Part shown: one piece after another, positions 1-64,000 of the stretch | Layout of the letters: each line of letters starts with the position of its first letter | Numbering within the stretch: the first letter of the stretch is position 1 | Origin: Escherichia coli | Lineage (GTDB): Bacteria > Pseudomonadota > Gammaproteobacteria > Enterobacterales > Enterobacteriaceae | Assembly (NCBI RefSeq): GCF_044324785.1 | Contig: NZ_CP172127.1 | DNA: 64,000 bases | Reading direction: 5' to 3' (one strand) | Notes under the pieces: generated by a model | Told to the model about the DNA's origin: nothing | The model's input: only the letters and a program-made list of their open reading frames with translations | Database searches by the model: none | Program-made: the position numbers and the translations under genes

Positions 1-49
1 TTGTGGTTCCCGCCACGATAAAAACACTTCCCAGAGTTCTGTTTTTCAC
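1..49 (-). CDS. tyrP: Tyrosine-specific transporter TyrP, N-terminal 16 codons only (gene continues beyond window start)
   Basis: Reverse complement of 2..49 reads GTG AAA AAC AGA ACT CTG GGA AGT GTT TTT ATC GTG GCG GGA ACC ACA = (M)KNRTLGSVFIVAGTT, matching the TyrP N-terminus as I remember it; GTG start at 47..49. Confidence 0.7.
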   Translation of the reverse strand, partial: MKNRTLGSVFIVAGTT

Positions 50-140
50 GCTTTCTTCTGTCCTGACGATCTTTATGAGTGATATCTGCGGCGCAGGTTA
101 AGGCATAACGGCTGCTTCGTCAAACCGGCGTTACATATGG

Positions 141-158
141 TGTAAATATAAATGTACA
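141..158. promoter_or_regulatory. TyrR box (TGTAAA-N6-TGTACA) in the tyrP/yecH divergent control region
   Basis: Sequence tgtaaatataaatgtaca fits the TGTAAA-N6-TTTACA TyrR consensus; located about 90 bp upstream of the tyrP start. Confidence 0.55.
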
Positions 159-238
159 ATAAAATGCGTTCAGTCCTGCGCTGGCGCAAAGTCTTGGTAA
201 ACGGCAATCGCTACGCTAGCTTTTTTTGAGGAGGAACG

Positions 239-478
239 ATGGACTCTATTCACGGTCATGAAGTGTTAAATATGATGATTGAATCAGGTGAGCAATATAC
301 GCATGCCAGTCTGGAAGCTGCGATTAAAGCGCGTTTTGGTGAACAGGCACGTTTTCACACTTGCTCGGCAGAAGGGATGACAGCGGGAGAGCTGGTAGCG
401 TTTCTGGCAGCAAAAGGCAAATTTATACCTTCGGAAGAAGGTTTTTCGACCGATCAGAGTAAGATTTGCCGTCACTGA
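239..478 (+). CDS. yecH: DUF2492-family protein YecH
   Basis: ORF track 239..478, 79 aa; sequence recognised as YecH; synteny next to ftnA. Confidence 0.85.
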   Translation: MDSIHGHEVLNMMIESGEQYTHASLEAAIKARFGEQARFHTCSAEGMTAGELVAFLAAKGKFIPSEEGFSTDQSKICRH

Positions 479-485
479 TTTGAAA

Positions 486-508
486 CGGCGGCAGTAAACC
501 TGCCGCCG
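486..508. terminator. GC-rich hairpin between convergent yecH and ftnA (9-bp stem cggcggcag / ctgccgccg)
   Basis: Inverted repeat read directly from the sequence; sits between two convergent stop codons. Confidence 0.5.
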
Positions 509-515
509 GAGAACA

Positions 516-1013
516 TTAGTTTTGTGTGTCGAGGGTGGAGAGTTCTTTGTCGATAAAATACAAACCTTCGCCGCTTTTGCCTGCCAGGCTTAATTTATCA
601 ATAATCGATTTGAACAGTTTCTCTTCTTCATGCTGCTCAGAAACATACCATTGCAGGAAATTAAATGTTGGGTAGTCCTGATTGGTCATTGCAGCATGAG
701 CCAGTTCGTTAATTTTCTGCGTGATTAATTGTTCGTGTTTATAGGTTTCCTGGAATAATTCATCAAGTGAGGAATATTCAGCAAACGGAGATTCAACGGT
801 ATTAATACGCGGTAAGTTGCCGGTATCAGTCAGATAATCAAACAGACGCTGCATATGCGTCATCTCTTCCTGGGCGTGGCGGCGCAGGAACGCGGCAGCA
901 CCTTCGAAGGTATGATAGCTGCACCAGGCGCTCATTTGCTGATAAAGCAGTGAAGAGTACAGTTCCAGGTTCATCTGCTCATTAAGTTTTTCAATCATTT
1001 CTGGTTTCAGCAT
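516..1013 (-). CDS. ftnA: Ferritin FtnA (iron storage)
   Basis: ORF track 516..1028; start trimmed to [13 protein letters not shown] (165 aa), ferritin-like sequence. Confidence 0.93.
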
Positions 1014-1184
1014 GATAGTGCTCCACAAAGGTTATATTTGTTGCTGTGGCGTCACTATAATTTGTTATTTTATTATTTGCAAAAGGTAAAATATAAACTT
1101 CATTTATTAAAAATACGAATGGGAATAAAACGCATTACCGCTATTTATTTAATCAGCGAAGATCTCCCTCGCTGATTAAAACAT

Positions 1185-1508
1185 TTAGAGAAAGACAGGG
1201 AAGGCGGAATGATGGCACTGATATGACAAAGTGAATTCCGTATTCAAACATAAGGAACCCGCAAAGAGGCTACAGTTGCCTACTGGCTGACCAAAGGGGA
1301 TAGCGTGGGTATAGCCTTCCTGCTGGCATGCGCGATCGGCGATCCCGCGACTGACATAACGATCGGTACGGGCATGCTGCAAAAAAGCCTGATCATAAAC
1401 CAACCGAACAATACCTGTTGCCGCGTCAACTTCGCCCACATGAGCCTGGCGAGTTACTGTGCACCCCGCCAGCGTTATTAATGAAAGAGTCAGAATCAGA
1501 AGTCTCAT
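1185..1508 (-). CDS. yecR: Lipoprotein YecR
   Basis: ORF track, 107 aa, lipobox LAGC near N-terminus; synteny. Confidence 0.85.
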   Translation of the reverse strand: MRLLILTLSLITLAGCTVTRQAHVGEVDAATGIVRLVYDQAFLQHARTDRYVSRGIADRACQQEGYTHAIPFGQPVGNCSLFAGSLCLNTEFTLSYQCHHSAFPVFL

Positions 1509-1769
1509 GGTCCAGCCAGAAGAGTAAAAGAAAGCAGTATTTTACGCGTTACAGCGCTGCGACAATGGCCGGAAAAGACGCCTGGCAGGCGCTATTTCTT
1601 GCCATCTGTATGTGTCAGAAAGGGGGGGCTGCTTTTTGATTATCATTTTTATAACATTAAAGAGGTATTTGTGTGATTTGCATCACATAAAGATTGATTT
1701 TTGTGATGGTTGTCATATTATAAGCGCAAAGACAATAACACCTGCATAACAAATAGTCGGAGTGCCGCG

Positions 1770-1856
1770 ATGAAACTGCGCAAGATCCTGAAAAGTATGT
1801 TCAATAACTATTGCAAGACGTTCAAAGACGTACCGCCAGGCAATATGTTCCGATAA
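1770..1856 (+). CDS. azuC: Small protein AzuC (28 aa)
   Basis: ATG at 1770, reads MKLRKILKSMFNNYCKTFKDVPPGNMFR then TAA; too short for the ORF track; followed by a terminator. Confidence 0.75.
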   Translation: MKLRKILKSMFNNYCKTFKDVPPGNMFR

Positions 1857-1857
1857 C

Positions 1858-1884
1858 AAAAAACCTGCTCCGGCAGGTTTTTTT
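1858..1884 (+). terminator. Rho-independent terminator after azuC
   Basis: Stem acctgc / gcaggt followed by a run of 7 T. Confidence 0.7.
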
Positions 1885-1970
1885 GTGTCCTGATGACAGT
1901 GGATGTGACTATCGCTGAAGATGTAAAGCCGCTACTATAACGGCTTTCAAAATGCTATCAGGAGTTTACG

Positions 1971-2222
1971 ATGTCCCAGCCGCTGAATGCCGATCAGGAA
2001 CTGGTTTCTGATGTGGTTGCTTGCCAGTTGGTTATCAAACAAATTCTCGACGTTCTGGATGTAATCGCGCCCGTTGAAGTTCGCGAAAAAATGTCCAGCC
2101 AGCTGAAGAATATCGACTTTACTCACCATCCCGCTGCCGCAGACCCGGTCACCATGCGGGCAATCCAAAAAGCCATCGCGCTGATTGAACTCAAGTTTAC
2201 CCCACAGGGTGAATCCCATTAA
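1971..2222 (+). CDS. yecJ: DUF2766-family protein YecJ
   Basis: ORF track 83 aa; synteny between azuC and ftnB. Confidence 0.85.
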
Positions 2223-2223
2223 A

Positions 2224-2259
2224 AAACCGCTGCTTCAAAAAGATGAGGCAGCGGTTTCT
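2224..2259. terminator. Hairpin with flanking A and T tracts between convergent yecJ and ftnB (likely bidirectional terminator)
   Basis: aaaccgctgc ... gcagcggttt inverted repeat. Confidence 0.5.
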
Positions 2260-2299
2260 CAAAAACTTCATCGGCGCAATGCATTAGCGCCGATGATGA

Positions 2300-2803
2300 T
2301 CAATGCAGCTGATGCGACACGACATTCAGAACATGTTGGTCGGTCTGCACAGGGCACATACCAGCAAGTTTCGCACTGCGCACTTCATCAAGAATGGTTT
2401 GCAGCAACAGGCCATCATGCTGTTGTTCTTTTTCCAGATCGCGCAGGAAATTGACGGTTGAATCATCATTCAGTTCTTTAGCTTCATCGGCTAACTGTGC
2501 CAGCGTGCTTGAACGTTGCTCGTATTCTTCCATCGTTTTTTGGAAAAGTTCTTCCAGTGAGTTCAGTTTTTCACCGGGAACATCAATGGCTTTAACGATG
2601 GGAGTAGCGCCGACACTCTTCATAAAGTTAAACATGCGCATCATTTGGGTCACGTTACTCTGTGCCTGGGCGCGAAGGAAAGTGGCGGTGCCGTTCAGAC
2701 TCTGTTCAGAACACCAGTTACTCAGGTGAAGGTAGAGATTGGATGCGTAAAACTCGCGGTTCATTTGAGAGTTGAGTTTGAGAAGCATTCCAGCGGTTGC
2801 CAT
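2300..2803 (-). CDS. ftnB: Ferritin-like protein FtnB
   Basis: ORF track 167 aa, ferritin-like. Confidence 0.9.
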
Positions 2804-3599
2804 ACCTAATATCCTTATATCCAGAAGTGGAGAGGTGCAAGATAAATCAAAACACCATAATTACTGTTTGCAGAATAATTCCTTTCTGCCGGTCCGAAAT
2901 GTGATCGTGGAGTCAATTCTGACGATGATCTGAAATAAGAATAACGTCTGAACGGGTATAAGAAAATGCTTAAATCATCAAGTTTATATATTTTTACATT
3001 TCATTGATGAAATCAATGTAACTGCAATGAATTTTAATGATAGTGCTTTTTGTATCTTGTTGATATTAATCAATGAATTTGAATTCATGATGAAGTGATG
3101 ATTTTATAAAACGTTTTTTCATTTTTGCGAGATGGCTCTCATTATACGTGTTCTGTTAATTAATGAGCACAGTGATAATTAATGACGAAATGAATGACGC
3201 GCTTTTTCCACATCTTTGAGTTGCGGTTATTACACCATTTCAAAAACTCAACGCCAGGTAATGCGGCCTATTGACTGGTTAAAAAGAAGACATCCCGCAT
3301 GGGTACCAAAGACAACAAGGATTTCCAGGCTAATCTTATGGATTAATCTGCTGCGCGCTCGTTGATTTGTCTGACAAATAAGCTTTTCCTTATGTCTTTT
3401 CCCGCTAAATTTATGCACGTTCTCACTGTAATTCTGCGATGTGATATTGCTCTCCTATGGAGAATTAATTTCTCGCTAAAACTATGTCAACACGGTCACT
3501 TATCTTTTAGTTAAAAGGTAATGCTTTGTTTTCCGATTAATTTAACGAAAGTCATTCGTTTTTGCCCTACACAAAACGACACTAAAGCTGGAGAGAACC

Positions 3600-4589
3600 A
3601 TGCACAAATTTACTAAAGCCCTGGCAGCCATTGGTCTGGCAGCCGTTATGTCACAATCCGCTATGGCGGAGAACCTGAAGCTCGGTTTCCTGGTGAAGCA
3701 ACCGGAAGAGCCGTGGTTCCAGACCGAATGGAAGTTTGCCGATAAAGCCGGGAAGGATTTAGGGTTTGAAGTTATTAAGATTGCCGTGCCGGATGGCGAA
3801 AAAACATTGAACGCTATCGACAGCCTGGCTGCCAGTGGCGCGAAAGGTTTCGTTATTTGTACTCCGGACCCGAAACTCGGCTCTGCCATCGTGGCGAAAG
3901 CGCGTGGCTACAATATGAAAGTCATTGCCGTGGATGACCAGTTTGTTAACGCCAAAGGCAAGCCAATGGATACCGTTCCGCTGGTGATGATGGCAGCGAC
4001 CAAAATTGGCGAACGTCAGGGCCAGGAACTGTATAAAGAGATGCAGAAACGTGGCTGGGATGTCAAAGAAAGCGCGGTGATGGCGATTACCTCCAACGAA
4101 CTGGATACGGCTCGTCGCCGTACTACGGGTTCTATGGATGCGCTGAAAGCGGCAGGATTCCCGGAAAAACAAATTTATCAGGTACCTACCAAATCTAACG
4201 ACATCCCGGGGGCATTTGACGCTGCCAACTCAATGCTGGTTCAACATCCGGAAGTTAAACATTGGCTGATCGTCGGTATGAACGACAGCACCGTGCTGGG
4301 CGGCGTACGCGCGACGGAAGGTCAGGGCTTTAAAGCGGCCGATATTATCGGTATCGGTATTAACGGTGTGGATGCGGTGAGCGAACTGTCTAAGGCACAG
4401 GCAACCGGCTTCTACGGATCACTGCTGCCAAGCCCGGACGTACATGGTTATAAGTCCAGCGAAATGCTTTACAACTGGGTCGCAAAAGGTGTTGAACCGA
4501 CCAAATTCACCGAAGTTACCGACGTGGTGCTGATCACGCGTGACAACTTTAAAGAAGAACTGGAGAAAAAAGGGTTAGGCGGTAAGTAA
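3600..4589 (+). CDS. araF: L-arabinose ABC transporter periplasmic binding protein AraF
   Basis: ORF track 329 aa with signal peptide; araFGH operon context. Confidence 0.95.
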   Translation: MHKFTKALAAIGLAAVMSQSAMAENLKLGFLVKQPEEPWFQTEWKFADKAGKDLGFEVIKIAVPDGEKTLNAIDSLAASGAKGFVICTPDPKLGSAIVAKARGYNMKVIAVDDQFVNAKGKPMDTVPLVMMAATKIGERQGQELYKEMQKRGWDVKESAVMAITSNELDTARRRTTGSMDALKAAGFPEKQIYQVPTKSNDIPGAFDAANSMLVQHPEVKHWLIVGMNDSTVLGGVRATEGQGFKAADIIGIGINGVDAVSELSKAQATGFYGSLLPSPDVHGYKSSEMLYNWVAKGVEPTKFTEVTDVVLITRDNFKEELEKKGLGGK

Positions 4590-4658
4590 TCTGCCGAAAA
4601 AATTCCCCTCTGCATGATGCAGAGGGGGTGTGAACGACCAGTGATTCACGGAGACGTT

Positions 4659-6173
4659 ATGCAACAGTCTACCCCGTATCTCTCATTTCGCGGCATCGGT
4701 AAAACGTTTCCCGGCGTTAAGGCGCTGACGGATATTAGTTTTGACTGCTATGCCGGTCAGGTTCATGCGTTGATGGGTGAAAATGGCGCAGGAAAATCAA
4801 CTCTCTTAAAAATCCTCAGCGGCAACTATGCGCCAACCACGGGTTCTGTAGTGATTAATGGGCAGGAAATGTCCTTTTCCGACACAACCGCAGCACTTAA
4901 CGCGGGTGTGGCGATTATTTACCAGGAACTGCATCTCGTGCCGGAAATGACCGTCGCGGAAAACATCTATCTCGGCCAGCTGCCGCATAAAGGCGGCATT
5001 GTGAATCGCTCATTGCTGAATTATGAGGCGGGTTTACAACTTAAACATCTTGGTATGGATATTGACCCGGACACGCCGCTGAAATATCTCTCCATTGGTC
5101 AGTGGCAGATGGTTGAAATTGCCAAAGCGCTGGCGCGTAACGCCAAAATTATCGCTTTTGATGAGCCAACCAGCTCCCTCTCTGCCCGTGAAATCGACAA
5201 TCTTTTCCGCGTAATTCGTGAACTGCGAAAAGAGGGGCGGGTGATCTTATACGTTTCTCACCGTATGGAAGAAATATTTGCCCTAAGCGATGCCATCACC
5301 GTCTTTAAAGATGGGCGTTATGTCAAAACCTTTACCGATATGCAGCAGGTTGACCACGACGCCCTGGTGCAGGCGATGGTCGGGCGCGACATCGGCGATA
5401 TCTACGGCTGGCAACCGCGTAGTTATGGCGAGGAGCGCCTGCGTCTTGATGCTGTGAAAGCGCCAGGCGTGCGTACGCCAATAAGTCTGGCGGTTCGCAG
5501 TGGAGAAATTGTCGGTCTGTTTGGTCTGGTCGGGGCAGGGCGTAGCGAATTAATGAAAGGCATGTTTGGCGGTACGCAAATCACCGCCGGTCAGGTTTAT
5601 ATCGACCAACAGCCGATTGATATTCGTAAACCGAGCCACGCTATTGCCGCAGGCATGATGCTCTGCCCGGAAGATCGCAAAGCGGAAGGCATTATTCCTG
5701 TGCACTCCGTTCGCGACAATATCAACATCAGTGCCAGACGCAAACATGTGCTCGGCGGTTGTGTAATCAACAACGGTTGGGAAGAAAACAATGCCGATCA
5801 CCACATTCGTTCGCTCAACATCAAAACGCCGGGCGCAGAGCAACTGATCATGAATCTTTCAGGCGGAAATCAGCAAAAAGCCATTCTGGGCCGCTGGTTA
5901 TCGGAAGAGATGAAGGTCATTTTGCTGGATGAACCTACGCGCGGCATTGATGTTGGTGCTAAGCACGAAATATATAACGTAATTTATGCGCTGGCGGCGC
6001 AGGGTGTGGCGGTGCTGTTTGCCTCCAGCGACTTACCTGAAGTCCTCGGCGTTGCCGACCGGATTGTGGTGATGCGGGAAGGCGAAATCGCCGGTGAATT
6101 GTTACACGAGCAGGCAGATGAGCGTCAGGCACTGAGCCTTGCGATGCCTAAAGTCAGCCAGGCAGTTGCCTGA
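4659..6173 (+). CDS. araG: L-arabinose ABC transporter ATP-binding protein AraG (tandem ABC domains)
   Basis: ORF track 4614..6173; start trimmed to [10 protein letters not shown] (504 aa); two Walker A motifs ([18 protein letters not shown]). Confidence 0.93.
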
Positions 6174-6187
6174 GTAAGGAGAGTATG

Positions 6188-9540
<3,353 letters not shown>

Positions 9541-9546
9541 GTGCGG

Positions 9547-9975
9547 TTAATCTCCCGTAAGTGGAACTAACAGCACATCGACCTCACTTGAGGCAATCAC
9601 TCTTTTCGCCGAGCAGGATGCTCGCGAAAAGAAACTGTGATTGTGATTACCGCAAATCACCAAATCGAAATGATATTTGCGACAAACTTCCAGAATATGT
9701 TCGCTTAACTCACCGTAGGCAATAAACGTCTTGTCAACGGGATACCCCGCATCCTGAATTAACTTATCAAGAAAGCTTTGCGTTTCTTCCTGCATCACGC
9801 TGCGTAAATCTTCAAGCATCGGCGCAGCTAATTGATTGTACATTTCCGGGTCGGAAGCGAGAGTAATTAAACTGATGTGTCCCTTTACTGGCCTGGCGAT
9901 AGATACCGCTTTTGCCAGCAGTTGCTGACTTTCCGGTGTAACCGCAACGGCGACAAGAATATTGCTATAGCTCAT
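9547..9975 (-). CDS. uspC: Universal stress protein UspC
   Basis: ORF track 142 aa; Usp-family sequence; synteny. Confidence 0.9.
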   Translation of the reverse strand: MSYSNILVAVAVTPESQQLLAKAVSIARPVKGHISLITLASDPEMYNQLAAPMLEDLRSVMQEETQSFLDKLIQDAGYPVDKTFIAYGELSEHILEVCRKYHFDLVICGNHNHSFFSRASCSAKRVIASSEVDVLLVPLTGD

Positions 9976-10755
9976 AACCTGTTCCTTATTCTGTGAACTT
10001 CAGGTGACATTAAAGCTTTACTCCTAATGGAGAAACGACGCAATCCCAACTCAGTCAAACAGGTAAATATTAGTCTGATTATTAGTAAAGACAATTAATC
10101 AATCACTCTCGGTGATCATATGATTTCAACTGTAATTATAAGAAAATAATGTACTGATTCTCCATATTAAACAAGTGGTTAATATATGTAAAACATTTTA
10201 TTAACATTAAGTTGATTGTTGCCTTTCTTTGTATTTAATTAGTTTGTTGTGCGGTAAGTGTCTGTTTAAAAATAGCTTATCTGGTATTGCATTAAAGCAA
10301 TTATTTATAGCAGATGATTATTTACGGTGAGTTATTTTAACTGTGCGCAACATCCCATTTCGATTATTCCTGTTTCATTTTTGCTTGCTAGAGTCGCGAA
10401 AAACTTTTTAACAGATTGAAATACACCCAAAACAAAAGTATGACTTATACATTTATGTTAAGTAATTGAGCGTTTTGTGTGATCTGTATCACACATTATT
10501 GAAAATCGCAGCCCCCCTCCGTTGTATGTGAGTGTAGTGACGAGTAAAGTTGCGTCGATTTAGGAAAAATCTTAGATAAGTGTAAAGAACCCCTTCTATT
10601 TGTAAGGACTTATTGAATCCCAAAAAGGGGCTCTGCCTGTTGCAGCTTATCGCAACTATTCTAATGCTAATTATTTTTTACCGGGGCTTCCCGGCGACAT
10701 CACGGGGTGCGGTGAGACCGCATAAAAATAAAGTTGGTTATTCTGGGTGGGAATA

Positions 10756-11106
10756 ATGCATACCTCCGAGTTGCTGAAACACATTTATGACATCAACTTG
10801 TCATATTTACTACTTGCACAGCGTCTGATTGTTCAGGACAAAGCGTCCGCAATGTTTCGTCTCGGCATAAATGAAGAAATGGCGACAACGTTAGCGGCAC
10901 TGACTCTTCCGCAAATGGTTAAGCTGGCAGAAACCAATCAACTGGTTTGTCACTTTCGTTTTGACAGCCACCAGACGATTACTCAGTTGACGCAAGATTC
11001 CCGCGTTGACGATCTCCAGCAAATTCATACCGGCATCATGCTCTCAACACGCTTGCTGAATGATGTTAATCAGCCTGAAGAAGCGCTGCGCAAGAAAAGG
11101 GCCTGA
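10756..11106 (+). CDS. flhD: Flagellar master regulator subunit FlhD
   Basis: ORF track 10747..11106; start MHTSELLKH (116 aa). Confidence 0.95.
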
Positions 11107-11108
11107 TC

Positions 11109-11687
11109 ATGAGTGAAAAAAGCATTGTTCAGGAAGCGCGGGATATTCAGCTGGCAATGGAATTGATCACCCTGGGCGCTCGTTTGCAGATGCTGGAAAG
11201 CGAAACACAGTTAAGCCGCGGACGCCTGATAAAACTCTATAAAGAACTGCGCGGAAGCCCACCGCCGAAAGGCATGCTGCCATTCTCAACCGACTGGTTT
11301 ATGACCTGGGAACAAAACGTTCATGCTTCGATGTTCTGTAACGCATGGCAGTTTTTACTGAAAACCGGCTTGTGTAATGGCGTCGATGCGGTGATCAAAG
11401 CCTACCGTTTATACCTTGAACAGTGCCCGCAAGCAGAAGACGGACCGCTGCTGGCATTAACCCGTGCCTGGACATTGGTGCGGTTTGTTGAAAGTGGATT
11501 ACTGCAACTTTCCAGCTGCAACTGCTGCGGCGGCAATTTTATTACCCACGCTCACCAGCCTGTTGGCAGCTTTGCCTGCAGCTTATGTCAGCCGCCATCC
11601 CGGGCAGTAAAAAGACGTAAACTTTCCCAGAATCCTGCCGATATTATCCCACAACTGCTGGATGAACAGAGAGTACAGGCTGTTTAA
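11109..11687 (+). CDS. flhC: Flagellar master regulator subunit FlhC
   Basis: ORF track 192 aa; Cys cluster C..C..C..C near C-terminus. Confidence 0.95.
11618..11644 (+). promoter_or_regulatory. Sigma28 (FliA) promoter inside the flhC 3' end: TAAACTTT-N11-GCCGATAT
   Basis: taaacttt (11618..11625), 11-nt spacer, gccgatat (11637..11644); close to the TAAAGTTT-N11-GCCGATAA consensus. Confidence 0.6.
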
Positions 11688-11745
11688 CTGATACGGTGTG
11701 GCGCAACATTCCAGCAGCGGTAACGACGTACCGCTGCTTTTTTTT
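11650..11745 (+). ncRNA. motR: Probable MotR sRNA (motA 5' UTR-derived, sigma28-dependent), ending at the terminator after flhC
   Basis: Sigma28 promoter at 11618..11644 and terminator at 11714..11745 define a transcript of about 95 nt overlapping the flhC stop; matches my recollection of MotR; ends not mapped. Confidence 0.45.
11714..11745 (+). terminator. Rho-independent terminator downstream of flhC (stem gcagcggta / taccgctgc, 8 T)
   Basis: Read directly from sequence. Confidence 0.8.
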
Positions 11746-11813
11746 GCCCCAATCGCGCGTTAACGCCTGACGACTGAACATCCTGTCATGGTCAACAGTG
11801 GAAGGATGATGTC

Positions 11814-12697
11814 GTGCTTATCTTATTAGGTTACCTGGTTGTTCTCGGTACAGTTTTCGGCGGTTATTTGATGACCGGTGGAAGCCTTGGAGCACTCTAT
11901 CAACCCGCTGAACTGGTGATTATTGCCGGTGCAGGGATTGGGTCATTTATCGTCGGCAATAATGGCAAAGCGATTAAAGGCACGCTGAAGGCGCTGCCGT
12001 TGCTGTTTCGTCGCTCCAAATACACCAAAGCAATGTATATGGATCTGCTGGCTCTGCTTTATCGGTTGATGGCGAAATCGCGGCAGATGGGGATGTTTTC
12101 GCTGGAACGTGATATTGAAAATCCCCGTGAGAGCGAGATCTTCGCCAGCTACCCACGCATCCTTGCGGATAGCGTCATGCTTGATTTTATCGTCGATTAT
12201 CTGCGTCTGATTATCAGCGGTCACATGAACACCTTCGAAATCGAAGCCCTGATGGATGAAGAGATTGAGACGCACGAAAGCGAGGCAGAAGTCCCGGCGA
12301 ACAGTCTGGCGCTGGTCGGGGACTCACTTCCGGCGTTTGGTATTGTCGCGGCTGTGATGGGGGTCGTTCACGCGTTAGGTTCAGCCGATCGTCCTGCCGC
12401 CGAGCTGGGGGCGCTTATCGCACATGCGATGGTGGGGACTTTCCTCGGTATTTTATTGGCTTACGGATTTATATCTCCATTAGCGAGTGTTTTACGTCAG
12501 AAAAGCGCCGAAACCAGCAAAATGATGCAATGCGTCAAAGTCACACTGCTTTCTAATCTGAACGGTTACGCACCGCCTATCGCCGTTGAGTTTGGTCGCA
12601 AAACGCTCTATTCCAGCGAACGTCCATCGTTTATTGAACTGGAAGAGCATGTGCGTGCGGTGAAAAATCCGCAACAACAGACGACAACCGAGGAAGC

Positions 12698-12701
<4 letters not shown>
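11814..12701 (+). CDS. motA: Flagellar motor stator protein MotA
   Basis: ORF track 295 aa. Confidence 0.95.
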
Positions 12702-15593
<2,892 letters not shown>

Positions 15594-15613
15594 ATGAGTA
15601 AAAAGGTAACAAT

Positions 15614-16117
15614 ATGACCGGTATGACGAATGTAACAAAGCTGGCCAGCGAGCCGTCAGGCCAGGAATTTCTGGTATTTACCCTTGGTGATGAAGAGTAC
15701 GGTATTGATATCCTGAAAGTGCAGGAGATCCGTGGCTACGATCAGGTAACACGGATTGCGAACACGCCAGCGTTTATCAAAGGCGTCACGAATCTGCGCG
15801 GCGTTATTGTGCCGATTGTCGACTTACGAATTAAGTTCAGCCAGGTGGATGTGGACTATAACGACAACACGGTAGTTATCGTCCTGAATCTCGGACAGCG
15901 GGTGGTCGGCATCGTGGTTGACGGCGTTTCAGACGTGCTTTCATTGACGGCGGAGCAAATTCGTCCGGCACCGGAATTTGCCGTGACGCTTTCAACAGAA
16001 TATCTCACTGGACTGGGCGCACTGGGCGACCGGATGTTGATTCTGGTGAACATCGAAAAACTGCTGAACAGCGAAGAGATGGCGCTGTTAGATAGCGCGG
16101 CGTCAGAAGTGGCGTAA
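15614..16117 (+). CDS. cheW: Chemotaxis coupling protein CheW
   Basis: ORF track 167 aa. Confidence 0.95.
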
Positions 16118-16145
16118 TTCTCCTGATTTCCTCAATTGAAATGAA

Positions 16146-16172
16146 CCCGATGATCTGCACATCGGGTTTTTT
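16146..16172 (+). terminator. Rho-independent terminator after cheW
   Basis: Stem cccgatg / catcggg followed by TTTTTT. Confidence 0.75.
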
Positions 16173-16203
16173 ATTTCAATTTAGCGGTAGGTGGCATCAG
16201 CAA

Positions 16204-16230
16204 TAAAGTTTCCCCCCTCCTTGCCGATAA
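16204..16230 (+). promoter_or_regulatory. Sigma28 (FliA) promoter of the tar-tap-cheRBYZ operon: TAAAGTTT-N11-GCCGATAA
   Basis: Exact consensus match, about 30 bp upstream of the tar start. Confidence 0.8.
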
Positions 16231-16261
16231 CGAGATCAACTTGTTTTCAGGAAGGTGCCTT

Positions 16262-17923
16262 ATGATTAACCGTATCCGCGTAGTCACGCTGTTGGTAATG
16301 GTGCTGGGGGTATTCGCACTGTTACAGCTTATTTCCGGCAGTCTGTTTTTTTCTTCCCTTCACCATAGCCAGAAGAGCTTTGTGGTTTCCAATCAATTAC
16401 GGGAACAGCAGGGCGAGCTGACGTCAACCTGGGATTTAATGCTGCAAACGCGCATTAACCTGAGTCGTTCAGCGGTACGGATGATGATGGATTCCTCAAA
16501 TCAACAAAGTAACGCCAAAGTTGAATTACTCGATAGCGCCAGGAAAACATTGGCCCAGGCAGCGACTCATTATAAAAAATTCAAAAGCATGGCACCGTTA
16601 CCTGAAATGGTCGCTACCAGTCGTAATATTGATGAAAAATATAAAAACTATCACACAGCGTTAACTGAACTGATTGATTATCTTGATTATGGCAATACTG
16701 GAGCTTATTTCGCTCAGCCAACCCAGGGAATGCAAAATGCAATGGGCGAAGCGTTTGCTCAGTACGCCCTCAGCAGTGAAAAACTGTATCGCGATATCTT
16801 CACTGACAACGCAGATGATTACCGATTTGCCCAGTGGCAACTGGCGGTTATTGCGCTGGTGGTGGTATTGATTCTGCTGGTGGCGTGGTACGGCATTCGC
16901 CGTATGTTGCTTACACCGCTGGCAAAAATTATTGCTCACATTCGCGAAATCGCCGGTGGTAACCTGGCGAATACCCTGACCATTGACGGGCGCAGTGAAA
17001 TGGGCGACCTGGCGCAGAGCGTTTCACATATGCAACGCTCTTTGACTGACACCGTCACTCATGTGCGTGAAGGTTCAGATGCCATCTATGCCGGTACCCG
17101 TGAAATTGCGGCGGGCAACACCGATCTTTCCTCCCGTACTGAACAGCAGGCATCCGCGCTGGAAGAAACTGCCGCCAGCATGGAGCAGCTCACTGCGACA
17201 GTGAAGCAAAACGCCGATAACGCCCGCCAGGCCTCGCAACTGGCGCAAAGTGCCTCCGATACCGCCCAGCATGGCGGCAAAGTAGTGGATGGCGTAGTGA
17301 AAACGATGCATGAGATCGCCGATAGTTCGAAGAAAATTGCCGACATTATCAGCGTTATCGATGGTATTGCCTTCCAGACTAATATCCTCGCGTTGAATGC
17401 CGCTGTTGAAGCCGCGCGTGCGGGTGAACAGGGCCGTGGTTTTGCCGTGGTGGCGGGCGAAGTGCGTAATCTTGCCAGTCGCAGTGCCCAGGCGGCAAAA
17501 GAGATCAAAGCCCTCATTGAAGACTCCGTCTCGCGCGTTGATACCGGTTCGGTGCTGGTCGAAAGCGCCGGGGAAACAATGAACAATATCGTCAATGCTG
17601 TCACTCGCGTGACTGACATTATGGGCGAGATTGCATCGGCATCGGATGAACAGAGCCGTGGCATCGATCAAGTCGCATTGGCGGTTTCGGAAATGGATCG
17701 CGTCACGCAACAGAACGCATCGCTGGTGCAGGAATCAGCTGCCGCCGCAGCTGCGCTGGAAGAACAGGCCAGTCGTTTAACGCAAGCGGTTTCCGCGTTT
17801 CGTCTGGCAGCCAGCCCACTCACCAATAAACCGCAAACACCATCCCGTCCTGCCAGTGAGCAACCACCGGCACAGCCACGACTGCGAATTGCTGAACAAG
17901 ATCCAAACTGGGAAACATTTTGA
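16262..17923 (+). CDS. tar: Methyl-accepting chemotaxis protein II (aspartate/maltose receptor) Tar
   Basis: ORF track 16241..17923; start MINRIRVVT (553 aa). Confidence 0.93.
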
Positions 17924-17968
17924 CGAGTATTTACTAACGCGGTCATTGCCGCCTGATGGGGAGCGTTG

Positions 17969-19570
17969 ATGTTTAATCGTATTCGAATTTCGACCACGCT
18001 GTTTTTAATTTTGATTCTCTGCGGGATCTTGCAGATTGGCAGTAACGGCATGTCTTTTTGGGCATTTCGCGACGATTTGCAACGACTGAATCAGGTCGAG
18101 CAGAGCAATCAGCAACGTGCGGCATTAGCGCAAACTCGGGCGGTAATGTTACAGGCCAGTACCGCGCTGAACAAAGCGGGCACTCTGACGGCGCTTAGCT
18201 ATCCGGCGGATGACATTAAAACGTTGATGACGACGGCGCGCGCCAGTCTGACGCAATCCACCACGCTGTTTAAAAGTTTTATGGCGATGACTGCGGGCAA
18301 CGAGCACGTCAGGGCATTGCAAAAAGAGACGGAGAAAAGTTTTGCCCGCTGGCACAACGATCTCGAACATCAGGCGACCTGGCTTGAAAGTAATCAACTT
18401 TCGGATTTCCTTACTGCGCCGGTGCAGGGATCACAGAATGCGTTTGACGTTAACTTTGAGGCCTGGCAGCTGGAGATCAACCATGTGCTGGAAGCCGCCA
18501 GTGCGCAAAGCCAGCGTAACTATCAGATTTCGGCGCTGGTGTTTATCAGCATGATTATTGTTGCGGCGATCTACATCAGCAGTGCGCTGTGGTGGACGCG
18601 CAAGATGATTGTTCAACCACTGGCCATTATCGGTAGCCATTTTGACAGCATTGCTGCGGGTAATCTGGCGCGTCCGATTGCGGTATATGGTCGTAATGAG
18701 ATCACCGCCATTTTTGCCAGCCTGAAGACCATGCAGCAGGCTTTGCGTGGGACGGTGAGTGATGTGCGTAAGGGAAGCCAGGAGATGCACATTGGTATCG
18801 CGGAGATTGTCGCAGGCAATAACGATCTCTCAAGTCGTACCGAACAGCAGGCGGCATCGCTGGCACAAACGGCCGCCAGTATGGAGCAATTAACCGCCAC
18901 GGTAGGGCAAAACGCCGATAACGCACGACAGGCGTCGGAACTGGCAAAAAATGCCGCGACAACGGCGCAGGCGGGCGGTGTTCAGGTTAGTACCATGACT
19001 CACACCATGCAGGAGATCGCCACCAGCTCGCAAAAAATTGGCGACATTATCAGCGTTATCGACGGCATTGCTTTCCAGACCAATATTCTGGCCCTGAATG
19101 CGGCAGTGGAAGCGGCTCGCGCCGGAGAGCAGGGGCGTGGTTTTGCGGTAGTGGCAGGTGAAGTGCGCAATCTTGCCAGCCGTAGCGCCCAGGCAGCAAA
19201 AGAGATCAAAGGGCTGATCGAAGAGTCAGTCAATCGTGTCCAGCAGGGTTCGAAACTGGTGAATAACGCCGCCGCGACCATGACCGATATTGTCAGTTCG
19301 GTGACCCGCGTGAACGACATTATGGGAGAAATTGCTTCGGCGTCGGAAGAACAACGGCGGGGGATTGAGCAGGTTGCGCAGGCTGTCAGCCAGATGGATC
19401 AGGTGACACAGCAGAACGCCTCGCTGGTAGAAGAAGCGGCGGCGGCAACGGAACAACTGGCGAACCAGGCTGACCATCTTTCGTCGCGTGTGGCGGTATT
19501 TACCCTTGAAGAACATGAAGTAGCACGACATGAGTCGGCGCAGTTACATTTTGCGCCAGTGGTATCCTGA
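17969..19570 (+). CDS. tap: Methyl-accepting chemotaxis protein IV (dipeptide receptor) Tap
   Basis: ORF track 17966..19570; start MFNRIRIST (533 aa). Confidence 0.93.
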   Translation: MFNRIRISTTLFLILILCGILQIGSNGMSFWAFRDDLQRLNQVEQSNQQRAALAQTRAVMLQASTALNKAGTLTALSYPADDIKTLMTTARASLTQSTTLFKSFMAMTAGNEHVRALQKETEKSFARWHNDLEHQATWLESNQLSDFLTAPVQGSQNAFDVNFEAWQLEINHVLEAASAQSQRNYQISALVFISMIIVAAIYISSALWWTRKMIVQPLAIIGSHFDSIAAGNLARPIAVYGRNEITAIFASLKTMQQALRGTVSDVRKGSQEMHIGIAEIVAGNNDLSSRTEQQAASLAQTAASMEQLTATVGQNADNARQASELAKNAATTAQAGGVQVSTMTHTMQEIATSSQKIGDIISVIDGIAFQTNILALNAAVEAARAGEQGRGFAVVAGEVRNLASRSAQAAKEIKGLIEESVNRVQQGSKLVNNAAATMTDIVSSVTRVNDIMGEIASASEEQRRGIEQVAQAVSQMDQVTQQNASLVEEAAAATEQLANQADHLSSRVAVFTLEEHEVARHESAQLHFAPVVS

Positions 19571-19588
19571 AGTGATTGAGAAGGCGCT

Positions 19589-20449
19589 ATGACTTCATCT
19601 CTGCCCTGTGGGCAAACGTCTTTATTGTTACAGATGACCGAGCGCCTGGCGCTTTCCGACGCGCATTTTCGGCGGATAAGTCAATTGATCTATCAACGAG
19701 CCGGGATCGTCCTGGCCGACCATAAACGCGACATGGTTTACAACCGACTGGTTCGTCGTTTGCGTTCGCTGGGACTGACGGATTTCGGCCATTACTTGAA
19801 CTTGCTGGAATCTAATCAGCACAGCGGTGAGTGGCAGGCGTTTATCAATTCGCTGACCACGAATCTGACGGCTTTTTTCCGTGAGGCGCATCATTTTCCT
19901 CTGCTCGCGGATCACGCCCGGCGTCGTTCTGGCGAGTATCGCGTATGGAGCGCGGCGGCTTCGACCGGCGAAGAGCCGTACAGCATTGCGATGACGCTGG
20001 CTGACACATTGGGCACCGCGCCCGGACGCTGGAAAGTGTTTGCCAGCGACATTGACACCGAAGTGCTGGAAAAAGCCAGAAGCGGTATTTATCGCCATGA
20101 AGAGCTGAAAAATCTGACGCCGCAGCAACTGCAGCGGTACTTCATGCGAGGGACGGGACCGCATCAAGGGCTGGTACGCGTGCGTCAGGAATTGGCGAAT
20201 TATGTTGATTTTGCCCCGCTGAATTTACTGGCGAAACAGTACACCGTGCCGGGGCCGTTTGATGCGATCTTCTGTCGTAACGTCATGATCTACTTCGATC
20301 AAACTACCCAGCAGGAGATTTTGCGCCGCTTTGTTCCGCTCCTTAAACCCGACGGATTGCTGTTTGCGGGTCACTCTGAAAACTTTAGCCACCTTGAGCG
20401 CCGCTTCACGCTGCGTGGTCAGACGGTGTATGCGCTAAGTAAGGATTAA
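19589..20449 (+). CDS. cheR: Chemotaxis protein methyltransferase CheR
   Basis: ORF track 286 aa. Confidence 0.95.
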
Positions 20450-20451
20450 CG

Positions 20452-21905
<1,454 letters not shown>

Positions 21906-21915
21906 GGATGCGACT

Positions 21916-22560
21916 ATGATGCAACCATCAATCAAACCTGCTGACGAGCATTCAGCTGGCGATATCATTGCGCGCATCGGCAGCCTGACGCGTATGCTGC
22001 GCGACAGTTTGCGGGAGCTGGGGCTGGATCAGGCCATTGCCGAAGCGGCGGAAGCCATCCCCGATGCGCGCGATCGTTTGTACTATGTTGTGCAGATGAC
22101 CGCCCAGGCTGCGGAGCGGGCGCTGAACAGTGTTGAGGCGTCACAACCGCATCAGGATCAAATGGAGAAATCAGCAAAAGCGTTAACCCAACGTTGGGAT
22201 GACTGGTTTGCCGATCCGATTGACCTTGCCGACGCCCGTGAACTGGTAACAGATACGCGGCAATTTCTGGCAGATGTACCCGCACATACCAGCTTTACTA
22301 ACGCGCAACTGCTGGAAATCATGATGGCGCAGGATTTTCAGGATCTCACCGGGCAGGTTATTAAGCGGATGATGGATGTCATTCAGGAGATCGAACGTCA
22401 GTTGCTGATGGTGCTGTTGGAAAACATCCCGGAACAGGAGTCGCGTCCAAAACGTGAAAACCAGAGTTTGCTTAATGGACCTCAGGTCGATACCAGCAAA
22501 GCCGGTGTGGTAGCCAGTCAGGATCAGGTGGACGATTTGTTGGATAGTCTTGGATTTTGA
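21916..22560 (+). CDS. cheZ: CheY-P phosphatase CheZ
   Basis: ORF track 21886..22560 (TTG-initiated frame); ATG at 21916 gives [10 protein letters not shown] (214 aa). Confidence 0.93.
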
Positions 22561-22568
22561 TTTGTATT

Positions 22569-22633
22569 GCCTGATGTGGCGTGACTACGTCATATCAGGC
22601 GGTCGGATAACGCGATGACGCCGCATCCGACAA
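22569..22633. repeat. REP/BIME element (two REP-like palindromic units) between cheZ and flhB
   Basis: gcctgatgtggcgtgactacgtcatatcaggc followed by ggtcggataacgcgatgacgccgcatccgacaa, resembling the enterobacterial REP consensus. Confidence 0.6.
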
Positions 22634-22761
22634 ACGCACATTATGCTTGATGTGTGGCAGCAAAAGCCCTAAATCCCGCCTGTTTTGCCTCTTACTCAAA
22701 CCATTGAACGCTTTGCGCTCTGGCATCATTTACGCTTAATACTCTTTCCAGGATTGGCGAC

Positions 22762-23910
22762 GTGTCTGACGAGAGCGACGACAAAACAGAAGCCCCCACA
22801 CCTCACCGACTAGAAAAAGCGCGGGAAGAGGGGCAAATCCCGCGTTCTCGTGAACTGACTTCACTGCTGATTTTGGTGGTGGGCGTTAGTGTTATCTGGT
22901 TTGGCGGTGTGTCGCTGGCCCGTCGATTGTCGGGCATGCTCTCCGCTGGGCTGCATTTTGATCACAGTATTATCAATGACCCAAATCTGATCCTCGGGCA
23001 GATTATTCTGCTGATCAGAGAAGCCATGCTGGCGCTGCTGCCACTGATTAGCGGCGTGGTGCTGGTGGCGCTCATTTCTCCGGTCATGCTGGGAGGGCTG
23101 GTATTTAGCGGCAAATCCTTGCAGCCGAAGTTTTCCAAACTCAACCCGCTACCGGGCATTAAACGGATGTTCTCGGCACAGACTGGCGCGGAGTTGCTTA
23201 AGGCAATTTTGAAAACCATCCTGGTTGGCAGCGTGACGGGATTTTTTCTCTGGCATCACTGGCCGCAGATGATGCGCTTAATGGCCGAGTCTCCGATTAC
23301 CGCCATGGGTAATGCGATGGATCTGGTAGGGCTATGCGCGCTGCTGGTGGTACTTGGTGTTATTCCGATGGTGGGATTTGACGTCTTTTTCCAAATCTTC
23401 AGCCACCTGAAAAAGCTGCGAATGTCGCGGCAGGATATTCGTGATGAGTTCAAACAAAGCGAAGGCGATCCTCATGTTAAAGGGCGGATCCGTCAGATGC
23501 AGCGAGCTGCCGCGCGGCGTCGGATGATGGCCGATGTGCCGAAAGCGGATGTCATTGTCAATAACCCGACCCACTATTCGGTAGCGTTGCAGTATGACGA
23601 AAACAAAATGAGCGCACCGAAAGTGGTCGCTAAAGGTGCAGGGCTGGTCGCGCTGCGCATTCGTGAAATTGGCGCTGAAAATAACGTCCCTACGCTTGAA
23701 GCGCCGCCGCTGGCGCGAGCGCTGTATCGACATGCGGAGATCGGTCAACAAATCCCGGGTCAACTGTACGCCGCGGTGGCGGAAGTGCTGGCCTGGGTCT
23801 GGCAACTGAAACGCTGGCGTCTGGCTGGTGGACAGCGCCCTGTACAACCTACTCATCTTCCGGTGCCGGAAGCCCTGGATTTTATTAACGAGAAACCGAC
23901 CCATGAGTAA
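22762..23910 (+). CDS. flhB: Flagellar export apparatus protein FlhB
   Basis: ORF track 382 aa (GTG start), conserved NPTH autocleavage motif present. Confidence 0.95.
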   Translation: MSDESDDKTEAPTPHRLEKAREEGQIPRSRELTSLLILVVGVSVIWFGGVSLARRLSGMLSAGLHFDHSIINDPNLILGQIILLIREAMLALLPLISGVVLVALISPVMLGGLVFSGKSLQPKFSKLNPLPGIKRMFSAQTGAELLKAILKTILVGSVTGFFLWHHWPQMMRLMAESPITAMGNAMDLVGLCALLVVLGVIPMVGFDVFFQIFSHLKKLRMSRQDIRDEFKQSEGDPHVKGRIRQMQRAAARRRMMADVPKADVIVNNPTHYSVALQYDENKMSAPKVVAKGAGLVALRIREIGAENNVPTLEAPPLARALYRHAEIGQQIPGQLYAAVAEVLAWVWQLKRWRLAGGQRPVQPTHLPVPEALDFINEKPTHE

Positions 23911-25981
23911 TCTGGCCGCGATGCTGCGCCTGCCTGCAAACCTGAAATCGACACAATGGCAGATCCTTGCCGGACCGATTTTGATCCTGCTGATCTTGTC
24001 GATGATGGTGCTGCCACTGCCCGCATTCATACTCGACCTGCTGTTTACCTTCAATATTGCCTTGTCGATCATGGTGTTGCTGGTGGCGATGTTTACCCAG
24101 CGCACGCTTGAGTTTGCTGCGTTTCCGACCATTCTGTTGTTTACCACGCTGTTGCGTCTGGCACTTAACGTGGCTTCAACCCGTATCATTTTGATGGAAG
24201 GGCATACCGGCGCGGCGGCGGCTGGGAAGGTGGTCGAAGCGTTCGGTCACTTCCTCGTTGGTGGCAATTTTGCTATCGGTATCGTGGTGTTCGTCATTCT
24301 CGTGATCATCAACTTTATGGTTATCACCAAAGGTGCCGGGCGTATTGCGGAAGTGGGCGCGCGCTTTGTTCTCGATGGTATGCCGGGTAAGCAGATGGCG
24401 ATTGACGCCGACCTTAACGCCGGATTGATTGGTGAAGATGAGGCGAAAAAACGCCGCTCCGAAGTGACTCAGGAAGCCGATTTTTACGGCTCAATGGACG
24501 GGGCAAGTAAATTTGTTCGCGGCGATGCCATCGCCGGGATCCTCATCATGGTCATTAACGTTGTCGGCGGGTTGCTGGTCGGCGTGCTGCAACATGGCAT
24601 GAGCATGGGACACGCCGCGGAAAGTTATACGCTATTGACCATTGGCGACGGTCTGGTGGCACAAATCCCGGCGCTGGTGATTTCTACCGCCGCGGGGGTC
24701 ATCGTTACGCGTGTCAGCACCGATCAGGATGTTGGCGAGCAGATGGTGAATCAGCTTTTCAGTAACCCGAGCGTTATGTTGTTAAGTGCCGCCGTGCTCG
24801 GTTTACTCGGCCTGGTGCCTGGAATGCCGAACCTGGTATTTTTGCTGTTCACTGCCGGATTGCTGGGGCTGGCCTGGTGGATCCGCGGACGCGAACAAAA
24901 AGCGCCTGCCGAACCAAAACCGGTAAAAATGGCAGAGAATAATGCCGTTGTCGAAGCGACGTGGAACGATGTACAACTGGAAGATTCTCTGGGAATGGAA
25001 GTGGGTTATCGACTGATCCCGATGGTCGATTTCCAGCAGGATGGTGAGTTGCTGGGCCGTATACGCAGTATTCGCAAGAAATTTGCCCAGGAGATGGGGT
25101 TTCTGCCGCCGGTGGTGCACATTCGCGACAATATGGATCTGCAACCTGCCCGCTATCGCATTTTGATGAAAGGCGTGGAGATAGGCAGTGGTGATGCTTA
25201 TCCGGGGCGTTGGTTGGCGATTAACCCTGGTACCGCTGCCGGGACGTTACCTGGTGAGGCGACCGTCGATCCGGCATTTGGCCTGAATGCTATCTGGATT
25301 GAAAGTGCGCTTAAAGAACAGGCGCAGATTCAGGGGTACACCGTGGTTGAGGCCAGCACGGTGGTGGCAACGCATCTTAACCACCTCATTAGCCAGCATG
25401 CCGCAGAGCTGTTTGGTCGTCAGGAGGCGCAACAGCTGTTGGATCGCGTCGCCCAAGAGATGCCAAAGCTGACGGAAGATCTCGTTCCTGGCGTCGTCAC
25501 GCTCACCACACTGCATAAAGTGCTGCAAAATCTGCTCGATGAAAAAGTACCGATTCGCGATATGCGCACCATTCTCGAAACGCTGGCGGAACATGCGCCC
25601 ATCCAAAGCGATCCACATGAATTAACCGCCGTCGTGCGCGTGGCGTTGGGACGGGCGATTACCCAGCAGTGGTTTCCTGGCAAAGATGAAGTTCATGTTA
25701 TTGGCCTCGATACACCGCTGGAACGTTTGTTGCTACAGGCGTTGCAGGGCGGGGGCGGACTGGAGCCAGGGCTGGCGGATCGTTTACTGGCGCAAACTCA
25801 GGAAGCGCTATCCCGTCAGGAGATGTTGGGTGCGCCGCCAGTTTTATTGGTGAACCACGCGCTGCGACCATTATTGTCTCGCTTCCTGCGCCGCAGCCTG
25901 CCGCAGTTAGTGGTGCTGTCGAATCTGGAACTGTCTGATAACCGACATATCCGCATGACGGCGACAATTGGCGGTAAATGA
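23903..25981 (+). CDS. flhA: Flagellar export apparatus protein FlhA
   Basis: ORF track 23828..25981; start MSNLAAMLRLP at 23903 (692 aa); overlaps flhB by 8 nt. Confidence 0.95.
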   Translation: MSNLAAMLRLPANLKSTQWQILAGPILILLILSMMVLPLPAFILDLLFTFNIALSIMVLLVAMFTQRTLEFAAFPTILLFTTLLRLALNVASTRIILMEGHTGAAAAGKVVEAFGHFLVGGNFAIGIVVFVILVIINFMVITKGAGRIAEVGARFVLDGMPGKQMAIDADLNAGLIGEDEAKKRRSEVTQEADFYGSMDGASKFVRGDAIAGILIMVINVVGGLLVGVLQHGMSMGHAAESYTLLTIGDGLVAQIPALVISTAAGVIVTRVSTDQDVGEQMVNQLFSNPSVMLLSAAVLGLLGLVPGMPNLVFLLFTAGLLGLAWWIRGREQKAPAEPKPVKMAENNAVVEATWNDVQLEDSLGMEVGYRLIPMVDFQQDGELLGRIRSIRKKFAQEMGFLPPVVHIRDNMDLQPARYRILMKGVEIGSGDAYPGRWLAINPGTAAGTLPGEATVDPAFGLNAIWIESALKEQAQIQGYTVVEASTVVATHLNHLISQHAAELFGRQEAQQLLDRVAQEMPKLTEDLVPGVVTLTTLHKVLQNLLDEKVPIRDMRTILETLAEHAPIQSDPHELTAVVRVALGRAITQQWFPGKDEVHVIGLDTPLERLLLQALQGGGGLEPGLADRLLAQTQEALSRQEMLGAPPVLLVNHALRPLLSRFLRRSLPQLVVLSNLELSDNRHIRMTATIGGK

Positions 25982-26373
25982 TGAGAACCTTATTAGCAAT
26001 ATTATTGTTTCCGCTGCTGGTGCAAGCCGCCGGGGAGGGGATGTGGCAGGCAAGTAGTGTCGGAATTACGCTAAATCACCGTGGTGAGTCGATGTCGTCA
26101 GCGCCTCTTTCTACTCGACAACCTGCTGCAGGATTGATGACGCTGGTGGCGTGGCGTTATCAGCTTATCGGCCCGACACCTGCAGGACTGCGGGTTCGCT
26201 TGTGTTCACAATCTCGTTGTGTCGAATTAGATGGGCAGAGCGGAACCACCGTGGCCTTTTCCGGTATAGCGGCAGCAGAACCGTTGCGCTTTATCTGGGA
26301 AGTGCCTGGCGGTGGGCGGTTAATTCCGCCGCTAAAGGTACAACGTAATGAAGTGATTGTGAATTATCGTTAA
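25981..26373 (+). CDS. flhE: Flagellar protein FlhE
   Basis: ORF track 25978..26373; signal peptide; start overlaps flhA stop. Confidence 0.9.
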   Translation: MRTLLAILLFPLLVQAAGEGMWQASSVGITLNHRGESMSSAPLSTRQPAAGLMTLVAWRYQLIGPTPAGLRVRLCSQSRCVELDGQSGTTVAFSGIAAAEPLRFIWEVPGGGRLIPPLKVQRNEVIVNYR

Positions 26374-26376
26374 TGA

Positions 26377-26412
26377 TAAAAAAGCCGATGTCTGCCATGA
26401 CATCGGCTTTTG
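26377..26412. terminator. Bidirectional rho-independent terminator between convergent flhE and argS
   Basis: A-tract, stem gccgatgtc / gacatcggc, T-tract. Confidence 0.75.
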
Positions 26413-26425
26413 CCGTATAACGCGA

Positions 26426-28159
26426 TTACATACGCTCTACTGTCTCAATACCCAGCGTATCCAGACCCAGTTTCAGCGTCTTCGCCGTCAGTTGTGCCAG
26501 TTTCAGACGGCTGTTACGCACTTCTTCGTTTTCTGCGCTGAGGATCGGGCAGTGCTCGTAGAAACCAGAGAACAGACCGGCCAGATCGTACAGGTAAGCA
26601 CACATTACATGCGGCGTGCCTTCACGGGCAACCACGGTGAGGGTTTCTTCAAACTGCAGCAGGCGAGCTGCCAGTTGCGCTTCACGATCTTCACGGATGA
26701 TAACCGGAGCTGCAGCCAGTTGCTCTTCGTCAATTTCTGCTTTACGGAACACGGACAATACACGCGTGTAAGCATACTGCATGTATGGCGCGGTATTACC
26801 CTCAAACGCCAGCATGTTGTCCCAGTCGAAGATGTAGTCGGTAGTGCGGTTTTTGGAGAGATCTGCATATTTCACCGCACCAATACCAACCGCGTTAGCC
26901 AGTTTTTCCAGCTCGTCGGCTGGCATGTCCGGGTTTTTCTCTGCCACCAGACGGCGTGCGCGTTCCAGGGCTTCATCCAGCAGATCGGCCAGTTTCACCG
27001 TACCGCCAGCACGGGTTTTGAACGGTTTGCCGTCTTTACCCAGCATCATGCCGAACATGTGGTGTTCCAGCGGTACGGATTCCGGTACATAGCCTGCTTT
27101 GCGGACGATAGCCCACGCCTGCATCAGGTGTTGATGCTGACGGGAGTCGATGTAATACAGCACGCGATCGGCATGCAGTGTTTCATAACGATATTTCGCA
27201 CAGGCGATATCAGTGGTGGTGTAGAGATAGCCGCCATCTTTCTTCTGAATGATCACGCCCATCGGTTCGCCTTCCTTGTTTTTGAACTCATCAAGGAATA
27301 CGACGGTCGCGCCTTCGCTTTCTACTGCGAGACCTTTGGCTTTGAGATCTGCCACGATACCCGGCAGCATCGGGTTATAGAGGCTTTCGCCCATCACGTC
27401 ATCACGGGTCAGAGTCACGTTGAGACGATCGTAGGTGATCTGGTTCTGCGTCATGGTGATGTCGACCAGTTTGCGCCACATCTCGCGGAAATATTCGTCA
27501 CCGCTTTGCAGTTTTACCACGTAGTTACGTGCGCGCTCGGCGAACTCTTCATCTTCATCGTAATGCTTTTTCGCATCGCGGTAGAAACCTTCAAGGTCAG
27601 CCAGCTCCATTTCACCGGCGTTTTCCTGCTGCTGCTTTTCCAGCCATGCAATCAGCATACCGAACTGAGTGCCCCAGTCGCCGACGTGGTTTGCGCGAAT
27701 CACTTTGTGACCGAGGAACTCCAGAGTACGCACTGCTGCGTCACCAATAATGGTAGAGCGCAGGTGACCAACGTGCATCTCTTTCGCCACGTTTGGCGCA
27801 GAGTAGTCAACCACAATGGTCTGTTTTTCCGGCGTAGCAACACCGAGACGATCGGACGCCAGCGCCTGCTGAACATGTTCAGCCAGGAATGCCGGATCAA
27901 GGAAAATGTTGATAAAGCCAGGACCGGCGATCTCAACTTTGCTGGCGATACCGTTAAGATCCAGATGAGTCAGCACCTGCTCTGCTAATTGTCGCGGTGC
28001 CATACCCAGTTTTTTAGCAACTGCCATCATGCCGTTAGCCTGATAGTCGCCGAACTGAACTTTTGCTGACTGACGAACCTGCGGTTCGCAATCCGCAGGC
28101 GCGCCTGCCGCAATCATGGCCTGACGGACTTTTTCTGAGAGAAGAGCCTGAATATTCAC
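26426..28159 (-). CDS. argS: Arginine--tRNA ligase ArgS
   Basis: ORF track 577 aa; class I aaRS HIGH-type motif HVGH present. Confidence 0.97.
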
Positions 28160-28374
28160 CGGAATACCTTACATTGATGAAGCGAGCAAAAATTACCCGC
28201 ACCAGTTAAAGAAATTAGGGCGGGAGTATACTGCAAATGGCTGTTTTCGTCAGCAACGTGCGCGTGGCGTATTGCCGTTTTCACTATTGCATCAGAAGCG
28301 GCGTGAAATCAGCGGTTGGTTGGCGCAGGGCAACAGGGTAAATTAACGCTTTTACTGAAAGACGAAGAGTGATT

Positions 28375-28941
28375 ATGGCGAACTGGCAATCTATCGACGA
28401 GCTGCAGGATATTGCATCGGATTTACTGCGATTTACCCACGCATTAGATGAACTTTCCCGCCGTCTGGGGTTGGATATCACTCCGCTGACTGCCGATCAC
28501 ATTTCTTTGCGTTGCCATCAAAACGCCACTGCTGAGCGCTGGCGTCGCGGGTTTGAACAGTGCGGCGAGCTTTTGTCAGAAAATATGATCAATGGCAGGC
28601 CGATTTGTCTGTTTAAATTGCATGAACCGGTACAGGTTGCGCACTGGCAGTTTTCCATTGTGGAGCTACCGTGGCCCGGGGAAAAACGTTACCCGCACGA
28701 AGGTTGGGAACATATTGAAATCGTTCTGCCGGGTGATCCAGAAACGCTGAATGCCCGTGCGCTGGCATTGCTTTCTGATGAAGGACTCAGCCTGCCGGGG
28801 ATCTCAGTTAAAACCAGTTCGCCAAAAGGTGAGCATGAGCGATTACCGAATCCGACGCTGGCGGTCACCGATGGCAAAACGACCATTAAATTTCATCCGT
28901 GGTCCATTGAAGAGATCGTTGCCAGCGAGCAGTCGGCGTAA
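28375..28941 (+). CDS. yecM: VOC/glyoxalase-like protein YecM
   Basis: ORF track 28369..28941; start MANWQSIDE (188 aa). Confidence 0.88.
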   Translation: MANWQSIDELQDIASDLLRFTHALDELSRRLGLDITPLTADHISLRCHQNATAERWRRGFEQCGELLSENMINGRPICLFKLHEPVQVAHWQFSIVELPWPGEKRYPHEGWEHIEIVLPGDPETLNARALALLSDEGLSLPGISVKTSSPKGEHERLPNPTLAVTDGKTTIKFHPWSIEEIVASEQSA

Positions 28942-28945
28942 TTAA

Positions 28946-29701
<756 letters not shown>

Positions 29702-29747
29702 TTTTTACCGTTGCATCATGTCGCCCAATATGATGCTTGCTCGTACC

Positions 29748-29781
29748 AGGCCCCTGCAATTTCAACAGGGGCCTTTTTTTA
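29748..29781 (+). terminator. Rho-independent terminator after cutC
   Basis: Stem aggcccctg / caggggcct followed by TTTTTTT. Confidence 0.8.
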
Positions 29782-30086
29782 TCCCCGAGAAGTATAAAAA
29801 ACGAACGATTTCCGTGATCAGTTGAGCGCGTGACAGTGCGCATAGCGTTGTGCTAAAAATTTTTATATATTCATATTAATTATGTAATTTAAATTACTAA
29901 AACTGACAAATATATATTCTAAATAACAACTGGGTTATTCCTTAGCAATTAATGATTACATTGTAATAAATCATATTCTTTATCGATTATTTCAGGCAGT
30001 GTTGTGCCGAATTATGCAAGCGGTCAATTCGTTGTATATTTAATTATACAATGATTTCGGTGTTCTGGAATTAATTAGAGGAATCT

Positions 30087-31187
30087 ATGCGAGGGAAAAA
30101 ACGCATTGGGTTATTGTTTTTGCTGATAACGGTTGTGGTTGGTGGCGGCGGGTTATTACTGGCGCAAAAAGCCTTACATAAAACGTCGGATACCGCATTT
30201 TGCCTTTCCTGCCACTCGATGAGTAAACCTTTTGAGGAATATCAGGGAACTGTCCACTTTTCTAACCAGAAAGGGATACGTGCGGAATGTGCCGATTGCC
30301 ATATTCCAAAGTCAGGGATGGATTATTTATTTGCTAAATTAAAAGCTTCTAAAGATATTTATCATGAATTTGTTAGCGGCAAAATAGACAGTGACGATAA
30401 GTTCGAAGCGCATCGTCAGGAAATGGCCGAAACAGTATGGAAAGAATTAAAAGCAACTGATTCTGCAACGTGTCGTAGTTGCCATTCTTTTGATGCCATG
30501 GATATTGCCTCGCAAAGTGAATCTGCGCAGAAAATGCATAACAAAGCGCAAAAGGACGGCGAAACCTGTATCGATTGTCATAAAGGCATTGCCCATTTTC
30601 CACCAGAAATAAAAATGGATGACAACGCGGCGCATGAGCTGGAAAGTCAGGCCGCTACTTCAGTTACCAATGGCGCACATATTTATCCTTTCAAACCTTC
30701 TCGTATAGGCGAACTGGCTACCGTGAATCCTGGTACCGATCTCACCGTCGTTGATACCAGTGGCAAACAGCCGATCGTTTTGTTGCAGGGTTATCAAATG
30801 CAGGGCAGTGAAAACACGCTCTACCTGGCGGCAGGTCAACGGCTGGCGCTAGCCACATTAAGTGAAGAAGGTATCAAGGCGCTGACGGTAAACGGGGAAT
30901 GGCAGGCTGACGAGTACGGCAATCAATGGCGTCAGGCGTCTTTACAGGGTGTGCTTACCGATCCCGCATTAGCGGACCGTAAACCGCTATGGCAATACGC
31001 TGAAAAACTTGACGATACCTATTGCGCTGGTTGCCATGCGCCTATTGCCGCCGACCATTACACCGTCAATGCTTGGCCGTCCATTGCCAAAGGTATGGGT
31101 GCGCGAACCAGCATGAGCGAAAACGAACTGGACATTTTGACGCGGTACTTCCAGTACAACGCCAAAGATATTACCGAGAAACAGTGA
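30087..31187 (+). CDS. torY: Pentaheme c-type cytochrome TorY (NapC/NirT family)
   Basis: ORF track 366 aa; multiple CxxCH heme-binding motifs. Confidence 0.93.
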
Positions 31188-31211
31188 TCCTCGTTGATCA
31201 GGGAGGAAGTT

Positions 31212-33641
31212 ATGACATTAACAAGACGTGAATTTATTAAACACAGCGGTATTGCCGCTGGGGCGCTGGTGGTGACATCGGCTGCACCGCTACCCGCATG
31301 GGCAGAAGAGAAGGGTGGCAAAATCCTCACCGCGGGCCGTTGGGGAGCGATGAACGTAGAAGTGAAGGACGGCAAGATTGTTTCTTCGACAGGCGCGCTG
31401 GCGAAAACCATACCGAACTCCTTACAGTCTACGGCGGCGGATCAGGTACACACCACGGCGCGTATTCAGCATCCGATGGTGAGAAAAAGCTATCTCGATA
31501 ATCCACTGCAACCAGCGAAAGGTCGTGGCGAAGATACCTATGTACAGGTGAGCTGGGAACACGTATTAAAACTGATTCATGAGCAACACGATCGTATTCG
31601 TAAAGCTAACGGACCATCGGCCATTTTTGCCGGATCTTACGGCTGGCGATCTTCTGGCGTGTTGCATAAAGCGCAAACCTTACTGCAACGTTATATGAAC
31701 CTAGCGGGCGGTTATTCCGGGCATAGCGGCGATTATTCAACCGGGGCGGCACAGGTGATCATGCCGCATGTGGTCGGTTCTGTAGAGGTGTATGAACAGC
31801 AGACCTCCTGGCCGCTGATTCTGGAAAACAGCCAGGTTGTGGTGCTGTGGGGGATGAACCCGCTGAATACCTTAAAAATTGCCTGGAGCAGTACCGATGA
31901 GCAAGGGCTGGAATACTTCCATCAGCTGAAAAAATCTGGCAAACCAGTGATTGCCATTGATCCTATCCGCTCCGAAACCATCGAATTCTTTGGCGATAAT
32001 GCCACCTGGATCGCGCCGAATATGGGCACCGACGTGGCTCTGATGTTAGGTATCGCGCATACCCTGATGACACAAAGCAAACACGATAAAGTGTTCCTTG
32101 AAAAATACACCACCGGGTATCCGCAGTTTGAAGAGTATCTGACAGGTAAGAGCGATAATACGCCGAAGAGCGCGGCCTGGGCGGCGGAAATTACTGGCAT
32201 ACCGGAAGCGCAGATAGTCAAACTCGCTGAACTGATGGCGGCAAATCGCACAATGCTGATGGCAGGCTGGGGAATTCAGCGCCAGCAATATGGTGAACAG
32301 AAACACTGGATGCTGGTGACGCTGGCGGCGATGTTAGGGCAGATTGGTACACCGGGCGGCGGTTTTGGTTTCTCTTATCATTACTCCAACGGTGGCAACC
32401 CGACGCGTGTTGGCGGCGTGCTGCCGGAAATGTCTGCGGCGATTGCCGGACAGGCCAGCGAGGCCGCTGATGATGGCGGAATGACGGCGATTCCTGTTGC
32501 CCGTATCGTTGATGCGCTGGAAAATCCTGGCGGCAAATATCAGCATAACGGTAAAGAACAAACGTATCCGAATATCAAAATGATCTGGTGGGCGGGTGGC
32601 GGTAACTTTACCCATCACCAGGATACTAATCGTCTGATCAAAGCATGGCAGAAACCGGAGATGATCGTCGTTTCTGAATGCTACTGGACCGCAGCTGCTA
32701 AACATGCAGATATCGTATTACCGATCACCACATCGTTTGAGCGCAATGACTTGACGATGACCGGTGATTACAGCAACCAGCATATTGTGCCGATGAAGCA
32801 GGCTGTTGCTCCGCAATTTGAAGCGCGAAACGATTTTGATGTGTTTGCCGATCTTGCGGAATTACTCAAACCTGGCGGAAAAGAGATCTATACCGAAGGT
32901 AAAGATGAAATGGCGTGGCTGAAATTTTTCTATGATGCCGCTCAGAAAGGTGCCCGTGCGCAACGCGTCACTATGCCAATGTTTAATGCCTTCTGGCAGC
33001 AAAATAAACTGATCGAAATGCGCCGCAGCGAGAAGAACGAACAGTACGTTCGTTATGGTGATTTCCGCGCCGATCCGGTGAAAAATGCGCTGGGTACGCC
33101 AAGCGGCAAAATTGAGATTTACTCCAAAACGCTGGAAAAATTTGGCTATAAGGATTGCCCGGCACACCCAACCTGGCTTGCGCCTGATGAGTGGAAAGGT
33201 TCCGCCGACGAGAAGCAGTTGCAGCTTCTGACCGCACATCCGGCACACCGTTTACACAGTCAGCTTAACTATGCGGAACTGCGTAAAAAATATGCGGTTG
33301 CCGATCGTGAACCGATCACTATTCACACCGAAGATGCTGCTCGCTTTGGTATTGCGAATGGCGATCTGGTGCGTGTCTGGAACAAACGTGGTCAGATTCT
33401 GACAGGCGCGGTGGTGACTGACGGGATCAAAAAAGGCGTGGTATGCGTGCATGAAGGTGCATGGCCAGATCTGGAAAATGGCTTGTGTAAAAACGGCAGT
33501 GCGAACGTGTTAACGGCGGATATCCCCAGCTCTCAGCTGGCAAATGCCTGTGCCGGTAACTCTGCGCTGGTGTATATCGAAAAATATACGGGCAATGCAC
33601 CGAAGTTAACGGCGTTTGATCAGCCAGCTGTTCAGGCATAA
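31212..33641 (+). CDS. torZ: Trimethylamine-N-oxide reductase 2, molybdoenzyme TorZ (Tat signal)
   Basis: ORF track 31194..33641; start [10 protein letters not shown] at 31212 (809 aa) with twin-arginine motif. Confidence 0.93.
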
Positions 33642-33692
33642 GACGTGAAAAGCGCCCGGAAACGGGCGCTGAGGTTATGCAAACGTAAAACT

Positions 33693-33791
33693 GCCTGATG
33701 CGCTATGCTTATAAGGCCTACATAGTCCCTGCAATATATTGAATTAGCAAGATTTTGTAGGCCGGATAAGGCGTTCACGCCGCATCCGGCA
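33693..33791. repeat. REP/BIME element between convergent torZ and cmoB
   Basis: gtaggccggataaggcgttcacgccgcatccggca is a near-consensus REP; a second degenerate unit lies upstream. Confidence 0.7.
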
Positions 33792-33805
33792 GTAATACCA
33801 GACCT

Positions 33806-35953
<2,148 letters not shown>

Positions 35954-36005
35954 ACAAACTCCCTTTAAAATGGCCGATGGCACCTGTCTATGATAGGTGG
36001 CAAAT

Positions 36006-36824
36006 TCAGAAAAGAGAAGATTGCTGTGGAATAGCCGGAACTGCTCCGATCTCTGGAAGCGTTTTACGTAAGTCTTCCCACAGGGTATGTACCAGTTCCG
36101 GGGCCTGGGCAATATCTGGCGTATGTAAAAAAAGATAAGGCGTAGTGGTCTGATGCCACTGCGCTAATTTTTGTAACCAGACCTGAAATAATTCCCGGTT
36201 TTGCGTCATATCATCACTACCGATAAAACGGATCAGCGGATTTGTCGCCGTCAGTACAGCATGTACCGGAACTTTAGGTTTTTTTCGTTGAGCGTCGCGA
36301 ATAGCTTCACTGTGTGGACGTGCTGCATGAACCGGGCGGCTGTCTAAAATCACCCGATTAACGCCGCGCTGATGTAAACCGCGATTAAGTGTTTGTTCCT
36401 CTTCCCCTTTGGCGAAAAACTGTGGATGGCGGACTTCCACACCATAATTAAACTCGCCGGGAAGAGAGTCGAGAAAATGCCAAAGCGCAGGCAGATCCCG
36501 TGGGCCAAATGTGGCAGGCAGTTGCAGCCAGTATTGCCCAATGCGCGGCGCTAACGGTGACATGCGGGTCAAAAATTCAGTCACTAAATCATCGCAATGC
36601 CGTAATGCTGCCTGATGCGAAATGGTCGCCGGAAACTTAAAACAGAAGCGAAAATTATCTGTGGTCTGCTCACGCCAGCGCAGGACAACCTCGGATTTCG
36701 GCAGGGCGTAAAGCGTGGTGTTGCCCTCCACACAGTTAAAGTGGCGGGCATACTCTTCAAGGCTGGTGATCCCCAACCGCACCCATTTAGGATGCGACCA
36801 TTGCGGCAGACCGATGTAAATCAT
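36006..36824 (-). CDS. yecE: DUF72-family protein YecE
   Basis: ORF track 272 aa. Confidence 0.9.
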
Positions 36825-37387
36825 AATGCGTGGAGGATCTCTTCCACACTGCGCACACGGGCGATGCGTGGGTAGATATGGGTGATGCTGTTATTGTGCT
36901 GCTCGGCGCTGGCGGCGCTGCAGGCGTCTTCGGCAATCACCAGATTAAAACCGAGTTCCCAGGCATTGCGGGCGGTGGATTCAACACCGATATTGGTCGA
37001 GATCCCACATAATACTATTGTATCGATACCCCGGCGGCGTAATTGCAACTCCAGATCCGTACCGTAAAACGCACCCCATTGACGTTTGATGATTTCGATA
37101 TCACTGTCAGTTGCACCTAATGCAGCAGGATGTTGCCACCAGTTTTCGGGCAACACTTTAGCGGGGGAAGGGGCATCAACCGGCTGTTTTAATGCTTCGG
37201 CATAATCGGCAGACCAGCCAACGCGCACCAGAAACACGGGCTGACCGCTGGCGCGAAATTTCGCCGCCAGCTGCCCGGCGCGAATAACCACCTCATCGGC
37301 AGTATGTGGACCTCCGGCAAAAGGTAAGATGCCTTCTTGTAAATCAATCACCACCAGCGCGGTGGTTTTAGCATTAAGTTCAAGCAT
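36821..37387 (-). CDS. yecD: Isochorismatase-family hydrolase YecD
   Basis: ORF track 36821..37402; start [15 protein letters not shown] (188 aa). Confidence 0.9.
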
Positions 37388-37696
37388 GATGACTCCTGAC
37401 AAAACAAAATCGTGCCTCTCACCTTAATGCGATTAGCCGATGGCGGAACGACAAATTTTGTTAATTTTTATGAGTTCGGGCAACACCTTTATAGCAAACT
37501 GGCGTAGAGTCTGATTTCAGGCCCGATATAAAGTGGTAACGAGGCGTTCCAGCGCGGGCCAGGCTCTTACGGTGCGGCAGAATTTCCAGTATAATAGCCG
37601 CCTTTTTTCATTCAGTTGTGACATACAGCTAACGCTGCGACTTGGTCACCTGCGCAGCAGGGGGCATCCGCCGGCAGCTAAGTTAAGGGATATCTC

Positions 37697-39469
37697 ATGC
37701 GTACAGAATATTGTGGACAGCTCCGTTTGTCCCACGTGGGGCAGCAGGTGACTCTGTGTGGTTGGGTCAACCGTCGTCGTGATCTTGGTAGCCTGATCTT
37801 CATCGATATGCGCGACCGCGAAGGTATCGTGCAGGTATTTTTCGATCCGGATCGTGCGGACGCGTTAAAGCTGGCCTCTGAACTGCGTAATGAGTTCTGC
37901 ATTCAGGTCACGGGCACCGTACGTGCGCGTGACGAAAAAAATATTAACCGCGATATGGCGACCGGCGAAATCGAAGTGCTGGCGTCCTCGCTGACTATCA
38001 TCAACCGCGCAGATGTTCTGCCGCTTGACTCTAACCACGTCAACACCGAAGAAGCGCGTCTGAAATACCGCTACCTCGACCTGCGTCGCCCGGAAATGGC
38101 TCAGCGCCTGAAAACCCGCGCTAAAATCACCAGCCTGGTGCGCCGTTTTATGGATGACCACGGCTTCCTCGACATCGAAACTCCGATGCTGACCAAAGCC
38201 ACGCCGGAAGGCGCGCGTGACTACCTGGTGCCTTCTCGTGTGCACAAAGGTAAATTCTACGCACTGCCGCAATCCCCGCAGTTGTTCAAACAGCTGCTGA
38301 TGATGTCCGGCTTTGACCGTTACTATCAGATCGTTAAATGCTTCCGTGACGAAGACCTGCGCGCTGATCGTCAGCCTGAATTTACTCAGATCGATGTGGA
38401 AACTTCTTTCATGACCGCGCCGCAAGTGCGTGAAGTGATGGAAGCGCTGGTGCGTCATCTGTGGCTGGAAGTGAAGGGCGTGGATCTGGGTGATTTCCCG
38501 GTAATGACCTTTGCAGAAGCAGAACGCCGTTATGGTTCTGATAAACCGGATCTGCGTAACCCGATGGAACTGACCGACGTTGCCGATCTGCTGAAATCCG
38601 TTGAATTTGCAGTATTTGCAGGTCCGGCGAACGATCCGAAAGGCCGTGTTGCCGCTCTGCGTGTTCCGGGTGGCGCATCGCTGACCCGTAAACAGATCGA
38701 CGAATACGGTAACTTCGTTAAAATCTACGGCGCGAAAGGTCTGGCTTACATCAAAGTTAACGAACGCACGAAAGGTCTGGAAGGTATCAACAGCCCGGTA
38801 GCGAAGTTCCTTAATGCAGAAATCATCGAAGCCATCCTGGATCGTACTGCCGCGCAAGATGGCGATATGATTTTCTTCGGTGCCGACAACAAGAAAATTG
38901 TTGCCGACGCGATGGGTGCACTGCGCCTGAAAGTGGGTAAAGACCTTGGTCTGACCGACGAAAGCAAATGGGCACCGCTGTGGGTTATCGACTTCCCGAT
39001 GTTTGAAGACGACGGTGAAGGCGGCCTGACGGCAATGCACCATCCGTTCACCTCACCGAAAGACATGACTGCTGCAGAACTGAAAGCTGCACCAGAAAAT
39101 GCGGTGGCGAACGCTTACGATATGGTCATCAATGGTTACGAAGTGGGCGGTGGTTCAGTACGTATCCATAATGGTGATATGCAGCAGACGGTGTTTGGTA
39201 TTCTGGGTATCAACGAAGAGGAACAGCGCGAGAAATTCGGCTTCCTGCTCGACGCCCTGAAATACGGTACTCCGCCGCACGCAGGTCTGGCATTCGGTCT
39301 TGACCGTCTGACCATGCTGCTGACCGGCACCGACAATATCCGTGACGTTATCGCCTTCCCGAAAACCACGGCGGCAGCATGTCTGATGACTGAAGCACCG
39401 AGCTTTGCTAACCCGACTGCACTGGCTGAGCTGAGCATTCAGGTTGTGAAGAAGGCAGAGAATAACTGA
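37697..39469 (+). CDS. aspS: Aspartate--tRNA ligase AspS
   Basis: ORF track 590 aa. Confidence 0.97.
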
Positions 39470-39586
39470 TATGACTCAAATACACGAAATCATTCGCGTT
39501 GCATCGAGGCGGCAACTGAGTGAACTCCCATGAGCATAGATAACTATGTGAATGGGATGAGCGAAGGCAGTCAACGAAGAGGCAGC

Positions 39587-40039
39587 GTGAAGGATAAAGT
39601 GTATAAGCGTCCCGTTTCGATCTTAGTGGTCATCTATGCACAAGATACGAAACGGGTGCTGATGTTGCAGCGGCGTGACGATCCCGATTTCTGGCAGTCG
39701 GTAACCGGCAGCGTGGAAGAGGGTGAAACCGCGCCGCAAGCTGCCATGCGCGAAGTAAAGGAAGAGGTCACCATCGATGTTGTCGCTGAACAACTGACCT
39801 TAATTGACTGTCAGCGCACGGTAGAATTTGAAATTTTTTCACATTTACGTCATCGCTATGCGCCGGGCGTGACGCGTAATACGGAATCATGGTTCTGTCT
39901 TGCGCTCCCGCACGAACGCCAGGTCGTCTTCACTGAACATCTGGCCTACAAGTGGCTTGATGCGCCTGCTGCGGCGGCGCTCACTAAGTCCTGGAGCAAC
40001 CGGCAGGCGATTGAACAGTTTGTCATTAACGCTGCCTGA
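39587..40039 (+). CDS. nudB: Dihydroneopterin triphosphate diphosphatase NudB (Nudix)
   Basis: ORF track 39530..40039; GTG start at 39587 (150 aa); Nudix box [21 protein letters not shown]. Confidence 0.9.
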
Positions 40040-40067
40040 ACAGGCAGGGCTATCTGGAGATATTTTT

Positions 40068-40808
40068 ATGGCAGGTCATAGTAAATGGGCCAACACCAGA
40101 CATCGTAAAGCTGCGCAGGATGCTAAGCGCGGTAAAATCTTCACTAAAATCATTCGTGAGCTGGTAACTGCAGCTAAGCTCGGCGGTGGCGATCCGGACG
40201 CTAACCCGCGTCTGCGTGCAGCAATTGATAAAGCATTGTCTAACAACATGACCCGTGACACTCTGAACCGCGCAATTGCACGTGGTGTGGGCGGTGATGA
40301 TGATGCAAACATGGAAACCATCATCTACGAAGGTTACGGTCCTGGCGGCACGGCAATCATGATTGAATGTCTGTCTGACAACCGCAACCGTACCGTTGCT
40401 GAAGTGCGTCATGCATTCAGCAAATGTGGCGGTAACCTCGGTACTGATGGTTCCGTAGCTTATCTGTTCAGCAAAAAAGGCGTGATCTCCTTCGAGAAAG
40501 GCGATGAAGACACCATCATGGAAGCAGCACTGGAAGCAGGTGCTGAAGACGTTGTGACCTATGATGACGGCGCGATTGATGTCTACACTGCATGGGAAGA
40601 AATGGGTAAAGTGCGCGACGCTCTGGAAGCGGCAGGTCTGAAAGCAGACAGCGCGGAAGTTTCCATGATCCCGTCCACCAAAGCTGATATGGATGCAGAA
40701 ACCGCACCGAAACTGATGCGTCTGATCGATATGCTGGAAGATTGCGACGACGTGCAGGAAGTCTACCATAACGGTGAAATCTCTGATGAGGTTGCAGCGA
40801 CTCTCTGA
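40068..40808 (+). CDS. yebC: YebC/PmpR-family transcriptional regulator
   Basis: ORF track 39900..40808; start [14 protein letters not shown] at 40068 (246 aa). Confidence 0.93.
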
Positions 40809-40842
40809 TGGGGCCTGCTAAACAGCAAAACGGAGACGCGTG

Positions 40843-41364
40843 ATGGCTATTATTCTCGGCATTGACCCGGGTTCGCGCGTGACCGGCTATGGCGTCATCC
40901 GCCAGGTAGGCAGGCAATTGTCCTACCTGGGTAGCGGATGCATACGCACCAAAGTGGATGATTTACCGTCTCGTCTGAAGCTCATCTATGCGGGCGTGAC
41001 GGAAATCATCACCCAGTTCCAGCCTGATTATTTCGCCATTGAACAAGTCTTTATGGCGAAGAACGCTGACTCAGCCCTGAAACTGGGTCAGGCGCGCGGC
41101 GTGGCGATTGTGGCGGCGGTGAATCAGGAATTACCAGTATTTGAATACGCGGCACGTCAGGTAAAGCAAACGGTGGTAGGTATTGGTAGTGCCGAAAAAA
41201 GCCAGGTGCAGCATATGGTCCGCACCTTGCTGAAACTGCCCGCTAACCCGCAGGCGGACGCCGCCGATGCGTTAGCTATCGCGATTACCCACTGCCACGT
41301 CAGTCAGAATGCGATGCAGATGAGCGAATCGCGGCTGAACCTGGCGAGAGGGCGACTGCGTTAA
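40843..41364 (+). CDS. ruvC: Holliday junction resolvase RuvC
   Basis: ORF track 40840..41364 (173 aa). Confidence 0.95.
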
Positions 41365-41365
41365 G

Positions 41366-41968
41366 TTATACCGCCTCGGTCAGTTCCGGCTGAGGCGTTT
41401 CCACTCCCTCCGCATGAATCAACACCAAACCCGGATGATGCCACAAACTGGCTGGCGTGACGGTTTTACGCTCCCACGGAATAGAACCTAAGAACCAGAA
41501 TTTCCAGAAAGTGAGTTTTGCATTCGGATTGCTATTTAACAGTTCTCCAAACGTCTCTATTTCACCCACCGGAATACATAGCGCCTCTTTATAAATATCA
41601 AAAACAAATTTTGAACAGAACTGGCGCGAAGATTCGTATTTAAAACCGGTGTGGTAAAGTTTGCGTAACCGGGAGGGAACCTGTTCAACAATTCGTTGTT
41701 TTTGTTGTTGTGTTAGCCCGGCGTCTAATCGTTTTATAGCATAGCGTTGATTAGCAGAACGTTTAATAAAACGAGACAGCGTGGTGATAGTTGAAAGGGG
41801 AACCCGGCTTTCTGCAACCAGGAAGTCTTCACCGTTATGACCGATAATGATCCCGACGTGATTACTCCAGCAATTTGATGCAGCTGATATTTGACCAAAT
41901 AAGGCAGCACCTATACATGTAAAGACGATATCACCAATTTCATATTCAGCAGGGTAATTAATATTCAT
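41366..41968 (-). CDS. yebB: DUF830-family protein YebB
   Basis: ORF track 41366..42067; start trimmed to [10 protein letters not shown] (200 aa). Confidence 0.8.
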
Positions 41969-42173
41969 GTTGTCATTCCATTGAAATAGATATGAATATA
42001 CGTAATAGCATAAATAATTTATTTTTTCAGGAGGCGCAATGTATATTTTAATTACGCATTTCTTCACTGAATATGTAATATTTAAATATTTGCTTCCAAT
42101 ATAACCTGTAGAAAAAATTCTACTGCGTCATTTTTCAGAACATCGGGACGCCTCGCAAGTTTTCTTCATCCTT

Positions 42174-42193
42174 CGCTGGATATCTATCCAGCA
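42174..42193. promoter_or_regulatory. LexA (SOS) box upstream of ruvAB: CTGG-N8-CCAG core
   Basis: cgctggatatctatccagca; palindromic CTG-N10-CAG pattern 50 bp upstream of ruvA. Confidence 0.7.
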
Positions 42194-42242
42194 TTTTTTT
42201 ATCATACAGCATTATCTTTGATTCATTACGCAGGAGCGTCAT

Positions 42243-42854
42243 GTGATAGGCAGACTCAGAGGCATCATCATTGAAAAACAACCCCCGCTGGTGTTAATTG
42301 AAGTGGGCGGCGTAGGCTATGAAGTGCATATGCCGATGACCTGTTTTTATGAACTCCCTGAAGCGGGTCAGGAAGCGATCGTTTTCACCCACTTTGTGGT
42401 GCGTGAAGACGCGCAATTGCTGTACGGTTTTAACAATAAACAAGAGCGCACGTTGTTCAAAGAGTTGATCAAAACCAACGGCGTCGGCCCGAAGTTGGCG
42501 CTGGCGATCCTCTCTGGAATGTCAGCGCAGCAGTTCGTTAATGCCGTTGAGCGTGAAGAAGTGGGGGCGCTGGTGAAACTGCCGGGTATTGGCAAAAAAA
42601 CCGCCGAACGCTTGATTGTTGAAATGAAAGACCGATTTAAAGGTTTGCATGGCGATCTCTTTACGCCAGCCGCCGACCTGGTACTCACATCACCTGCCAG
42701 CCCGGCGACCGACGATGCTGAACAGGAAGCGGTTGCCGCGCTGGTGGCGCTGGGCTATAAACCACAAGAAGCAAGCCGCATGGTGAGCAAAATCGCTCGC
42801 CCTGACGCCAGCAGTGAAACATTAATTCGCGAAGCCCTACGCGCCGCGTTATGA
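42243..42854 (+). CDS. ruvA: Holliday junction branch migration protein RuvA
   Basis: ORF track 203 aa (GTG start). Confidence 0.95.
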
Positions 42855-42859
42855 GGTAA

Positions 42860-43873
<1,014 letters not shown>

Positions 43874-44004
43874 GTCGGATTGGTCGCTCGCGGTGCATCC
43901 GACACTGGCAGTGTTGCCTGATGCGCCGCTATTCGCGTCTTATCAGGCATATACCAGAGATAGCGAACCATAGGTCGGATAAGGCGCTCGCGCCGCATCC
44001 GACA
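43874..44004. repeat. BIME cluster of three REP-like palindromic units between ruvB and znuB
   Basis: gtcggattggtcgctcgcggtgcatccgaca / gcctgatgcgccgctattcgcgtcttatcaggc / gtcggataaggcgctcgcgccgcatccgaca. Confidence 0.7.
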
Positions 44005-44022
44005 AATGTGTTCAGCGATAGA

Positions 44023-44808
44023 TTAGCTGGCTTGCTTTTTCATCATACTGATAATAAATAACAGTGCCGCACATAGCACCACCGACGGACCCGCCGGCGT
44101 ATCGTAAAATGCGGAAAAGGTTAAACCGCCAGTTACTGCCACCATTCCCACCAAAACAGCGACACCGGCCATCTGTTCCGGCGTGCGGGCAAAGCGACGC
44201 GCAGTAGCTGCAGGAATAATTAGCAACGAAGTAATAATCAACGCGCCGACAAATTTCATCGCTACACCAATCGTCAATGCCGTCACCAGCATCAACAACA
44301 ATTTCACGCGCTGTAATTTCACTCCATCAACAAACGCCAGATCCGGGCTAATCGTCATCGACAGCAAATTGCGCCATTGCCAGAACAAAATCGCCACCAC
44401 GATGACCACGCCAATTGCAATAGAGATGAGATCTTCTGGCGTCACTGCCAGCAAATCACCGAACAGGTAAGCCATCAAATCAACACGAATATTAGACATC
44501 AGACTAACGACAACCAGGCCCAGCGACAGGGCACTGTGCGCCATAATCCCTAATAACGTGTCGATCGCCAGCTGTGGACGCTTCTCCAGCCATACCAGAC
44601 CGCCCGCCAGCAGCAGCGTAACTGCAATCACCGCATAGAATGGATTCACGTCCAGCAACAAACCAAACGCGACGCCAAGTAATGAGGCATGAGCCAGCGT
44701 ATCACCGAAATAAGACATACGACGCCAGACCACAAACGAACCCAGCGGACCCGCGGCACAGGCGAGCATGATCCCGGCTAACCAACCGGGAAATAATAAT
44801 TCAATCAT
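44023..44808 (-). CDS. znuB: Zinc ABC transporter permease ZnuB
   Basis: ORF track 261 aa. Confidence 0.95.
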
Positions 44809-45560
44809 GAGCGATCATTTCCCCGACGCAAAACAATTCGTCCCTGTAAATCGTGACGATGATTATGATGATGGCGATAGATACCCAGTTGTTCAGCACC
44901 ACGAGGACCAAACATAGAAATAAACTCCGGATGCAGGGAAACAACTTCCGGTGTACCGGAACAACAAATGTGGTGATTCAGGCAAAGCACTTCATCGGTT
45001 TTTGCCATTACCAGATGCAGATCGTGAGAGACCATTAAAACGCCACAATCCAGTTCGCGACGCAACTGGTCAATAAGGTCATATAACGCCACCTGACCAT
45101 TCACATCCACGCCCTGAGTGGGTTCATCCAGCACTAATAATTGCGGTCGATTTAACAATGCTCGCGCTAACAATACACGCTGTGTTTCGCCACCCGAGAG
45201 CTTTTGCATCGGTGCGTTAATCAGATGCCCGGCCTGGACACGTTTCAGTGCAGGCAAAATATCTTCTTTATGTGTGCCAGGGCGTAAGCGTAAAAAACGG
45301 TTTACGGTCAGTGGCAACGTGGTGTCGAGATACAGCTTCTGCGGTACATAGCCGATGCGCAGTTTTCCGTTGCGCTTGATAACCCCTTCATCGGGTGTTA
45401 CCAGCCCGAGCACTACCCGTACCAGTGTCGACTTACCTGCGCCATTTGGCCCAAGTAAAGTCAAAATTTTTCCAGGTTTAAGTTCCAGCGACACATCAGA
45501 GAGGACGCGGCGTTGGCCAAAAGAAACCGAGACATTTTCCAGGGAAACCAGACTTGTCAT
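44805..45560 (-). CDS. znuC: Zinc ABC transporter ATP-binding protein ZnuC
   Basis: ORF track 251 aa; Walker [10 protein letters not shown]. Confidence 0.95.
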
Positions 45561-45586
45561 GTTAATTTTAGTCTTGCAGTAGTCAT

Positions 45587-45609
45587 GAAATGTTATAATA
45601 TCACACTTC
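45587..45609. promoter_or_regulatory. Zur box in the znuCB/znuA divergent promoter region
   Basis: gaaatgttataatatcacacttc resembles the GAAATGTTATA-N-TATAACATTTC Zur operator consensus. Confidence 0.65.
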
Positions 45610-45638
45610 TCATATTCATTACGATGATTGGTCGCATT

Positions 45639-46571
45639 ATGTTACATAAAAAAACGCTTCTTTTCGCAGCATTATCCGCCGCTCTCTGGGGCGGTGCAAC
45701 ACAGGCCGCAGATGCTGCCGTTGTCGCTTCGCTTAAACCCGTTGGGTTCATCGCTTCTGCCATTGCTGATGGGGTAACAGAAACGGAGGTTTTACTACCT
45801 GACGGCGCTTCAGAACATGATTATTCACTGCGTCCATCAGATGTAAAACGCTTACAGAACGCGGACTTAGTCGTTTGGGTTGGCCCGGAGATGGAAGCGT
45901 TCATGCAAAAACCGGTAAGTAAATTACCTGAAGCGAAACAGGTAACGATTGCGCAGCTAGAGAATGTGAAACCGCTGCTGATGAAAAGTATTCACGGCGA
46001 TGATGATGATCACGACCACGCGGAAAAAAGTGACGAAGATCACCATCACGGCGATTTCAACATGCATCTTTGGCTTTCCCCAGAGATAGCGCGGGCTACA
46101 GCGGTTGCAATCCATGGAAAATTAGTGGAACTTATGCCGCAAAGTCGAGCCAAACTTGACGCCAACCTGAAGGATTTTGAGGCACAATTAGCCTCAACCG
46201 AAAAGCAGGTTGGTAACGAGCTCGCGCCGCTCAAGGGGAAAGGTTATTTCGTTTTTCACGATGCTTACGGCTATTTCGAAAAACAGTTCGGACTGACACC
46301 GCTTGGTCATTTTACCGTTAACCCTGAGATTCAACCTGGCGCGCAGCGTTTACATGAAATAAGAACACAGTTGGTTGAGCAAAAAGCAACCTGCGTTTTT
46401 GCTGAGCCACAGTTCAGGCCAGCGGTCGTTGAGAGCGTCGCACGAGGGACATCCGTTCGTATGGGAACGTTGGATCCCCTGGGGACGAATATCAAACTGG
46501 GTAAAACAAGCTATTCAGAATTCCTGAATCAATTAGCCAACCAGTATGCGAGCTGCCTGAAAGGAGATTAA
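45639..46571 (+). CDS. znuA: Zinc ABC transporter periplasmic binding protein ZnuA (His-rich loop)
   Basis: ORF track 45513..46571; start [10 protein letters not shown] at 45639 (310 aa); His/Asp-rich segment [21 protein letters not shown]. Confidence 0.93.
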
Positions 46572-46586
46572 TGAGGAAGTGATTAC

Positions 46587-47909
46587 GTGCAACAGATAGC
46601 CCGCTCTGTCGCCCTGGCGTTTAATAATTTACCGCGACCACACCGCGTTATGTTGGGGTCGCTCACCGTTCTTACTCTGGCCGTCGCTGTCTGGCGGCCC
46701 TATGTTTATCACCGCGATGCCACGCCAATTGTCAAAACCATTGAGCTGGAACAGAACGAAATTCGTTCGCTCTTACCTGAAGCCAGTGAGCCGATTGATC
46801 AAGCTGCACAAGAAGATGAAGCCATTCCCCAGGATGAACTGGATGACAAAATCGCCGGTGAAGCGGGCGTGCATGAATATGTTGTTTCCACTGGCGATAC
46901 GCTAAGCAGCATTCTCAATCAGTATGGTATTGATATGGGTGATATCACCCAACTGGCTGCTGCCGACAAAGAATTGCGTAACCTGAAAATCGGTCAACAA
47001 CTCTCCTGGACATTAACCGCGGACGGCGAACTGCAGCGCCTCACTTGGGAAGTGTCTCGTCGTGAAACCCGAACCTATGACCGTACTGCCGCTAACGGTT
47101 TTAAAATGACCAGCGAAATGCAGCAAGGAGAGTGGGTTAACAATCTGCTGAAAGGTACCGTCGGGGGAAGCTTTGTTGCCAGCGCCAGAAACGCCGGTTT
47201 AACCAGCGCTGAAGTGAGCGCAGTGATTAAAGCCATGCAGTGGCAAATGGATTTCCGCAAACTGAAAAAAGGCGATGAATTTGCGGTGTTAATGTCACGA
47301 GAAATGCTTGATGGTAAACGTGAGCAAAGCCAGCTGCTGGGCGTACGTTTGCGTTCAGAAGGTAAAGATTATTACGCAATCCGCGCTGAAGATGGCAAAT
47401 TCTACGATCGTAACGGTACTGGTCTGGCGAAAGGATTCTTGCGATTCCCGACGGCGAAACAGTTCCGTATCTCGTCTAACTTTAACCCGCGTCGTACTAA
47501 TCCGGTGACTGGTCGTGTTGCGCCACACAGAGGTGTTGATTTCGCCATGCCACAGGGTACGCCGGTGCTTTCAGTGGGTGACGGTGAAGTGGTGGTTGCC
47601 AAACGCAGTGGCGCAGCAGGTTATTATGTGGCTATTCGTCATGGTCGCAGCTACACCACGCGTTATATGCACTTGCGCAAGATCCTGGTGAAACCGGGAC
47701 AGAAGGTGAAACGTGGCGACCGTATCGCGCTTTCCGGTAATACCGGACGTTCAACCGGGCCGCATCTGCACTATGAAGTATGGATAAACCAGCAGGCCGT
47801 AAACCCGCTGACGGCAAAACTGCCGCGTACCGAAGGGCTGACCGGCTCCGATCGTCGCGAATTCCTGGCGCAGGCCAAAGAGATTGTGCCGCAGCTACGG
47901 TTTGATTAA
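46587..47909 (+). CDS. mepM: Murein DD-endopeptidase MepM (LysM + M23 peptidase)
   Basis: ORF track 440 aa. Confidence 0.93.
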
Positions 47910-47924
47910 TTAACATCCATTCGC

Positions 47925-47956
47925 AGCCGGTACGCAGTCAGTACCGGCTTTTTTTA
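47925..47956 (+). terminator. Rho-independent terminator after mepM
   Basis: Stem agccggtac / gtaccggct followed by TTTTTTT. Confidence 0.8.
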
Positions 47957-48028
47957 TTTGGTGCGGGGCAAGTTGCGCCGCTACACTATCACCAGATTGA
48001 TTTTTGCCTTATCCGAAACTGGAAAAGC

Positions 48029-49000
48029 ATGGAAACGAAAAAAAATAATAGCGAATACATTCCTGAGTTTGATAAATCCTTTCGCCACACGCGCTACTGG
48101 GGAGCATGGCTGGGCGTAGCAGCGATGGCGGGTATCGCTTTAACGCCGCCAAAGTTTCGCGACCCCATTCTGGCACGGCTGGGACGTTTTGCCGGACGAC
48201 TGGGAAAAAGCTCACGCCGTCGTGCGTTAATCAATTTGTCGCTCTGCTTTCCAGAACGTAGTGAAGCTGAACGCGAAGCGATTGTTGATGAGATGTTTGC
48301 CACCGCGCCGCAAGCGATGGCAATGATGGCTGAGTTGGCAATACGCGGGCCGGAGAAAATTCAGCCGCGCGTTGACTGGCAAGGGCTGGAGATCATCGAA
48401 GAGATGCGACGTAATAACGAGAAAGTGATCTTTCTGGTGCCGCACGGTTGGGCCGTCGATATTCCCGCCATGCTGATGGCCTCGCAAGGGCAGAAAATGG
48501 CAGCGATGTTCCATAATCAGGGCAACCCGGTTTTTGATTATGTCTGGAACACGGTGCGTCGTCGTTTTGGCGGTCGTCTGCATGCGAGAAATGATGGTAT
48601 TAAACCATTCATCCAGTCGGTACGTCAGGGCTACTGGGGATATTATTTACCCGATCAGGATCATGGCCCAGAGCACAGCGAATTTGTTGATTTCTTTGCC
48701 ACCTATAAAGCGACGTTGCCCGCGATTGGTCGTTTGATGAAAGTGTGTCGTGCGCGCGTTGTACCGCTGTTTCCGATTTATGATGGCAAGACGCATCGCC
48801 TGACGATTCAGGTGCGCCCACCGATGGATGATCTGTTAGAGGCGGATGATCATACGATTGCGCGGCGGATGAATGAAGAAGTCGAGATTTTTGTTGGTCC
48901 GCGACCAGAACAATACACCTGGATATTAAAATTGCTGAAAACTCGCAAACCGGGCGAAATCCAACCGTATAAGCGCAAAGATCTTTATCCCATCAAATAA
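48029..49000 (+). CDS. lpxM: Lipid A myristoyltransferase LpxM (MsbB)
   Basis: ORF track 323 aa. Confidence 0.95.
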
Positions 49001-49090
49001 AAAAAGCCTCTCGCGAGGAGAGGCTTCCGCCGTGTGATAAGTTCAAGTTTGCTTCAGAAGATTCGAAATCTGTTGAACTATCATTGAACT

Positions 49091-49125
49091 GTAGGCCGGA
49101 TGAGGCGTTTTCGCCGCATCCGGCA
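49091..49125. repeat. REP element between convergent lpxM and pykA
   Basis: gtaggccggatgaggcgttttcgccgcatccggca, near-consensus REP. Confidence 0.7.
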
Positions 49126-49131
49126 ACGTAC

Positions 49132-50574
49132 TTACTCTACCGTTAAAATACGCGTGGTATTAGTAGAACCCACGGTACTCATCACGTCGCCCTGGGTGAC
49201 AATCACCAGGTCACCAGACATCAAGTAACCTTTATCGCGCAGCAGATTAACCGCTTCGCTGGCAGCTGCTACGCCGTCATTAGCGCTATCGAAGTGCACC
49301 GGCGTAACGCCGCGATAGAGAGCAGTCAGGTTCAGCGTACGTTCATGACGTGACATGGCGAAAATCGGCAGACCGGAGCTGATACGGGAGGTCATCAGCG
49401 CGGTACGACCCGATTCGGTCATGGTGATGATCGCCGTAACGCCTTTCAGGTGGTTAGCCGCGTACATTGCTGACATGGCAATAGCTTCTTCCACATTGTC
49501 GAACTGCACGTCCAGACGGTGTTTAGAAACGTTGATGCTCGGGATTTTTTCCGCACCCAGGCAAACGCGCGCCATGGCTGCAACAGTTTCTGAAGGATAC
49601 TGACCAGCAGCAGTTTCTGCGGACAGCATCACAGCGTCAGTACCATCCAGAACGGCGTTTGCTACGTCCATGACTTCTGCACGCGTCGGCATCGGGTTAG
49701 TAATCATTGACTCCATCATCTGGGTCGCCGTGATTACTGCGCGGTTAAGCTGACGCGCACGACGGATCAATGCTTTCTGAATGCCGACCAGTTCCGGATC
49801 GCCAATTTCCACACCGAGGTCGCCGCGAGCAACCATTACCACGTCAGAGGCGAGGATGATGTCATCCATTGCATCCTGGCTGCAAACGGCTTCCGCACGT
49901 TCAACCTTGGCAACAATTTTCGCATCACATCCTGCATCGCGTGCCAGCCGACGGGCATAGTTCAGATCTTCGCCGCAGCGTGGGAAGGAGACAGCCAGGT
50001 AATCTACGCCAATTAACGCCGCAGTCTTAATGTCTGCTTTGTCTTTTTCGGTCAGCGCTTCAGCCGACAAACCGCCGCCAAGTTTGTTGATACCTTTATT
50101 GTTGGAGAGGGGACCACCGACGGTCACTTCGGTGAACACTTTCATACCCTGAACTTCCAGTACTTTTAACTGAACGCGACCATCGTCCAGCAGCAGGATG
50201 TCACCAGGCACAACGTCAGCAGGCAGGCCTTTGTAGTCGATACCGACTTTTTCTTTGTCGCCTTCACCTTTACCCAGGTTGGCGTCGAGCAGGAATTTAT
50301 CCCCGATATTGAGGAAAACTTTGCCTTCTTTAAAGGTGGATACACGGATTTTGGGCCCCTGGAGGTCACCCAGAATAGCCACATGACGCCCCAGTTTTGC
50401 GGCAATCTCACGAACTTTATCCGCGCGCATTTTGTGATCTTCAGGCGAGCCGTGAGAAAAGTTCATACGTACAACGTTTGCACCCGCTGCGATAACTTTT
50501 TCAAGGTTATTATCGCGATCTGTTGCTGGGCCTAACGTGGTAACGATTTTTGTTCTGCGAAGCCTTCTGGACAT
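49132..50574 (-). CDS. pykA: Pyruvate kinase II PykA
   Basis: ORF track 49132..50715; start [19 protein letters not shown] at 50574 (480 aa). Confidence 0.95.
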
Positions 50575-50701
50575 GTAATACTCCGTTGACTGAAACAACC
50601 AGGTGTTGCTTGAACATGAAATCCGAATGAAATAACGCCGCGATGGCGATAAATTAATCTCATTCGGATGTCGTATAAGATTAGAACAGTGACAGTCGCT
50701 T

Positions 50702-51571
50702 TTAGCGATCGTCACTTAAATTAAGTAACTGCTTATCAAAACGCGATTCCTTCAGCGCTTCCTTGACCCGCTTCAAGTTATCTCTGAATTTTGCACCGCG
50801 TCGCAAAGTAAATCCTGTCGCCAGCACATCTATCACGGTCAGCTGTGCAAGTCGAGAAACCATGGGCATATAAATGTCAGTATCTTCCGGTACGTCGAGG
50901 GTAATTGCCAGCGTTGCTTCCCGGGCGAGCGGGGTACCCGCAGAGGTGAGGGCAATCACCATGGCGTCGTTTTCGCGAGCCAGCTGCGCCAGCTCGACCA
51001 GATTTTTTGTTCTTCCAGTGTGAGAAATCAGCACCACCACGTCTCCGTCGCTACAATTCATACAACTCATGCGTTGCAGCACGATATCATCGGAGTACAC
51101 CACCGGAACATTAAAACGAAAGAACTTATTCATCGCATCGTGGGCAACGGCGGCTGAAGAGCCTAATCCGAAAAAGGCGATTTTTTTTGCCTGAGTGAGC
51201 AAGTCGACGGCGCGGTTGATGGCAGATTTATCCAGTGAATGACGGACATGATCGAGCGTTGCCATTGCGGACTCAAATATTTTCCCCGTGTATGATTCAA
51301 CGCTGTCATCTTCATTGACGTTGCGATTAACATAGGGAGTGCCATTCGCCAGACTTTGTGCCAGATGAAGTTTAAAATCAGGAAAACCGCGCGTGTCCAT
51401 GCTGCGACAGAAACGATTCACCGTCGGTTCGCTAACATTGGCTTCCAGCGCCAGAGCAGCAATACTCGAATGGATCGCGTTATCGGGCGAAGCCAGAATG
51501 ACCTCGGCAACTTTGCGCTCTGATTTGCTCAAATGTTCCAGCTGAGACTGGATTTTTTCCAGCATATTCAT
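50702..51571 (-). CDS. hexR: RpiR-family transcriptional regulator HexR
   Basis: ORF track 289 aa; HTH + SIS domain. Confidence 0.93.
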
Positions 51572-51908
51572 GATGTAAAGAGACTCACGGGTAATGACGA
51601 TTTCCGCACTGAAAGAAATCGAAATGCAGTTTTGTCAGATATTACGCCTGTGTGCTGTGTTAATGACAAAAGCAGATAAAAAAGTTGTTATTTTTTTTCA
51701 TAACATGATCAGTGTCAGATTTTTACCCAATGGAAAACGATGATTTTTTTATCAGTTTTGCCGCACTTTGCGCGCTTTTACCGTAATCGCACGGGTGGAT
51801 AAGCGTTTACAGTTTTCGCAAGCTCGTAAAAGCAGTACAGTGCACCGTAAGAAAATTACAAGTATACCCTGGCTTAAGTACCGGGATAGTTAACTTAAGG
51901 AGAATGAC

Positions 51909-53384
51909 ATGGCGGTAACGCAAACAGCCCAGGCCTGTGACCTGGTCATTTTCGGCGCGAAAGGCGACCTTGCGCGTCGTAAATTGCTGCCTTCCCTGTA
52001 TCAACTGGAAAAAGCCGGTCAGCTCAACCCGGACACCCGGATTATCGGCGTAGGGCGTGCTGACTGGGATAAAGCGGCTTATACCAAAGTTGTCCGCGAG
52101 GCGCTCGAAACTTTCATGAAAGAAACCATTGATGAAGGTTTATGGGACACCCTGAGTGCACGTCTGGATTTTTGTAATCTCGATGTCAATGACACTGCTG
52201 CATTCAGCCGTCTCGGCGCGATGCTGGATCAAAAAAATCGTATCACCATTAACTACTTTGCCATGCCGCCCAGCACTTTTGGCGCAATTTGCAAAGGGCT
52301 TGGTGAGGCAAAACTGAATGCTAAACCGGCACGCGTAGTCATGGAGAAACCGCTGGGGACGTCGCTGGCGACCTCGCAGGAAATCAATGATCAGGTTGGC
52401 GAATACTTCGAGGAGTGCCAGGTTTACCGTATCGACCACTATCTTGGTAAAGAAACGGTGCTGAACCTGTTGGCGCTGCGTTTTGCTAACTCCCTGTTTG
52501 TGAATAACTGGGACAATCGCACCATTGATCATGTTGAGATTACCGTGGCAGAAGAAGTGGGGATCGAAGGGCGCTGGGGCTATTTTGATAAAGCCGGTCA
52601 GATGCGCGACATGATCCAGAACCACCTGCTGCAAATTCTTTGCATGATTGCGATGTCTCCGCCGTCTGACCTGAGTGCAGACAGCATCCGCGATGAAAAA
52701 GTGAAAGTACTGAAGTCTCTGCGCCGCATTGACCGCTCCAACGTGCGCGAAAAAACCGTACGCGGGCAATATACAGCGGGCTTCGCCCAGGGCAAAAAAG
52801 TGCCGGGATATCTGGAAGAAGAGGGCGCGAACAAGAGCAGCAATACAGAAACCTTCGTGGCGATCCGCGTCGACATTGATAACTGGCGCTGGGCCGGTGT
52901 GCCATTCTACCTGCGTACTGGTAAACGTCTGCCGACCAAATGTTCTGAAGTCGTGGTCTATTTCAAAACACCTGAACTGAATCTGTTTAAAGAGTCTTGG
53001 CAGGATCTGCCGCAGAATAAACTGACTATCCGTCTGCAACCTGATGAAGGCGTGGATATCCAGGTACTAAATAAAGTTCCTGGCCTTGACCATAAACATA
53101 ACCTGCAAATCACCAAGCTGGATCTGAGCTATTCAGAAACCTTTAATCAAACGCATCTGGCAGATGCCTATGAACGTCTGCTGCTGGAAACCATGCGTGG
53201 TATTCAGGCACTGTTCGTACGTCGCGATGAAGTGGAAGAAGCCTGGAAATGGGTAGACTCCATTACTGAAGCGTGGGCGATGGACAATGATGCGCCGAAA
53301 CCGTATCAGGCCGGAACCTGGGGACCCGTTGCCTCAGTGGCGATGATTACCCGTGATGGTCGTTCCTGGAATGAGTTTGAGTAA
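51909..53384 (+). CDS. zwf: Glucose-6-phosphate 1-dehydrogenase Zwf
   Basis: ORF track 491 aa. Confidence 0.97.
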
Positions 53385-53410
53385 TATCTGCGCTCATCCT
53401 TTATGGTTAT

Positions 53411-53424
53411 TTTACCGGTAACAT
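53411..53424. promoter_or_regulatory. Perfect palindrome TTACCGGTAA (possible GntR-type operator) downstream of zwf / upstream of edd
   Basis: tttaccggtaacat contains a 10-bp perfect palindrome; the edd-eda operon is gluconate/GntR controlled; operator assignment is from memory and unverified. Confidence 0.4.
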
Positions 53425-53463
53425 GATCTTGCACAGATTGTAGAACAATTTTTACACTTTCAG

Positions 53464-53497
53464 GCCTCGTGCGGATTCACCCACGAGGCTTTTTTTA
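53464..53497 (+). terminator. Rho-independent terminator after zwf
   Basis: Stem gcctcgtg / cacgaggc followed by TTTTTTT. Confidence 0.75.
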
Positions 53498-53618
53498 TTA
53501 CACTGACTGAAACGTTTTTGCCCTATGAGCTCCGGTTACAGGCGTTTCAGTCATAAATCCTCTGAATGAAACGCGTTGTGAATCATCCTGCTCTGACAAC
53601 TCAATTTCAGGAGCCTTT

Positions 53619-55430
53619 ATGAACCCACAATTGTTACGCGTAACAAATCGAATCATTGAACGTTCGCGCGAGACTCGCTCTGCTTATCTCGCCCGGATAG
53701 AACAAGCGAAAACTTCGACCGTTCATCGTTCGCAGTTGGCATGCGGTAACCTGGCACACGGTTTCGCTGCCTGCCAGCCAGAAGACAAAGCCTCTTTGAA
53801 AAGCATGTTGCGTAACAATATCGCCATCATCACCTCCTATAACGACATGCTCTCCGCTCACCAGCCTTATGAACACTATCCAGAAATCATTCGTAAAGCC
53901 CTGCATGAAGCAAATGCGGTTGGTCAGGTTGCGGGCGGTGTTCCGGCGATGTGTGATGGTGTCACCCAGGGGCAGGATGGAATGGAATTGTCGCTGTTAA
54001 GCCGCGAAGTGATTGCGATGTCTGCGGCGGTGGGGCTGTCCCATAACATGTTTGATGGTGCGCTGTTCCTCGGTGTGTGCGACAAGATTGTCCCGGGTCT
54101 GACGATGGCAGCCCTGTCGTTTGGGCATTTGCCTGCGGTGTTTGTGCCGTCTGGACCGATGGCAAGCGGTTTGCCAAATAAAGAAAAAGTGCGTATTCGC
54201 CAGCTTTATGCCGAAGGTAAAGTGGACCGCATGGCATTACTGGAGTCAGAGGCCGCGTCTTATCATGCGCCGGGAACATGTACTTTCTACGGTACTGCCA
54301 ACACCAACCAGATGGTGGTGGAGTTTATGGGGATGCAGTTGCCAGGCTCTTCTTTTGTTCATCCGGACTCTCCGCTGCGCGATGCTTTGACCGCTGCAGC
54401 TGCGCGCCAGGTTACGCGCATGACCGGTAATGGTAATGAATGGATGCCGATCGGTAAGATGATCGATGAGAAAGTGGTGGTGAACGGTATCGTTGCACTG
54501 CTGGCGACCGGTGGTTCCACTAACCACACAATGCACCTGGTGGCGATGGCACGCGCGGCCGGTATTCAGATTAACTGGGATGACTTCTCTGACCTTTCTG
54601 ATGTTGTACCGCTGATGGCACGTCTCTACCCGAACGGTCCGGCCGATATTAACCACTTCCAGGCGGCAGGTGGCGTACCGGTTCTGGTGCGTGAACTGCT
54701 CAAAGCAGGCCTGCTGCATGAAGATGTCAATACGGTGGCAGGCTTTGGTCTGTCTCGTTATACCCTTGAACCATGGCTGAATAATGGTGAACTGGACTGG
54801 CGGGAAGGGGCGGAAAAATCACTCGACAGCAATGTGATCGCTTCCTTCGAACAACCTTTCTCTCATCATGGTGGGACAAAAGTGTTAAGCGGTAACCTGG
54901 GCCGTGCGGTTATGAAAACCTCTGCCGTGCCGGTTGAGAACCAGGTGATTGAAGCGCCTGCGGTTGTTTTTGAAAGCCAGCATGACGTTATGCCGGCCTT
55001 TGAAGCGGGTTTGCTGGACCGCGATTGTGTCGTTGTTGTCCGTCATCAGGGGCCAAAAGCGAACGGAATGCCAGAATTACATAAACTCATGCCGCCACTT
55101 GGTGTATTATTGGACCGGTGTTTCAAAATTGCGTTAGTTACTGATGGACGACTCTCCGGCGCTTCAGGTAAAGTGCCGTCAGCTATCCACGTAACACCAG
55201 AAGCCTACGATGGCGGGCTGCTGGCAAAAGTGCGCGACGGGGACATCATTCGTGTGAATGGACAGACAGGCGAACTGACGCTGCTGGTAGACGAAGCGGA
55301 ACTGGCTGCTCGCGAACCACACATTCCTGACCTGAGCGCGTCACGCGTGGGAACAGGACGTGAATTATTCAGCGCCTTGCGTGAAAAACTGTCCGGTGCC
55401 GAACAGGGCGCAACCTGTATCACTTTTTAA
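53619..55430 (+). CDS. edd: Phosphogluconate dehydratase Edd (Entner-Doudoroff)
   Basis: ORF track 603 aa. Confidence 0.97.
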
Positions 55431-55466
55431 GACGACAAATTTGTAATCAGGCGAGAGAAAACTCTG

Positions 55467-56108
55467 ATGAAAAACTGGAAAACAAGTGCAGAATCAATCC
55501 TGACCACCGGCCCGGTTGTACCGGTTATCGTGGTAAAAAAACTGGAACACGCGGTGCCGATGGCAAAAGCGTTGGTTGCTGGTGGGGTGCGCGTTCTGGA
55601 AGTGACTCTGCGTACCGAGTGTGCAGTTGACGCTATCCGTGCTATCGCCAAAGAAGTGCCTGAAGCGATTGTGGGTGCCGGTACGGTGCTGAATCCACAG
55701 CAGCTGGCAGAAGTCACCGAAGCGGGTGCACAGTTCGCAATTAGCCCGGGGCTGACCGAGCCGCTGCTGAAGGCTGCTACCGAAGGGACTATTCCTCTGA
55801 TTCCGGGGATCAGCACTGTTTCCGAACTGATGCTGGGTATGGACTACGGTTTGAAAGAGTTCAAATTCTTCCCGGCTGAAGCTAACGGCGGTGTGAAAGC
55901 CCTGCAGGCGATCGCGGGTCCGTTCTCCCAGGTCCGTTTCTGCCCGACGGGTGGTATTTCTCCGGCTAACTACCGTGACTACCTGGCGCTGAAAAGCGTG
56001 CTGTGCATCGGTGGTTCCTGGCTGGTTCCGGCAGATGCGCTGGAAGCGGGCGATTACGACCGCATTACTAAGCTGGCGCGTGAAGCTGTAGAAGGCGCTA
56101 AGCTGTAA
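55467..56108 (+). CDS. eda: KHG/KDPG aldolase Eda
   Basis: ORF track 213 aa. Confidence 0.97.
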
Positions 56109-56113
56109 AAGTC

Positions 56114-56143
56114 AAAATGCCCGATCGAGGATCGGGCATTTTT
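56114..56143. terminator. Bidirectional rho-independent terminator between convergent eda and purT
   Basis: A-tract, stem atgcccgatc / gatcgggcat, T-tract. Confidence 0.8.
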
Positions 56144-56162
56144 GTAGCGTTTTTCGCCGGGG

Positions 56163-57341
56163 TTAAGCTTGTACTTTTATCTGTGCTGCGGCGTGCTTTG
56201 CGCGCTCAATCGCTTCATCAACACTCTCTGCAGTAGCCAGTGCCACCCCCAGACGACGGCTGCCATCAATTTCCGGCTTACCAAATAAACGAATCTGTAG
56301 GCCTGCGCCTACGGCATTCTGCACATTATCAAACGTGACATTCTGACTGGTCAGTTGTGGCAGGATAACGGCAGAAGCTGCAGGACCATACTGACGGATC
56401 CCGCCAACCGGAAGTCCGAGGAAGGCACGTACATGCAGGGCAAACTCCGAGAGATCCTGAGAAATTAACGTCACCATCCCGGTATCATGTGGGCGAGGGG
56501 AGACCTCACTGAAAATCACCTCATCACCACAGACAAACAGCTCGACACCAAACAGACCATAACCGCCCAGTGCCAGCACCACTTTACGGGCAATCTCTTG
56601 CGCACGCTCCAGAGCAAGCGGGCTCATTTGCTGTGGTTGCCAGGATTCACGGTAGTCGCCATCTTCCTGGCGATGACCTACCGGTGCACAGAAATGGACG
56701 CCATCCACCGCGCTGACGGTTAGCAGGGTAATTTCGAAGTCAAACTTAACGACGCCTTCAACAATTACGCGGCCCGCTCCGGCGCGACCGCCTTGCTGAG
56801 CGTACTCCCATGCCTGAGCAAGTTGCTCTGCAGAGCGAATAAACGTCTGCCCCTTGCCGGAGGAACTCATCACCGGTTTAACAATACAGGGGTAGCCAAT
56901 GGCGGCAACCGCCTCGCGGAAAAGGTTTTCGCTATCGGCAAAACGATAAGTGGAAGTGGGCAGCTGCAGCTCTTCTGCCGCCAGGCGACGAATACCCTCG
57001 CGATTCATCGTTAATTTCGTTGCGCGAGCGCAGGGGACAACATTCAGCCCTTCCTCTTCAAGTTGGATCAGCATATCGGTGGCAATAGCTTCGATCTCCG
57101 GCATGATATAATGTGGTTTTTCCAGTTCAACCACACGGCGTAATGCATCACCATCAAGCATATTAATGACATGGGAGCGATGCGCGACATGCATGGCTGG
57201 TGCGTCGGCATAGCGATCAACGGCAATCACTTCTACGCCGAGACGCTGACACTCGATTGCCACTTCTTTACCCAGTTCACCGGAGCCTAATAACATCACG
57301 CGAGTTGCTGCCGGACGCAGCGCAGTGCCTAATAACGTCAT
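56163..57341 (-). CDS. purT: Formate-dependent phosphoribosylglycinamide formyltransferase PurT
   Basis: ORF track 392 aa; ATP-grasp. Confidence 0.95.
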
Positions 57342-57378
57342 AACGAATATCCCCTGATTAATTCCGCGCGCAGTATAA

Positions 57379-57394
57379 ACGAAAACGTTTGCGC
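57379..57394. promoter_or_regulatory. PurR operator (PUR box) upstream of purT
   Basis: acgaaaacgtttgcgc matches the ACGCAAACGTTTTCGT-type palindrome. Confidence 0.7.
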
Positions 57395-57437
57395 GTGTCT
57401 TTATTGCTGATGTTGATTTCCCAACCGAAAAGAAATA

Positions 57438-57457
57438 TACTGTATAAAATCACAGTT
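57438..57457. promoter_or_regulatory. LexA (SOS) box upstream of yebG: CTGT-N8-ACAG
   Basis: tactgtataaaatcacagtt, 18 bp upstream of the yebG start. Confidence 0.8.
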
Positions 57458-57474
57458 ATTATGAGAGGCTGCAA

Positions 57475-57765
57475 ATGGCGGTTGAAGTTAAATACGTAGT
57501 CATTCGTGAGGGCGAAGAGAAAATGTCGTTTACCAGCAAAAAGGAAGCCGATGCTTATGACAAAATGCTTGATACGGCGGATCTGCTTGACACCTGGCTG
57601 ACAAATTCTCCAGTGCAAATGGAAGACGAGCAACGTGAAGCCCTTTCGCTATGGCTGGCAGAACAAAAAGATGTGCTGAGCACCATTCTGAAAACCGGCA
57701 AATTACCGTCCCCACAGGTCGTCGGTGCTGAATCCGAAGAGGAAGATGCCTCACACGCGGCCTGA
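57475..57765 (+). CDS. yebG: DNA damage-inducible protein YebG
   Basis: ORF track 96 aa. Confidence 0.92.
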   Translation: MAVEVKYVVIREGEEKMSFTSKKEADAYDKMLDTADLLDTWLTNSPVQMEDEQREALSLWLAEQKDVLSTILKTGKLPSPQVVGAESEEEDASHAA

Positions 57766-57783
57766 AGCAACTTGCGCTCCTGA

Positions 57784-58188
<405 letters not shown>

Positions 58189-58514
58189 TGGCCTCTGATA
58201 ATTCGATTGACCGTCGGCGGATGCGGCGCGAGTGCCTGGTCCGCCCTACAAGGCACCTCAATCGGAGGCCTGAGAAGACGCAACAGCGTCGCATCGGGCA
58301 ATCAGCATCAAACAATGCCACTCAAAACGTCAAATTACTTTCACCTAAAATACCCTTATCACCTGATATACAGTGAACACCTTACCTGGCGCGAATTTCT
58401 TTGAATAACGGCCTGCCGACCCGCTTATTTGCGCATCTTTTGTCTCGATATACATTTTCTGACATCCTCATCCGCTATGCTACAGGCACTAAAAATGGTT
58501 ATTGAGGAGCAAAT

Positions 58515-59174
58515 ATGGCTAACTGGTTAAATCAACTGCAATCCCTGCTTGGGCAAAGCAGTTCTTCTACCTCCTCGTCTGCGGATCAGGGATTGGGCAA
58601 ACTTTTAGTGCCTGGCGCATTAGGCGGACTGGCTGGGCTGCTGGTCGCAAATAAATCAGCACGTAAACTTCTTACGAAATATGGCACCAACGCGTTGCTG
58701 GTTGGCGGCGGAGCGGTAGCGGGTACGGTGCTGTGGAATAAATACAAAGATAAAATTCGCGCGGCGCATCAGGACGAACCGCAGTTTGGCGTGCAGAGTA
58801 CGCCGCTGGATGAGCGTACGAAACGTTTGATCCTTGCGCTGGTCTTTGCCGCTAAAAGTGATGGTCATATTGATGCCAAAGAACGTGCGGCAATCGACCA
58901 GCAATTGCGTGAAGCCGGCGTGGAAGAGCAGGGGCGTGTACTCATTGAGCAGGCAATCGAACAACCGCTGGATCCACAACGCCTGGCTACCGGGGTCCGC
59001 AATGAAGAAGAGGCGTTGGAAATCTATTTCCTGAGCTGCGCGGCTATTGATATTGACCATTTTATGGAACGCAGTTACCTGAATGCACTGGGTGACGCGC
59101 TGAAAATCCCGCAGGATGTTCGTGAAGGCATTGAACGCGATCTCGAACAGCAAAAACGCACTTTGGCGGAATAA
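58515..59174 (+). CDS. yebE: DUF533-family inner membrane protein YebE
   Basis: ORF track 219 aa. Confidence 0.9.
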
Positions 59175-59182
59175 TTCCGCTC

Positions 59183-59219
59183 TCTGGATAGCCTGAAGTT
59201 GACGATTTCGGGCTATCCA
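59183..59219. terminator. Hairpin immediately downstream of yebE (tctggatagcc ... ggctatccaga), no clear T-tract
   Basis: 11-bp inverted repeat read from sequence. Confidence 0.45.
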
Positions 59220-59280
59220 GAACCGCACAGCCATTTGAGCAGGCTGATTTTCTCTGTCTGCATAACATTCGATATCCGCG

Positions 59281-59500
59281 CCATTACCTGTCATCATGTG
59301 ACTGCTCCCCGCCCTGTCGGGCGAGGCTTCCCACTTCTTAAGCCGCAACCGTCTGTGTGACGGATTTACGCTGGCCTCCATGGGCAGAAACGACGAGTCC
59401 CGCCGCTTGTAATTCCAGTATGCCCTTGCGTTTGATGTTGAGCGCCGCGTTGATATCGCGGTCATGTTCAACTCCACACTCTGGACACTGCCAGATGCGC
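59281..59500 (-). ncRNA. Predicted TnpB guide RNA (omegaRNA / right-end RNA): scaffold overlapping the tnpB 3' end and right-end hairpin, guide from adjacent flank
   Basis: Inferred from the established architecture of TnpB systems (omegaRNA encoded at the tnpB 3' end through the IS right end); not directly visible as a gene; boundaries are approximate. Confidence 0.3.
59307..59326. repeat. Subterminal imperfect hairpin at the tnpB-proximal IS end (ccccgccc tgtc gggcgagg)
   Basis: 5-bp GC stem + mismatch + 2 bp; same motif and orientation as the hairpin at the other end. Confidence 0.7.
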
Positions 59501-60507
59501 TTATGTAATGGCATCTCCGACATTTTGTGACCGCAGCAGTGGCAGGTCTTCGAACTGGCGAACCATTGATCCAGTTTCACCAGATGCACACCTTTCTCTG
59601 TTGCTTTGTATTCCAGTTTTGTGATGAATCCAGACCATCCAGCATCGCCTATCGCACGAGCCAGATGGTGATTTTTCATCATATTTGCCGTTTTCAATGT
59701 CTCGACAATTACCGCTTGGTTTTCGTCAACAATTGCGCGAGATAACTTGTGCTGGAAATCGGCACGGGCACTAGCTACCCGTTCGTGAACGGCTGCAAGT
59801 TGTATTCTGGCTTTGCGCCTGTTTGCGCTCCCTTTTTTCTTACGGGACAGTGCTTTCTGCTTCCGGCGCAGGTTGCGACTTGCATTGATTAGGTGGCGGG
59901 GACTGGCAATTTTATTGCCGTCCGATTTGATGACAAAATGCGCCAGCCCCATATCCAGCCCTGTCACATTTGATATCAGTGCGGGCTTTGCCGGCGCTTC
60001 CATCCCGTCGTCACAGAGTAACGACGCGTAGTATTTCCCGGTTGCGCTGCGGCTCAACGTGATACTTTTCAGCATTCCCGTAATTTCACGATGTAAACGC
60101 GCTTCAATCGGCAAGATTTTCGGTATTTTTATCGCACCATCAAGGACTTTTATGCCAACACAATGATAGCTCGATTGTCTGCCGTGTTTACTTTTAAAGG
60201 TTGGTTTACCTGCTTTCAGTTTCGGATTGAAAAAGTTAGAAAAAGCCACGTCGAGGTTAATTACCGCCTGCTGCAACGCAATAGAATCATATTCTTTAAG
60301 CCATCCATACCGGCGGGATTTCTTCGCCACTGCAAGCAGTGGTTTGAGGTCTTTACGCGGGTTTAAATTTACGCGGTGCCGCTGGTAAGAATGTTTCTTG
60401 ATATGCAGAGCTTTGTTGTACGCAAAACGCACTGCACCGAACTGGGCGTTGATAAATTCAGCCTGTTCTGGTGTCGGGTAGATGCGTACTTTTGTTGCTC
60501 TTAACAT
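59338..60507 (-). CDS. tnpB: TnpB (IS605 OrfB-family RNA-guided endonuclease; RuvC-like + zinc finger)
   Basis: ORF track 389 aa; N-terminus MLRATKVRIYPTPEQ is classic TnpB; RuvC-I D in GLDMGL, RuvC-II E in VIVETL, zinc finger CHCCGH...CPECG, RuvC-III DRDINAALNI; ATG start. Confidence 0.92.
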   Translation of the reverse strand: MLRATKVRIYPTPEQAEFINAQFGAVRFAYNKALHIKKHSYQRHRVNLNPRKDLKPLLAVAKKSRRYGWLKEYDSIALQQAVINLDVAFSNFFNPKLKAGKPTFKSKHGRQSSYHCVGIKVLDGAIKIPKILPIEARLHREITGMLKSITLSRSATGKYYASLLCDDGMEAPAKPALISNVTGLDMGLAHFVIKSDGNKIASPRHLINASRNLRRKQKALSRKKKGSANRRKARIQLAAVHERVASARADFQHKLSRAIVDENQAVIVETLKTANMMKNHHLARAIGDAGWSGFITKLEYKATEKGVHLVKLDQWFASSKTCHCCGHKMSEMPLHKRIWQCPECGVEHDRDINAALNIKRKGILELQAAGLVVSAHGGQRKSVTQTVAA

Positions 60508-60529
60508 AATCAGCGCTCATTGATATAAT
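60501..60529 (+). promoter_or_regulatory. Putative sigma70 promoter for tnpA (-35 TTAACA at 60501..60506, 17-nt spacer, extended -10 TGaTATAAT at 60521..60529)
   Basis: Consensus -10 TATAAT with upstream TG; followed by SD aggtgg at 60549..60554 and a TTG start at 60564. Confidence 0.45.
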
Positions 60530-60535
60530 GCTTTT

Positions 60536-60563
60536 ATTTTAACACTTTAGGTGGATATATCAA
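60536..60563 (-). promoter_or_regulatory. Putative sigma70 promoter for tnpB (-35 TTGATA at 60558..60563, 16-nt spacer, -10 TAAAAT at 60536..60541, minus strand)
   Basis: Hexamers read from sequence; no experimental support. Confidence 0.4.
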
Positions 60564-60989
60564 TTGAGTAATCATGATGATTTACTGGCGGGATTTCTCC
60601 GCAAACGACACAGTGTCAGTAAGCTGGTTGTGCACCTTATTTTTACGACAAAGTATCGACGCAAACTATTCGACAGTCAGATGATCGCTCAGTTGCGTGA
60701 GGCTTTTGGCTCCGCTGCGGCAAAGCTTGAATGCGAAATTATTGAGATGGACGGGGAGCCAGACCATGTACACCTGCTGGTTGCCTACCCGCCAAAACTG
60801 GCGGTCAGTGTGATGGTCAATAATTTAAAATCGGTATCATCACGTTTGCTACGCCAGCAGAACGCGCATTTACGTATGCAGAGTAAAACGGGGCTTTTGT
60901 GGTCGAGATCGTACTTTGTCTGTAGCACCGGAGAGGCAACGATTGAAACGCTCAGAGCCTACGTTCAGAGTCAGTCAACACCTGATTGA
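60564..60989 (+). CDS. tnpA: TnpA (IS200-type Y1 HUH single-strand transposase)
   Basis: ORF track 141 aa; HUH motif HVHLL; C-terminal catalytic Tyr region SRSYFVCSTG; conserved TTKYRR; probable TTG start preceded by AGGTGG. Confidence 0.9.
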   Translation: MSNHDDLLAGFLRKRHSVSKLVVHLIFTTKYRRKLFDSQMIAQLREAFGSAAAKLECEIIEMDGEPDHVHLLVAYPPKLAVSVMVNNLKSVSSRLLRQQNAHLRMQSKTGLLWSRSYFVCSTGEATIETLRAYVQSQSTPD

Positions 60990-60994
60990 TCTTT

Positions 60995-61011
60995 AAAGCC
61001 CTGCGGGCTTT
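60995..61011 (+). terminator. Rho-independent terminator after tnpA (aaagccc tgc gggcttt + T)
   Basis: 7-bp stem, 3-nt loop, T-run; read from sequence. Confidence 0.6.
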
Positions 61012-61022
61012 TCGCCTTATAT

Positions 61023-61043
61023 CCCCGCCCGCATTGGGCGAGG
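61023..61043. repeat. Subterminal imperfect hairpin at the tnpA-proximal IS end (ccccgccc gcatt gggcgagg)
   Basis: Same stem sequence and mismatch position as the hairpin at 59307..59326. Confidence 0.7.
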
Positions 61044-61118
61044 GTTTACGGCGTTTTTCGCTAAGCAATGACTACCCTGTTTCGCTTGCATCTCCGGTGA
61101 GTTTTGCCACCCTTATAA

Positions 61119-63865
<2,747 letters not shown>

Positions 63866-63888
63866 GGCATGCTCCAGGCCGAAAAAGC

Positions 63889-64000
63889 CTAGCGTAATGG
63901 AATGATATCGCCTTGCCAACCCTGTGATGAACGCTGACCGACTAACAATAATGAACCACGATCGGCGCGAACGATGAGACGACCATGTTCATCCCATAGT
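63889..64000 (-). CDS. yobB: C-terminal fragment of an upstream ORF (probably yobB, C-N hydrolase family), truncated by the window end
   Basis: Minus-strand frame reads ...LWDEHGRLIVRADRGSLLLVGQRSSQGWQGDIIPLR then TAG (stop at 63889..63891); identity from K-12 synteny only. Confidence 0.35.
   Translation of the reverse strand, partial: LWDEHGRLIVRADRGSLLLVGQRSSQGWQGDIIPLR

What the first reader, a model, noticed from the sequence alone, without database searches (positions are those of the whole stretch)
1770..1884. 28-codon small-protein gene (azuC) missed by the ORF track
Reading the intergenic DNA between yecR and yecJ shows ATG-initiated MKLRKILKSMFNNYCKTFKDVPPGNMFR followed directly by a strong terminator. 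It was first described as an sRNA and later as a small protein, and it shows that sub-60-aa genes exist below the ORF-track cutoff.
Basis: partly seen in the sequence, partly recalled or inferred. Interest (0 to 1): 0.25.

Follow-up and report, generated by a model that had tools for sequence, protein, structure and literature searches.

The report
Known small gene azuC (AzuCR RNA)

Summary
An ATG at 1770 opens 28 codons (MKLRKILKSMFNNYCKTFKDVPPGNMFR) ending at TAA 1854-1856. A strong hairpin and T-run terminator follows (about 1858-1884), between yecR and yecJ. The peptide is identical to RefSeq AzuC (WP_010723106.1). The DNA is found in 5418 of 5426 complete E. coli genomes, and the peptide passes NCBIfam NF033642 (75.9 bits, cutoff 30).

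In 80 yecJ-anchored loci from other species, 58 keep an intact ORF of 27-29 codons. Third-position variation dominates (24 of 27 columns, against 9 and 10), and pN/pS is 0.16 (0.99-3.3 in the other frames, 1.9 antisense).

The unit is the 159-nt AzuCR dual-function RNA (window 1728-1886), with a conserved sigma-70 promoter and two CRP sites (1672-1717), an FnrS pairing site (1739-1745), and a cadA-pairing stretch inside the ORF (about 1809-1840). Published work shows that AzuC binds GlpD and that the RNA represses cadA and galE.

Verdict: already known, low interest. Minor additions: the gene is spread over at least 11 sampled genera, with losses in Salmonella, the Citrobacter freundii group, C. 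koseri, Buttiauxella and one Escherichia lineage.

The parts
1653..1690 (+). Upstream operator region. Published FNR, PhoP and NarP repressor sites mapped from K-12 coordinates: FNR about 1671-1690, PhoP about 1666-1683, NarP about 1653-1669.
   Evidence: K-12 coordinates 1988039-1988076 come from PMC12266141. I mapped them using TSS 1988001 = window 1728 and the window/K-12 alignment, which has no gaps in this stretch. The mapping is arithmetic and the sites were not re-tested here.
1672..1687 (+). CRP site 1, a perfect TGTGA-N6-TCACA centred near -48.5.
   Evidence: Pattern search. The GTGA and TCACA half-sites are near-invariant across 61 orthologous sequences. CRP repression of azuC is reported in PMC8915982.
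1694..1721 (+). Sigma-70 promoter: -35 TTGATT (1694-1699), 16-nt spacer, -10 TATTAT (1716-1721).
   Evidence: Promoter scan, 9 of 12 matches. Both hexamers are 90-100% conserved across genera. The position fits the annotated TSS at 1728.
1702..1717 (+). CRP site 2, TGTGA-N6-TCATA (1 mismatch), centred near -18.5. It overlaps the spacer and the -10 hexamer, a position suited to repression.
   Evidence: Pattern search; conserved across genera. That the position implies repression is inference from standard promoter geometry.
1728..1886 (+). AzuCR (IsrB/IS092) transcript, 159 nt by RefSeq annotation. It is both the mRNA for AzuC and the base-pairing sRNA AzuR.
   Evidence: NC_000913.3 annotates ncRNA azuR at 1987843-1988001 and CDS azuC at 1987873-1987959. 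These were mapped through the alignment. The window differs from K-12 at only 3 of 159 nt.
1739..1745 (+). FnrS sRNA pairing site CACCTGC, 25-31 nt upstream of the ORF. It lies inside a conserved 5' UTR block, about 1736-1752.
   Evidence: Position from PMC8915982. The block is 70-100% conserved. It is complementary to GCAGGUG, the FnrS 5' end as I recall it from memory.
1759..1762 (+). Shine-Dalgarno GGAG, 7 nt before the ATG.
   Evidence: Read from the sequence. GGAG is present in nearly all orthologues.
1770..1856 (+). azuC coding sequence, 28 codons plus TAA.
   Evidence: Coding-type substitution pattern and pN/pS 0.158.
1809..1840 (+). Predicted AzuR pairing region for the cadA translation-initiation region (cadA -16 to +19). 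It overlaps codons 14-24.
   Evidence: Local duplex -31.8 kcal/mol against -21.5 +/- 2.9 for shuffles, 0 of 100 as good. The paper shows pairing by compensatory mutations and says the pairing region lies inside the ORF. The exact published coordinates are in a figure I could not read.
1858..1884 (+). Intrinsic terminator: A-tract, CCTGC/GCAGG stem, 4-nt loop, 7-T run.
   Evidence: Fold. The stem is invariant and the loop variable across 52 orthologues, with U-A to U-G changes tolerated.

Best explanation
The finding is the azuC gene on the AzuCR (IsrB/IS092) dual-function RNA of E. coli. A sigma-70 promoter (-10 at 1716-1721) drives a transcript of about 159 nt (1728-1886) that ends at an intrinsic terminator. 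The promoter is flanked and overlapped by two CRP sites and by published FNR, PhoP and NarP sites. Ribosomes start at the ATG at 1770, behind a GGAG, and make the 28-aa, +6-charged amphipathic peptide AzuC. [quoted passage not shown] The same RNA, through nucleotides inside the ORF, pairs with the cadA and galE mRNAs and represses them. Translation and pairing compete with each other. The sRNA FnrS blocks AzuC translation by pairing at 1739-1745.

Shown here: the sequence features, identity to the annotated gene, purifying selection on the reading frame, cross-genus conservation of promoter, CRP sites, FnrS site, Shine-Dalgarno and terminator, and in-silico complementarity to cadA.

Taken from the literature and not testable here: protein detection, membrane location, GlpD binding, and target repression.
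For: Identity: the window DNA 1600-1900 is found in 5418 of 5426 complete E. coli genomes, and azuC is annotated under the match in all 12 listed rows. K-12 and strain 042 annotate the same CDS, WP_010723106.1, between yecR and yecJ. RefSeq K-12 also annotates ncRNA azuR over it. NCBIfam NF033642 scores 75.9 bits against a cutoff of 30.

Coding: the ORF is intact in 58 of 80 yecJ-anchored loci. Variable columns at codon positions 1, 2 and 3 number 9, 10 and 24 of 27. pN/pS is 0.158 in frame, 3.33 and 0.99 in the shifted frames, and 1.88 antisense. The one length change inside the ORF is an in-frame 2-codon insertion.

Regulation: the CRP motifs, the promoter, and both of these plus the FnrS block and GGAG are conserved across genera.

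Terminator: -18 kcal/mol, z -5.1, with an invariant stem and a variable loop.

Amphipathic helix: muH 0.526 against 0.236 +/- 0.117 for shuffles, p about 0.01.

cadA pairing: -31.8 kcal/mol, 0 of 100 shuffles as good.

Literature: PMC8915982, PMC12612679, PMC12266141. The Ribo-seq study PMC10746267 lists azuC and glpD in its table of strongly changed genes under acid stress, and names azuC among the most strongly induced small ORFs at pH 4.4.
Against: Nothing contradicts the identification. There are some weak points. My crude duplex method does not distinguish the published galE pairing from shuffles (-22.0 against -22.5 +/- 2.7). No Rfam family matches the RNA. The paper's '164 nt' and 'CDS at +40 to +126' differ by a few nucleotides from the RefSeq coordinates, which give 159 nt and +43 to +129. 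The FnrS site is altered in E. albertii and in one Enterobacter clade, so that layer of control is not universal. Protein-level claims rest entirely on publications, and the primary papers by Hemm et al. (2008, 2010) and Weaver et al. (2019) were not available to read.
Confidence: 0.97

Rival explanations
1. The RNA is a purely non-coding sRNA (IsrB) and the 28-codon ORF is fortuitous.
For: It was first found as an sRNA candidate. Short ORFs are abundant by chance, with 69 of 20 aa or more in 4 kb. The RNA does have base-pairing activity.
Against: pN/pS is 0.158 and variation concentrates at third positions across 53 distinct sequences. Start, stop and length (27-29 codons) are kept in the sampled genera, and a conserved GGAG sits 7 nt upstream in the window. 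SPA-tagged protein and ribosome binding are reported in the literature.
Confidence: 0.01
2. The real gene is the longer 48-aa ORF starting at TTG 1710, as the mechanical ORF list gives it.
For: the ORF listing reports 1710-1856 as one open frame.
Against: TTG 1710 lies upstream of the annotated TSS at 1728, inside the promoter. The open stretch upstream of the ATG varies from 1 to 57 codons among orthologues. The 5' UTR shows no codon periodicity, and the GGAG is placed for the ATG at 1770.
Confidence: 0.005
3. The coding gene is the antisense 48-aa ORF at 1713-1859 on the minus strand.
For: That frame is open in the window and in 54 of 55 orthologue sequences.
Against: pN/pS in that frame is 1.88. 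Variation falls on its first codon positions, not its third. No promoter or Shine-Dalgarno was found for it. An open antisense frame in codon register is a common by-product of a sense gene (established knowledge).
Confidence: 0.005
4. azuC is a leader peptide with an attenuator that controls the downstream same-strand gene yecJ.
For: The layout of ORF, terminator and then yecJ 114 nt further on resembles an attenuator. The azuC-yecJ adjacency holds in all 58 positive loci, although the search was anchored on yecJ.
Against: The whole peptide is under purifying selection, not just a few regulatory codons. The consensus fold shows no conserved alternative (antiterminator) structure, only the terminator. 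yecJ persists unchanged in 22 loci that lack azuC. The published phenotypes are trans-acting.
Confidence: 0.01

Closest known systems
AzuC / AzuCR (IsrB, IS092) of E. coli K-12 (b4663 / b4434)
   Same: The protein is identical. The transcript differs at 3 of 159 nt: +18 T>C and +28 G>A in the 5' UTR, and a synonymous AAA>AAG at Lys5. The neighbours, promoter, CRP sites and terminator are the same.
   Different: Only those three substitutions. At +18 the window carries C, giving CACCUGC where K-12 has CACCUGU. That should make the FnrS pairing slightly stronger (inference).
SgrS / SgrT of E. coli
   Same: It is an enterobacterial dual-function RNA: a base-pairing sRNA that also encodes a small protein acting on carbon metabolism.
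   Different: In SgrS the coding and pairing regions are separate and the two activities cooperate. In AzuCR they overlap and compete. There is no sequence similarity.
Spot 42 / SpfP (E. coli) and VcdRP (Vibrio cholerae)
   Same: These are CRP-repressed dual-function RNAs linked to carbon source choice. [quoted passage not shown]
   Different: They have different sequences, targets and partner proteins (CRP for SpfP, citrate synthase for VcdP, GlpD for AzuC).

Membership tests
AzuC small protein (NCBIfam NF033642, stress_AzuC equivalog) | Score above the curated cutoff of the equivalog model | tested here: met
   75.9 bits against a cutoff of 30, E 1.3e-21. The Enterobacter and Kosakonia forms also pass (78.0 and 74.8 bits).
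AzuC small protein (NCBIfam NF033642, stress_AzuC equivalog) | Sequence identity to the reference protein WP_010723106.1 / YP_002791245.1 | tested here: met
   28 of 28 residues identical to the annotated CDS of K-12 and 042.
AzuC small protein (NCBIfam NF033642, stress_AzuC equivalog) | Position between yecR and yecJ, on the same strand as yecJ | tested here: met
   The same position holds in 58 loci of other species.
AzuC small protein (NCBIfam NF033642, stress_AzuC equivalog) | The reading frame is under purifying selection, so it is truly coding | tested here: met
   pN/pS 0.158; 24 of 27 third positions vary against 9 and 10 at positions 1 and 2; control frames give 0.99-3.3.
AzuC small protein (NCBIfam NF033642, stress_AzuC equivalog) | Amphipathic helix | tested here: met
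   The hydrophobic moment of residues 1-20 is 0.526, against a shuffle mean of 0.236 (p about 0.01). This is computation only.
AzuC small protein (NCBIfam NF033642, stress_AzuC equivalog) | Membrane association, and binding and activation of GlpD | not testable with these tools
   Reported in PMC8915982. At 28 aa the peptide is below the length limit of the structure and homology tools.
AzuCR / IsrB dual-function RNA | A discrete transcript of about 160 nt bounded by a sigma-70 promoter and an intrinsic terminator | tested here: met
   Promoter-like site at 1694-1721; terminator z -5.1; RefSeq azuR maps to 1728-1886. No transcript data were examined for this strain.
AzuCR / IsrB dual-function RNA | CRP operator sites in the promoter | tested here: met
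   A perfect site at 1672-1687 and a 1-mismatch site at 1702-1717. These are two of only three such matches in the 64-kb window, and both are conserved across genera. CRP binding itself was not tested.
AzuCR / IsrB dual-function RNA | FnrS pairing site 25-31 nt upstream of the ORF | tested here: met
   CACCTGC at 1739-1745. It is conserved in most orthologues.
AzuCR / IsrB dual-function RNA | ORF-internal complementarity to the cadA translation-initiation region | tested here: met
   Window 1809-1840 against cadA -16 to +19: -31.8 kcal/mol, 0 of 100 shuffles as good.
AzuCR / IsrB dual-function RNA | Complementarity to the galE coding region | tested here: inconclusive
   The best local duplex, -22.0 kcal/mol, equals the shuffle mean of -22.5. 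The paper demonstrates pairing by compensatory mutation. My method ignores accessibility.
AzuCR / IsrB dual-function RNA | Match to a curated RNA family model | tested here: not met
   No Rfam 15 family matches beyond sub-threshold, terminator-driven hits such as STnc370 at 33 bits against a gathering score of 54. This says that no such model matched; it is not evidence against identity.
Leader peptide / transcription attenuator of yecJ | A conserved alternative antiterminator structure that competes with the terminator | tested here: not met
   RNAalifold on 52 orthologues finds only the terminator and one small ORF-internal hairpin.

The most novel reading that the evidence does not exclude
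The protein-coding function of azuC, with its CRP and FnrS control, is ancestral to a large part of the Enterobacteriaceae. It was seen in 11 named genera here, more than the 'limited number of enteric bacteria' stated in the literature, and it has been lost repeatedly: in Salmonella (which keeps a remnant), the C. freundii group, C. koseri, Buttiauxella and one Escherichia lineage. The AzuR riboregulator arm against cadA would then be a young refinement centred on Escherichia, built on the protein-constrained codons 14-24. The evidence: complementarity to E. coli cadA is -27 to -32 kcal/mol in Escherichia but mostly -17 to -26 elsewhere, and several host genera are classically lysine-decarboxylase negative (my own knowledge).
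Probability: 0.35. Interest if true: 0.3.

Novelty: already known. Interest (0 to 1): 0.08.

Why it matters
For the scan, this is a positive control. A reader working from raw sequence recognised a genuine gene below 60 aa that a length-filtered ORF track hides, and the call survives every test. Biologically nothing new is added to the core story. azuC is annotated in RefSeq, has its own NCBIfam model, and has been characterised functionally (GlpD activation; cadA and galE repression; control by CRP, FnrS, FNR, PhoP and NarP). The only modest additions are the wider taxonomic spread, the pattern of lineage-specific losses, and the observation that the cadA-pairing nucleotides coincide with the invariant peptide core.

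Tried and rejected
By their stated limits, the representative search, structure prediction and encoding-contig look-up need at least 30 aa. I replaced them with a yecJ-anchored scan of species genomes plus local tblastn and nhmmer.

2. Rfam: no family matched. The sub-threshold STnc370, rsmX and RNAI hits are driven by the terminator.

3. The simple terminator scan did not report the azuC terminator. Folding showed it is real.

4. Global duplexfold of the whole RNA against 200-nt targets gives inflated, uninformative duplexes. I replaced it with 32-nt local windows.

5. The galE pairing could not be reproduced above background.

6. The single-sequence MFE fold pairs the Shine-Dalgarno region (about 1756-1769) with the ORF 3' end (about 1833-1854), with z only -1.9. 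The 52-sequence consensus fold does not keep this pairing, so I dropped it.

7. Extra synonymous constraint on the cadA-pairing codons within Escherichia: there are 3 singleton synonymous changes in codons 14-24, against 6 mostly shared ones in codons 1-13. The azuC synonymous difference per site is 0.27, against 0.35 for yecJ. The numbers are too small to claim anything.

8. Pfam: no family.

9. The primary papers PMC2614699, PMC2798279 and PMC6401488, and the PNAS supplement, were not available.

Full report
OBSERVATION

The sequence is as described. An ATG at 1770 opens 28 codons, MKLRKILKSMFNNYCKTFKDVPPGNMFR, closed by TAA at 1854-1856. A GGAG sits at 1759-1762, 7 nt before the ATG. Directly after the stop lies AAAAAACCTGC-TCCG-GCAGGTTTTTTT (about 1858-1884). 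It folds at -18 kcal/mol, against -6.2 +/- 2.3 for dinucleotide shuffles (z -5.1, 0 of 200 as good).

The mechanical ORF list gives the frame as 48 aa from TTG 1710, still below a 60-aa cutoff. The flanking ORFs are yecR (1185-1508, minus strand) and yecJ (1971-2222, plus strand), with ftnA, ftnB and araF further out.

A 28-codon ORF alone is not unusual: 69 ORFs of 20 aa or more overlap the first 4 kb. So the case has to rest on other evidence.

IDENTITY

The DNA at 1600-1900 is present in 5418 of 5426 complete E. coli genomes, and the feature under the match in all 12 listed rows is 'azuC: stress response protein AzuC'. K-12 and strain 042 (the best match, 99.3%) annotate the identical protein WP_010723106.1 in the same position. 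RefSeq K-12 (NC_000913.3) additionally annotates ncRNA azuR at 1987843-1988001 over CDS azuC at 1987873-1987959. Through the alignment, this maps to window 1728-1886 for the RNA and 1770-1856 for the CDS.

The window's transcript differs from K-12 at 3 of 159 nt: two changes in the 5' UTR and one synonymous change at Lys5. The peptide passes the NCBIfam equivalog NF033642 stress_AzuC at 75.9 bits, cutoff 30. Pfam has no family for it, and Rfam has no matching model.

The protein search tools refuse queries this short. I therefore anchored on the neighbour yecJ and fetched 80 loci from species-representative genomes, whether or not they held azuC.

An azuC-like ORF lies roughly 110-200 nt upstream of yecJ in 58 of them. 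It occurs in Escherichia (including albertii and whittamii), the Citrobacter amalonaticus/sedlakii group, Enterobacter, Lelliottia, Leclercia, Kosakonia, Huaxiibacter, Pseudenterobacter, Pseudescherichia, Silvania and Pseudocitrobacter.

In every case the ORF is intact. It is 27 or 28 codons long, starts with ATG (GTG in one Enterobacter clade), is preceded by a GGAG-type Shine-Dalgarno (one locus has GGGG) and is followed by the same terminator. The only length change inside the ORF is an in-frame two-codon insertion in Pseudocitrobacter, which gives 29 codons if the upstream ATG is the start.

Among 53 distinct 81-nt coding sequences:
- Variable columns number 9, 10 and 24 of 27 at codon positions 1, 2 and 3.
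- pN/pS is 0.158 in frame.
- pN/pS is 3.33 and 0.99 in the two shifted frames.
- pN/pS is 1.88 in the codon-aligned antisense frame.

The open stretch upstream of the start varies from 1 to 57 codons. TTG 1710 lies upstream of the TSS, so the 48-aa reading is excluded. Fourteen residues are invariant: I6, L7, Y14, C15, T17-G24, M26 and F27. The frame is conserved and under purifying selection, so the refuter fails.

THE WHOLE UNIT

Across 61 sequences the following are near-invariant, while the surrounding intergenic DNA is not:
- the -35 hexamer TTGATT (1694-1699) and the -10 hexamer TATTAT (1716-1721);
- a perfect CRP palindrome at 1672-1687;
- a second, 1-mismatch CRP site at 1702-1717 that overlaps the -10;
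- a 5' UTR block at about 1736-1752;
- the GGAG;
- the terminator stem.

The two CRP-type sites are two of only three such matches in the whole 64-kb window.

The 5' UTR block contains CACCTGC at 1739-1745. This is exactly where PMC8915982 places FnrS pairing, 25-31 nt upstream of the ORF.

A 2025 study adds FNR, PhoP and NarP repressor sites at K-12 1988039-1988076, which map to window positions of about 1653-1690.

MECHANISM (FROM THE LITERATURE, WITH WHAT I COULD CHECK)

PMC8915982 reports the following:
- The RNA was first found as sRNA candidate IS092/IsrB and later shown to encode AzuC, detected as an SPA-tagged protein and by ribosome binding.
- AzuC is an amphipathic, membrane-associated peptide that co-purifies with GlpD and raises dehydrogenase activity.
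- The RNA, as AzuR, represses cadA and galE by direct pairing through nucleotides inside the ORF.
- Translation and pairing interfere with each other.
- CRP represses transcription, and FnrS represses translation.

An independent Ribo-seq study lists azuC, next to glpD, in its table of strongly changed genes under acid stress, and names azuC among the most strongly induced small ORFs at pH 4.4.

My checks:
- Residues 1-20 have a helical hydrophobic moment of 0.526, against 0.236 +/- 0.117 for shuffles, and the net charge is +6.
- Window 1809-1840 is complementary to cadA -16 to +19, at -31.8 kcal/mol against -21.5 +/- 2.9 for shuffles (0 of 100 as good).
- The galE pairing could not be distinguished from background with this crude method.
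- The consensus fold of 52 orthologues supports only the terminator and a small ORF-internal hairpin. It does not support the long-range Shine-Dalgarno sequestration seen in the single-sequence MFE fold.

RIVALS

- A purely non-coding RNA with a chance ORF is excluded by the substitution pattern.
- The 48-aa upstream-extended ORF fails on TSS position and lack of conservation.
- The antisense ORF fails on its substitution pattern (pN/pS 1.88).
- A leader-peptide attenuator for yecJ is unlikely. The whole peptide is constrained, there is no conserved antiterminator, and yecJ persists in 22 loci without azuC.

WHAT IS MILDLY NEW

[quoted passage not shown] Here it appears in 11 named genera, and the NCBIfam model already recognises those forms.

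Losses are lineage-specific:
- Salmonella arizonae and diarizonae keep a degraded remnant of the ORF 3' end and terminator behind a different 212-aa gene.
- C. koseri, the C. freundii group and Buttiauxella lack it near yecJ.
- Escherichia sp. MOD1-EC7003 has a clean yecR-azuC deletion.

The cadA-pairing nucleotides coincide with the invariant YC-TFKDVPPG codons. Complementarity to E. coli cadA, used only as a proxy, is best in Escherichia and weaker elsewhere. This allows, but does not prove, that the sRNA arm is a recent addition to an older protein gene.

VERDICT

It is incomplete, because the unit is a dual-function RNA with an upstream regulatory region. The element is already known and annotated, so interest is low.

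Noticed in passing
L003 2370-2430 (Escherichia sp. MOD1-EC7003): yecR and azuC are cleanly deleted although YecJ is 100% identical to the window's. Only a mutated copy of the terminator (AAAAAACTGTTCCGGCTGGTTTTTT) remains next to the ftnA-side intergenic DNA.
   Followed up: partly
L017 1695-2413 and L049 (Salmonella enterica subsp. arizonae and diarizonae); L010 (C. koseri): A 212-aa ORF occupies the slot upstream of yecJ. In Salmonella a degraded remnant of the azuC 3' end plus terminator follows it (nhmmer E 1e-4 and 2e-3), which suggests ancestral presence and later loss. C. koseri has the same inserted gene without the remnant.
   Followed up: partly
L019, L032, L038-L041, L044 (Enterobacter/Lelliottia clade); L033; L008 (E. 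albertii): One clade uses a GTG start, has Arg16, and has AGTTGT in place of the FnrS site CACCTGC. L033 has the altered site with an ATG start. E. albertii also has the site changed, to CAGATAT. FnrS control may therefore not be universal.
   Followed up: no
L081 2316-2405, L082 2315-2404 (Pseudocitrobacter): There is an in-frame two-codon insertion near the N-terminus (MKQRMRKILK...), the only indel seen inside the ORF.
   Followed up: no
window 1713-1859, minus strand: A 48-aa antisense ORF in codon register with azuC is open in the window and in 54 of 55 orthologue sequences. Its pN/pS of 1.88 marks it as a by-product of the sense gene.
   Followed up: yes
window 10478-10493: A second perfect CRP-type palindrome, TGTGATCTGTATCACA. 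It is the only other perfect match in the 64-kb window.
   Followed up: no
window 1728-1894: There is a bookkeeping discrepancy. RefSeq annotates azuR as 159 nt (window 1728-1886, CDS at +43 to +129), whereas PMC8915982 speaks of a 164-nt RNA with the CDS at +40 to +126. A 164-nt RNA starting at 1728-1731 would end 7-10 nt past the T-run.
   Followed up: partly
window 1806-1916, both strands: Sub-threshold Rfam hits to STnc370 occur on both strands (33 and 27 bits, gathering score 54). They reflect the symmetric layout of A-tract, hairpin and T-tract, so the terminator could in principle work in both directions.
   Followed up: no
window 1818-1850 (codons 17-27): The motif T-F-K-D-V-P-P-G-x-M-F is invariant in all 59 orthologous loci compared (the window and 58 fetched loci; Pseudocitrobacter excluded). 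It lies outside the N-terminal amphipathic helix. It may be a specific protein-contact motif, and it overlaps the cadA-pairing nucleotides. The terminal Arg28 is present only in Escherichia and one C. amalonaticus locus.
   Followed up: partly

Follow-up and report, generated by a model that had tools for sequence, protein, structure and literature searches.

The control region upstream of flhDC, the flagellar master operon of Escherichia coli, receives many regulatory inputs. Crp is a positive regulator that binds the flhD upstream region (PMC5493358), and the repressors listed at flhDC include H-NS, LrhA, OmpR, RcsAB, Fur, IHF, MatA and YjjQ (PMC5493358; PMC5100188; PMC1174868, on regulators and IS activation). 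Control continues after transcription, within the flhDC leader, which is 198 nt long in K-12 and is bound by CsrA (PMC12692685; AsflhD preprint). According to the literature, CsrA at the 5' end of the leader shields the mRNA from RNase E, and the small RNAs McaS, OmrA/B, ArcZ and OxyS act on the leader, as does the antisense RNA AsflhD, which starts 22 nt downstream of the flhD AUG (AsflhD preprint).

Laboratory K-12 strains are known for insertion sequences in this region. IS elements located at about -96 to -476 stimulate flhDC in K-12 (PMC5100188), and MG1655 stocks spread at 4.1 mm/h with IS5 vs 1.3 mm/h without it (PMC1174868), in agreement with the statement of an earlier note on this DNA that IS insertions raise flhDC expression in motile K-12 stocks. 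An IS-free version of the K-12 flhDC region has also been described (PMC5493358; PMC1174868). Among natural isolates of the ECOR collection, spreading correlated with the activity of PfliC; for PflhD the correlation was much weaker or not significant (PMC5289928).

Here we describe the same region in an E. coli strain, within a stretch of 64,000 nt (the window). The region can be regarded with high confidence as the native, IS-free, divergent uspC/flhDC control region of a non-K-12 E. coli. It has the gene divergence, the spacer length, the collinearity, the layout of CRP-type site and leader, and the intact flhDC genes of native enterobacterial uspC/flhDC regions. An IS-free flhDC control region is the ordinary state and is already known.

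The uspC-flhD spacer and its empty insertion targets

The uspC-flhD spacer occupies exactly positions 9976-10755 of the window, the uspC ATG ending at 9975 on the minus strand and the flhD ATG lying at 10756. It is 780 bp long and 65.1% A+T, vs 49.4% for the whole window. The genes, the spacer and the insertion targets are placed as follows.

9547-9975, minus strand: uspC coding sequence, 142 aa, divergent from flhD (from the list of open reading frames)
9976-10755, no strand: uninterrupted uspC-flhD intergenic control region, 780 bp, collinear with IS-free alleles
10450-10457, no strand: empty MG1655 IS1H target CATTTATG, one copy, at -107 to -100; duplicated around IS1H in MG1655
10458-10461, no strand: empty IS5 target TTAA of the W3110/Barker type, one copy at the site, at -99 to -96 (position from PMC5100188)
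10756-11106, plus strand: flhD, intact, 116 aa, protein identical to K-12 FlhD
11109-11687, plus strand: flhC, intact, 192 aa, with E111D, a conservative change, as the sole difference from K-12

There are no internal stops in flhD or flhC, nor across all 28 genes from yecH to argS. The window contains araFGH, otsBA, uspC, flhDC, motAB, cheAW, tar, tap, cheRBYZ and flhBAE. Its uspC has 100% nucleotide identity to the annotated uspC of strain N3, and UspC differs from K-12 UspC at three amino acids. The most divergent gene of the flagellar cluster is flhE (25981-26373), which has 95.4% nucleotide identity to N3 and differs at 5 of 130 amino acids, vs nucleotide identities of 98-99.5% for its neighbours.

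Pattern searches of the entire 64-kb window found neither the IS1 terminal repeat (allowing up to 3 mismatches) nor the IS5 terminal repeat (up to 2 mismatches). The terminal repeats of nine other IS elements gave best matches with at least 6 mismatches in 20 (14 of 20 positions or fewer agreeing), a scan that is weak evidence in that the end sequences used may be wrong; the test of collinearity described below is decisive. Within the spacer no inverted repeat reaches 12 nt, and the single direct repeat, of 13 nt, is at chance level. The longest open reading frames touching the spacer encode 40, 44 and 47 aa, none of the three with a Pfam match at E<=1, and Rfam gave no match in the spacer. 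The earlier note had described 780 bp of continuous AT-rich DNA upstream of flhD that held no transposase gene and no IS ends, and its description stands on each point: the boundaries are exact, the A+T content is high, IS1 and IS5 ends are missing, and the reading frames reach 47 aa at most and match nothing in Pfam.

The two K-12 references differ from the window in this spacer. In MG1655 the spacer is 1,555 bp long, and IS1H (768 bp) is annotated at 1978503-1979270, between flhD and uspC, flanked on both sides by CATTTATG. The W3110 spacer, at 1,978 bp, contains a 1,195-bp IS5 flanked on both sides by TTAA. Both elements had been named in the earlier note, IS1 for MG1655 and IS1 or IS5 for K-12 laboratory stocks in general, and the annotation and sequences bear this out. 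IS5-activated flhDC has reportedly been found in stocks of the W3110, RP437 and MC1000 type by Barker and colleagues in 2004 and by Wang and Wood in 2011.

For the alignment with MG1655, IS1H and one copy of the target duplication were deleted. The remaining 779 bp can be aligned over their full length to the spacer of the window, from which they differ by 32 substitutions and one indel of 1 nt, at 10618. The W3110 spacer is likewise 779 bp after removal of IS5 and the duplicate TTAA, so that alignment to the MG1655 and W3110 flhD upstream regions, the check that the earlier note had proposed, finds the IS-free versions of both collinear with the window. Ten other natural alleles of E. coli have spacers of 778-780 bp. 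Any IS remnant, or a leftover target duplication of 4-9 bp, would show as an indel, and there is no such indel. An IS remnant or target duplication, the finding that would have undone the earlier note's claim, was thus sought in the spacer and is absent.

MG1655 and the window have the flanking sequence and the insertion target in common; the difference is that MG1655 carries the 768-bp IS1H with CATTTATG duplicated at -107 to -100, whereas the window has the single target and no IS. The same is true of W3110, which shares with the window the flanking sequence and the TTAA target at -99 to -96 but has the 1195-bp IS5 and a duplicated TTAA, where the window has a single TTAA and no IS. The K-12 targets of IS1H and IS5 adjoin in the window, and each is single and unoccupied. 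Two further sites upstream of flhD have been reported as IS5 targets, TTAG near -314 and CTAG near -166, and these too occur in one copy. We conclude with high confidence that the spacer of the window contains no IS and no insertion scar.

Frequency and ancestry of the uninterrupted state

The frequency of the uninterrupted spacer was assessed in complete E. coli genomes with 500-bp queries, for which even a 777-bp IS1 insertion would split the match; the search joins matching pieces only across distances of up to half the query length plus 500 bp. The flhD-proximal half (10256-10755) gave one contiguous match, at 80% coverage or more, in 5,246 of 5,426 genomes, and the uspC-proximal half (9976-10475) did so in 5,359 of the 5,426. 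The spacer is therefore uninterrupted in at least about 95% (95-97%) of complete E. coli genomes. The exact IS1 junction of MG1655 occurs in 79 of the 5,426 genomes, at least one of the 79 being a spurious joined match, and the exact IS5 junction of W3110 in 60. Together these two K-12 junctions explain 139 of the 167-180 genomes without a contiguous flhD-proximal half, and the examples listed with them are laboratory strains and clones from evolution experiments. Outside the two laboratory K-12 lineages, interruption affects roughly 1-2% of genomes. The uninterrupted state is thus the rule in E. coli and no distinguishing trait of this strain; the K-12 laboratory lineages are the exception.

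One natural interruption is that of the clinical isolate E. coli Ecol_AZ147, which carries an IS1A inside the flhD leader, at the equivalent of window position ~10576, ~20 nt past the transcription start. Insertions at such a leader position abolish motility rather than raise it (PMC5100188).

The arrangement is also widespread outside E. coli. A degenerate pattern for the start of flhD gave 109 loci in species representatives, and uspC was found upstream in 81 of these. In all 81, uspC and flhD are divergent, with a median spacer of 794 bp and a length of 740-820 bp in 75 of the 81. Other Enterobacteriaceae, including E. albertii, E. whittamii, Salmonella, Citrobacter and Enterobacter, have the same divergent uspC/flhD pair with a spacer of about 780-800 bp, and individual lengths are as follows.

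Escherichia albertii: 779 bp
Escherichia whittamii: 777 bp
Escherichia sp. E1V33: 779 bp
Salmonella enterica subsp. arizonae: 786 bp

Five outgroup or divergent Escherichia lineages have spacers of 776-779 bp, with 4-9 gap columns in alignment with the window. These Escherichia outgroups are collinear with the window and have one unoccupied copy of the hotspot. In other Escherichia species the identity of the spacer drops to about 72-74%. Spacers of unusual length were seen in Cedecea neteri, Cedecea davisae, Enterobacter sp. Cy-643 and Enterobacteriaceae bacterium RIT693 (938 bp in each), in Citrobacter amalonaticus S646 (1,001 bp) and in a Pluralibacter MAG (638 bp).

As the spacing in the outgroups equals that of the window, the uninterrupted state is the parsimonious ancestor. 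The claim of the earlier note that this region is ancestral and uninterrupted accordingly finds support both in the species-wide frequency and in the outgroups with the same spacing.

Other histories of the locus have been considered. It is very unlikely that the uninterrupted sequence is an artefact of assembly, or that it represents one part of a mixed culture. An ATCC stock of MG1655 was such a mixture, about half IS5-plus and half IS-minus (PMC1174868), but the window runs collinear with N3 for 50 kb, with only 8 gap openings and unbroken at the locus, and its 64 kb contain neither IS1 nor IS5 ends; moreover, an IS element usually fragments a short-read assembly and does not drop out of it.

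An IS could also have been present upstream of flhD in an ancestor of the strain and later have been lost by precise excision, so that the region would be only secondarily uninterrupted. Against this extremely improbable history stand the comparison with 11 other E. coli alleles and five Escherichia outgroups, which shows neither a residual target duplication nor an indel, the identical 780-bp allele of strain N3, which has no IS, and the spacing in the outgroups, which favours an uninterrupted ancestor. Gain of an IS at this locus is frequent under selection for motility, as the literature records, and precise excision would leave no trace in the sequence; however, a screen of 5,000 colonies from a motile variant carrying IS5 yielded no less motile revertants (PMC1174868).

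The chance that the spacer holds an insertion other than an IS, such as a MITE, a REP cluster or a small cryptic gene, is negligible: three short open reading frames (40-47 aa) do overlap it, but its length and order match those of all compared alleles and outgroups within 1-4 nt, the repeat, Pfam and Rfam results given above argue against such an insertion, and no block of 9976-10755 was found to be without a counterpart among the compared E. coli alleles.

Promoter, CRP site and leader of flhDC

With the native, IS-free reading of the region in place, the regulatory sites known from K-12 can be mapped onto the window. The transcription start of flhD is fixed at window position 10557 by the IS5 target TTAA, which lies at -99 to -96 (PMC5100188). 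This position agrees with the 3' end of the AsflhD feature in MG1655 and with the 198-nt leader of K-12. The features then fall as follows.

10478-10493, plus strand: CRP site TGTGAtctgtaTCACA, at -79 to -64, centred on -71.5; both half-sites equal the consensus
10522-10527, plus strand: putative flhD -35 hexamer TTGTAT, at -35 to -30, placed by its distance from +1
10545-10550, plus strand: putative flhD -10 hexamer TAAAGT, at -12 to -7, with a 17-nt spacer from the -35 hexamer
10557-10755, plus strand: flhDC 5' leader, 199 nt (198 nt in K-12)
10563-10565 (+7 to +9) and 10606-10608 (+50 to +52), plus strand: GGA motifs in the leader
10557-10777, minus strand: position equivalent to the antisense RNA AsflhD, mapped from MG1655 feature b4839
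10589-10639 (+33 to +83), plus strand: variable leader stretch, with 12 of the 33 differences from K-12 within 51 nt
10590-10595 and 10625-10630, plus strand: candidate helix CCCCTT/AAGGGG around the second GGA

We take TGTGAtctgtaTCACA to be the CRP site centred at -71.5 that Soutourina and colleagues reportedly described in 1999, in a paper that PMC5493358 cites. The extra nucleotide of the leader is one T, at 10618, and the two GGA motifs may be CsrA sites. A scan for consensus promoters called sites at chance level only and missed the flhD promoter, because its -35 hexamer matches the consensus at 3 of 6 positions. The same hexamer is invariant across Escherichia species, in which the CRP half-sites, the 5' end of the leader (~32 nt) and the last ~100 nt of the leader are also conserved. 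The 5' end of the leader, GAATTAGGAAAAATCTTAG followed by TGTAAGAA over the first ~32 nt, is near-invariant in 91 species representatives, and the sequence beyond it is lineage-specific. Within this 5' end, E. coli has GATTTAGG vs GAATTAGG in other species, other Escherichia included.

Applied to the window, the K-12 literature would predict transcription of flhDC from about 10557 by a weak sigma-70 promoter, which would need CRP at -71.5 and would be held down by repressors on the long A+T-rich upstream DNA. CsrA, several small RNAs and the antisense AsflhD would then act on the 199-nt leader and so add a post-transcriptional layer of control. In laboratory K-12, an IS1 or IS5 about 100 bp or more upstream of the start relieves the repression and makes the cells constitutively more motile. 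As the window has no such IS event, flhDC should be under its full native, condition-dependent control. These roles of the sites, and the expression level, come from the K-12 literature and are mapped here onto an allele that differs at 33 of 780 positions.

The leader is hypervariable at 10589-10639, both within E. coli and across Escherichia. The predicted local folding energy of this stretch is -12.7 kcal/mol in the window vs -6.0 in K-12. On 12 Escherichia leaders, 84.7% of cells of the candidate helix were paired, vs 54-64% for slid partners; changes on both sides were seen in 4 of the 6 pairs, with a covariation score of 0.465 vs 0.08-0.19 for the slid controls, comparisons in which the controls are biased by the specification of the helix by hand from the window's own sequence, and in which the sample is small and its members related. 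The pairs read CCCCUU/AAGGGG in the window and GCAUCA/UGAUGU in E. whittamii and Escherichia sp. E1V33, and K-12 has an A-U replacement. In 500 shuffles the observed figures for cells paired, for cells changed on both sides and for the covariation score were never equalled, and the two count-type measures were reached by 134 and 171 of the 500. In the commonest E. coli allele the stem contains a C.U mismatch, and RNAalifold on the same 12 leaders predicted a 5'-terminal hairpin only and not the candidate helix.

The possible covarying hairpin is thus a weak lead. Rather than drifting neutrally, the variable stretch might form a lineage-specific tuning helix that presents the second GGA in its loop and is kept across Escherichia by compensatory changes, the haplotype of the window being an unusually stable version, but we consider this doubtful. 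If it were true, lineages of E. coli would set the stability of flhDC mRNA, or its dependence on CsrA, differently without any IS. A single conserved leader structure for the whole family was also considered and dropped; Enterobacter and Citrobacter have differing, lineage-specific hairpins, and the leader's central part cannot be aligned across genera.

The allele of the strain and its bearing on motility

The spacer of the window differs from K-12 at 33 of 780 positions (95.8% identical). This figure, and the lack of any complete genome with 99% identity over 25 kb, set the strain apart from K-12 and its close relatives; the best matches over the first 25 kb are N3 (98.9%) and then 042 (98.7%). 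Positions 1-50000 of the window have 98.99% identity to N3, with which they are collinear (8 gap openings), and the divergence is patchy, with 0-3 mismatches per kb at uspC-flhDC and at 46-49 kb and up to 25-35 elsewhere. This pattern suggests a recombination mosaic.

The spacer allele itself is 100% identical to that of N3, likewise without an IS. Identity of 99% or more to it was found in 242 of 5,421 genomes with the 780-bp query and in 255 of 5,413 with the flhD-proximal 500 bp, most genomes lying near 96%. The allele is thus a minority haplotype, carried by about 5% of complete genomes. A related spacer allele, with 13 differences from the window, occurs in E. coli 042.

IS-free natural E. 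coli and the poorly motile K-12 stocks (such as BW25113 and the 'less motile' MG1655) have the arrangement seen in the window, with a length within 0-2 nt, and in these alleles the empty hotspot, the position of the CRP site, the -35 hexamer, the ends of the leader and the start of flhD are as in the window. IS-free K-12 nevertheless differs from the window in having TCACG rather than TCACA in the CRP half-site, TACAGT rather than TAAAGT at -10, and 14 differences in the flhDC leader, 12 of them within 51 nt. At 10489-10493 the window has the half-site TCACA, as do 11 other E. coli alleles and five Escherichia outgroups; in this sample TCACG occurs only in K-12. The K-12 reference therefore appears to carry the weaker CRP site, as judged from sequence. 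The -10 hexamer varies by lineage at its third base: K-12 and most E. coli have TACAGT, the window-type haplotype alone has TAAAGT, and the form is TATAGT in 'E. coli E69' and TAGAGT in E. albertii.

These differences limit what can be said of the strain's behaviour. The earlier note held that the uninterrupted region bears on baseline motility, which is true only in a weak sense: the background is non-K-12, the spacer differs at 33 of 780 positions, and motility in the ECOR isolates tracks PfliC rather than PflhD. As the CRP site, the -10 hexamer and the leader all differ from K-12, and in view of the ECOR data, absence of an IS cannot predict the strain's motility. It tells us that the K-12 shortcut to constitutive motility is lacking but gives no measure of the strain's own motility.

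The finding matches the usual condition of E. coli, in which an intact control region with many inputs precedes the flagellar master operon. It is also a caution about the K-12 references, which are unusual at this locus both in their IS1 or IS5 and, in our sample, in an imperfect CRP half-site unique to K-12, so that expectations of motility drawn from MG1655 and W3110 are not transferable to the strain. In soft-agar growth of the strain, any hypermotile IS mutants that arise should be checked first at the empty hotspot (-107 to -96).

Follow-up and report, generated by a model that had tools for sequence, protein, structure and literature searches.

We are practically certain that positions 11618-11745 of the window, the whole 64,000-nt stretch of Escherichia coli DNA analysed here, are the motR locus of E. 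coli. MotR is already known and published, and is not a new feature. The elements of the locus and its surroundings are the following, with numbering in nucleotides (nt) of MotR where indicated.

11109..11687, + strand: flhC coding sequence, 192 codons (from the ORF list); its final ~70 nt hold the promoter and its final 37 nt are MotR nt 1-37
11618..11625, + strand: -35 element of the sigma-28 (FliA) promoter, TAAACTTT, in flhC codons 170-173
11637..11644, + strand: -10 element of the sigma-28 promoter, GCCGATAT, overlapping FlhC Ala177-Asp178
11651..11745, + strand: MotR sRNA, 95 nt, from A11651 to the end of the U8 tract, placed by alignment to K-12 motR (b4828)
11655..11662, + strand: candidate antiterminator 5' strand CUGCUGGA, MotR nt 5-12, in flhC codons L183-L184-D185; contains the MotR* site
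11696..11699, + strand: MotR seed triplet G46-U47-G48 plus nt 49, the M1 site according to primer SM467; the seed is intact (GTG at 11696-11698)
11710..11717, + strand: candidate helix 3' strand UCCAGCAG, MotR nt 60-67; nt 63-67 are part of the terminator left arm, nt 60-62 lie outside the stem
11713..11738, + strand: intrinsic terminator hairpin, stem nt 63-72 / 79-88, loop nt 73-78
11738..11745, + strand: U8 tract, the termination signal; T6-T9 across the Enterobacteriaceae and Erwiniaceae loci (best 80 of 588 loci)
11746..11813, + strand: rest of the motA 5' UTR, present solely in read-through transcripts
11814..12701, + strand: motA, GTG start, first gene of the class 3 motAB-cheAW operon, expressed via read-through

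Identity of the flhC-motA junction with motR

The E. coli K-12 RefSeq record (NC_000913.3) annotates the ncRNA motR (b4828) at 1977208-1977302 on the minus strand, with a length of 95 nt and overlapping the 3' end of flhC. It aligned to 11651-11745 of the window with 94/95 identity, the one substitution being at nt 49. The RNA lies at the flhC-motA junction, on the strand that encodes flhC, and overlaps the final 37 nt of that gene. Its +1 is set by the cloning primer SM001 of Melamed et al. 2023 (PMC10578931) at ACAACTG / ACAACTGCTGG, which corresponds to 11651 of the window. In that study, a MotR of ~95 nt from the motA 5' UTR was lost in a delta-fliA strain and enriched in Hfq co-immunoprecipitates. 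The MotR promoter, located in the flhC coding sequence, is common to motAB-cheAW, with longer bands representing terminator read-through.

The original prediction had placed a near-consensus FliA promoter in the final 70 bp of flhC, which agrees with a motif at 11618-11644 and a gene end at 11687. The length it expected, about 95 nt, was exact, and the comparison it proposed with published MotR coordinates gave the same 5' and 3' ends as the annotated K-12 RNA (11651-11745). Its naming of the RNA as MotR was borne out by the b4828 alignment, the primer-defined +1 and the published fliA-dependent, Hfq-bound RNA, and driving of motAB-cheAW from the same promoter by read-through is as published (Melamed et al. 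2023, PMC10578931). Because annotation and published papers match, that earlier reading was right in every element and the feature is a known one. No result of the analysis speaks against the identification as MotR.

In the window, sigma-28 (FliA) RNA polymerase would recognise TAAACTTT-N11-GCCGATAT in the 3' end of flhC and start at A11651. Part of the sigma-28 transcripts would stop at the hairpin and U8 tract (11713-11745), giving the 95-nt Hfq-binding MotR. The remaining ones would read through and become motAB-cheAW mRNA. From its position, the same terminator would also end flhDC (class 1) transcripts. Sequence identity, coordinates, motif significance, terminator strength and cross-species conservation come from this analysis; fliA dependence, Hfq binding and targets come from the K-12 literature.

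Genes around the locus are ordered otsA (8107-9540), uspC (minus strand, 9547-9975), flhD, flhC, motA, motB and cheA, on the plus strand unless stated. The window's named locus, otsA-uspC-flhDC-motAB-cheAW, also includes cheW. At a threshold of at least 95% identity, 5376/5426 complete E. coli genomes matched 11400-11900, with flhC and motA annotated there. For the non-K-12 E. coli matches listed, RefSeq/PGAP annotates just flhC and motA at the locus. Rfam 15 has no MotR family, either at the gathering threshold or at E values up to 10; matches to mir-283, P31 and snoR9 at the locus were regarded as noise. With no Rfam family and no annotation among the non-K-12 matches listed, MotR is effectively visible only in the K-12 record, and the main value of finding it in the window is the correct annotation of a published sRNA. 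No motA, flhC or coordinate entries were found in the available supplementary Term-seq data from Adams et al. 2021 (PMC7815308).

The sigma-28 promoter inside flhC

The motif TAAACTTT-N11-GCCGATAT at 11618-11644 has two mismatches to the consensus TAAAGTTT-N11-GCCGATAA. Three sigma-28 sites with at most three mismatches were found in the 64 kb, compared with 0.53 expected, and a count of three was reached in 1/100 shuffles. One of the other two sites is the tar promoter (16204-16230), a perfect consensus match. An identical 28-mer, TAAACTTTCCCAGAATCCTGCCGATATT, is the FliA ChIP-seq site assigned to (flhC)motAB-cheAW by Fitzgerald et al. 2014 (PMC4183435), who reported motA RNA values of 302 in the wild type and 1 in delta-fliA. 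The promoter in flhC was later described as the most conserved FliA promoter, with its -10 element constraining the Ala-Asp motif of FlhC at Ala177-Asp178 (Fitzgerald et al. 2017/18, 10.1101/188474).

The initially transcribed sequences of the motA and tar sigma-28 promoters share 'CAACT' alone. With n=2, this comparison neither supports nor excludes a possible sigma-28-specific constraint on the initially transcribed sequence.

The terminator

The sequence AGCAGCGGTA-ACGACG-TACCGCTGCT, followed by T8, was the top-ranked terminator in a scan of 10000-13000. Its stem (11713-11722/11729-11738) has 10 bp, 6 of them GC, and closes a 6-nt loop. The hairpin begins 26 nt past the flhC stop codon, and the U-tract ends 58 nt past it. 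It appeared in both the MFE and the centroid structure of the RNA 11652-11745. From general knowledge of Hfq-dependent sRNAs, we take the U8 tract (11738..11745) to be the putative 3' Hfq-binding tail as well.

The strong 8-T terminator had been predicted at 11714..11745, which was right to within 1 nt, the stem starting at 11713. The accompanying statement that protein-coding annotation alone does not explain this terminator calls for one qualification. From its position and orientation we infer that flhDC operon (class 1) transcripts naturally end there too, and so it is explicable without an sRNA. What matters is that class 3 transcription has to pass through it.

Conservation across Enterobacterales

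An FlhC-anchored scan of a genome collection yielded 588 loci, and the best 80, from Escherichia out to Yersinia, Serratia and Dickeya, were analysed. Six peptides were used for the search; one of them (QNPADIIP) overlaps the promoter and five do not. The sigma-28 motif was present in every intact locus of the best 80, with 13-15/16 matches and a spacer of 11, and the distance from the start of the -35 element to the end of the flhC stop codon was exactly 69 nt in each of them. Two loci fell outside the intact set: in L015 the flhC frame was mis-called, with promoter and terminator present, and L068 is a frameshifted Enterobacter cloacae flhC.

All Enterobacteriaceae and Erwiniaceae loci among the best 80 of 588 had a hairpin of -15 to -21 kcal/mol followed by T6-T9. 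The predicted RNA measured 91-96 nt in these loci, except for one Pantoea locus with 115 nt. In Pectobacterium, Brenneria, Dickeya, Serratia and Yersinia the promoter was unchanged, the downstream hairpin was unrelated and the U-tract was weak or absent. The same combination of a kept promoter, an unrelated hairpin and a weak or absent U-tract was found in Edwardsiella, Rahnella, Chimaeribacter, Proteus, Xenorhabdus and a Hafniaceae-like contig. A promoter found everywhere, with a U-tract terminator in only part of the loci, suggests that the promoter is order-wide and that the putative MotR-type sRNA module is restricted to Enterobacteriaceae and Erwiniaceae.

From the loci, 65 distinct MotR-length sequences were aligned. 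The terminator stem was paired in 97.6% of the alignment cells. Compensatory changes were found in the 3 loop-proximal terminator pairs, and the lower seven to eight pairs were almost invariant. The RNAalifold consensus of the full-length alignment was the terminator. Two segments were near-invariant: MotR nt 2-19 and …UCCAGCAGCGG…, which includes U60-C61-C62, outside the terminator stem. The sequence between these segments and that of the loop were variable.

In flhC, synonymous-codon entropy averaged 1.15 bits over 50 distinct 192-codon genes. Zero entropy was found at codons 8, 9, 167-168, 170-172, 177-178, 182-185 and 187, with 0.14 bits at codon 169 and 0.15 bits at codon 186. Codons 167-168 and 170-172 are located upstream of and within the -35 element, codons 177-178 in the -10 element, and codons 182-187 in MotR nt 2-19. 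The zero or near-zero entropy at codons 182-187 indicates that the 5' segment of MotR is constrained beyond protein coding.

A candidate antiterminator helix

MotR nt 5-12 (CUGCUGGA) and nt 60-67 (UCCAGCAG) can form 8 contiguous pairs, which take in 5 bases of the terminator left arm. The predicted helix 5-12/60-67 and the terminator 63-72/79-88 are mutually exclusive, nt 63-67 being common to both. In addition to the MotR identity, we tentatively consider that this predicted antiterminator sets the MotR:motA ratio and explains the accumulation of the MotR* variant, a possibility that we hold to be somewhat doubtful. Co-transcriptional pairing of nt 5-12 with nt 60-67 would then let a fixed fraction of the sigma-28 transcripts read into motA. 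On transcripts from the flhDC promoter, the 5' strand would be taken by ribosomes or by upstream flhC RNA, and termination would be efficient. Such a choice between folds, by flhC ribosomes or upstream flhC RNA, is proposed from the geometry and from folds with upstream context.

Comparative data lend this proposal some weight. The helix was pairable in 99.4% of cells for the 65 distinct sequences, compared with 13-75% for slid controls. It was the sole RNAalifold consensus structure in a blind run in which the alignment was cut before the right arm of the terminator. U60-C61-C62 lie outside the terminator stem and yet are nearly invariant, and synonymous entropy is zero in flhC codons 182-185 and 187 and 0.15 bits in 186, against the gene mean of 1.15. 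Lineages without the CCAGCAGCGG terminator vary at synonymous sites in the 5' segment. One compensatory change, G11:C61 to A:U, was present in two related Cedecea-like sequences, at the cost of the non-synonymous substitution D185N in FlhC. However, 5/8 pairs never vary among the 65 sequences, the covariation amounts to one evolutionary event and one wobble, and the RNAalifold covariation term was 0. In Pectobacterium, Dickeya and Brenneria, CAACUGCUGGAUGAACAG is retained and the partner strand is missing, and in E. albertii the helix is broken (P=0.04). Additional covariation was sought through FlhC proteins varying at residues 182-187, which gave six loci: a QLLNEQ metagenome contig, Edwardsiella, Rahnella, Chimaeribacter, Proteus and Xenorhabdus. 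No further compensatory changes were gained from these six, all of which had kept the promoter, with unrelated hairpins and no U-tracts; they are uninformative for covariation and show co-occurrence only.

Folding in silico points in the same two directions. In single-sequence folding, the helix was the MFE structure (P=0.97) at nascent lengths of 67-82 nt, and gave way to the terminator only once the RNA had reached 88 nt. In the full-length RNA the terminator was ahead by 3.2 kcal/mol for the window allele or 3.8 kcal/mol for the K-12 allele. Once the upper 5 bp of the hairpin had formed, closing the lower stem gained -2.8 kcal/mol (window) and -3.1 kcal/mol (K-12), compared with -11.4 kcal/mol in MotR*. 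A helix probability of at least 0.8 was predicted for 63/65 species sequences. When at least 60 nt of upstream flhC RNA was included, the helix was no longer predicted (P about 0.02), and this modelled loss suggests a promoter-specific behaviour even before ribosomes are considered. On the other side, when nt 1-59 were shuffled, the left arm was sequestered as strongly as observed in 9/500 cases and with P>=0.9 in 66/500, and therefore the helix is favoured, not extraordinary. According to findpath, refolding of the alternative structure into the terminator faces a barrier of just 6-8 kcal/mol, which means that strand displacement may be fast.

The MotR* variant, TGC(6-8) to GAG, was introduced as 'a more abundant derivative identified by chance', and no mechanism for its abundance was offered in that paper (Melamed et al. 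2023, PMC10578931). The mutation removes the predicted helix (P about 0.1). According to the primers of the same study, the insert of pZE-MotR continues beyond the native terminator as far as the motA start. Termination efficiency therefore affects the abundance of the 95-nt RNA from this construct, and stronger termination would raise it. MotR* abundance could instead come from stability or from Hfq binding.

On balance, the folding models and alignments make it conceivable, at rather less than even confidence, that MotR nt 5-12 (FlhC L183-L184-D185) act as an antiterminator strand against the MotR/flhDC terminator. A literature search found no paper describing an attenuator or antiterminator in MotR, and the candidate helix may be a new element at motR. 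If it is real, one hairpin would be an efficient stop for translated flhDC transcripts and a tunable, leaky stop for sigma-28 transcripts starting at +1, and the same nucleotides would be under a three-way constraint from protein codons, antiterminator and terminator arm. This would explain the frozen flhC codons 182-187 and terminator left arm in Enterobacteriaceae and Erwiniaceae, the conservation of the FlhC QLLDEQ motif within a variable tail, and the over-accumulation of MotR*. It would further account for the division of sigma-28 transcription between a regulatory RNA and motor/chemotaxis mRNA, and for the use of one terminator by two promoter classes. Fitzgerald's observation that RNA/DNA signals constrain the FlhC protein sequence would thereby be extended.

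MotR function and a seed-adjacent polymorphism

In K-12, MotR uses a seed around nt 46-48 to base-pair within the fliC and rpsJ coding sequences, and RIL-seq chimeras of MotR with both RNAs were recovered (Melamed et al. 2023, PMC10578931). MotR overexpression raised fliC mRNA, S10 protein and flagella number. The seed mutant MotR-M1 carries GTG(46-48) changed to CAC. With motR-M1 on the chromosome, the RNA level was unchanged, and cells had fewer flagella, lower motility and lower class 2 promoter activity (Melamed et al. 2023, PMC10578931). Both fliC and rpsJ are located outside the window.

These data bear on a rival account of the locus, in which the hairpin is merely the flhDC terminator, the promoter serves motA only and the 95-nt RNA is a non-functional, leaky by-product. 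The terminator, 26 nt past the flhC stop, is oriented as expected for ending flhDC transcripts. Outside Enterobacteriaceae and Erwiniaceae, the promoter is kept and the U-tract terminator is not, and therefore the primary conserved role of the promoter is motA expression. However, the published Hfq co-immunoprecipitation and the RIL-seq chimeras with fliC and rpsJ speak against a mere by-product, and the motR-M1 phenotypes at unchanged RNA level largely refute it. In addition, the 65-sequence alignment showed a GUGUGG seed block conserved across Enterobacteriaceae amid an otherwise variable segment. We consider this account very unlikely and rejected it, chiefly on the motR-M1 phenotypes. A chance sigma-28-like motif next to a hairpin, with no transcript starting at 11651, is more improbable by far: consensus scans by themselves are no proof of function, but FliA ChIP-seq on the identical 28-mer, fliA-dependent RNA on northern blots and mapped 5' ends have been published, and the promoter position was conserved in every intact locus examined, so that this explanation was rejected on the ChIP-seq, transcription-start and northern data.

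Position 11699, MotR nt 49, is T in the window and A in K-12, directly 3' of the M1 seed triplet. E. albertii, the further E. coli lineages that were sampled and the other genera keeping the GTGTGG block also have T49. The exact MotR allele of the window was present in 582/5376 complete genomes, including O157:H7, and the exact K-12 allele in 2897/5376. The K-12 A49 is the derived state and U49 the ancestral one, because U49 is found in E. albertii and the other genera with the GTGTGG block. We infer that the T49 allele of the window behaves like the K-12 allele. As it differs from K-12 beside the seed triplet, target strength could differ; other E. coli, including the window and O157:H7, keep U49, and target strengths from K-12 may not transfer to them. 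Both this polymorphism and the antiterminator helix are by-products of the analysis that could matter to specialists.

Comparison with known systems

The window agrees with MotR of E. coli K-12 (b4828; Melamed et al. 2023, eLife 12:RP87151) in locus, promoter 28-mer, +1, length and terminator. It differs in having U49 in place of A49, with the seed GUG 46-48 intact. The sRNAs UhpU, FliX and FlgO are, like MotR, FliA-dependent, Hfq-binding and UTR-derived, and act on the flagellar regulon (Melamed et al. 2023, PMC10578931). They originate from 3' UTRs, whereas MotR is a 5'-UTR product of premature intrinsic termination. Unlike them, MotR shares the promoter of the downstream operon and overlaps the coding sequence of the upstream gene.

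StxS (Shiga-toxin PR' leader, PMC7547250) and RhlS (rhlI 5' UTR, PMC6786874) are 5'-UTR sRNAs reported to arise by early termination, and resemble MotR in that one promoter gives a short regulatory RNA and a longer mRNA, partitioned by an intrinsic terminator. Their genes, organisms and regulators differ from those of MotR. For StxS, phage Q antitermination decides between the two products, and we know of nothing comparable for MotR.

The trp and pyrBI leaders are classical terminator/antiterminator attenuators. They would resemble motR only if the candidate helix acts as proposed: in the folding model, one strand is common to two mutually exclusive helices, of which the upstream one forms earlier, and the fold could be selected by translation of an overlapping ORF. 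Unlike in trp and pyrBI, there is no leader peptide at motR; ribosomes would instead be translating the 3' end of full-length flhC. The choice of fold at motR would, moreover, depend on the promoter of origin.

Other features of the region

A 45-aa antisense ORF at 11644-11781 was regarded as a chance ORF, because it overlaps the terminator and the flhC end. In the rest of the motA 5' UTR (11746..11813), a hairpin predicted by folding between CAUCCU (11779-11784) and AGGAUG (11803-11808) covers the motA Shine-Dalgarno sequence. This part of the UTR showed no change between E. coli and E. albertii, and the Shine-Dalgarno and start region of motA was conserved across genera.

Nucleotide 49 of MotR

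The 95-nt sRNA MotR, encoded at the flhC–motA junction, differs from its K-12 counterpart only at nucleotide 49 (window position 11699), which is U in the window and A in K-12. U49 lies directly 3′ of GUG 46–48, the published MotR seed triplet. Because the other examined genera that keep the GTGTGG block have U at this position, the A49 of the experimentally characterised K-12 MotR is, from this comparison, the derived allele.

Constraint on flhC upstream of the −35 element

Just 5′ of the −35 element of the MotR promoter, the synonymous sites of flhC codons 167–170 (GTA AAA AGA CGT, 11607–11617) were frozen, with only codon 169 varying (synonymous entropy, 0.14 bits). As these sites upstream of the −35 octamer are also frozen, the conserved promoter signal seems to reach past the canonical octamer. 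Elsewhere in flhC, synonymous variation between genera was absent only at codons 8–9 (11130–11135), close to the flhD stop/flhC start junction.

Variation at the flhC–motA junction in other genomes

The flhC–motR–motA junction was unmatched in 50 of the 5426 complete E. coli genomes of the collection, and two matches were on records classed as plasmids. In the catheter isolate E. coli 20Y000092 (NZ_CP138217.1), an 11-bp deletion (TGCTTTTTTTT), aligned to window positions 11735–11745, removes part of the right arm of the terminator and the entire U-tract; it should abolish both the discrete MotR and flhDC termination. In strain B20123, the terminator tract is interrupted (TTTCTTTT). Enterobacter cloacae DSM 26481 (NZ_CP056117.1) has a promoter spacer of 10 nt instead of the usual 11, and its FlhC reading frame runs to 203 codons, consistent with one 1-bp deletion causing both a frameshift of the FlhC tail and mis-spacing of the motA promoter.

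Predicted folds of the motA leader

One hairpin was predicted by folding in the read-through motA leader:
11770–11815, + strand, hairpin in which CAUCCU (11779–11784) pairs with AGGAUG (11803–11808)
It is predicted to mask the Shine–Dalgarno sequence of motA together with part of its GTG start codon. Between E. coli and E. albertii, 11770–11815 does not vary; the Shine–Dalgarno region is kept across genera. In a Hafniaceae-like contig (UUGCUC-AAU-GAGCAA) and in Edwardsiella (CUUGCUC-GGU-GAGCAAG), the sigma-28 transcript starts with ~20 nt that form a local palindromic 5′ hairpin. Both are made of flhC codons and, as read from the sequence, are a different RNA-level use of that coding segment.

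Other sigma-28 sites and RNA genes in the window

Two further sigma-28 (FliA) sites and one overlapping RNA family match were located:
16204–16230, + strand, perfect-consensus sigma-28 promoter upstream of tar, TAAAGTTT-N11-GCCGATAA
16137–16214, − strand, C0465, Rfam family match (97.7 bits)
8384–8411, − strand, intragenic FliA site in otsA, a published site found in the window
C0465 lies on the strand opposite to the tar promoter, where it overlaps both the −35 end of this promoter and the terminator of cheW. The otsA-internal site, listed by Fitzgerald 2014 (PMC4183435), carries a single −10 change in the window (GCCGATAA to GGCGATAA), by which it is probably weakened in this strain.

The uspC–flhD intergenic region (9976–10756) is without an insertion sequence, whereas MG1655 has IS1H there. 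The remaining RNA genes were found by alignment (AsflhD) or at the Rfam gathering threshold (the other two):
~10557–10777, − strand, K-12 antisense RNA AsflhD (b4839), aligned; window and K-12 differ by several substitutions and a single 1-nt gap
29473–29780, + strand, MicL sRNA (368 bits)
33714–33755, − strand, ES036/CssrF (47.7 bits)

Follow-up and report, generated by a model that had tools for sequence, protein, structure and literature searches.

A homeologous direct repeat in the tar and tap chemoreceptor genes of Escherichia coli and its rare natural deletion products

The window analysed here, a stretch of 64,000 nt from an Escherichia coli genome (contig NZ_CP172127.1, assembly GCF_044324785.1), carries the chemoreceptor genes tar and tap in tandem. 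What the two genes share is very probably conserved signalling-domain coding sequence in adjacent paralogs that go back to an old duplication, forming a weak homeologous repeat at which 1701-bp deletions occur rarely. With about 75% identity, the two copies are homeologous rather than near-identical. Fusion of tar and tap by recombination is real but rare, and the usual loss of tap is unrelated to the repeat. The repeat is already known and ordinary biology, little follows for the window itself, which holds a textbook tar-tap pair, and the natural hybrids raise no new question.

Gene content and organization

The open reading frames (ORFs) of this region appear in the order cheA, cheW, tar, tap, cheR, cheB, cheY, cheZ, and flhB, with the tar-tap pair located between cheW and cheR and tar in first place, in concordance with the RefSeq annotation of strain 7/2 and of K-12. 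This gene context is like that of the canonical E. coli operon cheA-cheW-tar-tap-cheR-cheB-cheY-cheZ. The gene names tar and tap given by the first-pass annotation were borne out by Pfam domains and by the annotation of both genes in strain 7/2, which displayed 99.3% identity to the window over tar-tap. Both proteins revealed the domain order TarH, HAMP, MCPsignal and thus belong to the methyl-accepting chemotaxis proteins (MCPs), sharing this order with the E. coli paralogs Tar, Tap, Tsr, and Trg. The respective matches were TarH (PF02203, E = 2e-41), HAMP (PF00672, E = 2e-11), and MCPsignal (PF00015, E = 5e-63) for Tar, and E = 2e-42, 2e-9, and 2e-56 for the same three families in Tap.

According to the translations, Tar ends with ...EQDPNWETF and Tap with ...HFAPVVS. 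The NWETF motif is the CheR/CheB tether of high-abundance receptors and is lacking in Tap (PMC4692393; bioRxiv 10.1101/211474), so that Tar of the window falls into the high-abundance and Tap into the low-abundance class. The cytoplasmic domains of E. coli receptors are highly conserved (PMC2229510), and, as in the other MCP paralogs, the hairpin-tip sequence is nearly invariant in the window genes too. Altogether, tar and tap of the window are ordinary alleles with 98.6% identity to K-12-like strains over tar-tap and no difference from the known MCP system; the pair is in its normal state, with no fusion or rearrangement in the window itself. All features are listed in Table 1.

Table 1. Features of the tar-tap region, with positions in the window
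Feature	Position	Strand	Evidence	Remarks
tar, aspartate/maltose chemoreceptor gene	16262..17923	+	ORF, translation, Pfam	553 aa, C-terminus NWETF
tap, dipeptide chemoreceptor gene	17969..19570	+	ORF, translation, Pfam	533 aa, without NWETF
Repeat copy 1, tar signalling-domain core	17093..17726	+	gapless alignment	methylation helices and hairpin tip
Repeat copy 2, tap signalling-domain core	18794..19427	+	gapless alignment	1701 nt downstream of copy 1
Longest perfect block, CGACATTATCAGCGTTATCGA	17341..17361	+		21 nt; = tap 19042-19062; crossover site of the ET474/PEC389 hybrid
Second-longest perfect block, GCAAAACGCCGATAACGC	17206..17223	+		18 nt; = tap 18907-18924; crossover site of the ETEC4088 hybrid
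Third-longest perfect block, GCAAAAGAGATCAAAG	17495..17510	+		16 nt; = tap 19196-19211; example given by the first-pass annotation
tap segment absent from 1,059 genomes (e.g., Nissle 1917)	18096..19469	+	junction reading	
Spurious antisense ORF in tar	17075..17710	-	no Pfam match	211 aa; exactly opposite the sense codons
Second spurious antisense ORF in tar	17086-17664	-	no Pfam match	192 aa; other open antisense phase
Spurious antisense ORF in tap	19000-19320	-	no Pfam match	106 aa
Second spurious antisense ORF in tap	19226-19531	-	no Pfam match	101 aa

Extent and identity of the direct repeat

Alignment of the two signalling-domain cores revealed 72.7% nucleotide identity over 634 nt without gaps, each tap position lying 1701 nt after its tar counterpart. 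A repeat search paired 17303-17602 with 19004-19303 (76%) and 17093-17277 with 18794-18978 (73%), while blastn of tar against tap resulted in a match of 647 nt with 72.95% identity (E = 4.5e-107). A direct repeat with its copies about 1.7 kb apart had been proposed from the sequence and, indeed, the self dot-plot suggested as a check displayed a single diagonal, with 36 shared 10-mers at offset 1701 and 3 at the next-best offset, which is far beyond chance and shows the copies to be in register. The word quoted as an example, GCAAAAGAGATCAAAG, occurs at 17495 and at 19196 and nowhere else in the window.

The copies had also been described as near-identical with only scattered synonymous differences, which did not hold. 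Within the interval 17330-17720 named for tar, identity to tap was 74.9% (98 mismatches in 391 nt), the longest identical run comprised 21 nt, and the codon differences of the 634-nt core were 81 synonymous and 47 non-synonymous ones. If near-identical repeats are taken to have more than about 95% nucleotide identity over hundreds of bases together with low synonymous divergence, the values found here are clearly different: identity was 72.7–76% and peaked at 82% over 180 nt at the hairpin tip (17339-17518), identity at third positions was only 0.48, and core divergence amounted to dN = 0.17 and dS = 1.53, with synonymous sites near saturation. The longest run, CGACATTATCAGCGTTATCGA, extends to 24 nt in K-12-like backgrounds; at its 21 nt in the window it is no longer than expected from column shuffles (P = 0.17). 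At the protein level, the cores shared 78% of their amino acids, and nearly 100% at the hairpin tip; the ligand-binding halves of Tar and Tap shared only 10–40%. The similarity to be explained is thus one of about 75%, and it reflects protein constraint, not the tandem layout.

Origin of the similarity

The side-by-side position of tar and tap, their common orientation, and their alignment in register would also be expected of recent tandem duplicates or of copies homogenised by gene conversion, whose repeats would be near-identical and highly recombination-prone. In addition, 83 identical residues were encoded by identical codons, slightly more than the 65 that independent draws based on the codon usage of the two genes would give (P ~0.001), so that a remnant of common ancestry or a codon preference at particular sites persists. 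Nevertheless, we consider such a recent origin or homogenisation very improbable in view of the 98 mismatches in 391 nt, the dS of 1.53, the strongly diverged ligand-binding halves, and the lack of significance of the longest run. Moreover, tar is closer to the unlinked gene tsr (76.8% identity, 28-nt run) than to tap, which shows the similarity to be independent of the tandem arrangement; among other unlinked pairs, tap and aer shared a 29-nt run and tar and trg were 70% identical. Taken together with synonymous sites near saturation, the closeness of tar to tsr argues for protein-level constraint on an old duplication.

Concerted evolution would show itself in linked copies that are more alike than unlinked paralogs and in strain-specific variants shared within a genome. 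Besides the higher identity of tar and tsr, no tap-like patches were found among the polymorphisms of 7 tar alleles, where the minor allele equalled the tap base at 1 of 19 polymorphic sites and without clustering in this small allele sample, and a gene-conversion screen of 7 tar and 4 tap alleles detected no conversion tracts. Descent from an old duplication thus remains the preferred reading. Purifying selection on the signalling domain, the tip of which contacts CheA and CheW, together with shared codon preferences, very probably keeps the nucleotide identity at about 73–82%, with neither a recent duplication nor gene conversion involved.

Natural tar-tap hybrids

The first-pass annotation had further suggested that the repeats could create tar-tap hybrids and had proposed a PCR screen for fusions. 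An answer at population scale was obtained using a synthetic fusion query: precise fusions exist in nature, in 3 of 5,426 complete E. coli genomes (ET474, PEC389, and ETEC4088; about 0.06%), and go back to two events. Each of the three harbors a single in-frame gene of 1608 bp between cheW and cheR, with exactly 1701 bp absent. In ET474 and PEC389, the informative sites change cleanly from tar-type to tap-type within the 21-nt block 17341-17361, while in ETEC4088 the same clean change lies within the 18-nt block 17206-17223. These products are precise in-register deletions with junctions inside shared sequence, as expected of a recombination substrate, and the two blocks concerned were the longest ones in every background examined; for a preference of junctions for the longest identical blocks, this amounts to only two independent events. 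Since the two hybrid types were found on different flanking haplotypes, they represent separate events. The hybrid proteins, recorded under WP_096259879.1 and WP_098723133.1, end with ...APVVS like Tap and carry no NWETF. In all three genomes the gene is annotated simply as 'tar', and clustering at 90% identity buries the hybrids within Tar clusters, as in the case of P0002.

Coverage was unusable for detecting fusions, as megablast carried tar alignments on into the homeologous stretch and 5,380 genomes reached at least 80% coverage. Therefore, fusions were picked by identity and rank, and, by identity arithmetic, junctions before about position 17685 would outrank intact genomes. For later junctions, a query running from tar (up to 17726) into the 3' end of tap and the first part of cheR resulted in no fusion, the top matches being genomes with a deletion inside tap. 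A synthetic query for the reciprocal duplication product (tap 5' part joined to tar 3' part) likewise revealed no hybrid among the 5,426 genomes. Apparent reciprocal matches (H106-H112) were rejected, as they consisted of pieces joined from normal neighbours carrying other lesions, namely deletions of 81 bp in tap, one of 222 bp in tar, and an inserted IS element.

Collapse of repeat copies is a recognised failure of assemblers, and the hybrids being annotated just as 'tar' would fit with an assembly artefact as well. However, this explanation is hardly credible. The exact 535-aa hybrid proteins recurred in NCBI, ENA, and Logan assemblies, one on 71 contigs (140 index blocks) and the other on 28 (58 index blocks), the neighbourhood cheW-hybrid-cheR was the same in every assembly read, and carriers of the ET474-type revealed slight differences in their flanks. 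Furthermore, copies of 75% identity with at most 21 identical nucleotides in a row are not known to be collapsed by assemblers, which also speaks against an artefact.

Tar-Tap hybrid receptors have been a subject of laboratory work (Slocum, Halden & Parkinson 1987; Weerasuriya, Schneider & Manson 1998; both as cited in PMC2229510). The natural 535-aa hybrids share their architecture, i.e., the N-terminal sensing part of Tar and the C-terminal signalling part of Tap. Unlike the laboratory hybrids, the natural ones come from isolates of wild or livestock origin (frog, pig, and ETEC), and dozens of assemblies now carry them. The hybrids of the 1987 work by Slocum and colleagues reportedly came from spontaneous deletions through the tar-tap homology. 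Literature phrase searches, in which the older key papers were represented by the papers citing them, returned no description of natural tar-tap fusions.

In E. coli, deletion between direct repeats that are short or homeologous is known to follow either RecA-dependent exchange, which requires a minimal identical segment, or RecA-independent replication slippage. In the tar-tap repeat, natural junctions coincide with the longest perfect blocks (21–24 and 18 nt), the remainder being 75% identical; either pathway predicts such junctions, and sequence alone cannot discriminate between them. As about 23–27 nt is usually quoted as the identity for efficient RecA-dependent exchange and the longest block of the window falls short of this figure, the mechanism is uncertain, and the enzymology suggested here is a putative one. 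Very rarely, a crossover or slippage in a short perfect block deletes exactly 1701 bp, and the product joins the Tar sensing domain, HAMP, and the N-terminal arm in frame to the C-terminal portion of Tap. This hybrid has neither the NWETF motif that tethers CheR and CheB nor the Tap sensing domain; its phenotype is an inference.

It is conceivable, if rather doubtful, that the two natural hybrids are not just neutral remnants but selectively maintained functional receptors that combine aspartate/maltose sensing with a Tap-type end lacking NWETF at the cost of dipeptide sensing. If so, the chemoreceptor set of E. coli lineages associated with livestock would have been rewired naturally in one step, with junctions dictated by the 18–24-nt identity blocks of the signalling domain. 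The natural hybrids may also provide ready material for work on receptor modularity and adaptation assistance.

Common loss of tap

The most frequent lesion of tap was a deletion inside the gene, identified in 1,059 of the 5,426 genomes, including Nissle 1917 and an O25b:H4-ST131 strain. It comprises 1374 bp with a CAGG microhomology at 18092-18095 and 19466-19469, and the allele also bears a 1-nt deletion, while tar is intact with its NWETF motif. A placement of the deletion at 18079-19452 by MAFFT was rejected, as direct reading of the junction gives 18096-19469. Loss of Tap in phylogroup B2 and uropathogenic E. coli has been described (Lane et al. 2006; Borziak et al. 2013; as reported in PMC3559539 and PMC12623472), and, following these citing papers, the 1,059 genomes correspond to phylogroup B2, with the same locus affected and the same outcome, i.e., no functional Tap. 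The route in the genomes with a tap remnant is a deletion inside tap at 4 nt (CAGG) and not an exchange between tar and tap.

Thus, the earlier suggestion that recombination between the repeats could delete tap was supported by the two fusion events only, while the usual loss takes another route. One could go further and regard the repeats as too diverged to matter, i.e., as plain paralogy with tap always lost by other routes. The full tar-tap arrangement kept in 4,321 of the 5,426 genomes, the frequency of the internal microhomology deletion with tar intact, the remaining lesions, which were IS insertions or small intragenic deletions, and the missing reciprocal tap-tar product are all in line with this. 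Still, two independent, precise, in-frame fusions lacking 1701 bp, with junctions in the two longest blocks and present in many assemblies, make this reading very unlikely; taken strictly, it is contradicted, and it is right only as a statement on frequency.

Antisense open reading frames

The antisense ORFs opposite tar and tap are spurious. The idea that four ORFs of 101–211 aa in two shared antisense phases represent genuine overlapping genes preserved through the repeat has next to no plausibility: a Pfam search matched none of the four, the positions of antisense stops in the open phases differ between tar and tap, and, outside the chemoreceptor paralogs, comparable antisense ORFs of 100–180 aa are present opposite cheA, cheR, cheB, and cheZ as well. 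The repeats had been thought to explain the parallel ORFs, which is right insofar as those of tar and tap occupy the same two phases, and falls short insofar as similar ORFs exist opposite non-paralogs. What keeps the in-register antisense phase open is the scarcity of TTA, CTA, and TCA among the sense codons (tar, 13 of 553; tap, 8 of 533).

Genomic context of tar and tap

In the window, the genes cheA, cheW, tar, tap, cheR, cheB, cheY, cheZ, and flhB follow one another in this order on the plus strand (13575-23910). Pfam revealed TarH, HAMP, and MCPsignal domains in both Tar and Tap, and the tar-tap segment was 99.3% identical to that of E. coli strain 7/2 and about 98.6% identical to those of K-12-like strains, with the counterparts in all of these annotated as tar and tap. 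In the flanks (cheA-cheW and cheR-cheB, within 13662-21870), divergence from each of the compared complete E. coli genomes was about 1.3-2.2%, so that the lineage of the window is not closely represented among them; strain 7/2 was nearest (33 differences over 2,600 nt and 36 over 2,300 nt). In the cheW-tar intergenic region, a match to the candidate sRNA C0465 (Rfam, 97.7 bits; 16137-16214, minus strand) overlapped a terminator-like hairpin immediately upstream of tar (16143-16169), which scored on both strands. Further Rfam matches were MicL (368 bits; 29473-29780, plus strand), located inside cutC as judged by the offset from a locus of another genome (L019), and ES036/CssrF (47.7 bits; 33714-33755, minus strand).

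Coordinates of tar, tap, their antisense ORFs, and the longest blocks (tar coordinates) identical between both genes
Feature	Position	Strand	Remark
tar	16262-17923	+	translation is E. coli Tar, 553 aa, C-terminus NWETF
tap	17969-19570	+	translation is E. coli Tap, 533 aa, C-terminus APVVS
antisense ORF in tar	17075-17710	-	
antisense ORF in tar	17086-17664	-	
antisense ORF in tap	19000-19320	-	
antisense ORF in tap	19226-19531	-	
longest identical block	17341-17361		21 nt
second identical block	17206-17223		18 nt
third identical block	17495-17510		16 nt; example word of the first-pass annotation

Similarity of the two signalling domains

A repeat search of the window revealed two direct repeat pairs, 17303-17602/19004-19303 (76% identity) and 17093-17277/18794-18978 (73%), both with a start-to-start spacing of 1701 nt, which blastn of tar against tap merged into one 647-nt alignment (72.95% identity, E = 4.5e-107). 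A dot-plot displayed a single diagonal, with 36 shared 10-mers at offset 1701 and three at the next best offset. The repeat is real and far above chance. The first-pass annotation had described it as near-identical with only synonymous differences, which was confirmed in part: the repeat exists, yet its identity is only about 75% (74.9% with 98 mismatches in 391 nt at 17330-17720; 72.7% over the 634-nt core, 17093-17726; 82% in the best 180 nt, 17339-17518). The example word occurs exactly twice in the window. Differences were synonymous in the segment for the hairpin tip, where the proteins are 97-100% identical and about half of all third positions differ, but over the core 47 of the differing codons were non-synonymous and 81 synonymous.

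Regarding the origin of this likeness, Nei-Gojobori estimates for the core were dN = 0.17 and dS = 1.53, the latter near saturation, which speaks against a recent duplication; for the N-terminal halves, dS was not computable. Gene conversion is likewise disfavored, since no tap-type base patches were found in tar among seven tar and four tap alleles. Nor does the tandem arrangement account for the likeness, as unlinked K-12 paralogs are equally close or closer: in the same columns, tar was 76.8% identical to tsr and 70.0% to trg, and third-position identity was 0.46-0.49 for tar against each of tap, tsr, and trg. The 21-nt run lay within the range of column-shuffled alignments (P = 0.17), and the same codon was used at the same residue in 83 of 164 cases, a modest excess over the 65 expected from the codon usage of both genes. 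We conclude that the likeness reflects strong constraint on the protein sequence of the MCP signalling domain after an old duplication. Unlinked K-12 pairs exceeded tar-tap in perfect runs (28 nt for tar-tsr, 29 nt for tap-aer); judged solely by identity, distant chemoreceptor genes would be no less plausible partners for ectopic exchange than tar and tap.

The antisense ORFs of both genes, which had been attributed to the repeats, do fall in two phases of the antisense strand that are the same for tar and tap, but shared sequence is only part of the explanation. Their stop positions are not the same, and antisense ORFs of 101-179 aa likewise lie opposite cheA, cheR, cheB, and cheZ. The rarity of the sense codons TTA, CTA, and TCA keeps the in-register antisense phase open, and a Pfam search of the four tar/tap antisense ORFs matched none. 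These ORFs result incidentally from composition and codon usage, with a partial contribution of shared sequence.

Natural tar-tap fusions

A synthetic fusion query (tar 16600-17361 joined to tap 19063-19440) was compared with 5,426 complete E. coli genomes. Because megablast extended through the homeologous part, identity reached about 91.3% even in intact genomes; three outliers were detected, namely ET474 and PEC389 (98.3%) and ETEC4088 (95.0%). All three harbor one 1608-bp gene (3309 minus 1701) between cheW and cheR, annotated as 'tar', and site-by-site typing against tar and tap of the window revealed that tar-type sites give way cleanly to tap-type sites, with the switch located inside the longest identical block in ET474 and PEC389 and inside the second-longest in ETEC4088. 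Since the flanks of ET474 and PEC389 are identical, they represent one event, and ETEC4088, on a different haplotype (21 and 13 flank differences), a second. The same two blocks ranked top in every tar/tap combination examined (24, 21, or 18 nt; 18 nt). If crossovers were spread evenly over the 634-nt core, both events would hit these blocks with a probability of about (41/635)^2, roughly 0.4% (hand calculation), which is suggestive of a crossover preference for the two longest identical blocks, based on two events.

NCBI, ENA, and Logan assemblies contain the exact hybrid proteins on 71 and 28 contigs, always in the neighborhood cheW-hybrid-cheR; this recurrence and constancy argue against assembly error. 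A late-junction query detected zero additional fusions among the 5,426 complete genomes, and a reciprocal tap-tar query revealed no duplication hybrid, its top matches being other lesions. In assembly GCA_907172595.1 (L017 4627-5486), which carries an ET474-type hybrid, cheR is in two ORFs, by frameshift or sequencing error.

The fusions are precise in-frame 1701-bp deletions with junctions in short perfect-identity blocks of a repeat of about 75% identity. They could have arisen by RecA-dependent exchange at a minimal identical segment or by RecA-independent slippage or misalignment between identical blocks. For efficient RecA exchange, 23-27 nt are usually quoted as needed; the 21-nt block of the window would fall slightly under this figure, and neither route is favored. 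In the hybrids, the Tar part extends from residue 1 to about residue 320 or 367 and the remainder is Tap, so that the NWETF pentapeptide is lost. In the high-abundance receptors Tar and Tsr, this pentapeptide is the CheR/CheB tether; it is missing from Tap (PMC4692393; bioRxiv 10.1101/211474). By inference, dipeptide sensing would be lost in carriers, and adaptation of their aspartate/maltose receptor would probably depend on Tsr.

It is already established that tar and tap are paralogs, that the MCP signalling domain is conserved, that Tar-Tap hybrids have been obtained in the laboratory, and that B2 strains lack Tap; functional laboratory chimeras are reported (Slocum 1987; Weerasuriya 1998, as cited in PMC2229510). 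No description of natural tar-tap fusions was found in the searchable literature; they represent a small extension of known behavior.

Loss of tap by internal deletion

The screen for fusion deletions proposed in the first-pass annotation was run in silico over the 5,426 complete genomes. Full coverage of the whole tar-tap query was obtained in 4,321, while about 1,100 showed just 59%. In Nissle 1917, the lower coverage reflects a tap remnant downstream of an intact tar; the junction in this remnant (AATCAGG|CCGACC) joins 18095 to 19470 across CAGG microhomology. The 1374 bp deleted (18096-19469) are internal to tap (compare locus L001 3208-3434), and the same remnant has a further 1-nt deletion at 18055. 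A 160-nt probe spanning the junction was covered in 1,059 of the 5,426 genomes, among them an ST131 strain and Nissle 1917; in these genomes tar is intact. B2 and uropathogenic strains are known to lack Tap (Lane 2006 and Borziak 2013, as summarised in PMC3559539 and PMC12623472); the 1374-bp deletion is this known absence, and tar is not involved. E. coli mostly loses tap by this internal deletion, which is distinct from tar-tap recombination. The proposal that the repeats serve as recombination substrates is therefore partly supported: hybrids exist, but the events are rare and tap is mostly lost by another deletion.

Other lesions in tar and tap

An in-frame loss of 81 bp from tap was seen in five complete genomes (L006 and L007, tap at 5377-6897). 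In FDAARGOS_1250, the missing segment corresponds to 18872-18952, flanked by GCCGC, and in LD39-1 to 18848-18928, flanked by CAGGCG; these may be two separate events in the N-terminal methylation helix. In tar of strain PI24 (L008 3670-5109), 222 bp are missing in frame (equivalent to 17433-17654), which removes the hairpin tip; this deletion is bordered by imperfect direct repeats of 15 nt, TGAACAGGGCCGTGG and TGAACAGAGCCGTGG, encoding EQGRG and EQSRG, one per hairpin arm. In strain WWCOL-256 (L009 6169-7377), tap is split by an insertion of the IS4-like ISVsa5.

Follow-up and report, generated by a model that had tools for sequence, protein, structure and literature searches.

In Escherichia coli K-12 MG1655 the genes argS and flhE are separated by two others (argS, yecV, yecT, flhE; b1876-b4778-b1877-b1878), and 784 bp lie between the argS and flhE stop codons. 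The product of yecV, which is encoded on the strand opposite to argS, has only 14 aa, and that of yecT has 162 aa and corresponds to the Pfam family LprI. Expression of yecT responds to BglJ-RcsB, which activates it, and to H-NS/StpA, which partly repress it (PMC3950696). DUF1311/LprI proteins have been published as immunity proteins of type VI secretion systems (T6SS) (PMC12135965; Etsi4 in PMC12981562). As for convergent E. coli genes in general, bidirectional termination has been reported to be widespread among them and to be aided by head-on collisions (bioRxiv 10.1101/2022.10.23.513370). In the literature we found no paper discussing a presence/absence polymorphism of yecT.

We analysed the corresponding junction in a stretch of 64,000 nucleotides of an E. 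coli genome (contig NZ_CP172127.1), which as a whole is referred to as the window. Here the gene order is flhB, flhA and flhE on the plus strand, argS on the minus strand, and then yecM and cutC on the plus strand. In other words, flhE and argS are convergent transcription units, and their stop codons lie 52 bp apart. The features of the junction, with the evidence for each, are as follows.

25978..26373, plus strand: flhE, the last gene of flhBAE (ORF list, translation, Pfam, RefSeq annotation of matching genomes)
26374..26425, unstranded: intergenic spacer between the convergent stop codons, yecT-less allele, exactly 52 bp (sequence)
26378..26383, unstranded: A6 tract, read as U6 on the argS transcript directly 3' of the hairpin (sequence)
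26384..26407, unstranded: hairpin (folds on both strands)
26384-26392, unstranded: left stem GCCGATGTC (sequence)
26393-26398, unstranded: loop TGCCAT (sequence)
26399-26407, unstranded: right stem GACATCGGC (sequence)
26408..26411, plus strand: T4 tract, a short U-tract for the transcript in the flhE direction (sequence)
26426..28159, minus strand: argS (ORF list, translation, RefSeq annotation)

The flhE product matches Pfam PF06366 (1.8e-41); its RefSeq-style start is at 25981 and the gene ends with ...AAT TAT CGT TAA, the TAA stop codon occupying 26371-26373. The argS gene has a GTG start and encodes arginine--tRNA ligase of 577 aa, with a TAA stop codon at 26426-26428 on the minus strand. 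Two ORFs that overlap the spacer, 26291..26398 (minus strand) and 26410..26541 (plus strand), were discarded as mechanical calls lying mostly within flhE or antisense to argS. A sequence-only reading of the window had claimed a gap of 52 bp with one hairpin common to both genes, an apparent absence of yecT, and the presence of yecT between argS and flhE in K-12. The gap follows directly from the ORF coordinates (26374..26425) and the single hairpin from folding either strand. The statement on K-12 was also right: alignment with K-12 gives a spacing of 784 bp, not 52 bp, and the interval there holds yecT together with yecV, which that reading did not mention.

The whole element, A6-GCCGATGTC-TGCCAT-GACATCGGC-T4, spans 26378-26411. 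Its stem consists of 9 bp, six of them G-C pairs, and reaches 13 bp with the A:U extension; the loop has 6 nt. The free energy is about -25 to -26 kcal/mol on either strand (z = -4.3 to -4.6; 0/200 shuffles as stable), and in the argS direction it amounts to -26.2 kcal/mol (z -4.26, none of 200 shuffles equally stable). Across seven Escherichia sequences (the window, four other E. coli, E. albertii and the divergent locus L002) the stem and the A6 tract are invariant and the loop is variable; since the stem never varies in these seven, it receives no support from covariation. A scan of 25500-30500 against Rfam (E <= 1) matched no family at the junction. The same scan gave a sub-threshold match to SgrS at 27400-27499, with 16 bits where the gathering score is 37. 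It also gave a full-length match to the MicL sRNA (RF02654, 368 bits) at 29473-29780, inside the 3' part of cutC, which is its known location. A REP/BIME origin of the hairpin was considered and rejected, as the REP consensus GCCKGATGCGRCGY does not occur at 26374-26425 and the hairpin sequence is single-copy within the 64-kb window. Elsewhere in the window the REP-like consensus has nine matches in five places, lying in several intergenic gaps (22569-22631, 33777-33790, 43916-44003, 49095-49124 and 58216-58299).

Nucleotide identity between the window and K-12 is 98.2% for argS and 96.2% for flhE, and in the pairwise alignment homology does not go beyond the flhE stop codon on one side, and on the other it runs out 3 nt after that of argS. 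Neither tblastn with YecT and YecV nor blastn with the 784-bp K-12 interval returned more than chance-level matches over the whole 64-kb window, which confirms that yecT is absent here, without a remnant of the interval. A deletion scar built from the left and right ends of the K-12 interval was likewise not found at the window junction. The stem of the window hairpin differs from both hairpins of K-12. At the equivalent position the K-12 argS terminator reads GCCTGATC-loop-GATCAGGC followed by U6, where the window has GCCGATGTC, and the two argS terminators share only the motif ATAAAAAAGCC. In K-12 yecV terminates inside the argS terminator (...AAT AAA AAA GCC TGA), and yecT ends at a separate long hairpin followed by U5. 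This hairpin, located in the yecT-flhE spacer, reads as the yecT terminator and has a perfect 15-bp stem in Escherichia sp. E1V33. Judged by the alignment, then, the difference between the window and K-12 is a replacement of the whole interval, including the argS terminator hairpin, and not a clean indel. We also considered whether an insertion might have split the hairpin, as AAAAAGGCTCGATGTCT in the K-12 yecT-flhE spacer resembles the left arm of the window hairpin. This idea was rejected: other species with yecT read CATGTTTTGTTGCAA there, within the perfect stem of the yecT terminator, so the K-12 resemblance is a derived state that arose by chance.

To see how common each arrangement is, we turned to the complete genomes of E. 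coli, 5,426 in number. Contiguous matches to a 141-bp probe spanning the short junction were found in 1,783 of them (about 33%), and the 784-bp K-12-type interval was matched in 3,642 (about 67%). Together the two alleles account for 5,425 of the 5,426 genomes, and the junction is therefore a two-allele polymorphism of E. coli, specific neither to one strain nor to K-12. The strain-specific indel proposed by the sequence-only reading is contradicted by these counts, as well as by the occurrence of both alleles in other Escherichia species. All five short-allele genomes that we inspected (CU37RT-2, FDAARGOS_1257, 7/2, ECA64 and N3) have the identical 52-bp spacing in their RefSeq annotation. 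The short allele is carried, among others, by ATCC 11775 and PCN033, which we take to belong to phylogroups B2 and D, respectively. Genomes with yecT include K-12, BL21 and HS derivatives (presumably phylogroup A), O104:H4, O103:H2 and O111:H8 (presumably B1), and O157:H7 and O55:H7 (presumably E). This spread, with groups assigned by strain name rather than from a tree, fits one gain basal to the A/B1/E crown group. In a few per cent of the complete genomes the probe is matched on its argS side only, without a flhE match there (for example in H39, H40 and H70), which is consistent with the reported deletions of the flagellar region around yecT-flhD (bioRxiv 10.1101/2025.03.19.644130). As to the source of the window, none of the 5,426 genomes exceeds 98.7% identity to its positions 20000-34000, over 14 kb; this value belongs to N3, and PCN033 reaches 98.3%. 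On this segment alone, the window seems to come from a lineage without a close finished relative. With this 14-kb segment as query, the median number of matched places was 33 per genome, probably owing to the REPs that the window contains.

The wider family offers a different picture of the same interval. Searching species-representative genomes with FlhE yielded 80 loci, in a set that by name did not include E. fergusonii, E. marmotae and E. ruysiae. E. albertii (L005) and L002 have a short junction of 55 bp with the stem as in the window, and E. whittamii (L004) and Escherichia sp. E1V33 (L003) have yecT between flhE and argS, at 96-98% amino acid identity. In at least 69 of the 80 species (L006-L081) the interval is occupied by a gene for an MFS_2 transporter and/or a GH88 gene, mostly by both, and sometimes by a PBP2-like gene as well; this PBP2-like transpeptidase gene follows MFS_2/GH88 in 15 loci. 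Four Enterobacter/Lelliottia species have a short junction with an unrelated hairpin, and yecT adjoining flhE was not found in any of the 76 sampled non-Escherichia species of Enterobacteriaceae. In most genera the end of argS is marked by AAACCCGGC-nnnn-GCCGGGTTT, which has A and T runs at its sides and faces a convergent gene; this makes one hairpin between argS and its convergent neighbour the normal layout. An attempt to polarise the two Escherichia alleles by the terminator sequences of other genera failed, as most of these use the unrelated AAACCCGGC-nnnn-GCCGGGTTT. Judged by gene content, the argS-flhE interval behaves as a variable cargo slot across Enterobacteriaceae. Compared with the family at large, both Escherichia alleles, the short junction included, are derived.

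Two observations on these loci are worth adding. Locus L002 (NZ_JAATUR010000018.1) is labelled Escherichia coli strain SCPM-O-B-8794, and its flhA, flhE and argS are 89-93% identical in nucleotide sequence to those of K-12 and of the window. Being as distant as other Escherichia species, L002 probably falls outside E. coli sensu stricto. The 3' end of flhE also varies. In the window (26368-26376) and the four other E. coli short alleles it reads CGT TAA TGA, in E. albertii CGG CAG TGA and in L002 CGC CAA TGA. A C-to-T change thus leaves FlhE of the E. coli short allele one residue shorter (...NYR* instead of ...NYRQ*). FlhE of K-12 and of Enterobacter ends with ...YR*, encoded by CGC TGA.

Based on these data, we propose that the short junction would be the ancestral state of Escherichia, retained by the lineage of the window. 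A cassette with yecT most likely arrived later, inserted between the flhE stop codon and the argS terminator or replacing what lay there, and would then have spread among Escherichia lineages via homologous recombination through the conserved flanking genes. We put the probability of this reading as a whole, which combines an old short allele, an argS terminator and a later cassette spread by recombination, at about 80%. That the cassette was gained on the K-12 side, and not lost in the lineage of the window, is the favoured polarity, in which we have good though somewhat lesser confidence. The sequence-only reading had named an acquisition by K-12 and a loss here as alternatives. Acquisition, which is not specific to K-12, is probably the right one of the two.

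The competing explanations differ greatly in plausibility. That the 52-bp spacing is an assembly or sequence artefact, with the region collapsed or deleted in one sequence, has nothing in its favour and is virtually impossible. The contiguous junction is shared by 1,783 independently finished genomes, with the identical spacing in the five inspected, and the artefact reading is refuted by them. A more substantial alternative is that yecT and yecV were present in the Escherichia ancestor and were deleted in the short-junction lineages, including that of the window. It draws on the fact that E. whittamii, Escherichia sp. E1V33 and 67% of E. coli genomes all have yecT in one place, between argS and flhE, and an older gain followed by several losses is possible on these grounds. 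Moreover, yecT is evidently dispensable and decays: the K-12-like E. coli GCA_020669275.1 (L088 3825-4601) carries it with a 7-bp frameshift deletion, partial forms occur in Shigella flexneri (P0003-P0008, P0021-P0023), and strain N25 (H83) has an IS1 insertion in the argS-flhE interval. The interval is also prone to deletion, as is seen in the four Enterobacter/Lelliottia species, where the MFS_2-GH88 pair is lost and the argS terminator alone is kept. Nonetheless, we consider such a loss unlikely. The short allele retains nothing of the cassette and has a hairpin of its own. As judged by its distribution, this allele is old and common, being one of two in E. coli and occurring also in E. albertii and the divergent L002, where the amount of change in the loops and unconstrained flanks is roughly what distinct species should show. 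The cassette, on the other hand, is AT-rich (GC content of 38-40.5% against 51-58% in the flanks), is partly under H-NS/StpA repression and lacks close relatives outside Escherichia; among the 5.8 billion proteins of a database, the YecT relatives next after the Escherichia/Shigella cluster have only about 60% identity. Between species, the cassette is two to three times less diverged at synonymous sites than the flanking genes. Specifically, third-codon identity of yecT between K-12 and the two other Escherichia species (L003 and L004) is 93.9% and 92.0%, and that of argS and flhA in the same species pairs is about 81% (Fisher p = 2e-5 and 3e-4), a difference to which slower neutral substitution in AT-rich DNA could contribute. 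Within E. coli (K-12 compared with O157) divergence of the cassette is not below that of its flanks. The history of the cassette thus appears decoupled from that of its flanks, which suits transfer after speciation by homologous recombination. Finally, loss would require at least two or three independent precise events, or else one loss followed by the spread of the short allele. We note that truncated YecT-like proteins of 108-110 aa with about 83% identity at first suggested deeply diverged yecT alleles, and with them a long residence in Escherichia. This was rejected, as the one context that was fetched (L088) is the frameshifted gene of the K-12-like E. coli just mentioned.

A separate question is what the hairpin does in each direction. 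In the argS direction it lies 18 nt beyond the stop codon of the gene, and directly 3' of the stem on the minus strand comes UUUUUUAUCA, a U-tract that is invariant in the seven Escherichia sequences; a terminator scan, which demands at least 5 T in 8, returns a minus-strand call at 26411..26380. By these sequence features the hairpin is a canonical intrinsic (Rho-independent) terminator, predicted to end transcription of argS. The sequence-only reading had called it bidirectional, and this appears only partly supported, since in the flhE direction there are just four U's and their tract is not conserved: the argS side of the claim, with its U6, is supported, and the flhE side does not reach the same standard. 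It might then be argued that the hairpin acts one way, as the argS terminator only, and that flhBAE transcripts are ended by Rho, by polymerase collision or by low read-through antisense to argS. The minus-strand reading alone passes the scan rule, as the T4 tract on the flhE side falls short of it and is followed by GCCG. This tract also varies by lineage (TTTT in the window, TGTT in B2-type E. coli, CTTT in L002) next to an invariant A6. K-12 likewise has no canonical terminator in the flhE direction after flhE, in its yecT-flhE spacer (L001 3455-3590). Against a purely one-way role, the fold on the flhE strand is also very stable and starts 10 nt past the flhE stop codon. Hairpins with short or imperfect U-tracts still pause RNA polymerase and partly terminate it. 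The symmetry of A-tract, hairpin and T-tract at the argS end is the rule across the family, and bidirectional termination has been reported as widespread at convergent pairs (bioRxiv 10.1101/2022.10.23.513370). A strictly one-way hairpin is in our opinion a real possibility, if not the one we would choose. We favour a hairpin that in the flhE direction probably serves as a weaker terminator or a pause site, with termination of flhBAE possibly helped, as we infer, by head-on collisions with polymerases coming from argS.

Some homologues of YecT hint at what it may do. Full-length YecT homologues of about 60% identity are found in two T6SS clusters (L089 5001-5486 and L090 5573-6058), in both cases directly upstream of a PAAR gene. 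In L090 a VgrG-linked protein with a pesticin-like lysozyme domain is encoded a few genes upstream of the homologue, and in L089 a CHAP-domain protein is. The module of L090 that holds the homologue has a GC content of 36-44% and the surrounding cluster of about 52-63% (L090 was the one cluster profiled). The context of a third homologue is not T6SS. A PDB sequence search with YecT gave no match. Of the four matches to yecT on plasmids none is informative: three are E. coli copies of near-identical sequence, of which at least two lie on megabase-sized records deposited as plasmids, and the fourth is a 5-kb Klebsiella oxytoca record with 100% identity. It is tempting to speculate that the argS-flhE gap is a cargo slot serviced by recombination and that yecT is an orphan T6SS immunity gene against a peptidoglycan-hydrolase effector, for example one of the pesticin-type lysozyme-like kind. 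We regard this combined proposal as rather doubtful. If it were true, the 33%/67% split would represent an immunity polymorphism against interbacterial attack, and the lineage of the window, like B2-type strains, would lack the protection of yecT, with a bearing on strain-to-strain competition.

In itself, the short junction is an ordinary and correctly annotated allele, which can be read from public annotation, namely in over 1,000 RefSeq genomes; its element is, by all its sequence features, an ordinary intrinsic terminator in a common convergent-gene layout. Its use may lie elsewhere. The short and the yecT alleles provide a clean two-allele marker, which appears to separate B2-/D-type from A/B1/E lineages. 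They also form a natural pair of constructs for comparing the transcript ends of flhBAE and argS with and without the shared hairpin.

How the junction relates to known systems can be put as follows. With REP/BIME elements it has in common a palindrome in a short gap between convergent genes, but these are multi-copy sequences with a consensus, whereas the junction hairpin lacks the consensus and occurs once in the window. The K-12 interval has the same convergent flanking genes and an argS terminator at the equivalent position with the common motif ATAAAAAAGCC, yet it measures 784 bp instead of 52 bp and contains yecV, yecT, the yecT terminator and a different argS stem. The flhE-MFS_2-GH88-(PBP2 paralogue)-argS arrangement of most Enterobacteriaceae is similar in its anchor genes and in an argS hairpin shared with the convergent gene. 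It differs in its 3-5 kb of cargo, made up of a sugar transporter, a family 88 glycosyl hydrolase and sometimes a PBP2-like transpeptidase; Escherichia, without this cargo, has the short junction or yecT only. Set against bidirectional terminators between convergent genes, the two sides of the element are unequal, with U6 for argS and U4 for flhE, the latter not conserved. Otherwise the layout is the same: a GC-rich stem set between an A-tract and a T-tract, placed 10 and 18 nt from the two stop codons.

Follow-up and report, generated by a model that had tools for sequence, protein, structure and literature searches.

An open frame upstream of Escherichia coli yecN is very probably a chance stop-free run over the yecE 3' end

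We analysed a 64,000-nt stretch of an Escherichia coli chromosome (the window), in which yecD, yecE, yecN, cmoA and cmoB are minus-strand neighbours and the yecN frame stays open upstream of the annotated start. We conclude with high confidence that this open stretch is a chance stop-free run over the 3' end of yecE and the promoter, 5' UTR and ribosome-binding site of yecN, and that YecN starts at ATG 35953. The run lies in the +1 frame of yecE, spans the yecE 3' end and the 52-nt spacer, and is very probably not translated as YecN. Start signals, homology and comparative data show that initiation is at ATG 35953, with the conserved Shine-Dalgarno (SD) sequence AAAGGGAG. The DNA under the extension encodes the C-terminus of YecE and would also carry an internal yecN promoter with its 5' UTR, which would probably serve cmoA-cmoB as well. 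The original prediction had called the extension most likely non-coding. This assessment is strengthened by an SD found only at the ATG, stop codons in most relatives, non-coding substitutions and codon usage, homologues and a MAPEG match that begin at the annotated methionine, and a published transcription start site (TSS) 28 nt upstream of it. The analysis thus confirms the standard annotation of yecN at 131 aa, and nothing has to be re-annotated on account of the open frame.

The yecN gene and its upstream open frame

The real yecN gene is the minus-strand ORF 35558..35953, which starts at ATG 35953 and encodes 131 aa plus stop of a MAPEG-family inner-membrane protein (ORF list, annotation and Pfam). 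RefSeq/PGAP likewise annotate yecN in K-12 and other E. coli as a 396-nt CDS from the equivalent of ATG 35953. Start, length, position and Pfam match are the same here as in annotated E. coli yecN (b1869, MAPEG, 131 aa), with no difference between the two, and the extension adds nothing beyond that annotation. The Pfam MAPEG profile (PF01124) matches the yecN ORF with 86 bits (cut-off 23.4), and profile positions 2-129 of 129 align with residues 57-173 of a longer, 184-aa ORF, corresponding to residues 4-120 of the 131-aa protein; the 53 extra residues of the longer ORF gave no domain match in the Pfam profile search. The upstream neighbour yecE (36006..36824, minus strand) encodes a 272-aa DUF72 protein (ORF list, annotation and Pfam DUF72, 168 bits). 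Of 5426 complete E. coli genomes, 5425 contain a match to an 801-nt junction query at >=95% identity, and the matches listed are annotated as yecN, yecE (or DUF72 protein) and cmoA. In the literature, yecN is mentioned in very few papers.

The longer ORF (35558..36112, minus strand) begins at a TTG, encodes 184 aa and contains the 131-aa yecN ORF. Its in-frame extension comprises the 53 codons from TTG 36112 to the yecN ATG (35954..36112, minus strand), which we judge to be untranslated in this frame. The ORF list and a codon walk agree with the original prediction that the frame is open for 53 codons upstream of the start, giving 184 instead of 131 aa; further stop-free codons lie 5' of TTG 36112 (36113..36163, minus strand), so that the run really extends over 70 codons (35954..36163), up to a stop at 36166..36164. 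TTG 36112 is the farthest ATG, GTG or TTG in this run and GTG 35983, at -10 codons, is the only other one; the codon walk revealed no upstream in-frame ATG. The overlap with yecE, predicted to be about 107 nt, is precisely that (36006..36112, 107 nt): the last 107 nt of yecE underlie the extension, with the frame shifted by one base, and the yecN frame is thus the +1 frame of yecE. The spacer between the two genes is 52 nt in the window.

Inside the long ORFs of the window, 4.65% of the codons in the +1 frame are stops. From this rate, a stop-free run has a probability of P = 0.18 for 36 codons and P = 0.08 for 53 codons, and empirically 6.6% of the +1-frame runs in the long ORFs are open for >=53 codons. 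The open run upstream of yecN is real but statistically unremarkable, because open runs of >=53 codons are expected by chance in approximately 7-8% of cases.

Start signals, coding potential and conservation

The yecN SD, AAAGGGAG (35959..35966, minus strand), lies 5 nt upstream of ATG 35953 and forms a duplex of -7.9 kcal/mol with the 3' end of 16S rRNA, a value that places it among the best 1.1% when random 20-mers from the window are scored. In 80/80 related species, an SD-type motif occurs at -14..-4 of the yecN ATG. No SD was found in the 20 nt upstream of TTG 36112 (+0.4 kcal/mol) or in the 20 nt upstream of GTG 35983 (+0.5 kcal/mol).

These values bear on a lineage-specific 184-aa YecN that would be initiated at TTG 36112 on a read-through yecD-yecE-yecN mRNA and would carry a basic N-terminal tail of 53 residues. 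The window, K-12 and every full-length E. coli strain sampled share the open frame and the TTG, and read-through transcripts from the yecD-yecE promoter would include TTG 36112, which counts against the chance reading; SD-less initiation is known in E. coli. However, the TTG is a weak start codon without an SD, located inside yecE, where the DNA is translated in another frame, and we consider the 184-aa isoform very unlikely. The hypothetical extension peptide is indeed basic (pI 10.3, with 9 K+R vs 2 D+E), which is common in off-frame translations.

Codon-usage log-odds, trained on the long ORFs of the window, give a score of -0.27 for the extension, +0.41 for the same overlap in the yecE frame and +0.37 for yecN, with reference scores in 53-codon windows of 0.40 +/- 0.18 in frame and -0.69 +/- 0.29 in the +1 frame. 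Over the last 36 codons of yecE, differences from the window in 77 species number 579/340/1339 at yecE positions 1/2/3. The third position of yecE is the second position of the extension frame, and the third-position changes are therefore all non-synonymous in the latter. Amino-acid identity over the overlap is 73% in the yecE frame vs 45% in the extension frame. In both its substitution pattern and its codon usage the extension behaves as a non-coding frame, which argues against the 184-aa isoform, as does the absence of a domain match in the extension.

Within E. coli there is little variation to judge by. Of 40 matches listed for the 241-nt junction, the 39 that are full-length are >=98.8% identical to it; identity is >=95% in all 5425 matching genomes, and the extension contains only two polymorphic sites among the sampled strains. 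The sole common polymorphism, at 36102 (C/A), falls on a third position of yecE and exchanges Pro for His in the extension frame, again in disagreement with the longer protein, and insertion sequence (IS) elements disrupt the extension in two strains (see below). The open frame and TTG 36112 are retained in every sampled full-length E. coli strain; this retention counts against the chance reading, but may reflect only lack of divergence.

For a comparison across the Enterobacteriaceae we used 80 orthologous loci, one per species. The 131-codon yecN ORF is present in 80/80 species loci (77 initially, and then all 80 upon re-checking). In contrast, neither the upstream open frame nor a start codon within it is conserved among these loci. 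An in-frame stop is located within <=11 codons upstream of the yecN ATG in 57/80 species and within <=20 codons in 63/80, and the upstream open stretch has no ATG, GTG or TTG in 50/80. The frame is open for >=53 codons in only 11/80 species, about as many as chance predicts, and the positions of start-type codons are scattered. Even close relatives differ from E. coli: upstream of yecN, a stop at -33 leaves only 32 open codons in Escherichia albertii and a stop at -46 leaves only 45 in Escherichia sp. MOD1-EC7003, and Escherichia whittamii lacks the equivalent of TTG 36112 and has GAG as the codon corresponding to GTG 35983. A closed frame in two of these species and the missing TTG in the third speak against the 184-aa isoform.

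The yecE-yecN spacer measures 44-72 nt in the species loci, and 172-252 nt in six species with an inserted repeat. Because spacer lengths take all three residues mod 3, the relation between the yecE and yecN frames is not conserved. Conservation of the extension, which the original prediction had proposed as a check, thus points the same way in both respects, with a closed frame in most of the 80 species and out-of-phase spacer lengths.

The inserted repeat itself (approximately 120-200 nt) separates the GCCA block from the yecN SD in several Citrobacter species and in Salmonella diarizonae (locus L008, 2249-2500; likewise L018, L024, L028, L031 and L067, at the matching intergenic position). 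It resembles the ERIC/IRU enterobacterial intergenic repeat, and it would fall within the yecN 5' UTR proposed below.

A protein search with the 184-aa query against 5.8 billion proteins returned 367 matches. Among the matches listed, nearly all homologues that align at the N-terminus are 131 aa long, begin with MVSALY and cover approximately 70% of the query; apart from the three N-terminally longer entries described below, homologues cover the 131-aa core only. In 17 homologues of different genera, all of 131 aa, residues M1, S3, A4, L5, Y6, V8 and L9 are invariant, and MVSALYAVL at the N-terminus varies little or not at all among them. We retrieved 12 longer homologues for inspection. Nine entries of 164-237 aa (P0005-7, P0017, P0020, P0085, P0093, P0097 and P0113) start with MVSALY and owe their extra length only to a C-terminal frameshift; two homologues of 133 and 137 aa have small internal insertions. 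Only three entries are longer at the N-terminus, one of them a yecE-yecN frameshift fusion and the other two isolated gene calls of 161 aa on single JGI contigs (P0002 and P0003). The latter two, one metagenomic and one from a related species, extend part-way into the 53-residue tail and are in that sense in favour of the 184-aa isoform.

The geometry upstream of yecN, an in-frame start-type codon without intervening stop, is the same as in the upstream in-frame start proteoforms detected in E. coli by Ribo-RET (retapamulin-assisted ribosome profiling; Meydan et al., bioRxiv 10.1101/520783). Unlike those starts, the extension has no ribosome-binding site and no conservation, and shows a non-coding substitution and codon pattern. 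The supplementary tables of the TRAINSPOTTER, EHEC TSS and tetracycline-TIS studies contain no yecN or yecE entries, which is weak negative evidence.

The yecE-yecN junction

An alignment of 57 distinct junctions, each from a different species, shows near-invariant blocks separated by variable spacers. The blocks are, in order, the tail of yecE, CAGCAATCTTCTCTTTTCTGA, then CCTATCAT, then GTGCCATCnGCCA, followed by the SD and the ATG (window 35954-36026). The first block consists of the last six yecE codons and the stop (36006..36026, minus strand), in which synonymous sites are unusually conserved. Third-position entropy in these six codons is 0.18-0.88 bits. Of the 30 codons before them, 28 have 1.05-1.99 bits, and the other two are Q -33 (0.55) and W -24 (0), a residue with a single codon. 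A non-coding constraint therefore overlaps the end of yecE, and 36006..36026 probably forms the upstream portion of the promoter region of yecN.

Further downstream, the alignment reveals a -10-like hexamer, TATCAT (35990..35995, minus strand), within the conserved block CCTATCATAG (35988..35997). All seven columns of CTATCAT are >=90% invariant in the 57 species. TATCAT matches the -10 consensus TATAAT at 5/6 positions, including A2 and T6, and is located at -14..-9 relative to a TSS published for yecN (Kim et al., 2012; PMC3415461). In Table S1 of that PLoS Genetics paper, the yecN TSS is placed at NC_000913 1950262 on the + strand, with 5 reads and the gene start at 1950290, corresponding to a 5' UTR of 28 nt (Kim et al., 2012). 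The sequence from -50 to +1 of the TSS given there, TTCCACAGCAATCTTCTCTTTTCTGAATTTGCCACCTATCATAGACAGGTG, is an exact match to the window and ends at 35981 (minus strand), which is the last base of the in-frame GTG codon 35983..35981 (Kim et al., 2012). Support for this TSS comes from 5 reads in a single data set. It lies 131 nt downstream of TTG 36112, and transcripts that start at it therefore encode only the 131-aa protein.

From this one low-count TSS and the conservation of the blocks, we infer an internal promoter and a short 5' UTR for yecN. The promoter unit would consist of the TATCAT box, the TSS at 35981 and the conserved sequence that reaches into the last six yecE codons. In the TATCAT hexamer, the TSS 28 nt before the ATG and the conserved synonymous sites of yecE, the junction is like sigma-70 internal promoters located in the 3' end of an upstream operon gene. 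Unlike these, it has no recognisable -35 hexamer: nothing near TTGACA was found at 16-18 nt, and a 17-nt spacer gives TTCTCT (3/6). A sigma-70 consensus scan accordingly detected no promoter on the minus strand at the junction, because the -35 element is poor. As a by-product of the analysis, the coincidence of these deeply conserved non-coding blocks, from the yecE tail to the SD, with a weakly supported TSS points to an internal promoter that could drive yecN, and probably cmoA and cmoB, separately from yecD-yecE.

The position of the TSS also bears on a 141-aa YecN that would start at GTG 35983, with the ten-residue extension VPSAILKGVC-. A GTG at -10 codons occurs in the window and in 17/80 species loci (four Escherichia, nine Citrobacter, Salmonella arizonae, two Buttiauxella and one Enterobacter asburiae). 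However, mRNA from the published TSS begins with the last base of this GTG and does not contain the complete codon, and the GTG has no upstream SD, as noted above. The codon is GAG in E. whittamii, 50/80 species have no upstream start-type codon at all, the spacing between block and ATG varies by non-multiples of three, and the protein search (367 matches) contained no 141-aa homologue. That GTGCC is conserved is in keeping with a promoter or initial-transcribed block. We consider a 141-aa form even less probable than the 184-aa isoform.

The conserved end of yecE could alternatively be read as a site, close to the yecE stop (CUU UUC UGA), at which ribosomes would shift to the +1 frame and produce a YecE-YecN fusion. 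The frame relation would allow this, since yecN is in the +1 frame relative to yecE with no stop across the junction, and the unusual conservation of synonymous sites in the last six yecE codons would be compatible with such an event. A DUF72-MAPEG fusion ORF also exists, encoded by a frameshift-mutant genome. The junction resembles prfB-type +1 frameshifting (CUU UGA C) in having a CUU near the yecE stop and the downstream gene in the +1 frame. It differs in that the CUU of yecE is followed by a sense codon, that an SD-like stimulator is missing upstream and that the frame relation is not conserved; in prfB, the CUU directly precedes the stop and an SD-like stimulator lies upstream. Moreover, the spacer is not conserved mod 3, and most species have stops between yecE and yecN though they keep the yecE tail. 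No conserved RNA structure was found downstream: RNAalifold on the junctions of the 57 species gave -0.5 kcal/mol and no compensatory pairs, and the 100-nt junction folds no better than shuffled sequences (z = -0.01). Apart from the frameshifted entry, the protein search contained no natural fusion homologue. Of the alternatives, frameshifting is the one to which we give the least credence.

The fusion entry just mentioned (P0001, 295 aa, from a single NCBI genome) results from a frameshift close to codon -23 of yecE, after which the ORF continues in the open frame of yecN. Either a sequencing error or a natural mutation accounts for it, and the entry shows how readily the open frame yields fused gene calls.

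A low-level long YecN might also have been acquired recently, in E. coli and its closest relatives, either as 184 aa from TTG 36112 or as a YecE-YecN read-through or frameshift fusion, translated from read-through yecDE mRNA. We regard this as very doubtful. If true, the MAPEG protein would gain a basic N-terminal tail in the cytoplasm, which other enterobacteria lack. Together, the 184-aa isoform, the 141-aa form and the frameshift fusion retain a small residual probability. The original prediction had cautioned that a longer isoform cannot be excluded from sequence alone; the comparative and signal evidence largely removes this caveat, of which only that small residue stays.

Other readings of the junction were considered and rejected. 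Sigma-32, sigma-E and sigma-S gave no convincing fit to the conserved blocks (compared by eye with their consensus sequences). A hairpin in which the yecE tail CUUCUCUUUU pairs with the yecN SD, sequestering it or coupling the two genes, appears in the single-sequence minimum free energy structure, yet the fold is not distinguished from shuffles by the z-score given above; the yecE tail and the SD are both nearly invariant, so covariation gives no verdict on their pairing. An Rfam scan of 35300..36500 at E <= 1 returned only a chance-level P9 match (17 bits vs a gathering score of 43), outside the extension.

The sole sigma-70-like consensus match in the region is on the plus strand (35965-35994, TTAAAA-18-TATGAT), and is a consequence of the palindromic sequence CTATCATAG. 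An antisense ORF of 53 aa on the + strand (35977-36138) starts at 35977. Both the match and the ORF are probably due to chance.

Insertions in yecE and other features of the window

Two E. coli strains have IS elements within the extension, at the 3' end of yecE. In EL361, an IS3-family element (L002, 1739-2952) has its junction at window position 36093, and in AVS0935 an IS1 transposase is present (L087, 1788-2485). Despite the insertions, the 131-aa yecN is intact and annotated in both strains, and cmoA-cmoB are intact downstream too. An intact yecN-cmoA-cmoB segment 3' of the IS fits independent expression from a putative junction promoter. In EL361, prophage remnants adjoin the IS insertion.

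The yecE gene is a known integration site of Stx prophages (PMC9751135). The ends of 16 records of Stx1a-, Stx2a- and Stx2d-converting and related phages match the window at ~36311-36400 in yecE, with 97-99% identity over 78-90 nt. This segment marks the yecE attachment site of Stx prophages, which is unoccupied in the window. The attachment site was considered as a basis for the extension and dismissed: the phage-end homology (~36311..36400) lies upstream of the extension, so the two are unrelated. Independent expression of yecN, and probably of the tRNA-modification genes cmoA and cmoB, may matter in strains whose yecE is interrupted by Stx prophages or IS elements.

No tRNA genes were found in the 64,000-nt window. 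Rfam matches at gathering level are MicL sRNA (29473-29780, + strand, 368 bits), C0465 RNA (16137-16214, minus strand, 98 bits) and ES036/CssrF (33714-33755, minus strand, 48 bits), the last of which is located just downstream of the cmoB stop.

Follow-up and report, generated by a model that had tools for sequence, protein, structure and literature searches.

A cluster of short palindromes lies between ruvB and znuB in Escherichia coli, at positions 43874-44004 of the window, the 64-kb chromosomal stretch analysed here. REP/BIME elements have been known from the 1980s onwards, and an earlier note on this DNA had read this cluster, together with palindromes at three other intergenic sites, as members of that family. 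The question is whether this reading is correct, or whether the palindromes are small-RNA genes, terminators or part of a CRISPR array, and what they may do beside the genes that they follow. We place the probability at about 95% that the sequences belong to the E. coli REP (palindromic unit) family, organised in BIMEs. These are non-autonomous palindromes that are spread and reshuffled by TnpA_REP and retained between genes. The assignment is supported on every defining feature that was testable. The elements are known in kind, the ruvB/znuB locus itself is found in K-12 BIME tables, and there is no departure from known biology.

Identification of the REP units

Palindromes in the window were sought with a strict head/foot regular expression, and by blastn-short with the y, z1 and z2 consensus sequences given in the methods section of Durrant et al. 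2024 (PMC11208160). The regular expression returned six palindromes (22569-22600, 22602-22631, 33761-33790, 43916-43948, 43974-44003 and 49095-49124), whereas 300 first-order Markov simulations of the window gave 0.06 on average and never more than 1. Two further, degenerate units were recognised by alignment, at 33693-33724 and 43874-43903. The blastn-short E values were 4e-13 (33757-33791), 9e-11 (49091-49125) and 3e-7 (33693-33721), followed by values of 1e-3 to 5e-3 for 43934-43948, 43971-44001 and 22604-22629. The significant matches to y, z1 or z2 in the window fall only at the four sites already noted and at 58266-58295. All four sites of the earlier note are thus genuine by consensus, fold and gene context, but a fifth, at 58216-58298, had been overlooked, and the tally is five sites and ten units (Table 1). 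Seven of the units match their consensus at between 27/32 and 34/35 positions, and the three degenerate units have 24-26 matches over 32-35 aligned nt.

Comparison with Rfam gives the same map. The naRNA4 family represents a BIME-2 unit, the 77-nt Y-l-Z2 of REP325 (PMC4550694). When the whole 64 kb was searched with naRNA4 at a permissive threshold, the matches, every one of them below the gathering score of 59.5, were confined to the five REP sites. The check on REP consensus models that the earlier note had proposed therefore yields y/z1/z2 and Rfam matches at all four of its sites. RNA folding gives stems with internal loops at every unit, which are also visible as inverted repeats; the folds of the sites have z-scores of -3.0 to -5.8, and 0/200 dinucleotide shuffles equal them.

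The units also behave as a dispersed extragenic family. A 141-nt segment of the ruvB/znuB site is found at at least 40 places per genome (median; 4582 records at 40 or more), and the BIME-1 of the torZ/cmoB site, used as a query, at a median of 37. All five sites lie between annotated CDSs, and only the box position of unit 3a overlaps a stop codon, that of ruvB. The RefSeq record of MG1655 holds no REP repeat_region features. The GTAG/CTAC box is intact in units 2a, 2b, 4 and 5a, and mutated or absent in 1a, 1b, 3a (GTAA), 3b (ATAT), 3c (ATAG) and 5b (GGAG).

Table 1. REP units and linker in the window, with strand and the evidence for each.
Feature	Positions	Strand	Evidence
Site 1a, z-like palindromic unit	22569..22600	-	regular expression; 26/33 identity to z2, 25/33 to y; 15-pair hairpin
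Site 1b, y-type, GTCGGAT variant	22602..22631	+	blastn-short vs y 88% over 26 nt, E = 0.005; 27/32 identity
Site 2a, z1 unit	33693..33724	-	z1 consensus 27/29, E = 3e-7; CTAC box 33721-33724
Site 2, L linker, 32 nt	33725..33756		Rfam ES036 match covers linker
Site 2b, near-consensus y	33757..33791	+	34/35 identity, E = 4e-13; GTAG box 33757-33760
Site 3a, degenerate y	43871..43903	+	24/35 identity to y; 81% direct repeat of 3c
Site 3b, z2 unit	43916..43948	-	31/36 identity to z2; blastn-short; regular expression
Site 3c, y, GTCGGAT variant	43971..44003	+	29/34 identity to y, E = 0.001; naRNA4 match 43973-44016
Site 4, single y	49091..49125	+	33/35 identity, E = 9e-11; intact GTAG box
Site 5a, decayed y-like unit	58216..58249	-	25/32 identity to y; weak naRNA4 match 58170-58246
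Site 5b, z2 unit	58266..58298	+	z2 90% over 30 nt, E = 2e-5; 32/37 identity

Gene setting of the five sites

Positions 30000-50000 of the window align end to end with E. coli N3, the closest genome, at 99.2% identity. The gene order in N3 is tyrP ... flhDC-mot-che-flhBAE-argS-cutC-torYZ / cmoBA ... aspS-nudB-yebC-ruvC / yebB, ruvAB / znuBC, and continues with znuA-mepM-lpxM / pyk-hexR, zwf-edd-eda / purT, yebG-yebF-yebE, the IS200/IS605 element and ptrB. By the RefSeq annotation of N3, the gene names that had been attached to the four noted sites are correct. Site 1 lies between cheZ and flhB, site 2 between torZ and cmoB, site 3 between ruvB and znuB, site 4 between lpxM and pykA, and site 5 between yebF and yebE. 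Three of these sites, torZ/cmoB, ruvB/znuB and lpxM/pyk, separate convergent genes, and two, cheZ-flhB and yebF-yebE, separate co-directional ones.

The distance from stop codon to stem is 0 nt for ruvB, whose stop codon TAA (43871-43873) is followed by the stem of unit 3a at 43874. It is 7 nt for pykA (stop codon 49132-49134, minus strand), 8 nt for cheZ (22558-22560), 15 nt for cmoB (33806-33808, minus strand), 19 nt for znuB (44023-44025, minus strand) and 27 nt for yebF. Four units therefore begin within 15 nt of a stop codon, those of ruvB, pykA, cheZ and cmoB.

Other features of the region were noted alongside the repeats. Two known sRNAs, both expected K-12-type features, have full-length Rfam matches: MicL (29473-29780, plus strand, 368 bits) near cutC, and C0465 (16137-16214, minus strand, 97.7 bits) between cheW and tar. 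In strain N3, ruvA is annotated as frameshifted (L003 12244-12854).

BIME-1 between torZ and cmoB

A BIME-1 is defined as a z1 and a y unit in inverse orientation, separated by a conserved long L linker that is associated with IHF (PMC3333891). Site 2 has exactly this layout, with z1 at 33693-33724, the linker at 33725-33756 and y at 33757-33791, and torZ/cmoB is a textbook BIME-1. Its total length is 99 nt, compared with 97 nt for typical BIME-1 entries in Table DS3 of Sutormin et al. (PMC6379681). The 3' arm of the z1 unit has one change, TATAAGGCC where the consensus is TATCAGGCC; this substitution, ATAAGG for ATCAGG, spoils the IS621 target. The y unit matches the first hairpin of naRNA4 (39.7 bits), and on the strand of the cmoB mRNA its stem begins 15 nt past the stop codon. 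Within the linker, an IHF-consensus-like site is found on the minus strand at 33732-33744 (ATTCAATATATTG), which agrees with WATCAANNNNTTR at 12 of 13 positions, in a window where the background is about 1 such match per kb.

BIME-2 between ruvB and znuB

Site 3 has the layout y-z2-y with short linkers, as is found in BIME-2, and its copy number varies by strain; ruvB/znuB is a BIME-2. The earlier count of three units here is borne out by the regular expression together with alignment (3a, 3b and 3c). The full-length naRNA4 match at 43873-43949 (47.1 bits, E = 3e-5) spans 3a and 3b. In unit 3a the position of the GTAG box reads GTAA, and its last three nucleotides are the ruvB stop codon. In this strain GTAG has become ATAG in 3c, and CTAC has become ATAT in 3b. 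K-12 and N3 retain the GTAG of 3c, and K-12 retains the CTAC of 3b, so the loss of the boxes at site 3 is decay within a true REP member. The change in 3b removes the IS621 target ATCAGGCCTAC, and this unit probably offers no target to IS621 in this strain, judging from its sequence.

The BIME of the window differs from that of K-12 at about 15 positions. For the 901-nt stretch 43500-44400, no complete E. coli genome exceeds 97.7% identity. The 3' end of ruvB (43594-43852) is close to K-12, and in the BIME and on the znuB side the sequence is more like strains 2012C-4221 and 7CC. This pattern points to a mosaic junction that falls between 43852 and 43881, on the border of the BIME. The low identity at site 3 is explained by this local mosaic. 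Origin from a divergent Escherichia was considered as its cause and rejected, since the 20 kb around it are 99.2% identical to E. coli N3.

Sites 1, 4 and 5

The remaining sites are simpler or more decayed. At site 1, unit 1a has the form GCCTGATG...ATCAGGC on the plus strand and is without a CTAC box. It is separated from 1b by 1 nt, and both GTAG/CTAC boxes and the linker are missing. A sub-threshold naRNA4 match spans the site (22568-22632). Site 1 is an atypical BIME, an abutting pair of a z-like and a y unit. Site 4 is a single y unit with a fold of -24 to -25 kcal/mol (z about -5). On the pykA mRNA, from the minus strand, it lies upstream of the pykA intrinsic terminator. At site 5, unit 5a (GGCGGATG...TCCGCCCTAC) keeps its CTAC box, and in 5b GGAG replaces GTAG. 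The two are paired foot to foot in the yebF/yebE interval, and together they form site 5 (58216-58298), a decayed pair of y plus z2 and the fifth cluster of the window.

Variation between strains and insertion sequences

The loci were compared among 5,426 complete genomes, and the counts given below are numbers of genomes, not of independent events. Two loci hardly vary in length. The length of site 1 is nearly fixed (5274/5426 genomes), and that of site 5 is constant in 5424/5426.

The other three loci vary. At ruvB/znuB there are 3 units in the window, K-12 and N3, 5 in O157:H7 and 7 in PK8217, so the comparison of copy number that had been suggested does reveal differences. At torZ/cmoB, the BIME-1 (~131 nt) is an indel polymorphism between the cmoB stop codon and its terminator and is absent in some strains. 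The 'empty-site' allele is seen in strain S1-SRB-02-B, where the terminator hairpin stands immediately 3' of the cmoB stop codon. Across lpxM/pykA, 489 genomes are without a contiguous alignment. In O111:H8 (08-4455; L013 1-3000) a multi-gene island adjoins the pykA stop codon and replaces the REP. This island encodes a GH13 glycoside hydrolase, an amidohydrolase, an alpha/beta hydrolase and a Nif3-like protein.

Insertion sequences account for further differences. A contiguous alignment at site 3 is lacking in 638 genomes, and IS insertions in the site-3 BIME are found in 626/5426 (~11.5%). An IS1397 junction in the loop of the z2 unit is common to 555 genomes, with a TGTT duplication in EC17. 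Another 71 have IS621 joined to the z2 tail at ATCCGGCCT^, as seen in strain AQ15. Each of these two groups of genomes may go back to only a few insertions. In strain JNEC-KY176, IS621 is inserted at ATCAGGCCT^AC of the site-2 z1 unit, an insertion point that is a natural IS621 target (PMC11208160). In strain 7CC, IS1397 lies in the REP loop of site 4 with a ~5 bp duplication (GTTTT). The description of these repeats as IS target hotspots thus holds at three of the four loci for which it had been proposed, with IS1397 inserted in the loops of REPs and IS621 in the tail, at ATC(A/C)GGCCT^AC.

Two side observations concern mobile DNA. UTI89 (L006 ~575-645) and EC17 (L009 ~4405-4470) carry a ~70-nt segment inside the ruvB/znuB BIME that matches, in reverse complement, the left end of the AQ15 IS621 over its first ~70 nt (L008 2949-3020). 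From this match, the segment appears to be what is left of an IS110-family end, standing alone within a y unit. In the window itself, an IS200/IS605-type element lies between yebE and ptrB (59338-60989). It consists of tnpB (59338-60507, minus strand; Pfam OrfB_IS605, Cas12f1-like TNB) and a Y1 transposase gene (60564-60989, plus strand; Pfam Y1_Tnp), and is annotated as ISEc46 in strain N3. Neither blastn-short nor naRNA4 detected REP matches flanking this element. The Y1 transposase was considered as a REP-associated RAYT and rejected on its pairing with tnpB, the ISEc46 match and the lack of flanking REPs.

Possible functions of the REP units

The earlier note had listed general roles for such repeats without assigning them to particular sites, a small shortfall. 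Gyrase cleavage sites are over-represented in BIME-2 and depleted in BIME-1 (Sutormin et al. 2019, PMC6379681). The BIME-2 'znuB>-<ruvB' of W3110 has 2 cleavage sites with ciprofloxacin, 2 with rifampicin plus ciprofloxacin, 0 with microcin B17 and 2 with oxolinic acid (PMC6379681, Table DS3). The proposal of gyrase sites is thus upheld by published Topo-Seq cleavage in the K-12 ortholog of the ruvB/znuB BIME-2. In the window, this element would be a transcription-independent site of gyrase binding and cleavage between two convergent operons. Intervals neighbouring it in Table DS3 lie ~2.85 kb beyond the expected MG1655 positions, with the coordinates of znuB/ruvB, lpxM and mepM taken from the MG1655 record. 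The ~15 differences from K-12 in the site-3 BIME mean that the K-12 gyrase data may not transfer exactly. For pykA, cheZ, flhB, yebF and yebE, the matching of intervals used the positions that we take these genes to have in MG1655. On this matching, three of the intervals would represent sites 1, 4 and 5; the one at cheZ/flhB has 2 ciprofloxacin sites, and the remaining pair has none.

Binding of IHF is expected only at the BIME-1 linker. The IHF sites of the earlier note fit torZ/cmoB, with its 12/13 consensus match, and none of the other sites. The torZ/cmoB BIME-1 would bind IHF through this linker.

At the RNA level, REP hairpins in 3' UTRs stabilise upstream mRNA. Each of the clusters occupies a 3' UTR or the interval of a convergent gene pair and would be transcribed as stable hairpins that block 3'-to-5' exonucleases. 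In this way the hairpins may set the stability and the 3' ends of the cheZ, cmoB, ruvB, znuB, pykA and yebF messages. A role as mRNA stabilisers is plausible from this placement. Published experiments show that REPs affect mRNA decay and translation (PMC12306157). PMC12306157 also cites Liang et al. 2015 for the finding that a REP within 15 nt of a stop codon stalls ribosomes and lowers expression. By this Liang-Rudd-Deutscher mechanism, the units within 15 nt of the stop codons of ruvB, pykA, cheZ and cmoB would probably hinder the terminating ribosome and lower protein output. Their proximity to the stop codon makes ruvB, pykA, cheZ and, marginally, cmoB candidates for a REP effect on expression.

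The spread of the units is a separate matter. TnpA_REP (RAYT), a single-copy Y1 transposase encoded elsewhere in the genome, would be the enzyme that spreads and reshuffles them. TnpA_REP needs GTAG for both binding and cleavage (PMC3333891). At site 3, where the GTAG/CTAC boxes have been lost, the units are thus probably inert as TnpA_REP substrates, and the same would probably apply in this strain where boxes have been lost at sites 1 and 5.

The sole mildly interesting detail of these loci is that the ruvB stop codon is contained in a REP foot, in a BIME that is variable in unit number and IS content. One could speculate that this BIME acts as an adjustable brake on the synthesis of RuvB. 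Ribosomes would stall at the hairpin as they terminate, leading to tmRNA tagging and mRNA cleavage, and the effect would differ between lineages with the number of units and with IS insertion. The idea comes from the ruvB stop codon being built into the first REP foot (GTAA, 0 nt), and we consider it unlikely. If true, it would link repeat dynamics to the dosage of the SOS branch-migration helicase.

A serious alternative to any of these functions follows from the variation between strains, which indicates that the elements are dispensable and at some loci perhaps largely neutral. Under this explanation, the units are REPs by descent, but are selfish elements or relics that persist past stop codons and in convergent intervals, where their presence is least harmful, and they add nothing to expression or to chromosome structure. 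The presence or absence of the BIME-1, the variable unit number at site 3, the tolerance of IS insertions in 626 genomes, the decayed GTAG boxes at sites 1, 3 and 5, and the island that replaces the site-4 REP in some lineages would all be expected of such repeats. However, in vivo cleavage by gyrase is on record for the K-12 ortholog of site 3, with a signal that persists in rifampicin (PMC6379681), and sites 1 and 5 keep their hairpin potential and a fixed length in >97% of genomes despite the decay of their sequence. The published effects of REPs on mRNA decay and translation (PMC12306157) also speak against neutrality. On this evidence, functional neutrality here is possible, though we lean against it.

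Small RNAs, terminators and CRISPR arrays

The palindromes could also be something other than REPs. One such reading takes them for dedicated small-RNA genes, site 2 being of the ES036/CssrF type and site 3 of the naRNA type, with the RNA product as the purpose of the locus. The Rfam ES036/CssrF match at 33714-33755 (minus strand) scores 47.7 bits against a gathering score of 37.6, the naRNA4 match at site 3 is full-length, and REP325 naRNA4 has been reported to condense DNA together with HU (PMC4550694). Yet the ES036 match is merely the L linker and foot of the BIME-1. The model corresponds to the linker plus the GTAGGCCT foot, a combination that recurs at ~78 K-12 loci (PMC6379681, Table DS3). 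All naRNA4 matches in the window remain below the gathering score, as stated above. A scan for promoter-like sites that covered the intergenic regions of sites 2-4 found none, and any RNA from these sites would arise by processing of the 3' UTRs on either side. Dedicated small-RNA genes are therefore very unlikely. The literature searched for CssrF/ES036 yielded nothing but unrelated papers.

Hairpins that are GC-rich and stand just past stop codons, at three of five sites between convergent genes, would also suit Rho-independent terminators of the flanking genes. We regard this as extremely unlikely, since no T-run follows any of the REP hairpins, and no REP unit was called in the terminator scan. 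Moreover, separate hairpins lie beyond the REPs, namely the pykA intrinsic terminator (49028-49002, minus strand) and, for cmoB, a hairpin followed by TTTT beyond the BIME-1 (33672-33649, minus strand), and the sequences are members of a family found at 40 or more places per genome. The same scan found no intrinsic terminator between ruvB and znuB.

The chance that a degenerate CRISPR array or another system of regularly spaced direct repeats is present is negligible: two of the three site-3 units are direct repeats 100 nt apart, but orientation alternates, the site-3 starts are irregularly spaced (42 and 58 nt), the annotated neighbourhood has no cas genes, and the 'spacers' are conserved BIME linkers in a repeat dispersed genome-wide, in agreement with the earlier argument against CRISPR from inverted, irregularly spaced units.

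Significance

Beyond correct annotation, the significance of these REP/BIME elements is small. Their hairpins should not be labelled terminators, CRISPRs or sRNA genes, and the Rfam models ES036 and naRNA4 flag ordinary BIMEs. The sites mark differences between assemblies and strains, in the form of unit number, IS1397 or IS621 insertions and island junctions. They also single out ruvB, pykA, cheZ and cmoB as candidate genes for REP-dependent control of translation and mRNA decay.

Comparison with known REP and BIME systems

The E. coli REP types are y, z1 and z2 (Stern 1984; Gilson and Bachellier; nomenclature of Ton-Hoang et al. 2012, PMC3333891). Like these, the units in the window are imperfect GC-rich palindromes of 30-37 nt with an internal mismatch. 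They share the G(C/T)C(G/T)GATG head, and the GTAG/CTAC foot box is intact at sites 2 and 4. They also share intergenic placing, high copy number and alternating orientation within clusters. They differ in that six of the ten units are decayed, with the box lost or mutated or the stems drifted. Three y units carry the GTCGGAT stem variant, and site 1 lacks both boxes and the linker.

Site 2 resembles the BIME-1 (RIP/RIB; z1, L linker with an IHF site, y) in its z1 unit, 32-nt linker, near-perfect y and single copy, and differs from it by the substitution in the 3' arm of z1. Site 3 is like the BIME-2 of REP325/naRNA4 and the araD-araA BIME in its y-z2-y order, short linkers and variable number of units, and its K-12 ortholog has been classed as a BIME-2 and has gyrase cleavage sites. 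It differs as a small array of 1.5 repeats in which all three boxes are mutated and the ruvB stop codon falls within the first unit.

REPtrons consist of a tnpA_REP gene flanked by BIMEs, whereas the Y1 gene of the window is part of an ordinary IS200/IS605-type element. What the REP units share with the subterminal hairpins of IS200/IS605 elements and with REPtrons is the combination of a hairpin and a tetranucleotide that Y1 (HUH) transposases recognise.

Follow-up and report, generated by a model that had tools for sequence, protein, structure and literature searches.

The Zur operator between znuCB and znuA in Escherichia coli and the conserved core it shares with two divergent promoter motifs

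Gene content and transcription units around the znuC/znuA spacer

The stretch of Escherichia coli DNA analysed here (the window, 64,000 nucleotides) carries the zinc ABC transporter genes in a divergent arrangement. The local gene order is ruvA and ruvB (+), znuB and znuC (−), and znuA, mepM, and lpxM (+), according to the list of open reading frames and the E. coli annotation. Gene names were taken from 100%-identical E. coli RefSeq records and from NCBIfam equivalog models. The 601 bases around the site have a match in 5425 of the 5426 E. coli genomes and are 100% identical in many complete ones, and the annotation of the identical genomes places znuC and znuA at the site. In the same collection (ecoli_genomes), one genome holds two copies of the znuC/znuA junction and 1 of the 5427 matches is carried by a plasmid, an apparent case of unusual duplication or mobilisation of this locus. 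The features of the locus are as follows:

44023..44808, − strand: znuB, zinc ABC transporter permease (NCBIfam NF007089, 534.3 bits)
44805..45560, − strand: znuC, zinc ABC transporter ATPase (NCBIfam NF007090, 535.6 bits)
45561..45638, no strand: znuC/znuA intergenic region, bidirectional promoter region (sequence and open reading frame list)
45639..46571, + strand: znuA, periplasmic zinc-binding protein (NCBIfam NF007091, 525.6 bits)
46587..47909, + strand: mepM (yebA), M23 murein endopeptidase (NCBIfam NF008652, 891.6 bits)
47925..47959, + strand: intrinsic-terminator-like hairpin and T-run after mepM (9-bp stem with 6 G-C pairs, then TTTTTTTATTT)

A first-pass annotation, made from the sequence alone, had described a 78-bp divergent spacer between znuCB and znuA, and this is correct. 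The spacer measures exactly 78 bp (31% G+C) and is bounded by the znuC start at 45560 on the − strand, where the ATG reads 'cat' at 45558..45560, and by the znuA ATG at 45639, from which the protein begins MLHKKTLLF. The start of znuB and the stop of znuC overlap by 4 bp. Another in-frame ATG is located five codons 5′ of the annotated znuA start (at 45624..45638) and is kept in most Enterobacteriaceae, with ATT or AAC in its place in Kluyvera and Pseudocitrobacter loci. It is probably leader sequence and not an alternative znuA start.

The gap between znuA and mepM is 15 bp and no terminator-like site was found in it, while the terminator-like hairpin follows mepM. In E. coli, mepM is reported to be co-transcribed with znuA and to respond to zinc starvation by induction (PMC7705223, PMC6381278). 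The rightward transcript probably runs through mepM to the terminator at 47925..47959, and the position of this hairpin fits a transcription unit that comprises znuA and mepM but not lpxM. Because of the short terminator-free gap, the hairpin after mepM, and the reported co-transcription, the operator described below probably also controls this M23 cell-wall endopeptidase.

Elsewhere in the window, three RNA families scored above the Rfam gathering score, namely MicL sRNA (29473..29780, + strand, 368 bits), C0465 RNA (16137..16214, − strand, 97.7 bits), and ES036/CssrF sRNA (33714..33755, − strand, 47.7 bits). No tRNA genes were found in the window.

Motif evidence for a Zur box in the middle of the spacer

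The middle of the spacer is occupied by a 23-bp pseudo-palindrome centred at 45598, and the midpoint of the spacer (45599.5) is 1.5 bp away. Two overlapping features were delimited at this position by motif comparison:

45587..45609, no strand: Zur box GAAATGTTATAATATCACACTTC, an 11-N-11 pseudo-palindrome of 23 bp (consensus, arm pairing, and matrix score)
45586..45605, no strand: exact match to the structure-derived Zur motif TRWNAYRWTATAWYRTNWCA (0 mismatches, both strands)

The gamma-proteobacterial Zur consensus, as published in PMC4219657 and PMC2706843, is GAAATGTTATA-N-TATAACATTTC. The box has 2 mismatches to this consensus (GAAATGTTATANTATAACATTTC), and thus agrees at 20 of the 22 specified positions. 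When up to 3 mismatches were permitted, 45587..45609 was the sole site in the 64-kb window and none of 100 shuffles produced a match. The 20-mer TRWNAYRWTATAWYRTNWCA, the structure-derived E. coli Zur motif that PMC6103462 quotes from Gilston et al., has no other occurrence in the window even when 1 mismatch is allowed (shuffle average, 0.03). The palindromic Zur box proposed in the first-pass annotation is therefore borne out by its arm pairing (9 of 11 arm positions, with A45598 as the centre, by scripted dyad scoring), its 2 consensus mismatches, and its uniqueness in the window. The same annotation had spoken of a single palindromic box, which holds as a description of the sequence but not functionally, where the site consists of two overlapping dyads bound by a dimer of dimers.

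A symmetric weight matrix was built only from the ykgM, zinT, and pliG operators (E. coli K-12 promoters), with the znu site left out. This position weight matrix scan, the check proposed along with the first reading, was positive and gave 25.4 bits at 45587..45609, in a test that is only partly independent since the training boxes had been located by their best match to the same Zur consensus. The maximum over 100 block-shuffled windows was 19.4 bits and the three training sites themselves scored 28-30 bits. The next best score in the window was 11.5 bits and corresponds to a shifted reading of the same znu box, so that this matrix found no second Zur-like site in the spacer.

What makes the box significant is its match to the Zur motif. 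Symmetry to this degree is not rare by itself, being reached by seventeen 23-mers of the window, and palindromy was set aside as a criterion. The most symmetric 23-mer of the window is CCCCTCTGCATGATGCAGAGGGG at 4605..4627, with perfectly complementary arms that might form a terminator stem or belong to a REP-like element. A repeat search of the region reported only a 9-nt central palindrome because the arms of the Zur box are imperfect. The 18-bp pattern of RNNNY dyads (RxxxYRxxRYxxYRxxxY) fits at 45590..45607, and it was set aside as evidence for being too degenerate, with 255 matches in the window.

Any palindrome could in principle fold in a transcript, and both leaders would begin with parts of the box, which raises the alternative that the dyad acts as RNA in the form of a leader hairpin, an attenuator, or a small RNA. 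We consider this extremely improbable. The region has no Rfam match even at E ≤ 1, neither the two strands nor the two leaders fold more stably than shuffled sequences (z from −0.55 to +1.06), no terminator-like site was found in a scan of 45400..45800, and variation in the outer arms across species follows no compensatory pattern. Membership in a cis-regulatory RNA or sRNA class was rejected, given the lack of both an Rfam match and an unusual fold.

Another A/T-rich-dyad regulator could in principle own the site, either Fur (iron), as the boxes of this repressor family look alike, or the MerR-type ZntR as the main regulator. A partial ZntR-like sequence is reported to overlap the Zur boxes, and apo-ZntR speeds the release of Zur from the znu operator (PMC11618457). 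However, the spacer comes no closer to the 19-bp Fur consensus GATAATGATAATCATTATC than 7 mismatches in 19 positions, which is no improvement on the rest of the window and excludes a Fur box at the sequence level. The full ZntR dyad, of the long type that occupies the −35/−10 spacer in the zntA promoter, is mismatched at 13 of 22 positions, a chance-level result. A ZntR operator of this kind was thus rejected. In addition, ZntR alone does not bind znu operator DNA (PMC11618457). ZntR is at most a modulator of Zur and not an alternative regulator, and assignment of the site to either protein instead of Zur seems to us very far-fetched.

A conserved core carrying both Zur dyads and two putative −10 elements

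One genome per species was scanned with ZnuA, which yielded 80 Enterobacteriaceae loci with a ZnuA identity of 75-99%, including Escherichia, Citrobacter, Salmonella, Enterobacter, Klebsiella, Kluyvera, Cedecea, and Buttiauxella. In an alignment of 170 columns, their 75 distinct spacers showed almost no gaps. Four features emerge from this alignment and from direct motif searches:

45590..45605, no strand: invariant 16-bp core ATGTTATAATATCACA, with both Zur dyads and both −10 elements (alignment)
45591..45599, + strand: extended −10 TGTTATAAT, putative znuA promoter (direct motif search)
45595..45603, − strand: extended −10 TGATATTAT, putative znuCB promoter (direct motif search)
45574..45579, + strand: TTGCA(G), candidate −35 of znuA with ambiguous spacing (conservation)

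The 16-mer core is present verbatim in 79 of the 80 loci. It forms the longest invariant run in the alignment, exceeding any in the adjoining coding starts, and keeps a constant distance of 33 bp to the znuA ATG throughout the 75 sequences, among which the length of the spacer ranges from 77 to 79 bp. Mean conservation of the spacer outside the core is 81%. The outer bases of the Zur box (45587..45589 and 45606..45609) have a mean conservation of only 73%, and because these 3 to 4 bases on each side are so poorly conserved, the classical 23-bp definition of the Zur box overstates the constrained part, as judged from the alignment. Within the species, 5094 of the 5426 E. coli genomes carry the 37 bp surrounding the box without a single difference. 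C45602 breaks the palindrome, yet it is invariant across species.

Two loci of this set deserve separate mention. The lone core variant, in Enterobacter sp. kpr-6 (L078:1452-1467), has T for the central A (45598, N in the consensus), a change that turns TATAAT into TATATT. A record labelled Chryseobacterium sp. 18061 (CACSKA010000003.1, L047) has an enterobacterial znuA locus with 83% ZnuA identity and an identical Zur core, and its spacer is that of 'Citrobacter sp. 18056' (L025), from the same project, except for one base. Its label is likely the result of mislabelling or contamination.

The core contains a perfect extended −10 element on the + strand, where TATAAT (45594..45599) is preceded by TG at 45591..45592. 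Sites of the form TGNTATAAT occur only 3 times in the window, and one of them is at 45591..45599. The overlap between the Zur box and a TATAAT-like hexamer noted in the first-pass annotation is confirmed, with TATAAT lying inside the box. That reading was right about the + strand −10 but missed an extended −10 on the − strand of the same core. The two hexamers have 5 bp in common on opposite strands, and C45602 provides the G of the − strand TG motif. A generic sigma-70 −35/−10 scan of 45400..45800 found no promoter, because both hexamers lack a canonical −35 at an upstream distance of 16-18 bp. The spacing of the candidate TTGCA is 14 bp if the hexamer is TATAAT and 16 bp if it is TAATAT, with TTG and A 100% conserved and C 95% conserved among the 75 spacers. 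The promoter assignments are based on the extended −10 motifs and on published figures, including the Fig. 1B legend of PMC4219657, which describes an extended −10 RNA polymerase site drawn inside the znu operator, and from these we infer the exact hexamers and start sites.

The near coincidence of the core (45590..45605) with the two extended −10 motifs (45591..45599 and 45595..45603) could mean that it is conserved only for two overlapping −10 elements and that its likeness to a Zur box is incidental, with no repressor site present. The conserved asymmetric C45602, which serves the TG of the − strand and not the palindrome, would fit such a promoter-only explanation. The probability of this explanation is, in our estimate, minimal. 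With the matrix derived from three unrelated promoters under Zur control, the site far outscores the rest of the window, the invariance reaches past the −10 motifs to 45590 and to 45604..45605, and Zur binding and a co-crystal structure have been published for znu operator DNA (PMC4219657).

Outside the core, three islands are 93-100% conserved among the 75 spacers while their neighbours vary, namely TTGCA (45574..45578), ACGAT (45621..45625), and GCATT (45634..45638). Each may belong to a −35 element, to a leader or ribosome-binding site, or to a second site of protein contact. If TTGCA and ACGAT were extra operator sites, for a second and weaker Zur contact or for another factor, Zur would not be the sole input at this spacer, and the single box of the first-pass annotation would be an incomplete description but not a wrong one. 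A second Zur-protected region that has no Zur box is known from Yersinia pestis (PMC2706843), and SoxS and c-di-GMP influence znu expression (PMC12818246, PMC7705223). However, the islands sit at the positions expected for −35, leader, or ribosome-binding sequence, which is a simpler account of their conservation. The footprint in E. coli is one region of ∼30 bp (PMC4219657), the effect of SoxS is reported to be indirect and without binding (PMC12818246), and the second-best matrix score in the spacer is only the shifted reading of the same box. Additional inputs through the islands are unneeded, and we regard the proposal as unlikely.

Divergent repression and comparison with known Zur operators

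Taken together, the site at 45587..45609 is almost certainly the Zur operator of the E. coli znu locus, in a model with divergent repression of znuA and znuCB. The first-pass claim of a Zur operator common to both promoters is supported, on sequence grounds, by the consensus, the structure-derived motif, the matrix, the flanking genes, and the footprint across species. Its placement for repression of both transcripts likewise finds support, with both −10 motifs within the core and repression published (PMC4219657, PMC2611976). Sequence, motif matches, uniqueness, gene context, and conservation were computed here, while binding, stoichiometry, zinc dependence, and repression are drawn from published work on the same DNA; the 64-kb window contains no zur gene.

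The znu operator is textbook biology and already known in detail. DNase I footprinting of Zur on the operator protects ∼30 bp, and electrophoretic mobility shift assays indicate that two Zur dimers bind highly cooperatively with no one-dimer intermediate (PMC4219657). In the 2.5-Å crystal structure, four Zur monomers, (Zur2)2, occupy a 31-bp znuABC operator duplex, and the two dimers lie on opposite faces of the DNA joined by Asp49-Arg52 salt bridges (PMC4219657). This structure is PDB 4MTD, according to PMC6103462. Run-off transcription of znuC in vitro revealed zinc-dependent repression at sub-femtomolar free zinc, as described in PMC2611976 and PMC4219657.

In the best-supported mechanism, two zinc-loaded Zur dimers bind the two overlapping dyads cooperatively when zinc is sufficient in the cytosol, and cover ∼30 bp in the middle of the spacer from opposite faces of the DNA. 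The 16-bp core would hold both −10 elements, TGTTATAAT for rightward transcription of znuA(-mepM) and TGATATTAT for leftward transcription of znuCB. Bound Zur is thus predicted to exclude RNA polymerase sterically from both divergent promoters at once, and the two would be blocked together because the same core carries both −10 elements. When zinc falls, Zur would leave and both transcripts would be made.

The locus, the flanking genes, and the operator are the same as in the E. coli K-12 znuA/znuCB system (Patzer & Hantke 2000; Outten & O'Halloran 2001; Gilston et al. 2014). The operator is without difference from that of K-12; the strain of the window is not necessarily K-12, and the 601 bp around the site are 100% identical to several clinical isolates. 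Yersinia pestis likewise has divergent znuA and znuCB genes, a short spacer (73 bp versus 78 bp here), and one Zur box over the −10 elements with repression in both directions (PMC2706843). According to the mapped start sites in Y. pestis, each of the two −10 elements is overlapped by the Zur site (PMC2706843). The second protected region without a box has been reported for Y. pestis but not for E. coli (PMC2706843). The same box in a 78-bp spacer is found in Erwinia (PMC7705223).

Within E. coli, the operators of ykgM-ykgO (L31p-L36p), zinT, and pliG share the TGTTAT...ATAACA core and the RNNNY dyads with znu, but each of them controls a single promoter, whereas znu serves a divergent pair. 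Where these three operators have TATAACA in the right arm, znu has TATCACA, a conserved difference. The affinity of Zur for znu is reported to be among the weakest of the four E. coli operators (PMC4219657). Fur boxes are comparable in that they belong to the same repressor family and are A/T-rich dyads over promoters with two dimers on opposite DNA faces, but they differ in the consensus, which is unmatched at znu (7 of 19 positions mismatched). A contact of Zur Tyr45 with the central TATA is reported to be specific to Zur relative to Fur (PMC4219657).

A further hypothesis, offered tentatively and with more doubt than confidence, is that the core including C45602 is frozen because three functions are superimposed on it, namely two Zur dyads and two extended −10 elements on opposite strands. 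Polymerase would then occupy one promoter at a time, and the znuA:znuCB ratio would be set by promoter competition together with Zur. TTGCA (45574..45578) and ACGAT (45621..45625) might tune this competition or form a second weak Zur or ZntR contact.

The znu operator is among the best-characterised metalloregulatory operators, having been used for showing femtomolar zinc sensing and for the first protein-DNA crystal structure of the Fur family, and its recognition here serves as a positive control and not as a discovery. Two modest additions come from the comparison across species and the motif searches. The 16-bp core carries extended −10 motifs for both directions, and the evolutionarily constrained unit is this asymmetric core and not the 23-bp palindrome. 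The size of the core is that expected if promoter function on two strands constrains the sequence together with Zur binding.
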